From an uncultured virus (IMG/VR IMGVR_UViG_3300046822_000192) (taxonomy: Duplodnaviria > Heunggongvirae > Uroviricota > Caudoviricetes): a stretch of DNA of 20,000 bases. This document shows positions 1-20,000 of the stretch, one piece after another. The notes beneath the pieces were generated by a model that saw only the letters and a program-made list of their open reading frames with translations, was not told the DNA's origin and did no database searches. How positions within the stretch are numbered: the stretch's first letter is position 1; every line of letters begins with the position of its first letter. The stretch lies in IMG/VR virus record IMGVR_UViG_3300046822_000192, one strand, 5' to 3'. The translations under genes were made by a program, and so were the position numbers.

Positions 1-39
1 GTGAATGCGTCTGTCAGAGTTCGAATCTCTGTCTCGGTA
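1..39 (+). tRNA. 3' part of a tRNA cut by the window edge (isotype not visible)
   Basis: T-arm CAGAG-TTCGAAT-CTCTG (15-31), then acceptor 3' strand TCTCGGT and discriminator A39; lies directly before the other tRNAs. Confidence 0.75.
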
Positions 40-43
40 CTTC

Positions 44-131
44 GGAAGAGTGTCCGGAATTTGGTCAACGGACCTGACTGCTAATCAGGCGACGAGTAAT
101 CGTCATGGAGGTTCGAGTCCTCTCTCTTCCG
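44..131 (+). tRNA. tRNA-Ser(GCT)
   Basis: Acceptor GGAAGAG/CTCTTCC, anticodon arm CCTGA-CTGCTAA-TCAGG (GCT 80-82), long variable arm, T-loop TTCGAGT, discriminator G. Confidence 0.95.
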
Positions 132-139
132 CTTTTAAT

Positions 140-224
140 GCCCTTGTGGTGGAATTTGGTAGACGCGGTCGGCTTAAACCCGGCTATCCTTCGGGATATC
201 ACGGTTCGAATCCGTGCAGGGGCA
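140..224 (+). tRNA. tRNA-Leu(TAA)
   Basis: Acceptor GCCCTTG/CAGGGGC, anticodon arm GTCGG-CTTAAAC-CCGGC, variable arm TATCC-TTCG-GGATA, T-arm CACGG-TTCGAAT-CCGTG, discriminator A. Confidence 0.95.
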
Positions 225-229
225 CTCAT

Positions 230-305
230 CGTGACGTATAGAAGTCTGGTTTTTCTAACCGGTCCTGGAAACCGGCAAGCGCAGGTTCGAATCCTGCCGT
301 CACGA
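230..305 (+). tRNA. tRNA-Pro(TGG), atypical anticodon loop (C33, A37)
   Basis: Acceptor CGTGACG/CGTCACG + A73, anticodon arm CCGGT-CCTGGAA-ACCGG (TGG 266-268), T-arm GCAGG-TTCGAAT-CCTGC. Confidence 0.88.
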
Positions 306-310
306 CTTAT

Positions 311-386
311 AGCGTAGTGCGGAAGTCTGGTCATCCTTCCTGCTTCGGAAGCAGGCAATTCGTGGGTTCAAATCCCACCTACGCTA
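311..386 (+). tRNA. tRNA-Pro(CGG), atypical (A37, A1-U72)
   Basis: Acceptor AGCGTAG/CTACGCT + A73, anticodon arm CCTGC-TTCGGAA-GCAGG (CGG 346-348), T-arm GTGGG-TTCAAAT-CCCAC. Confidence 0.88.
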
Positions 387-390
387 CTAT

Positions 391-463
391 GGGGGCATAG
401 CAAAGTCTGGCAATGCATCCGGCTCTGACCCGGACATCGGAGGTTCAAATCCTTCTGCCCCTT
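391..463 (+). tRNA. tRNA-Gln(CTG)
   Basis: Acceptor GGGGGCA/TGCCCCT + U73, anticodon arm TCCGG-CTCTGAC-CCGGA, T-arm GGAGG-TTCAAAT-CCTTC. Confidence 0.9.
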
Positions 464-489
464 CTTACACTAACTGCCTACGATAATTT

Positions 490-729
490 TCACTTCGTAC
501 GACCTCCAGAGTCTTTCGCATCCATATTCTTTTCGATATTCTGCATCAAATCGCGAAGTTCCTGAAATTTACGTTTAATCACGCGTACTTCCATGTAATT
601 TTTAGGCGCACAAAGGCAATCTTTTTGGCGCAGCACACGCGCCTGAGCGGTTGAAAGATCCTTAAATAGAATCTTGTAAGCCTTATCGGCGGATTCTTCC
701 AGTGATTTCAAATCGTGAATATCCAACAT
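490..729 (-). CDS. hypothetical protein (79 aa, helical/charged)
   Basis: ORF with a promoter directly upstream; helical amphipathic composition. Confidence 0.7.
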   Translation of the reverse strand: MLDIHDLKSLEESADKAYKILFKDLSTAQARVLRQKDCLCAPKNYMEVRVIKRKFQELRDLMQNIEKNMDAKDSGGRTK

Positions 730-735
730 GCGGAG

Positions 736-765
736 AGGCTAGCATGAAACTAGCGTAAATGTCAA
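736..765 (-). promoter_or_regulatory. sigma70-like promoter, probably leaderless, for CDS 490-729
   Basis: Minus strand TTGACA (765-760), 18 nt spacer ending TG-C, TAGCCT (741-736), 6 nt, then ATG at 729. Confidence 0.6.
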
Positions 766-778
766 TGGGGGCAGCGAA

Positions 779-801
779 GAGTGATGCCGTAGGCATCACT
801 C
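779..801. repeat. perfect 10-bp inverted repeat with GTA triloop
   Basis: GAGTGATGCC-GTA-GGCATCACTC, followed by AT-rich ATACATATATATTACATGTA. Confidence 0.85.
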
Positions 802-1268
802 GGAGCGGGGGCAATACATATATATTACATGTAGATAGTACCTCCCCTACTCGCAGGTCCCAAGTACGTGCGACAGGCAGACATAAACAAACTATCCGGC
901 TCTTGAATTGAATTTACTTCCCACTGCGAGTTGATGAGAAGTGCTTGCCTCGATACCGCAAGTTTCGATGGACTGGCGGCACAAGAGTAGGGCCTCGTTG
1001 TCCCATACTCCTTTTCAAGTATCACATCTGGCAGCTTACAAACACGCCAGAGTTGCGTAAATAGTTATACTAGCGAAATATCGATATTGTTGTTCTTTGC
1101 CAGCGTTTCATTTTGCTCCATATATTTCGTTAATGGTGCTCGACGTTCACAGGCAGCAACGTCGATTTCGGGTACATTGCCCGCAATAAATTTTGTATTC
1201 GTGATTGCACTTCATTTGTGGATACGCTGAGGATTCTAACACGCCAGCCGGACTCTCAAAATTTTTAT

Positions 1269-1297
1269 TTGACATCTACCTTGCATTTGAGTATTCT
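1269..1297 (+). promoter_or_regulatory. sigma70-like promoter
   Basis: TTGACA-17 nt-TATTCT with AT-rich upstream sequence; GAGGT SD and ATG at 1316 follow. Confidence 0.75.
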
Positions 1298-1315
1298 CTT
1301 TCGCGAGGTATTCAA

Positions 1316-1669
1316 ATGAATCAGAATGCGACAATAAAACACGACGAGATAGATATGGCGGGAAAAGCCGCTACGATTCCGGCTGGAGTGGACGCTCGGC
1401 TGAGGAAGTTAGTAAACGACTGGGCACTGTGGTGTCTAAAACCCGCTACAAAACCTACACAGGCTCAGTTGGATATTATTACGTTATCTGCGTATAGCGG
1501 CGGAATAACGGCTCTTATGGATATGCGCCTCATCGCGATGATGCATTTCGAGCTGTGCAAGACCAGCCAGGAATACCGCAAGATCTGCGATGTTATGCTG
1601 GATGAAGTTCTTGGCGGGCCACAGGACTGTCTGGACACGTTACTGGCTGATATGCTGCAGGGGCGTTAA
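1316..1669 (+). CDS. hypothetical protein (117 aa)
   Basis: ORF 1205-1669; start moved to ATG 1316 (MNQNATIK), which lies after the promoter and SD GAGGT. Confidence 0.75.
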   Translation: MNQNATIKHDEIDMAGKAATIPAGVDARLRKLVNDWALWCLKPATKPTQAQLDIITLSAYSGGITALMDMRLIAMMHFELCKTSQEYRKICDVMLDEVLGGPQDCLDTLLADMLQGR

Positions 1670-1670
1670 G

Positions 1671-2069
1671 ATGAACCAGAAACTCAACATTCGCAATTTC
1701 AAACGTCTCCGGAATTATATCGCCAAACACGTCACGCCGGGAGAAGTCTACATGGACTGGTATTTTGCCGTTAAAACGCGAAATATATTTGAAGAATTCT
1801 CTGTCGGTTGTGACACTCCGGGTTGTATTTACGGGCACTGCGCTGCACATTTCAAGAACAACAAAAGCGGCAGGTATACAGCACAGTCTATCGTAAATTT
1901 CTGTAATAAATTTCTCGGAATAGACCCCCTGTATGCAAGAAGACTTATGTGCATAGCCTGCTGGCCCGAGGAGTTACAGAATGATTACAGGTTCGGTATG
2001 GCTATCGAAAAGAAAAATGCCGTGCTGGAGCGGCTGGATCGTGTGATTGAGCGCGGAGATCTATATTAG
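1671..2069 (+). CDS. phage hypothetical protein with GCxTxGCxxGH motif
   Basis: ATG 1 nt after the previous stop; motif GCDTPGCIYGHC resembles a CGTxxCxxG motif seen in small phage proteins (recognised by eye). Confidence 0.75.
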   Translation: MNQKLNIRNFKRLRNYIAKHVTPGEVYMDWYFAVKTRNIFEEFSVGCDTPGCIYGHCAAHFKNNKSGRYTAQSIVNFCNKFLGIDPLYARRLMCIACWPEELQNDYRFGMAIEKKNAVLERLDRVIERGDLY

Positions 2070-2070
2070 C

Positions 2071-2682
2071 ATGCCGAAGAAACGTAGTGCGCCGAAGAAA
2101 CGTCGAATCAAGACTGCAATTTGCGTTGATCCGATGGGATGTGGCTGGCATACTCCGGAAGAAGAGATTGAATCACACATCAAGTATGCCAGTTCTGCAT
2201 TGGATGCGACTCTCGATTGGTATCAGATACATTGTATCGGTCCAAGCTATATAAAGCCTGGAACCGAGTTGGTAATTTTCGATTTTGGCGGGATGTCTTG
2301 CGGTAACTATCTTATGGCTTGCAATTCTCGCGAGCTGATTAAATGGGCTTTAGATCATCCTGATGCACTCGTTTTGGTAGCATCCGGGTTTACCTACAGC
2401 AACGGTGTCCAATGTGAAATGGAGGCATTAGGATTCGCCAAGCTGCCAAACGTTATCGATGCCGGGTGTATTTCGGACGAGATTATTCCTGAATGGTTCA
2501 AGACTGGAAAGTCCGGACCGGCGTCTGTGCCAGAGGCAGTTTGCATGCGCTGCGAGCATCTTATCAGCAATCCTCTATACGGCGCTGGAGAGGCACACAT
2601 CTGTTCGAAGTGTCTGAATCTCGTTTGCGGTGCGTGTTGGGAAGAAAAGAAATCTATTTGCGGCGATTGCGCAAAGTGGTAA
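2071..2682 (+). CDS. receiver-domain-like protein with C-terminal Cys8 zinc-finger region
   Basis: ICVD...ELVIFDFGG...VLVASG resembles REC beta1/beta3/beta4; C-terminus has CMRC, CSKC, CGAC, CGDC. Confidence 0.6.
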   Translation: MPKKRSAPKKRRIKTAICVDPMGCGWHTPEEEIESHIKYASSALDATLDWYQIHCIGPSYIKPGTELVIFDFGGMSCGNYLMACNSRELIKWALDHPDALVLVASGFTYSNGVQCEMEALGFAKLPNVIDAGCISDEIIPEWFKTGKSGPASVPEAVCMRCEHLISNPLYGAGEAHICSKCLNLVCGACWEEKKSICGDCAKW

Positions 2683-2683
2683 A

Positions 2684-2712
2684 TTGACATTTGTACCCAG
2701 TGCTGGTATAAT
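2684..2712 (+). promoter_or_regulatory. consensus sigma70 promoter with extended -10
   Basis: TTGACA-17 nt-TATAAT with TG at the extended -10 position; GGAGG SD at 2720-2724. Confidence 0.9.
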
Positions 2713-2728
2713 GCTTTTCGGAGGCACA

Positions 2729-2983
2729 ATGACACGACTGACAAAACAGGTTTCGAGATTCACCGATGCAATGGTCCGCGATCGCGGTAGATTGCGGAAT
2801 ATTGTTGTTACTCTTTTTCCGAACGACACGCTAGGATTGCGTCTGGCCAAGACCCGCAAGACAGAAATTGTTACCCTGGAGTCGATTTACAGTCTTGCTG
2901 TGAAACAGCGCGTAGCCTTGGAACGGGCCGAGAAGCGCAAAGCTCGCACTGAGAAATTGAAACTTCGAGGGAGACAGCGGTGA
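2729..2983 (+). CDS. small basic hypothetical protein (84 aa)
   Basis: ATG 2729 after a consensus promoter and GGAGG; MTRLTKQVSR...; K/R-rich C-terminal helix. Confidence 0.85.
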   Translation: MTRLTKQVSRFTDAMVRDRGRLRNIVVTLFPNDTLGLRLAKTRKTEIVTLESIYSLAVKQRVALERAEKRKARTEKLKLRGRQR

Positions 2984-3138
2984 TCTATCCGGAATTAGCA
3001 TTGCAATGGTTTTGGCTGCGTCAGCTTTGTACAATTTGCAGTGGAAATGAGAGACGCGAACGCCGCTCAAACGGGAAGTACTACGGTTCCAGATGCAAGT
3101 GGTATTTGCTTAGAGACGGGTGGCATTACATTGTATAG
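2980..3138 (+). CDS. small hypothetical protein (52 aa, not in ORF track)
   Basis: GTGA overlap with the previous stop, upstream GGAG; MIYPELALQWFWLRQLCTICSGNERRERRSNGKYYGSRCKWYLLRDGWHYIV. Confidence 0.45.
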   Translation: MIYPELALQWFWLRQLCTICSGNERRERRSNGKYYGSRCKWYLLRDGWHYIV

Positions 3139-3172
3139 TATTTTGGATTCGCTTTACCGGCAAAGCGAACAG

Positions 3173-3694
3173 ATGATGCTGTCGAGTCCTGTAACGCTCA
3201 GTGACACAAAATTCTTTTTACCGAATTCCAAGTTCGGTGCATTTATGTCAGCTCAGTTTGATGGCAGACTGATTTATGATGTTGGGGCTGGAGTCGGGCA
3301 TGTCGCGAAAGAGCTTACGGAACGCGGTCTGAAAGTTATCGCGATTGATATCATCAGACGGCAGGACACAGAATTCAATGTAGAAATGGTGCCTGGATCG
3401 GCGTGCGGTTACCGTCGCGGTTCGGTTGTCATGCTATGCCGTCCGTGTCACGGGTCTTTTATAGAGATGGTGTTTCGGCAAGCTGTTATGTGTAAAGCTG
3501 GGACACTAGTCTATGTCGGCAAGCAATCCAATGTTGCTGGAGATCTCGGCGGGTGGCGTTACCGTGGAAAGAATCCTGCTCGTATTCAGTTTAAGAAAAT
3601 GCTGTCGAATGCCGGAAAAGATGGTGAGCATGTATGGGTTGCAAATTTACCCCTATTTGGTCAGACGCCGGTAGCCGCGCCGGGTAATGTCTAA
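3173..3694 (+). CDS. class I SAM-dependent methyltransferase-fold protein (start uncertain, ORF open from 3041)
   Basis: Motif I IYDVGAGVG and motif II VIAID, then VMLCRPCHG. Confidence 0.75.
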   Translation: MMLSSPVTLSDTKFFLPNSKFGAFMSAQFDGRLIYDVGAGVGHVAKELTERGLKVIAIDIIRRQDTEFNVEMVPGSACGYRRGSVVMLCRPCHGSFIEMVFRQAVMCKAGTLVYVGKQSNVAGDLGGWRYRGKNPARIQFKKMLSNAGKDGEHVWVANLPLFGQTPVAAPGNV

Positions 3695-4063
3695 CTTGAG
3701 CCTGTTATCATCTTTGAACTTGGAGCGCTCGCGATAGATTTTGCGGATCTTGAATAGTTCTTCGGTAGCTTGTTGCGGATTGCGTTTATAGCCATCCTTG
3801 GTGATTTCGATCCAGCGATGGCAGCGGCTGCAAACTGACCACAAGTCACTAGGAACCATTCCAGACAGGTTCTCCAGGGTATACGCTCCGTGATGTACCT
3901 GCATTATAGCCTGACCGTCTCGTCTGGCACAGGCGTAACACTCCGGATCTTGTGCCAGTTTCTGCTCTCGAATAGATTTCCACAGCGGTGACCGCAAATA
4001 CGCCGGATAATCCTTGAAACCCAGTTCGATCAAAATCTGATTTCTTTCAGCATAGGCATCCAT
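3653..4063 (-). CDS. HNH endonuclease
   Basis: YLRSPLWKSIR...CYAC...QVHH...DLWSVCSRCH; AGGA SD before ATG 4063. Confidence 0.9.
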   Translation of the reverse strand: MDAYAERNQILIELGFKDYPAYLRSPLWKSIREQKLAQDPECYACARRDGQAIMQVHHGAYTLENLSGMVPSDLWSVCSRCHRWIEITKDGYKRNPQQATEELFKIRKIYRERSKFKDDNRLKLDITRRGYRRLTK

Positions 4064-4183
4064 ATTTTGTCCTGGTTTTACCTTATTTCGGAACCTGCTG
4101 GTAAATCTACGTTTACGACGTCTTCGACGAACCATTGCATTATTCTGCTACCATGCCGTGGCATACCCTCATAATCCAGATCT

Positions 4184-4432
4184 ATGAAGTCACGAAATAT
4201 TGGACCGGTCGGTGGAAAGGTAGCTGTTAATGGCCCGGCAAGCTCTACAGGCTCGATTAAAGAGTCTGGGCTGTCTCCTATGAGTACGCATCCTGTTAAC
4301 GCGGTGCCTGTTATCCAGCCGCTGCCTATTGATGTGAAGACGCCTCCAGGTGTCGGCATTGGCAAGAAACCGCATGACCGTCCGTCAGATCCGATGGTTC
4401 CCGGCCCGCCAGTAAGCACGATTGGGAACTAA
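4184..4432 (+). CDS. Pro/Gly-rich hypothetical protein (82 aa)
   Basis: ORF fills the gap; CATAAT ends 8 nt before the ATG; no aromatic residues. Confidence 0.6.
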   Translation: MKSRNIGPVGGKVAVNGPASSTGSIKESGLSPMSTHPVNAVPVIQPLPIDVKTPPGVGIGKKPHDRPSDPMVPGPPVSTIGN

Positions 4433-4444
4433 TCATAAATTCTT

Positions 4445-4485
4445 ATAAGCACACGGTAAACCTGTGATACTATCCGTGTGCTTAT
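4445..4485. promoter_or_regulatory. 12-bp inverted repeat enclosing an extended -10 (TGTGATACTAT)
   Basis: ATAAGCACACGG (4445-4456) / CCGTGTGCTTAT (4474-4485); the right arm overlaps the start codon. Confidence 0.7.
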
Positions 4486-4840
4486 GTCTATTCAAGCAAT
4501 TCTTCGCCACAATTTATCCGGTACTTGGGAGCTTCTAACCAACGATCCTGCGCAGGATGTTCTTGCGGACGCGCCTACCGAAGACGAGGCTTATGTCCTT
4601 GCGGCTGAGCTGGATTTGGAGATAGTTAAACCGGCTCCGGTGTTGTCCGGAAAAGCTACAAATGCCTGCAAGACTGTCGGTTCTCTACCTTTGAATACTC
4701 TCTTTCGTATCGACAATATGTGGTATAGAAATATCAAAATGGGAAAGGTCTGCACTGTTACCGTAGTCGGTCAGAAGCGTGAAATAGAAATGTCCGGTAA
4801 TATGGCAATCAGTGCTGTGAGCGTAATGAATCTAGTATGA
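4484..4840 (+). CDS. hypothetical protein
   Basis: ORF (alternative GTG at 4478) with ATGA overlap into the next gene. Confidence 0.75.
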   Translation: MSIQAILRHNLSGTWELLTNDPAQDVLADAPTEDEAYVLAAELDLEIVKPAPVLSGKATNACKTVGSLPLNTLFRIDNMWYRNIKMGKVCTVTVVGQKREIEMSGNMAISAVSVMNLV

Positions 4841-5316
4841 CAAAAGGTGTAAAGACTCCGTTGGAGATCCGTGCTGCGAAAATGAAAGCCAGGATGTTGC
4901 GCAAATCCGAACCTGAAGGTATTCCGGTATACTGGGCGGATAAAGATGTACGACAGGCTAGATTGCGTGTATTGTGCGAGTATATGGGGCTTACCCATAC
5001 CGAGTTTGCTTCAAAACTTGGCGTCTCTTTATCATTTCTTGACAAAGTTATTCATGGTAAGCGCCCGTGTCCTATGCCGATGTTAAAGCTTGCTGAAGTT
5101 ATCTATCGCGCATTCATCCAGCAGATGAAGCGTGATCGTGCCAAAGAGGCTCTGGAAGTGGTGAAGCTGGAATTACCGGATATCGCGACAATTGATCAGG
5201 CTATACGCATAGCTATTTTCAAATTGCATGCGCGTGGGAAGTCTCAAGAAGAGATAGCAGCGGAATTGGCTATCAGTCCAGATAAAGTAGAGGCTTGTAT
5301 TACAGCTTTGCACTAG
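4837..5316 (+). CDS. XRE-family HTH regulator with a second C-terminal HTH
   Basis: GLTHTEFASKLGVSLSFLDKVIHGKR and GKSQEEIAAELAISPDKV. Confidence 0.85.
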   Translation: MTKGVKTPLEIRAAKMKARMLRKSEPEGIPVYWADKDVRQARLRVLCEYMGLTHTEFASKLGVSLSFLDKVIHGKRPCPMPMLKLAEVIYRAFIQQMKRDRAKEALEVVKLELPDIATIDQAIRIAIFKLHARGKSQEEIAAELAISPDKVEACITALH

Positions 5317-5346
5317 TGGCTTGGGAGTATAATAAGAGCCTTCTTA

Positions 5347-5904
5347 ATGCCTGAAAATGACACCGGCCCGCAGATCTCCGATGATGAATTTCTAGCGGCT
5401 GTTTCTCCGCGAGATCTCCACGGGCGTATCAACTTGCGTATCGAGAAATCACTCCAGCACGAGATTGAGAATATTGCCGAGGATAGTCGATATCCACTCA
5501 ACTCTTCGTCTGAAGTTGTACGCTATTGCTGTCTCTACGGTCTGGAGAGATTACGCGAATGGAAGCCTGGACCGACACTTCTAGGTAACATCAAAGCCGC
5601 AAATGCTCTAATGGCGCGAGATAAGATTCAATGTGAAACTGTAGATCTACTTGCACGTTTGGATGAGCGCATCGACTGGTACATCACGAATAATTATTTC
5701 GACGAGGCCATTGACTTAGTGGCCAGAGTTCGTGCATACTTCGACAGCTCCGAAGACTTCTGGGCGTCGAGAATACGTTCTGAGATTGATGCGAAGTTCT
5801 CCGGATGGTTGGATCAGATAGATGCAAGGAGAGCTATAAATGACAAGGAAGGCCCCGACAATGAAATCCACGCAGATGATATCGAAGTTGACCCTTTTGC
5901 ATAG
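5347..5904 (+). CDS. putative ribbon-helix-helix DNA-binding protein
   Basis: RINLRIEKSLQHEIENIA...SSSEVVRYCC fits the RHH strand-helix-helix pattern; acidic tail. Confidence 0.6.
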   Translation: MPENDTGPQISDDEFLAAVSPRDLHGRINLRIEKSLQHEIENIAEDSRYPLNSSSEVVRYCCLYGLERLREWKPGPTLLGNIKAANALMARDKIQCETVDLLARLDERIDWYITNNYFDEAIDLVARVRAYFDSSEDFWASRIRSEIDAKFSGWLDQIDARRAINDKEGPDNEIHADDIEVDPFA

Positions 5905-6448
5905 ACCAGGATTCTTTGGTCGCCGGAAACCAGAAATCATAGCAGACTTGAATCGCGAGCACGGTGAAAATAACTGGACGCTAGTCTGGCACGATGGAAT
6001 TGGTGATCCTGAAGATCCTAACGCGGTTCTAGTAGAATTTTTCGCTGCGTGCCTGCTGTTCTATGAACAGAGCTACATTCAATATTTTCGCGAGCATCCC
6101 GAGGAATTAGATTTTATTTGCTCGTTTGGTGAAGTTATCGACAATGCTATGTCGAATATCGAGTCCGGTTGCAATTATGCGCAGCAGGAAACGGCAGCGA
6201 CTCACATTCAGGATATCGCAATTCGCAATGCTCTCGAACTAAATGGTCGGTGGTTCGAAGGTCCGCAGGATAGGATCTTAGTAGTTCGCAGTCACGATAG
6301 CGAAGGCTACCGATTCAGTCCTGGTGTTATTCCTTATCATGATAAGGAGCACATCACAATGCCGTCAAAATGCCCGAAATGGGCTGCACGGTTCTCGCTA
6401 GAAGACTTCTGGCAGTCGAACAAGTATATTGCGGTGATTAATGCCTGA
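5861..6448 (+). CDS. hypothetical enzyme-like protein (start could be 5876)
   Basis: Long globular ORF; segments THIQDIAIR and SLEDFWQSNK. Confidence 0.75.
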   Translation: MKSTQMISKLTLLHRPGFFGRRKPEIIADLNREHGENNWTLVWHDGIGDPEDPNAVLVEFFAACLLFYEQSYIQYFREHPEELDFICSFGEVIDNAMSNIESGCNYAQQETAATHIQDIAIRNALELNGRWFEGPQDRILVVRSHDSEGYRFSPGVIPYHDKEHITMPSKCPKWAARFSLEDFWQSNKYIAVINA

Positions 6449-6635
6449 TAGTAGAAACGAATTGATACAGGCTGCAAAAGAGCTTACGAATCCTATGACT
6501 AATCAGGATGCACTAGCAACGGGTGTTGCATTGCTTGGATTATCAATTAATAATGCAGCACACCATATCGCAGTCGCTATAAAAGAAGCGGCAATTATTC
6601 TCGGGAATTCGATTGGAAATCAGGTAAGACGTTAA
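6441..6635 (+). CDS. small hypothetical protein
   Basis: Overlaps the previous stop and abuts the next start. Confidence 0.7.
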   Translation: MPDSRNELIQAAKELTNPMTNQDALATGVALLGLSINNAAHHIAVAIKEAAIILGNSIGNQVRR

Positions 6636-8351
6636 TTGCTATATACTCCTCCTCCACCGGACTTTGGCGCACCGGCTAGATTTTCGAGCTGGCGTGACGG
6701 TCAAGATTCATTATTTTGGGATGTACTGGACTGCGATAAGCGCTTCAGTATACATAACGCGCCAGTAGGTTGCGGTAAAAGCTTGGCCTATATGACGGCT
6801 GCGCTTGCAACTGGCGGGCGTGTGATTGTATTGACTGAGTCCAAAGGTCTCCAGGATCAGATTGTCAAAGATTTCGGCGGTGTAGGTTTGTTCGATATGC
6901 GCGGTCTCAGCAACTATACATGTCGCGCACTAGCGAAGGGCGGTCATCTTGAAGCGCTCTGGAGTAAGTTCTGGGGAGAACCTTCCTGCAAGACAGGGCC
7001 GTGTATGGCTGGGGTGCGCTGCGATTTGAAAGATAGTGGGTGCGATTACTTCGATACGGTTAGAGCTGCCCGCAAAGCACAATTGGTAAGCACGAATTAC
7101 GCCTACTGGATAGCTATCAATAAATACAGCGATGGACTTGGTGCGTTTAATTGGCTCATACTTGATGAGTGTCATGCTGCGGATAGCCAGCTGTCTTCGG
7201 CACTCTCTGTGGAGTTTACCGCAAAAGATATCAAGGAGCTTAAATCCAAGCCTCCGAAGCCGACAGAGCCTCTCCAGAGCTGGCGTATGTGGGCGCGTGT
7301 GCAGCTCGATCGTGTACGCGGCAAGATAGAGTTTTTCTCTAAAGGTGCCCAATTAGGTACTGTAGCCGAAGGTGCTGCGATGTTCGTTACAGACACCGAT
7401 ATTCCAGATGCTTCAGAATTGAAAACGTGGAAGGATCTAGAGGGTAAATGTTCAACGCTGTCCGAGGCGTCTAATGATTGGGTTATCCAGCAGGAAGAGC
7501 ATTCCGATACGGTTCGTATTGCGCCGGTATGGGTACGTCAATATGCCGAATCGCATCTATTTCTGGGTATTAAGCGTGTCGTGATGATGAGTGCGACAGT
7601 GCGCCCGAAGATCAAGGATCTTCTGGATATACAGGATGAAAATGCAGAATTCTATGAGTATCCATCGACGTTTCCACCGGAGCGGCGACCGATCATCTGG
7701 GTACCTACGGTAGCATTGCGGCACGGTTCCGAACCGAATGACCTTCGTACATGGTGTGTACGTATCGATCAATTGCTACAGCGTAGACTGGATCGCAAAG
7801 GAATTATTCATACTGTCTCATATGAAAGGCAGCGTTATCTAATCGAGAATTCCAGGTTCAGTCATTTAATGATGGCAAATACGCCCGGAAACACGAGAGC
7901 TGTGGTACAATCTTTCCGCGATGCATCAGCTCCGGCTATTCTTGTTAGCCCTTCCGTTGGCACTGGTTTCGATTTTCCTTTTGATTTGGCTCGTTACCAG
8001 ATTATTGGGAAGGTTCCTTTCCGTGATGCGAGGGGAGAAATTCTCAAAGTTCAGTCGCAAGAAGACCCTCATTACCTGAGTTATCTTACTGCACAGGACT
8101 TGATACAGATGTATGGCAGGCCGAATCGAGATCCAAAAGATTTCTCGGAGACTATTATAGTCGATGACAATATCGAATGGTTCTTGAGGCAATATGCCGG
8201 TTGCTCGTACGACAAGCCTAAAGGGAAGTTTAGGCTTGAGCATTTCAGAAGTGGGCAGGACTGTTTCTTTCCAGAGTACTTTCTGGAAGCATTCGAACGT
8301 GTGGATGGAGTCCCGGACCCACCAGCATTGGAGGCGGTAGCACACGCATGA
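6636..8351 (+). CDS. DinG/Rad3(XPD)-family SF2 DNA helicase
   Basis: Q-motif WRDGQ, Walker A APVGCGKS, Cys cluster after RGLSNYTC, ILDECH, MSAT, GFDF, IIGKVPF, QMYGRPNR. Confidence 0.92.
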   Translation: MLYTPPPPDFGAPARFSSWRDGQDSLFWDVLDCDKRFSIHNAPVGCGKSLAYMTAALATGGRVIVLTESKGLQDQIVKDFGGVGLFDMRGLSNYTCRALAKGGHLEALWSKFWGEPSCKTGPCMAGVRCDLKDSGCDYFDTVRAARKAQLVSTNYAYWIAINKYSDGLGAFNWLILDECHAADSQLSSALSVEFTAKDIKELKSKPPKPTEPLQSWRMWARVQLDRVRGKIEFFSKGAQLGTVAEGAAMFVTDTDIPDASELKTWKDLEGKCSTLSEASNDWVIQQEEHSDTVRIAPVWVRQYAESHLFLGIKRVVMMSATVRPKIKDLLDIQDENAEFYEYPSTFPPERRPIIWVPTVALRHGSEPNDLRTWCVRIDQLLQRRLDRKGIIHTVSYERQRYLIENSRFSHLMMANTPGNTRAVVQSFRDASAPAILVSPSVGTGFDFPFDLARYQIIGKVPFRDARGEILKVQSQEDPHYLSYLTAQDLIQMYGRPNRDPKDFSETIIVDDNIEWFLRQYAGCSYDKPKGKFRLEHFRSGQDCFFPEYFLEAFERVDGVPDPPALEAVAHA

Positions 8352-8632
8352 TAGATCCGTTAGTATGTTCTCAGTGCGCCACCGAGTATCCGCGACCGTC
8401 CAGTTTATCTACTTCGACATTTGCACAATGTCCGTTTGTTTGTGAAAATTGTCGTTGCAAACGCTGTTCGGTTGTGTTAAATATAGAGTGCGCTTGCGGG
8501 ATAGTGCACGGAAAACGTAGCACGATAGATTCCGCGCTCTGCGAAAGTTGTGAAGGTAAGATTGCAGAGTTAATCGAGGAAGAGCCGATATATGGCTTTC
8601 AAATTTCAACAATTACACAAGGAGTAAATTAA
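8348..8632 (+). CDS. Cys-rich zinc-finger protein
   Basis: CSQC, CPFVCENCRCKRC, CACGIVH, CESC; ATGA overlap. Confidence 0.7.
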   Translation: MIDPLVCSQCATEYPRPSSLSTSTFAQCPFVCENCRCKRCSVVLNIECACGIVHGKRSTIDSALCESCEGKIAELIEEEPIYGFQISTITQGVN

Positions 8633-8639
8633 CCAGACC

Positions 8640-9623
8640 ATGTCAAAAGTTCAACCATCAGCAAGACCTGGAGCACGTCGTCCAGGCGCACCAGCTCCCG
8701 CAGCCGCAGCCGCTGCCGGAAGCTCTTTTAAGCAGTCTCCTGAAGAGATTGCCGCATTGCGAGCACTCCCCGAGTCGGGAGACGGTGTCGAATTCGACCT
8801 CGATCCTTCGCAAGCGTCTGCTGGCTTTCTCAACGATGAGACGGTTCAGATTCTCGCAGCAAAGTTCGTGACGCGCAACTGGAAGCGTAAGGACGGTACA
8901 ATCCCGGAAGGTTCAACACCGGATATCGCTCTTGAAGTTTCCTATCGCCGTGCCGGTGACGGTCCCGATGATCGTCCGTTCCGTGAACAGTACAAGTATG
9001 GTAATTATGCCTACCATCTGCCGTCAGTGGATGGTAACAAGGTGAGTGTGCGGGCTTCTGCTCTCAAGCCGGGTCAGAATCCTCCGCAGCCGCGCAAGAC
9101 CGATCCTGGTGTTCTGTTCCTGAGTTCCATCAAGAATGCCGGTGGTTCCAATATCATCGCAGCTTTCCGTAAGGATGGCGCGAAAGCTCTTGCCGGTCTC
9201 ACGGTTCAGGTTCGTCGTCAACGTGTTGAGGGGATGAGCGAGAAGGCGAAGGATGTCCTTCTTGTTGATTTTATTAGCGGTGTGGCGACTCCGGCCCCTA
9301 GTGCTCCTGCACCAGCGGCAGCCCCGTCACCGGCAGTTCCAACAGCCGCAGCACCTGTAACGGTAGCGGCTCCGGCAGCAGCAACTCCAGCCGTATCTGG
9401 TGTGAATGCTCTTGCTGAGGAAGCGTTGCTGGACATTCTCAGTGCAGCTACGAACGGCACAATTTCGCGTTCGCAGATTGCAACAACGCTGATCCGTATC
9501 GAGAAGTGGAAAGCCCACGCCGATCGCGGTGCAATTCTCAAGGCGCTTCGAGACGATGCGTTCTTCGGTAGTCAGGATGGCGTTCTCTGGACGCTCGCTG
9601 GCAACGATGTAACGAAGCTGTAA
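8640..9623 (+). CDS. Ala/Pro-linker protein, possibly single-stranded DNA-binding protein
   Basis: SD AAGGAG upstream; beta-rich core flanked by Ala/Pro linkers plus a C-terminal helical domain; SSB role inferred only from position in the replication block. Confidence 0.55.
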   Translation: MSKVQPSARPGARRPGAPAPAAAAAAGSSFKQSPEEIAALRALPESGDGVEFDLDPSQASAGFLNDETVQILAAKFVTRNWKRKDGTIPEGSTPDIALEVSYRRAGDGPDDRPFREQYKYGNYAYHLPSVDGNKVSVRASALKPGQNPPQPRKTDPGVLFLSSIKNAGGSNIIAAFRKDGAKALAGLTVQVRRQRVEGMSEKAKDVLLVDFISGVATPAPSAPAPAAAPSPAVPTAAAPVTVAAPAAATPAVSGVNALAEEALLDILSAATNGTISRSQIATTLIRIEKWKAHADRGAILKALRDDAFFGSQDGVLWTLAGNDVTKL

Positions 9624-9650
9624 TTCGTTTCATTTCTGTATTCTGTTCGA

Positions 9651-9692
9651 TAACGGCAGGGTTTGTTACATCAAGCTCTGCCGTTAATTTTT
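9651..9692 (+). terminator. probable intrinsic terminator
   Basis: TAACGGCAGGGTTTG-TTACAT-CAAGCTCTGCCGTTA followed by ATTTTT. Confidence 0.7.
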
Positions 9693-9714
9693 GGGATTTA
9701 TATACTTTATTCTC

Positions 9715-9743
9715 TTGACTAGTGCGAGGGAGTAAAGTACTAT
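9715..9743 (+). promoter_or_regulatory. sigma70-like promoter
   Basis: TTGACT-17 nt-TACTAT, AT-rich upstream; GGAGG SD downstream. Confidence 0.8.
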
Positions 9744-9765
9744 TGTGGTCATGGAGGCGACGAAA

Positions 9766-9990
9766 ATGACAGAAACAAAGTACGCGATTCGAGGCTACTG
9801 CGGCGATACGGACGGTGGGTATGATGACGAGTCCTGCGCCGACACGTTGAAGGAAGCGAAACAACGCGCACGAAACATGATGAGCGAAGAACACATGCGC
9901 GTTGTGGAGTCCACGGTACCTGTGATCTACGTGGAAGTGGTCAACATGGAAATCGGTGAAGTCGTGGCCGACTTCGGGACGCGAATCTAA
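9766..9990 (+). CDS. small acidic hypothetical protein (74 aa)
   Basis: ATG 9766 after GGAGG; MTETKYAIRGY...ADTLKEAKQRA. Confidence 0.8.
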   Translation: MTETKYAIRGYCGDTDGGYDDESCADTLKEAKQRARNMMSEEHMRVVESTVPVIYVEVVNMEIGEVVADFGTRI

Positions 9991-10244
9991 TGGGATTCGA
10001 GGAAACAATGGAAGAGTCTAGTAGCCAAACCAGTCCGAAGCATATCCTGTACGCATTTATTCGTATATCTGCGTGCGGCTGTGCGACTGCAATGTGTGTT
10101 GATTTCCACGATCAAAATACGCTACAGACTGTTTTAGAGTATGCTCGCGAAGGTTCTGTGCGACGAGTTCCGATCGAGGAAGCCAGAAAAGTAGTCGGTC
10201 CTTGCAGGTGCGACGACCCATACAATGCTACCGTGAAAGACTAG
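9990..10244 (+). CDS. hypothetical protein (84 aa)
   Basis: TAATG coupling; CGC...C...CRC cysteines. Confidence 0.7.
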   Translation: MGFEETMEESSSQTSPKHILYAFIRISACGCATAMCVDFHDQNTLQTVLEYAREGSVRRVPIEEARKVVGPCRCDDPYNATVKD

Positions 10245-10305
10245 AAAACACCACACTACAGTTGATAGGGTGCCGTGGGTGACTGCTATTCACCCGAGCA
10301 CTTAG

Positions 10306-10338
10306 AAAGGGCCGAACCTTAATGGGTTCGGCCCTTTT
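10306..10338 (+). terminator. intrinsic terminator, possibly bidirectional
   Basis: AAAGGGCCGAACC-TTAATG-GGTTCGGCCCTTTT. Confidence 0.9.
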
Positions 10339-10422
10339 GCTGGTGAGTGTAAATTATACACTGAGCCTGCCTGTCATAATGCACTTTTCAATACAATATG
10401 ACCTAAACCTGTGTTAATATCC

Positions 10423-10452
10423 TTGACGCCGCATATGAAATTGTGCTAAGCC
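10423..10452 (+). promoter_or_regulatory. possible promoter for the recombination operon
   Basis: TTGACG, then TGTGC-TAAGCC (weak -10), then SD GAGG before TTG 10468. Confidence 0.45.
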
Positions 10453-10467
10453 GAGAGGATTGGGTCG

Positions 10468-11235
10468 TTGGAGATTACTGAAGAAGTTGTACAGATTGAA
10501 TCGAACTGGTTCTCGTCGGAGCGCGATGTCACACGTACAGACGGTATCCATCTTTCGCACGTCATAGACTACATCGAATATACCAGGAAACAGCGGGATT
10601 CCTTTGGTGGAAAGATTTCTCAGATCGGTAACAACTACGCCGTTGCTGGGTTTTCCTGGGAACGTGTGCTCTCCAATATAGCTGAAAGTAATCCAATCGA
10701 GCTGTGGGATTGGATGTTTGGACGGGCACTCACTGAGCCTGTCAATCCTTTGATTATCCGTCCCGGTGAGCAGTGTCTTGATGCCGGAGAATGTCCACGC
10801 TGTAACGGTACAGGTTACACTCCAAATGAAAACGGTGAGGCTTTTATTCACCCAGATGGCGCAAAACCGGACTGTCTCGGATGCGGTGGATGCGGTCGAG
10901 TCTTAGTCTACATGACTCCGGACGGCTACCACATTGATGATCTAGTCCTGGAAGAATGGAAGCATACTTCAAAGAGTGCCAGAAGTCCCATCGACGGTCC
11001 GAAGTTCAGCCGGTGGTTAAATTTTCAAATTCCTGTCTATCTTAAAGCATTAGGGCTTGACACGTGCAGACTTTGCGTGTATTTTAGTCGTGGTGATTAC
11101 ACAACCGGCCAGCCTATTTTCAAGAAATTTACGCTAACTTACACGCATCAAGAGATTGATGAAGTATGGGAGATGATTGCGCGTGAGGCATGCGAAATGG
11201 TTAGGCTTGGGTTGGTTGATAAGAAAGGACATTAA
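10468..11235 (+). CDS. PD-(D/E)XK nuclease (phage exonuclease-like) with inserted DnaJ-type zinc finger
   Basis: GIHLS...GFSWE...MTPDG...LEEWK...QIPVY; insert CPRCNGTG...CLGCGGCG. Confidence 0.8.
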   Translation: MEITEEVVQIESNWFSSERDVTRTDGIHLSHVIDYIEYTRKQRDSFGGKISQIGNNYAVAGFSWERVLSNIAESNPIELWDWMFGRALTEPVNPLIIRPGEQCLDAGECPRCNGTGYTPNENGEAFIHPDGAKPDCLGCGGCGRVLVYMTPDGYHIDDLVLEEWKHTSKSARSPIDGPKFSRWLNFQIPVYLKALGLDTCRLCVYFSRGDYTTGQPIFKKFTLTYTHQEIDEVWEMIAREACEMVRLGLVDKKGH

Positions 11236-11699
11236 TGGCTGATTACATTCCGAATGACGAAGCTGCTGCGATTGCAGAGAATCTGATCGAAAAATTCCAT
11301 CCGAGATTGATCGGATTGAAGATTGCGCACCTGTTGCGTATCATGCCGGTCCCGAAAAAGAGCAAGACGCCGAAACCGCAGCGTGTTGGGAAGAAGGTTG
11401 TCCTGGCAAAAGCGTCCAAGGTCTCGTCTAAGACAGCGGCTCTTGCGGCAGAGGATTTCAAGTTTGTTATCGAGTACGGTTCGCTGTACTGGGATAAGAT
11501 GGAAGACAAGGACAAGATAGCTCTTGTCGATCACGAACTATGTCATTGCGGTAACGACGCAGACGGTACTTACACTCTCCCGCACACTCTTGAAGAGTTC
11601 AAGGAGATCATTGACCGTTACGGATTCTGGAAAGATGACATCAAACAGTTTGCTGAAGCGATTGAAGGTGTCTACCACAAAGTTCGGGTGACGGCATAA
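11235..11699 (+). CDS. putative phage metallopeptidase (HExxH)
   Basis: ALVDHELCHC and HTLEEFKEIIDRYGFW. Confidence 0.85.
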   Translation: MADYIPNDEAAAIAENLIEKFHPRLIGLKIAHLLRIMPVPKKSKTPKPQRVGKKVVLAKASKVSSKTAALAAEDFKFVIEYGSLYWDKMEDKDKIALVDHELCHCGNDADGTYTLPHTLEEFKEIIDRYGFWKDDIKQFAEAIEGVYHKVRVTA

Positions 11700-12013
11700 T
11701 GCTGGATCGTTTTATGGCATTTGTCCTATTGGTTATTGTATTTATTGCAATAAGACATGTTGTGAATATTATTGTTGCGACGTGGGTTGCGGAGAAAGCC
11801 AAGAAGGCCCCTGTCAAGATCCGGCAGGTTTCTATATTAACTACCGGGCCTGATCAAAAGGATAGAATTACAGACTACATGGATGTAGTAGCCTATGCGC
11901 ACACTCCGGATGATATGTTCACTCTATTGCATAATGATGGAGTTATGACAATGATACCCTTTCGTGAAATACGGTCCATTGAAAGTCGAGTTGAAGGAGA
12001 ACAAAAGTCTTGA
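11699..12013 (+). CDS. membrane-anchored hypothetical protein
   Basis: Hydrophobic N-terminal helix; TAATG coupling. Confidence 0.75.
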   Translation: MLDRFMAFVLLVIVFIAIRHVVNIIVATWVAEKAKKAPVKIRQVSILTTGPDQKDRITDYMDVVAYAHTPDDMFTLLHNDGVMTMIPFREIRSIESRVEGEQKS

Positions 12014-12870
12014 ATACCGCAGAGTTATCCGCAGCCGGGTTTGCTCCAATCCGGCGCAGCAACAAACGATTGGTTGCTAATATTCAGAGTATTCGTAAAT
12101 CAGTTGGCAAGACACGGCTGGCTTTGACGGCCAAGAAACCGCTCGGCTATATCTCCGTTGAAATTGGCGGCGAGGAAGGCGTAGCTGACGACTTCATCAA
12201 GGATGGCATGGACGAGAATCCTGAAATTCAGATTGTCCGTATTCGTATGGACGATCCGGTATATCCGGACCCAGCTGCATACGGCACTGACGAGCGTGGC
12301 ATCAAACAGTATGATGAAGCAATGGCGCTCGCAATGCAGAATGCTGCCGCTCCTGCGATGGATGCGTTCTATGCAGCTTATTATTTCTCTATCAAGAATA
12401 TGCGTACGACCGTTGTTGATACCGGCACCGATCTCTACGCACTTGCCCGGATGGCAGACTTCGGACGGCTGGAGAAGATTCCGCAACTGGCTTATACACA
12501 AGTCAAGCGTGCATTTGCAAAGATGCTTGATGATGCCTACAGTCAGCCTGGAAACTGTCTCTGGCTGCATCACATGAAAGATCGCGGCGAGACCGTTGAA
12601 GAGAAGGGCAAGAAGAAATGGCAAGCCAGCGGCGTGTATGACATGGATGGGTGCAGTGTTGTCACGGACAAAGTTCAAGCTGTTATTGAGCTGTGGCGTG
12701 ATGATCTTACCGAAGTCAATACTAACGGTCTCATGGTTGATTTTCATGCCACGATCGTAGATAGTCGGCATTCATCAATGGCTATGGGCCAGAAGTTCAA
12801 GAATGACGATATAACATTCGCGGATATAGCTATGACTATCGCGGGTGGTAATCGATCGGATTGGGAGTAA
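12010..12870 (+). CDS. AAA_24/Sak4-like P-loop ATPase (putative ssDNA-annealing recombinase)
   Basis: Variant Walker A SIRKSVGKT and Walker B TVVDTGT; located near an exonuclease. Confidence 0.75.
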   Translation: MNTAELSAAGFAPIRRSNKRLVANIQSIRKSVGKTRLALTAKKPLGYISVEIGGEEGVADDFIKDGMDENPEIQIVRIRMDDPVYPDPAAYGTDERGIKQYDEAMALAMQNAAAPAMDAFYAAYYFSIKNMRTTVVDTGTDLYALARMADFGRLEKIPQLAYTQVKRAFAKMLDDAYSQPGNCLWLHHMKDRGETVEEKGKKKWQASGVYDMDGCSVVTDKVQAVIELWRDDLTEVNTNGLMVDFHATIVDSRHSSMAMGQKFKNDDITFADIAMTIAGGNRSDWE

Positions 12871-12872
12871 GT

Positions 12873-13193
12873 ATGGATGATCGGAGTAATCAGACTACCG
12901 TGTTCATGTCAAATGAGACGCTAGGCCGGTATCTGCAGCAGCTGCGCGAGAATCTATGTATGACGCGGCGTGAAGTGGCGTCCAGGTATGGGACATCCAC
13001 GCGGTTAATTGCCGCGCTGGAGACGGCCAAATCGCGTACATCTAGAAAAGAGCGCCGGACGTTCAAAGGCGTATATATTGAATTTCTAGGCTATGTGCGC
13101 AGGATTCGCAGAAACGATTACGTGCACCGGGATTTCAATCTTCGTGGTGCTCAAGAGAGGTTACTTGAATTTTACAACGCAGGGAGACTTTAA
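12873..13193 (+). CDS. XRE-family HTH protein
   Basis: LGRYLQQLRENLCMTRREVASRYGTSTRLIAALE; SD GGAG upstream. Confidence 0.8.
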   Translation: MDDRSNQTTVFMSNETLGRYLQQLRENLCMTRREVASRYGTSTRLIAALETAKSRTSRKERRTFKGVYIEFLGYVRRIRRNDYVHRDFNLRGAQERLLEFYNAGRL

Positions 13194-13547
13194 ATGACTA
13201 CGCGATATCGCGGCCAGAAGATCACAGCGCGTCAAAAGTTTAAGATTGGCGATCGTGTCAAGAATACTATTAGCAACGAGTATTTTACGGTACTCGGGTT
13301 CTATCGCGGCAGTGTGTTTTCGGTAAAGGTGAGACGGGAAACATCCGGTGTCGTATCGCGGGCATCTAGCATACTTCTGGACCGTGCTGTACAGCCGGAA
13401 TTGGAAGCTTATATCGATATCGATTGGGACGGTATTACTAGCGCTACCCGGCCCGCTAAATTGAATTGGTTTAGGCGTACCGCTGAGTATGTCCGTAATA
13501 GGTTTATGACGCTTCTGGATTATATCGGTCGATCACCCGTTTCCTAA
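13194..13547 (+). CDS. hypothetical protein with SH3/KOW-like N-terminus
   Basis: KFKIGDRVK beta-barrel-type start; abuts neighbouring genes. Confidence 0.7.
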   Translation: MTTRYRGQKITARQKFKIGDRVKNTISNEYFTVLGFYRGSVFSVKVRRETSGVVSRASSILLDRAVQPELEAYIDIDWDGITSATRPAKLNWFRRTAEYVRNRFMTLLDYIGRSPVS

Positions 13548-14200
13548 TGCTGAAATTTGTTGCAGTCTCAGATACGCACGGGCATCAGCCGGTTTTACCC
13601 AGCGGGGATGTTCTTATCCACGCCGGAGACGGCTGCATATCCGCAGGTACTGAAACTGAGTTTCACGATTTCTTGACGTGGTTCGGCTCTCAGCCGCATC
13701 CGAATAAGATTTTTGTTCCCGGCAATCACGACCGGTGGGTATATGACTATTTAGGGCATGCCAAACAAGCTTGTGATAGGCATAGCATTGATATGCTGAT
13801 TGATGAGCATACACGAATCGGCGGTGTAAAGATTTTTGGCAGTCCATGGACATCGCTATACGGCAAGACTGCCGGTTTTATGTATCCGCGTGCAGATGAC
13901 GACTGTGTCTGGCAGGCAATACATGGTGAGGCTGTAAAACATCAACCTGATATTTTGGTGACACATACTCCACCGGCTTGCATCCTGGATAGTTTCAAAG
14001 GACTACCTGTTGGATCTCCAGGATGTTTGAAACTTGTTACTGCACTGGTTCCGAAATATCATATTTTCGGTCACGTTCACGAAAATAACGGCATTCGGAT
14101 ACGGAAGTTCAAACGCGGCATAACATATTTTGTGAATGTCGCGCATTGCGATAATAAGAGAGATCCTGGGACTGCGCCGATTTACACTTTCTTTCTGTAG
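13547..14200 (+). CDS. calcineurin-like metallophosphoesterase
   Basis: SDTHG, HAGD, PGNHD, THTPP, FGHVHE. Confidence 0.93.
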   Translation: MLKFVAVSDTHGHQPVLPSGDVLIHAGDGCISAGTETEFHDFLTWFGSQPHPNKIFVPGNHDRWVYDYLGHAKQACDRHSIDMLIDEHTRIGGVKIFGSPWTSLYGKTAGFMYPRADDDCVWQAIHGEAVKHQPDILVTHTPPACILDSFKGLPVGSPGCLKLVTALVPKYHIFGHVHENNGIRIRKFKRGITYFVNVAHCDNKRDPGTAPIYTFFL

Positions 14201-14211
14201 GAGTTGTCTGA

Positions 14212-15072
14212 TTGCACTTGTATATAGATCCGAGGGCGGGGTCCGATAAGCTTCTGCAAGAGTTCGAAGGTGAATGCGAGTCCATGATGCTAGATGCCGG
14301 GGATGTAGCCTTCTGGGGCAACGGTCCTGACGACGAGCCGTGGTTCATCGGTATTGAATACAAACAAGTCAGCGATCTTGTCGATTGTATCAAGAGCGGT
14401 AGATTCGCCGGTACGCAGCTGCCGGAAATGGTAAAACTATACAATGTATGTATTTTGCTCGTGGAAGGGCCTGCAGTGCCTGATTTCGGAAGACCTATCG
14501 CTGATTCATTCCGGCTGTGGAGACCGTTCGGCGGCGGGCGCGGTGTACAGTATGGTATCTCTTATCAGGCTTATGACAACTTCCAGACATCGGTAGCTAT
14601 GACTGCGTTTTTGGCTGGGAAGCTGTTTATCGTAAAGCATTCCAGGGAGAAAAACGAGACCAAGCAGATTATCAAGGATCTATTTAAGCTCTATCAGAAG
14701 CCGTTCCACGAGCACACAACGCTAAGTACGATAGACTTAACTAAGGCTATGCGTGCACACAATCAGTTGAGTCTCCTGCGTGTCGAGCCTGATGACCTGG
14801 ATTATCCCAAGTTGGTGCTGCAGAAATCTCTATTCCAGATTAAGGGAATTGGATGGGAATTAGCTGGTGTTTTAGCGGAGAAGTTTGGTACTATCGAGGT
14901 CGCATTGCAGATTTCGCAACGTGCGTGGGAAGAACTGGACCGTATCGGAAAGGGTCTAGCCAAGCGCGTTTTTACAACCCTTCACGGGTATGAAGATCCA
15001 AATTACAAACGTAAGAAAGGAAAATCTAATGAAGCTAAATCTGACGTACCAACTGGGGCCGAGAGCGGCTAG
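14212..15072 (+). CDS. ERCC4-domain (XPF/Mus81/Hef-like) nuclease with tandem HhH
   Basis: IDPR...AGD...IEYKQVSD...SGRF..TQ...LLVEG; HhH IKGIGWELA and LDRIGKGLA; SD AGGAG before TTG. Confidence 0.88.
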   Translation: MHLYIDPRAGSDKLLQEFEGECESMMLDAGDVAFWGNGPDDEPWFIGIEYKQVSDLVDCIKSGRFAGTQLPEMVKLYNVCILLVEGPAVPDFGRPIADSFRLWRPFGGGRGVQYGISYQAYDNFQTSVAMTAFLAGKLFIVKHSREKNETKQIIKDLFKLYQKPFHEHTTLSTIDLTKAMRAHNQLSLLRVEPDDLDYPKLVLQKSLFQIKGIGWELAGVLAEKFGTIEVALQISQRAWEELDRIGKGLAKRVFTTLHGYEDPNYKRKKGKSNEAKSDVPTGAESG

Positions 15073-15709
15073 ATTCGCATTATGGACACTTGTGGTCGAG
15101 CTAGGTGTTATTTTTCTAGCATACATTCTTCTATCCATTCCCGCACCACCGCTTGAATCTGATACAAAAGTCATGCAGCGGCATATTGCCTATCTGGAGA
15201 ATCGGCAGGAGACGCTGGATCTCGCCATCGAATTCGGATTTGATCCGGTTATTGTCGATGTTACTCGTGAGCTGGCGCACAATACATTCCGTGACGAGTA
15301 TGCCAAGCGCAAGAAACTCACATGGCGCTTTATCAAGACAGAGCATGAGTTGACTTACATGATCCTCAGTTTGATTCAAACGGAGTCCCATGGCGATCCT
15401 AGGGCAATTAATGTGCCCAATGGCCCGTCGTCCGGTATCGGTCTGACTCAACTTATCCTGTCTACAGCCCGGCTGTATGACCGCAGTGTGAATCAGCAGG
15501 AATTACAAACAATTCCGGTGCACTTGAAAATTGCTGTGCATTACTTTGTGGATCTTCTGGAGAAGTACAACGGAAATTATACGCTGGCGGTGCTGGCCTG
15601 GAATCGCGGTCCTGGAACTGTGGATCGGGTGATTGCTCTCGGCAATTCACCGGAAAATGGATATGCGAGAGCTGTGTTCGAGCAGGCTGCAGTGAGAAAT
15701 TCGAAATGA
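15029..15709 (+). CDS. lytic transglycosylase (SLT domain) with N-terminal transmembrane helix
   Basis: IQTES (catalytic Glu), GIGLTQL, AVLAWNRGPG; TM FALWTLVVELGVIFLAYILLSI. Confidence 0.9.
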   Translation: MKLNLTYQLGPRAARFALWTLVVELGVIFLAYILLSIPAPPLESDTKVMQRHIAYLENRQETLDLAIEFGFDPVIVDVTRELAHNTFRDEYAKRKKLTWRFIKTEHELTYMILSLIQTESHGDPRAINVPNGPSSGIGLTQLILSTARLYDRSVNQQELQTIPVHLKIAVHYFVDLLEKYNGNYTLAVLAWNRGPGTVDRVIALGNSPENGYARAVFEQAAVRNSK

Positions 15710-16065
15710 GTCCCAAAGTATTTATTGCGGCATTAATTTCTGGCGTGTTTGTATCCTGTATTGCAGTCATGGCGTTCACAGTAGTGGCTGTTCATACCGA
15801 TGCACAAAACGCTTTTGAAATGGAAGTGCAGGCACAGCACGACGTTATACGTCTGCATAGTTTGGAGCGATCGTTACGCATCGAAGATAGGAAGGGGCAT
15901 ATTGTGAGAAAATTTGTTCAAGTAGCTGTGGCTGTCGGGGCGGGTGGATTTAAATATATTTACGCTGTAACAGATGACGGCGTCATCATGAAATATGACA
16001 GTATCGGCCCCGGTGGCGAGTTTGGGTGGGTTGAGCTGCCAAAAGCGCCTGACAAAATAGGTTAA
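15706..16065 (+). CDS. membrane-anchored hypothetical protein
   Basis: ATGA overlap; N-terminal TM helix. Confidence 0.7.
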   Translation: MSPKVFIAALISGVFVSCIAVMAFTVVAVHTDAQNAFEMEVQAQHDVIRLHSLERSLRIEDRKGHIVRKFVQVAVAVGAGGFKYIYAVTDDGVIMKYDSIGPGGEFGWVELPKAPDKIG

Positions 16066-16070
16066 ATAAC

Positions 16071-16241
16071 ATGTGGTGGAAACTTACTATTTTGTTCACA
16101 GCTAATCTGTTTGCATATACATTGCTGTATGTTACGTACGCGTGGGCAGCTAAGACTATGCCGTCTCGTATAGTCTGGACTGCCGCTGTACTAGCTGGAA
16201 CGCTACTAGGATCTACGGTCGGTGAGCGGCTATTCAAATAA
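16071..16241 (+). CDS. small two-TM membrane protein (56 aa, holin-like; not in ORF track)
   Basis: MWWKLTILFTANLFAYTLLYVTYAWAAKTMPSRIVWTAAVLAGTLLGSTVGERLFK. Confidence 0.65.
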   Translation: MWWKLTILFTANLFAYTLLYVTYAWAAKTMPSRIVWTAAVLAGTLLGSTVGERLFK

Positions 16242-16244
16242 TTG

Positions 16245-16273
16245 TTGACTCCACCATACAGCAGTGGTAAGAT
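16245..16273 (+). promoter_or_regulatory. sigma70-like promoter with extended -10
   Basis: TTGACT-17 nt (ending TGG)-TAAGAT. Confidence 0.8.
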
Positions 16274-16278
16274 TCAAT

Positions 16279-16371
16279 CTCGGTACGATTGATTTAGGTC
16301 AGTCGTAGCTGGCGTGCTTCGATCTGGGGGGATGATTTTTGTCGCCCCGTTCGAGGCCGCCCCATGTCGAG
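16279..16371 (+). ncRNA. candidate structured RNA (three-way junction), family unknown
   Basis: Starts at the predicted TSS; closing stem CTCGG/TCGAG, hairpin TACGATTGAT-TTAG-GTCAGTCGTA, long bulged hairpin 16311-16361. Confidence 0.5.
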
Positions 16372-16424
16372 GCTTACATTTACAAAAAAGGAGCATTTGA
16401 AAAACTGTGAGGTAATATAAAAAA

Positions 16425-17096
16425 GTGTTGAAACTCAAATTGATTCTCTTATTGCTGTTCGTCAATTCCACCTGCTTCGCGCAGGTAACCCCGCCTCTGG
16501 AATCTCTTCCGGAGACACACTCCGAATGTGTTCTTCCTCTTATCGACCCCCTATTCACGTACAATGTTGATAGTCTGGTTGACCAGACGGTTATGGTTTC
16601 TTTGTCTGACGGGTACACCGCAGCCTATTACGTGCCAGCCGGGTCCTATGTGCGGTCATTTGTGCCAAACACGGACGGTTTGTTCTCCTGGGTTTTGATA
16701 CGCGGAACAGATAGACTCTCAGCCTATACCACATTAGAGCGTAATAACAACCTGCTCGTAACATGTAGTAATCCGAATATGCTGAAGCATACATTCGGAG
16801 GTACAGGATGGACCGGTGTAGCTATTGTAAATACCAACTCGGATAGGTTGGGTTTCGATTCTCCATCTTCTATACGTGTGAGTCTACTCGCTGAAGGCCA
16901 CCAAATTGGCCGGACACTGGTAGTGCATCCTGGTACGCAAAGCATTGTTTGGTTGGCGCAGTTCTTGCCGGACGATTTTGACATGAACGAGTTTCACACA
17001 TTTACTCTTGTGACGGACGTGCCCGGTGCTGGAATATTCCTAGTCAGCTATCGAGATCCGGTTCATCCGGCAAACGTTCTAGTCACAGAGTACTAA
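16425..17096 (+). CDS. secreted beta-rich hypothetical protein
   Basis: Signal peptide MLKLKLILLLLFVNSTCFA; WTGVAIVN segment; start may be TTG 16428. Confidence 0.75.
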   Translation: MLKLKLILLLLFVNSTCFAQVTPPLESLPETHSECVLPLIDPLFTYNVDSLVDQTVMVSLSDGYTAAYYVPAGSYVRSFVPNTDGLFSWVLIRGTDRLSAYTTLERNNNLLVTCSNPNMLKHTFGGTGWTGVAIVNTNSDRLGFDSPSSIRVSLLAEGHQIGRTLVVHPGTQSIVWLAQFLPDDFDMNEFHTFTLVTDVPGAGIFLVSYRDPVHPANVLVTEY

Positions 17097-17142
17097 AGAG
17101 CTTAAAAAATAGTCCTGCATGTGGAAAATTTAGGGCCGCACT

Positions 17143-17176
17143 TGTGTTATTCTGCCTCCTCACTTTTCGGTGAGGA
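17143..17176 (+). promoter_or_regulatory. extended -10 plus leader hairpin upstream of nrdJ
   Basis: TGTGTTATTCT then TCCTCAC-TTTTCG-GTGAGGA. Confidence 0.5.
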
Positions 17177-17190
17177 TTAACAGATACCCC

Positions 17191-18894
17191 ATGACAATTT
17201 GCGGCCCTACAGTCCCCTTCTGTGAAGAAGTTCATTCCCAGAAATATCGATCGGAAGGTGAATCTTTCCGTGAAGCAATCAATCGCGTAGCCTCTGCACT
17301 CCAAGATGATGATGAACATTTCCACAAGATCCAGGAGATCATGCTGGATATGCGATTTATGCCCGGTGGCCGTATTCAAACGGCTATGGGCAGCACGAAG
17401 AACGTCACGCCATACTCCTGTTTTGTAATTCCCATCGAAGATAGTTTTGTAGACGGCTCCAATTCCATCATGAATGCTGCAACCAATGCGGCGACAACGA
17501 TGCGAATGGGGGGAGGCGTGGGTTATGATTTCAGTTCTCTACGGCCTCGTGGCAGTCTTATTAAGAAACTCCAGTCGCTCTCTAGCGGTCCAATCAGTTT
17601 TATGCATATCTATGATGCGGTTTGCCGGGCAACGGCGTCCAGCGGGCATCGTAGGGGTGCTCAAATGTCTGTCTTGAGAGTAGACCACCCCGACATTGAA
17701 GAATTCATTCATGCAAAGAATAACCAGGACAAGCTAACAGGGTTCAATACCTCAATTGCAATCACGGACGAGTTCATGGCGGCTGTGCTTAGTCACAAAA
17801 AATTTGCACTTCGATTCGGCGGCGAAGTTCACCGGTTCGTAGATGCCTGCGAGCTGTGGGAAAATATCATGCGTTCCACGTGGGATTGGGCAGAGCCTGG
17901 AGTTCTGTTTATCGACCAGATTAATCGCATGAACAACCTTTGGTACTGTGAAACTCTTGCAGCGACCAATCCTTGTAGCGAACAGCCTCTCCCGCCATGG
18001 GGCGCGTGTCTGCTTGGCAGTTTCAATCTTGTTAAATATCTGCATCGGGATAAGATGGATCAGTGCTGGCGTTTCGATTACAGTAAATTCTACAGTGATA
18101 TTCCACACATTGTAGACATGATGGATAATGTTATTGATCGTGCCGTCTATCCGATGGATGCCCAATATCGTGAGGCGATATCTAAACGCCGGATGGGTCT
18201 CGGTATTACCGGACTGGCCAACGCAGGCGAAGCTCTAGGTTTTGAATATGGCAGTCTCAAGTTTCTCAATTTCGAGAATTCTATCTTACAAGAGCTGGCC
18301 GAGGGCGCATATCGTGCCAGTGTTAATCGAGCTATTAGAAAAGGGGCATTCCCATTATTTGATAGGGACAAATACTGCGCCGGAAATTTCATCAAAGGAT
18401 TATCCAAAGAAACTCAGGCTGCAATCTACACGCACGGTATTCGCAACAGTCATCTATTGAGTATCGCGCCGACAGGTACAATCAGTTTCTGTGCTGATAA
18501 TGTATCATCTGGAATTGAGCCTGTTTTCGCGTACTCGTTCGATCGAACTGTAATTGAATTTGGCGGGGCACGCACCGAAAAAATTGAAGACTATGGTGTG
18601 AAATTTCTGGGAGTTCGCGGTAAGCGTTCCAGCGAAGTTACTGCAGATCAGCACATTGATGTACTCGCGACAGCCCAACGGTGGTCGGACAGTTCTGTAA
18701 GCAAAACTGTCAATATGACCGGTGACATGCCGTGGGAATCTTTCAAAAATATCTATACAGAAGCGTGGAAGCGTGGTGCAAAGGGTTGCGCGACGTTCAA
18801 TGCGGACGGCAAACGTGCCGGGATGTTAATTGCTAAGGAGGATGAAGCGGTATCCTGCGCGATCGGACCTGACGGTAAAAAGGATTGCGGATAG
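17191..18894 (+). CDS. nrdJ: class II (adenosylcobalamin-dependent) ribonucleotide reductase
   Basis: SCFV, GGGVGYDFS, RRGAQM, TNPCSEQPL, ACLLGS, IAPTGTIS, SSGIEP, C-terminal Cys pair; no C-terminal YY of class I and no nrdB adjacent. Confidence 0.93.
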   Translation: MTICGPTVPFCEEVHSQKYRSEGESFREAINRVASALQDDDEHFHKIQEIMLDMRFMPGGRIQTAMGSTKNVTPYSCFVIPIEDSFVDGSNSIMNAATNAATTMRMGGGVGYDFSSLRPRGSLIKKLQSLSSGPISFMHIYDAVCRATASSGHRRGAQMSVLRVDHPDIEEFIHAKNNQDKLTGFNTSIAITDEFMAAVLSHKKFALRFGGEVHRFVDACELWENIMRSTWDWAEPGVLFIDQINRMNNLWYCETLAATNPCSEQPLPPWGACLLGSFNLVKYLHRDKMDQCWRFDYSKFYSDIPHIVDMMDNVIDRAVYPMDAQYREAISKRRMGLGITGLANAGEALGFEYGSLKFLNFENSILQELAEGAYRASVNRAIRKGAFPLFDRDKYCAGNFIKGLSKETQAAIYTHGIRNSHLLSIAPTGTISFCADNVSSGIEPVFAYSFDRTVIEFGGARTEKIEDYGVKFLGVRGKRSSEVTADQHIDVLATAQRWSDSSVSKTVNMTGDMPWESFKNIYTEAWKRGAKGCATFNADGKRAGMLIAKEDEAVSCAIGPDGKKDCG

Positions 18895-18913
18895 ATTCCG
18901 GGTGTGCTATATT
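18885..18913 (+). promoter_or_regulatory. promoter for a probable leaderless transcript
   Basis: TTGCGG-17 nt (ending TGTGC)-TATATT-7 nt-ATG 18921. Confidence 0.55.
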
Positions 18914-18920
18914 TCTACGC

Positions 18921-19313
18921 ATGAGCACGCCAAAGCTAGCTCGACTAGATAATATATTGGGATATACTACGCAGGCTCGCGATAAGACTCTGCGGACTTT
19001 CCGGCTGCGCTGCAAACATCTTACGCTAGCAGAAGAACGAGGCTCACCACCTTTCCGTATTTGTATGAGATGCGGAGCAATTGAACGTGGCTGGTATTGT
19101 GGATATCAAGTTCTTGTTTTGCGGTCCGAGAGTACCGCTGCTGCGCAGCCCGATCGACATGTCATAAGTTTTATCAGTGACAGACATTCATTAAGTGTCT
19201 TTAAACAATCTTGGCCTATGTACTGGGTGGGACAGAGTCACGAAAATTTCGGCAAGTACTGGGACTATAAATCCCTGACAGCAATTCCACTGCCGGGAAA
19301 GAAAACACAATAA
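18921..19313 (+). CDS. hypothetical protein with CxH...CxxC motif
   Basis: CKH...ICMRCG; TAATG coupling to the next gene. Confidence 0.7.
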   Translation: MSTPKLARLDNILGYTTQARDKTLRTFRLRCKHLTLAEERGSPPFRICMRCGAIERGWYCGYQVLVLRSESTAAAQPDRHVISFISDRHSLSVFKQSWPMYWVGQSHENFGKYWDYKSLTAIPLPGKKTQ

Positions 19314-20000
19314 TGATAGGAATTCCTACTCCTATACCACCTATAGGCACTAAGTTCGGTCAATGGACTGTAACTGGAAAAGCTGAAAGCCGTAAGAATG
19401 GTAAGAAGAGTAGTAAGATATATGTAGCTGTGGTATGTTCATGCGGAAAGGTCTTTTCACAGCATTTATTATCTACGTTGCATAATGGGAAGAGTACTAA
19501 ATGCAGATCTTGTTCAGCTAGAGAAGTGAAACAAGTGAAAGCTTTGCCAGTAGAAATTGATAAAGTATACGGCCAATGGCGTGTAACTGGACGTGCGCCG
19601 AGCAGTAAAAATGGATCAACTAGGGTTAATGTCGTGTGTTCTTGTGGCGTATCTGGTACGTGTTATTTGGGTACATTGATATCAGGAGTTAGTCAACGTT
19701 GCCGTAAATGTGCTTGGATAGCACAAAGGAAGCCTGAAACATCTGGACTGACCCGTATGATAAGTGTATATAAAAACAGCGCTATAAAACGTAAATATAC
19801 TTGGAATTTATCAATTTCTGCCGCTAAATATTTATTTGAATCCGATTGCTATTACTGCGGGACTGCTCCGAATCAGATTAGCACACCACGCATCAGTACC
19901 AGTGATCCCAACTATGCGCCAAATGTTTTTATCTACAATGGTATAGATCGTATTGATAATACTGAAGGGTATATTGATGGGAATGTTGTGGCCTGCTGTG
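19313..20000 (+). CDS. HNH homing-endonuclease-like protein (3' truncated; not in ORF track)
   Basis: Open from ATG 19313 to the window end: two GQW(T/R)V...VCSCG...CRxC repeats, then CYYCG...NGIDRIDNTEGYIDGNVVACC. Confidence 0.85.
   Translation, partial: MIGIPTPIPPIGTKFGQWTVTGKAESRKNGKKSSKIYVAVVCSCGKVFSQHLLSTLHNGKSTKCRSCSAREVKQVKALPVEIDKVYGQWRVTGRAPSSKNGSTRVNVVCSCGVSGTCYLGTLISGVSQRCRKCAWIAQRKPETSGLTRMISVYKNSAIKRKYTWNLSISAAKYLFESDCYYCGTAPNQISTPRISTSDPNYAPNVFIYNGIDRIDNTEGYIDGNVVACC

What the first reader, a model, noticed from the sequence alone, without database searches (positions are those of the whole stretch)
16245..16424. Promoter-driven three-way-junction RNA of unknown family
Seen: directly after TTGACT-17-TAAGAT lies a 93-nt element with P1 CTCGG/TCGAG (16279-83/16367-71), P2 a 10-bp hairpin with TTAG loop (16284-16307), and P3 GGCG-GC-TTCGA-GGGG-GATGA paired with TTGTC-CCCC-TCGAG-GC-CGCC (16311-16361), followed by an A-rich linker. 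Several G-U pairs favour + strand RNA structure over a DNA palindrome. It is not a tRNA and I do not recognise it as a known riboswitch. Inference: a novel phage sRNA or a cis-regulatory leader for the secreted-protein gene.
Basis: partly seen in the sequence, partly recalled or inferred. Interest (0 to 1): 0.7.

Follow-up and report, generated by a model that had tools for sequence, protein, structure and literature searches.

The report
Two-hairpin leader RNA after phage promoter
Right after a likely promoter in an uncultured soil phage, the RNA folds into two very stable hairpins that match no known RNA family and most likely form the protective front end of the next gene's message.

Summary
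The element is real in part. Two adjacent hairpins, P2 (16284-16307) and P3 (16311-16361), fold robustly on the + strand only: z -5.2 with 0 of 200 shuffles as good, against z -0.85 for the - strand. All 6 non-Watson-Crick pairs are G-U on the + strand. The 5-bp P1, and so the 'three-way junction', is not robust. It reaches pair probability 0.5 or more in 2 of 28 transcript contexts and about 0 if transcription starts at the predicted +1 (about 16280).

Rfam, ARAGORN and two covariance models found no known family. No homologue was found anywhere, so covariation cannot be tested. The downstream gene is an ORFan with a signal peptide. No U-tract terminator follows P3.

Three related phages carry, in the same slot after the transglycosylase gene, a consensus promoter followed by a different structured RNA. 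In two of them I placed its start at the predicted +1.

Best reading (0.42): a cis-acting 5' leader, with promoter-proximal stabiliser or processing hairpins followed by an A-rich ribosome-loading stretch.

Rivals: processed non-coding RNA, barrier/processing site for upstream transcripts, put-like antiterminator, DNA operator, chance.

Side finding: a covarying tandem-hairpin RNA family, not in Rfam, lies next to a 740-aa protein in large phages.

The parts
16071..16241 (+). Upstream ORF p56 (56 aa, two hydrophobic segments). It is the last gene of the transglycosylase (SLT) - p119 - p56 block. Its stop codon lies 4 nt before the -35 hexamer.
   Evidence: ORF list, translation. No Pfam or PHROG match.
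16245..16273 (+). Sigma-70-type promoter-like site: TTGACT, 17-nt spacer, TAAGAT, with extended -10 TG at 16265-16266. The inferred +1 is about 16280.
   Evidence: Consensus scan, 9 of 12 matches plus TG. Sequence. Analogous consensus promoters sit in the same slot in L099, L096 and L095. The TSS is an inference and was not measured.
16279..16283 (+). 5' strand of the proposed P1 (CUCGG). Weak; it lies mostly upstream of or at the predicted +1.
   Evidence: Pair probability >=0.5 in 2 of 28 contexts, and about 0 for 5' ends at 16280 or later.
16284..16307 (+). Hairpin P2: 10 bp (2 G-U), loop UUAG. It starts about 4 nt after the predicted +1.
   Evidence: Present in every fold. Pair probability 0.97-0.98.
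16311..16361 (+). Hairpin P3: 21 bp (4 G-U), interrupted by a 1-nt bulge, a 2x1 internal loop and a G/G mismatch, with loop UUU. It is about two helical turns long.
   Evidence: Present in every fold. Pair probability 0.94-0.95.
16367..16371 (+). 3' strand of the proposed P1 (UCGAG). In longer transcripts it pairs instead with 16391-16399.
16362..16424 (+). A-rich (44% A), largely unpaired linker. It holds AAGGAG (16389-16394) and the likely Shine-Dalgarno GAGG (16410-16413), 11 nt before the GTG start.
   Evidence: Composition and mean unpaired probability 0.51, against 0.18-0.21 in P2 and P3. Sequence.
16425..17096 (+). Downstream ORF p223 (223 aa) with an N-terminal Sec-type signal peptide (MLKLKLILLLLFVNSTCFA/Q). 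It is an ORFan.
   Evidence: Translation. Only itself among 5.8 billion clusters. Exhaustive HMMER gave 3 marginal hits at E 2e-5 to 8e-5. No Pfam or PHROG match. The signal peptide was read from the sequence and is an inference.

Best explanation
The element is the structured front end of a 5' leader. A host-type (sigma-70) promoter at 16245-16273 starts an mRNA at about 16280.

The first ~80 nt of that mRNA fold co-transcriptionally into two very stable hairpins, P2 and P3. A 63-nt A-rich, mostly single-stranded stretch follows and carries the ribosome-binding site of the secreted-protein gene p223, with nrdJ behind it.

The hairpins most likely act in cis on the fate of the message. A stem-loop within a few nucleotides of the 5' end shields the transcript from 5'-end-dependent decay. 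The two-turn, slightly irregular P3 could also be an RNase III processing site. The open A-rich stretch would load ribosomes.

Shown here: the structure, its strand, its position relative to the promoter-like site and the gene, and the absence of a terminator.

Inferred: the transcription start, and the stabilising or processing role.
For: - P2 and P3 are far more stable than shuffles, on the + strand only, and are insensitive to transcript boundaries.
- All 6 non-Watson-Crick pairs in P2+P3 are G-U on the + strand. If DNA-palindrome mismatches were unoriented, that would happen 1 time in 64 (my count on the structure).
- The element fills one of the few gaps in a tightly packed + strand gene array. 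The promoter-like site lies 4 nt after the upstream stop, and P2 starts about 4 nt after the predicted +1.
- No U-tract follows P3, and the terminator scan lists nothing at the element. Transcription should therefore run on into p223.
- The linker is 44% A with mean unpaired probability 0.51.
- Same-slot architecture in relatives that share ERCC4-SLT synteny. L099 has TTGACA-17-TAGACT, L096 has TTGACA-17-GATACT and L095 has TTGACA-17-TATTCT. In L099 and L096, structured RNA begins within a few nt of the predicted +1 and runs into the next gene without a terminator; in L095 I only noted a small hairpin at about +2.
- A second promoter plus structured leader exists in the same phage at L083 4089-4240 (z -4.5). 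In G001, 2 of 11 + strand TTGACN-16..18-TANNNT matches are followed by strong structure (mononucleotide shuffles).
- From recall: 5'-terminal stem-loops stabilise E. coli ompA mRNA, and RNase III hairpins punctuate T7 early transcripts.
Against: - No homologue of the element was found, so there is no covariation support.
- The only other copy, in G001, is 100% identical. The metagenome contigs that I laid show no variant in the part of the element they cover; of the 4 runs only X14 covers part of it, from 16317 on.
- The promoter is a consensus match only, and such matches are not enriched locally (13 against 10.3 expected).
- The TSS, the transcript ends and the host are unknown.
- The SD-to-GTG spacing of 11 nt is long.
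- Only 2 of 11 promoter-like matches in the phage are followed by such structure. It is therefore not a universal feature of this phage's transcripts.
- Stabiliser, RNase III site and other cis roles cannot be told apart by computation.
Confidence: 0.42

Rival explanations
1. The element is a stable non-coding RNA in its own right. It would be transcribed from the promoter and released from the leader by processing, then act in trans or with a phage or host protein. This would mirror the RNA 'cargo' that related phages carry in the same slot.
For: - In relatives, the slot after SLT holds RNA-protein pairs.
- One is a tandem-hairpin family (R1), which sits in this slot in L096 and L099. In 17 further copies from other large-phage contigs, 94.4% of cells pair against 64.2% in shuffles and 13 of 17 pairs show compensatory change. 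R1 lies next to a 740-aa protein.
- The other is TROVE/Ro60 genes in L095 and L086, with a structured non-coding stretch upstream in L095.
- In L096 and L099 the RNA also lacks its own terminator and precedes the gene directly.
Against: - No partner gene is present. There is no TROVE gene and no 740-aa homologue in the window or in the 48-kb G001.
- p223 carries a signal peptide, so it cannot be a cytoplasmic RNA partner (inference).
- The R1 model does not match the window at E<=10.
- No terminator follows P3.
- No antisense target longer than 11 nt exists in G001.
Confidence: 0.15
2. The element is an intercistronic processing or 3'-protection element for read-through transcripts from the upstream SLT-p119-p56 block. 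The hairpins would be RNase III sites or 3'-exonuclease barriers that define the 3' end of the upstream message, regardless of the local promoter.
For: - No terminator lies between p56 and the element, so upstream transcripts must run through it.
- P3 spans about two helical turns with small irregularities, the size class of RNase III substrates (recalled).
- The other large gaps in this phage (9620-9760 and 10240-10470) also hold strong structures, there with U-tract terminators.
Against: - The hairpins lie downstream of the promoter-like site, not upstream of it. This placement favours a role at the 5' end of the new transcript.
- RNase III susceptibility cannot be predicted from sequence.
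- This role is compatible with the best explanation rather than exclusive of it.
Confidence: 0.12
3. The element is a put-like processive antiterminator. The nascent two-hairpin RNA would bind the elongating RNA polymerase and make it resistant to pausing and termination downstream, as putL of phage HK022 does.
For: - The architecture matches the description of putL: about 70 nt, two stem-loops, just downstream of an early promoter, starting at +3 (PMC9378689, passages read).
- Here about 78 nt form two stem-loops from about +5.
- A -10-like TACGAT lies at 16284-16289. PutL carries a -10-like pause element (same paper).
Against: - There is no sequence similarity to the HK022 immunity region that holds putL and putR. 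The best blastn matches are 9-12-nt identities, at most 19.3 bits and E>=1.6, and none falls on the stretches taken as putL (4225-4330) or putR (5465-5570).
- The HK022 stretches that I took to be putL and putR fold no better than shuffles (z -0.31 and +0.45). They are described as irregular stems with a triplex, whereas P2 is a perfect 10-bp hairpin.
- No evident intrinsic terminator lies downstream in the window for it to act on. Terminator-like sites number 6 against 5.3 expected.
Confidence: 0.06
4. The element works at the DNA level. The P2 sequence would be an imperfect inverted repeat (8 of 10 positions symmetric, 4-bp spacer) centred at about +16, serving as an operator for one of the phage helix-turn-helix proteins. 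The RNA hairpin would then be a by-product.
For: - An inverted repeat sits right after the promoter-like site.
- HTH-domain ORFs lie at 4837-5316 and 12861-13193.
- Operators overlapping +1 to +25 are classical (lacO, recalled).
Against: - It does not explain P3, a 51-nt structure.
- It does not explain why every mismatch of both palindromes is G-T on the + strand (6 of 6).
- It does not explain the strong strand asymmetry.
- No second copy of the repeat exists in the window or in G001.
Confidence: 0.05
5. The structure has no selected function. It would be a fortuitously stable fold in a short non-coding spacer.
For: - The element is a singleton with no covariation data.
- Structure z-scores alone are known to give false positives.
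Against: - 0 of 200 shuffles fold as well.
- It is the third-ranked + strand locus in 48 kb.
- The G-U pairs are all oriented to one strand.
- It is placed precisely after a promoter-like site, and the same slot in relatives has an analogous architecture.
Confidence: 0.12

Closest known systems
5'-UTR stabiliser hairpins of the E. coli ompA type
   Same: A stable stem-loop sits within a few nucleotides of the 5' end. A second hairpin follows, then a single-stranded segment carrying the ribosome-binding site. Total leader length is similar, about 145 nt here.
   Different: No sequence relationship is expected or seen. The 5' end here is only predicted. Stabilisation has not been measured. The host and its RNases are unknown.
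HK022 putL/putR antiterminator RNAs (PMC9378689, passages read)
   Same: Two adjacent stem-loops of about 70-80 nt in total lie immediately downstream of a sigma-70 promoter in a phage. A -10-like hexamer lies near the start.
   Different: There is no sequence similarity. The put stretches are thermodynamically unremarkable (z about 0) and irregular, whereas P2 and P3 are very stable (z -5.2). No downstream terminators are evident. I built no put covariance model.
RNase III processing hairpins of the phage T7 early region (recalled)
   Same: An irregular hairpin of about two helical turns lies in an intergenic position of a phage polycistronic unit (P3).
   Different: The T7 sites separate genes along one long transcript, whereas this one sits directly after a promoter. 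Cleavage cannot be predicted from sequence.
R1 tandem-hairpin motif found here in relatives L096 and L099 and in 9 large phage contigs (not in Rfam)
   Same: Same genomic slot in L096 and L099 (after the SLT block, directly after a consensus promoter, before the next gene, with no terminator). It also comes as two hairpins in tandem.
   Different: The window does not match the R1 covariance model at E<=10. The conserved GCYAU and GCUUCCUUCU signatures are absent from the element: the 11-nt GCTTCCTTCTA signature has a single window match within 2 mismatches, on the - strand at 9847-9857, against 4.5 expected by chance. The 740-aa partner gene is absent.
Y RNAs next to Ro60/TROVE genes (family knowledge recalled; TROVE genes seen in L095 and L086)
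   Same: A structured non-coding RNA lies in the same variable slot of related phages.
   Different: No TROVE gene occurs in the window or in G001. No Rfam Y-RNA match was found. There is no long terminal stem joining the 5' and 3' ends, since P1 is marginal.

Membership tests
Any Rfam 15 family (riboswitches, ribozymes, sRNAs, leaders) | Covariance-model score at or above the family's gathering threshold | tested here: not met
   Over the whole window at the gathering threshold, only 5 tRNAs at 44-464 were found. Over 16000-16600 at E<=10, the only match was BLV_package at 16470-16513 (19.5 bits against a threshold of 70), which lies outside the element.
tRNA / tmRNA | Cloverleaf detected by ARAGORN or by Rfam RF00005 | tested here: not met
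   ARAGORN finds 5 tRNAs at 44-464 and nothing near 16280. There is no RF00005 match at E<=10.
Intrinsic terminator / terminator-ended sRNA | GC-rich hairpin followed directly by a U-tract | tested here: not met
   P3 is followed by CCCAUGUCGAGG. The terminator scan lists no site in 16245-16424.
HK022 put RNA | Two stem-loops of about 70 nt immediately downstream of an early promoter | tested here: met
   P2 and P3 span 16284-16361 (78 nt), starting about 4 nt after the predicted +1. The putL description comes from PMC9378689. The TSS here is predicted only.
HK022 put RNA | Sequence similarity to putL/putR | tested here: not met
   blastn of 16242-16424 against HK022 24000-30200 gave best matches of 9-12-nt identities, at most 19.3 bits and E>=1.6, none on the stretches taken as putL or putR. 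The put positions were inferred from an inverted repeat. No put covariance model was built.
HK022 put RNA | Binding to the RNA polymerase beta' zinc-binding domain and terminator read-through | not testable with these tools
   This needs transcription assays.
   There was no match in the window or in G001 at E<=10. The 4 training copies scored 80.8-93 bits.
   tblastn against the window and G001 gave nothing below E 3.7.
Y RNA / Ro60 system | Adjacent TROVE-domain gene | tested here: not met
   tblastn with the L086 and L095 TROVE proteins against the window and the 48-kb G001 gave a best E of 0.042 over 27 aa. No TROVE domain appeared in the 33 window ORFs scanned with Pfam. The rest of the ~115-kb genome has not been seen.
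5'-terminal stabiliser hairpin (ompA type) | Stem-loop beginning within a few nucleotides of the mRNA 5' end | tested here: inconclusive
   P2 starts 4 nt after the position that the -10 hexamer predicts as +1. No 5'-end data exist, and no RNA run holds the stretch.
5'-terminal stabiliser hairpin (ompA type) | Longer mRNA half-life that depends on the hairpin | not testable with these tools
   This needs half-life measurements with and without P2 and P3.
Riboswitch (unknown class) | Conserved ligand-binding core with an alternative expression platform, supported by covariation | tested here: inconclusive
   No homologues were found, so no conservation can be assessed. P2 and P3 show no competing fold (probabilities 0.94-0.98 in all 28 contexts). 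The SD region is only partly paired (unpaired probability 0.30).

The most novel reading that the evidence does not exclude
The P2-P3 RNA may be a new, so far singleton class of phage 'cargo' non-coding RNA. It would be cut from the leader and act with a protein encoded elsewhere in the unseen ~60% of the genome, or with a host protein. This would parallel the slot-sharing RNA-protein pairs of its relatives: the R1 tandem hairpins with a 740-aa protein, and Ro60/TROVE with Y-like RNA. The locus after the transglycosylase block would then be a hotspot where large soil phages exchange RNA-based modules.
Probability: 0.12. Interest if true: 0.6.

Novelty: new member of a known kind. Interest (0 to 1): 0.3.

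Why it matters
On its own the element is a modest find. It is a well-folded, strand-specific leader structure in a phage lineage with almost no characterised relatives. It could serve as a portable 5' stabiliser or processing module if experiments confirm that role.

Its wider value is the context it exposed. The slot after the transglycosylase gene in this group of large soil phages repeatedly holds a strong promoter followed by structured RNA. In relatives that RNA belongs to a covarying tandem-hairpin family that is absent from Rfam and tied to a 740-aa protein of unknown function, or it sits next to Ro60/TROVE genes. That pattern points to under-explored RNA-protein modules in phages.

Tried and rejected
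**Homologue searches, all negative**
- blastn (distant mode) of 16000-16700 against 50,697 phage records found no match.
- Relatives were sought through p223, SLT and the helicase as single proteins in IMG/VR. None was confirmed.
- Through nrdJ, 80 loci were kept of 287 relatives, all at 63% identity or less. None matched model R2.
- The SLT alignment A1 (51 sequences) gave 1 IMG/VR locus, 18 metagenome loci and 0 genome-contig loci.
- p119, p56 and p223 have no tblastn match in any of these 19 loci.
- Covariance model R2 of the element found only itself in 100 sources (754 kb). The next best hit was 16.7 bits at E 3.2. I left out L001 and L084 (the identical G001 copy), L089, and L092 (a duplicate of L085).
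- A pattern scan of viral contigs gave 0 hits.
- A pattern scan of genome contigs gave 10 hits, about the number I expect by chance (my estimate about 17). All scored 19.8 bits or less with R2.

**Other checks that led nowhere**
- No listed sequencing run is on record as RNA.
- The 4 DNA runs I laid hold only near-identical fragments and show no variant in the element. Only X14 covers part of it, from 16317.
- The earlier-findings index held nothing for this place or sequence.
- The antisense-target search in G001 found at most 11 nt of perfect complementarity, at E 1.8.
- I considered a leader peptide. The only candidate is a 7-codon TTG ORF at 16398-16421, placed 3 nt after AAGGAG, which is too close. 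I did not pursue it.
- I considered an NrdR box or a B12 riboswitch for nrdJ. There is no Rfam match, and no such motif was seen by eye.
- No reverse transcriptase or other RNA-linked enzyme was found in the 33 window ORFs scanned with Pfam, 13 of them also with PHROGs.

Full report
**What is there**

TTGACT (16245-16250), a 17-nt spacer and TAAGAT (16268-16273) form a sigma-70-type promoter-like site with an extended -10 TG at 16265-16266.

Downstream, two hairpins are unmistakable:
- P2 (16284-16307) has 10 bp and a UUAG loop.
- P3 (16311-16361) has 21 bp, interrupted by a 1-nt bulge, a 2x1 loop and a G/G mismatch, with a UUU loop.

The 93-nt element folds at -45.7 kcal/mol, against -29.65 +/- 3.1 for dinucleotide shuffles (z -5.18, 0 of 200 as good). 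The 153-nt stretch 16272-16424 gives z -4.02 on the + strand (0 of 200) but z -0.85 on the - strand (35 of 200).

All 6 non-Watson-Crick pairs of P2 and P3 are G-U on the + strand. Unoriented palindrome mismatches would give that pattern 1 time in 64. The structure therefore belongs to + strand RNA.

In a GC-corrected scan of 110-nt windows across the 48-kb near-identical record G001, this is the third-ranked + strand locus. It comes after two other intergenic regions, 10235-10420 and 9605-9760.

**What is not there**

The proposed P1 (16279-83 with 16367-71) is not a stable helix:
- It is missing from the MFE of both the 93-nt and the 153-nt folds.
- Across 28 combinations of transcript 5' and 3' ends, P2 and P3 keep mean pair probabilities of 0.97-0.98 and 0.94-0.95.
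- P1 reaches 0.5 or more in only 2 of those 28 combinations, and 0.00-0.03 whenever the RNA starts at 16280 or later.
- A -10 hexamer ending at 16273 places +1 at about 16280, so most of the 5' strand of P1 would not even be in the promoter-driven transcript.

The element is two tandem hairpins, not a demonstrated three-way junction.

**Context**

The window comes from an uncultured phage seen in soil and rhizosphere metagenomes. G001 is rated 41% complete at 48 kb.

The window carries:
- 5 tRNA genes;
- a DinG-like helicase, a metallophosphatase, an ERCC4 nuclease, an SLT transglycosylase and a class II ribonucleotide reductase (nrdJ), followed by an HNH endonuclease;
- HTH proteins and a metallopeptidase.

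Known phages are very distant. The best helicase match is 28% identical.

Genes are packed on the + strand. The 183-nt gap at 16242-16424 is one of the few spacers.
- Upstream lie SLT, p119 (N-terminal membrane segment) and p56 (two hydrophobic segments).
- Downstream lies p223, which has a classical Sec signal peptide. It has no relatives in 5.8 billion clusters and only 3 marginal hits in an exhaustive HMMER search.

**Known families**

- Rfam 15 gives nothing at the gathering threshold apart from the tRNAs. At E<=10 over 16000-16600 it gives only an irrelevant hit inside p223.
- ARAGORN finds nothing here.
- No U-tract follows P3, and the terminator scan lists no site in the element. A terminator-ended sRNA is therefore not supported.
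- No complementary stretch longer than 11 nt exists elsewhere in G001.

**Search for homologues**

- DNA search of 50,697 phage records found no match.
- The G001 copy is 100% identical. G001 matches the window without a single difference between 10985 and 16734.
- The metagenome contigs I laid are near-identical fragments with no variant in the element. Only X14 covers part of it.
- The SLT protein does have a family, with about 50 relatives at 42-80% identity. Through an alignment of 51 of them I fetched 19 loci.
- ERCC4-SLT synteny holds in 9 of these 19 loci, or 8 distinct since L085 and L092 are the same contig range. p119, p56 and p223 have no match in any of them.
- A covariance model of the element (R2) found only itself in 100 sources totalling 754 kb.
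- Two pattern scans gave 0 hits and 10 hits, about the number expected by chance (my estimate about 17), which R2 scored at 19.8 bits or less.

Covariation therefore cannot be assessed. The closest relatives (P0003 at 80% and P0004 at 70%) are listed only with source 'lgn' (Logan, by the tool's source list), and I could not read those contigs.

**The same slot in relatives**

The slot after SLT is variable, but its architecture recurs:
- L099: TTGACA-17-TAGACT
- L096: TTGACA-17-GATACT
- L095: TTGACA-17-TATTCT

In L099 and L096, structured RNA begins within a few nucleotides of the predicted +1 and runs into the next gene without a terminator. In L095 I noted only a small hairpin at about +2, and the non-coding stretch before the TROVE gene is about 365 nt.

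In L096 and L099 the RNA is a pair of tandem hairpins of one family (R1), and 10 of 17 pairs are compensatory among the 4 copies. In L095 and L086 the next gene is a TROVE/Ro60 protein.

The window element is not a member of R1. There is no match at E<=10, while the training copies score 80.8-93 bits. The window and G001 encode neither the 740-aa R1 partner nor a TROVE protein.

The same phage has a second promoter plus structured leader at L083 4089-4240 (TTGACT-16-TATAGT), upstream of a tRNA gene at L083 4414 and about 2 kb upstream of the window's tRNA cluster. Its z-score is -4.5, similar on both strands. Overall, 2 of 11 + strand TTGACN-16..18-TANNNT matches in G001 are followed by strong structure (mononucleotide shuffles).

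**Mechanism**

The best-supported reading is a cis-acting 5' leader.
- P2 starts about 4 nt after the predicted +1, and P3 follows after 3 nt.
- Next comes a 63-nt stretch that is 44% A with mean unpaired probability 0.51. It carries AAGGAG and the likely SD GAGG, 11 nt before the GTG start.

This layout resembles the ompA-type stabiliser leader: a 5'-terminal hairpin, a second hairpin, and a single-stranded ribosome-binding segment (recalled). P3, at about two helical turns, is in the size class of RNase III substrates such as the T7 early processing sites (recalled).

The structure, the strand and the placement are shown. The TSS, any stabilisation and any cleavage are inferred. I put this reading at 0.42.

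**Rivals**

- A processed stand-alone ncRNA, by analogy with the cargo RNAs of relatives, but with no partner gene in sight (0.15).
- A 3'-end barrier or processing site for read-through from the upstream block, which is compatible with the main reading (0.12).
- Chance structure (0.12).
- A put-like antiterminator (0.06). The architecture fits the published description of putL: about 70 nt, two stem-loops, just after PL (PMC9378689, passages read). However, there is no sequence similarity. The HK022 stretches I took to be putL and putR fold no better than shuffles (z -0.31 and +0.45), unlike P2 and P3. No downstream terminators stand out (6 found against 5.3 expected).
- A DNA operator formed by the P2 inverted repeat (0.05). 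This does not explain P3 or the oriented G-U pairs.

**Verdict**

This is a real, strand-specific two-hairpin RNA structure directly after a plausible promoter. It is unmatched in Rfam and is so far a singleton.

It is most likely an ordinary kind of element, a structured 5' leader, in an unusual and poorly sampled phage. The three-way junction and the sRNA reading are not supported. The 'novel family' claim cannot be tested until closer relatives can be read. Interest is modest (0.3).

**Side finding**

A pattern scan of IMG/VR followed by R1 found 17 further copies at E<=0.01, in 9 of the 80 loci searched. The copies occur in arrays of 1-3, in contigs of 66-485 kb.
- 94.4% of cells pair, against 64.2 +/- 2.0% in shuffles and 41-56% in slid controls.
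- 13 of 17 pairs show compensatory change. This alignment was fitted to the model, which favours the structure.
- A homologue of the L096 740-aa protein lies next to the array in 6 of the 9 loci. It is upstream of the RNA in three and downstream in three. The other three loci showed no match and are only 1.7-3 kb long.
- The protein has no Pfam domain. It matches PHROG 33734, of unknown function, and unnamed ESM Atlas clusters.
- L096 and L099 have no Rfam match at E<=1.

I did not search the literature for this motif.

Noticed in passing
L096 4682-4842; L099 3123-3281; also L117, L118, L120, L149, L150, L163, L174, L182, L183: An RNA family (R1) not in Rfam: tandem hairpins with conserved GGNGCYAU, GCUUCCUUCU and UAG signatures. 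In 17 further copies, 94.4% of cells pair against 64.2% in shuffles, and 13 of 17 pairs show compensatory change. A homologue of a 740-aa protein of unknown function (PHROG 33734) lies next to the array in 6 of 9 loci. This looks like a phage RNA-protein pair. It is not present in the window.
   Followed up: partly
L095 1029-1393 and 1394-2068; L086 1103-2494: In two relatives, the slot after SLT holds a TROVE/Ro60-like gene (Pfam TROVE E 5e-22 and 1e-11; PHROG 850 'RNA-binding protein'). In L095 it is preceded by a TTGACA-17-TATTCT promoter and about 365 nt of structured non-coding RNA containing two similar units (CCGGAGUUAGNCGGUUA...). These may be Y-like RNAs. There is no Rfam match at E<=1.
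   Followed up: partly
L083 4089-4240 (G001 24089-24240, about 2 kb upstream of the window start): A second promoter plus structured leader in the same phage. TTGACT-16-TATAGT with TG is followed by a hairpin and then a 10-bp closing stem that encloses two hairpins. The z-score is -4.5 on the + strand and -4.3 on the - strand. It lies before a short ORF and a tRNA gene at L083 4414, about 2 kb upstream of the window's tRNA cluster. There is no Rfam match.
   Followed up: partly
window 9620-9760: An intrinsic terminator (15-bp stem at 9651-9686, then AAUUUUU) is followed by a second hairpin (9703-9739). This second hairpin contains the -35 TTGACT (9715-9720) and the first 2 nt of the -10 TACTAT (9738-9743) of the next promoter. 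The whole stretch has z -5.72; in the 110-nt window scan, window 9635 folds at -43.7 kcal/mol on the + strand against -22.8 on the - strand.
   Followed up: partly
window 10240-10470: A strongly structured 223-nt spacer (z -5.88) with a 15-bp terminator hairpin at 10305-10338 and further hairpins. An extended -10-like repeat TAAACCTGTGNTANTATCC is shared between 10404-10425 and 4457-4478.
   Followed up: no
window 17134-17207: A long-range stem (GGGCCGCA at 17134-17141 with UGCGGCCC at 17200-17207) encloses a CCUCAC/GUGAGG hairpin and the probable nrdJ start (ATG at 17191). The GAGGA Shine-Dalgarno-like sequence is therefore paired. The region has z -4.42 and is similarly stable on both strands.
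   Followed up: no
window 17702-20000 compared with G001: Mosaic strains. G001 shows only isolated differences from the window up to 17701 (16 mismatches between 6231 and 16736, none from 10985 to 16734). The 3' part of nrdJ is diverged (84% identity over 17000-18900, with differences mostly at intervals of 3 nt). There is no match after about 18900, so p142 and the HNH gene are replaced.
   Followed up: partly
window 44-464: A cluster of five tRNA genes: Ser-GCU, Leu-UAA, Pro-UGG, Pro-CGG and Gln-CUG.
   Followed up: no
window 14990-16241: An SLT transglycosylase is followed by p119 (N-terminal membrane anchor) and p56 (two hydrophobic segments). The true SLT start is probably near 15092, since the database protein has 205 aa. 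This may be a lysis-type cassette. p119 and p56 have no homologues in the 19 related loci.
   Followed up: no
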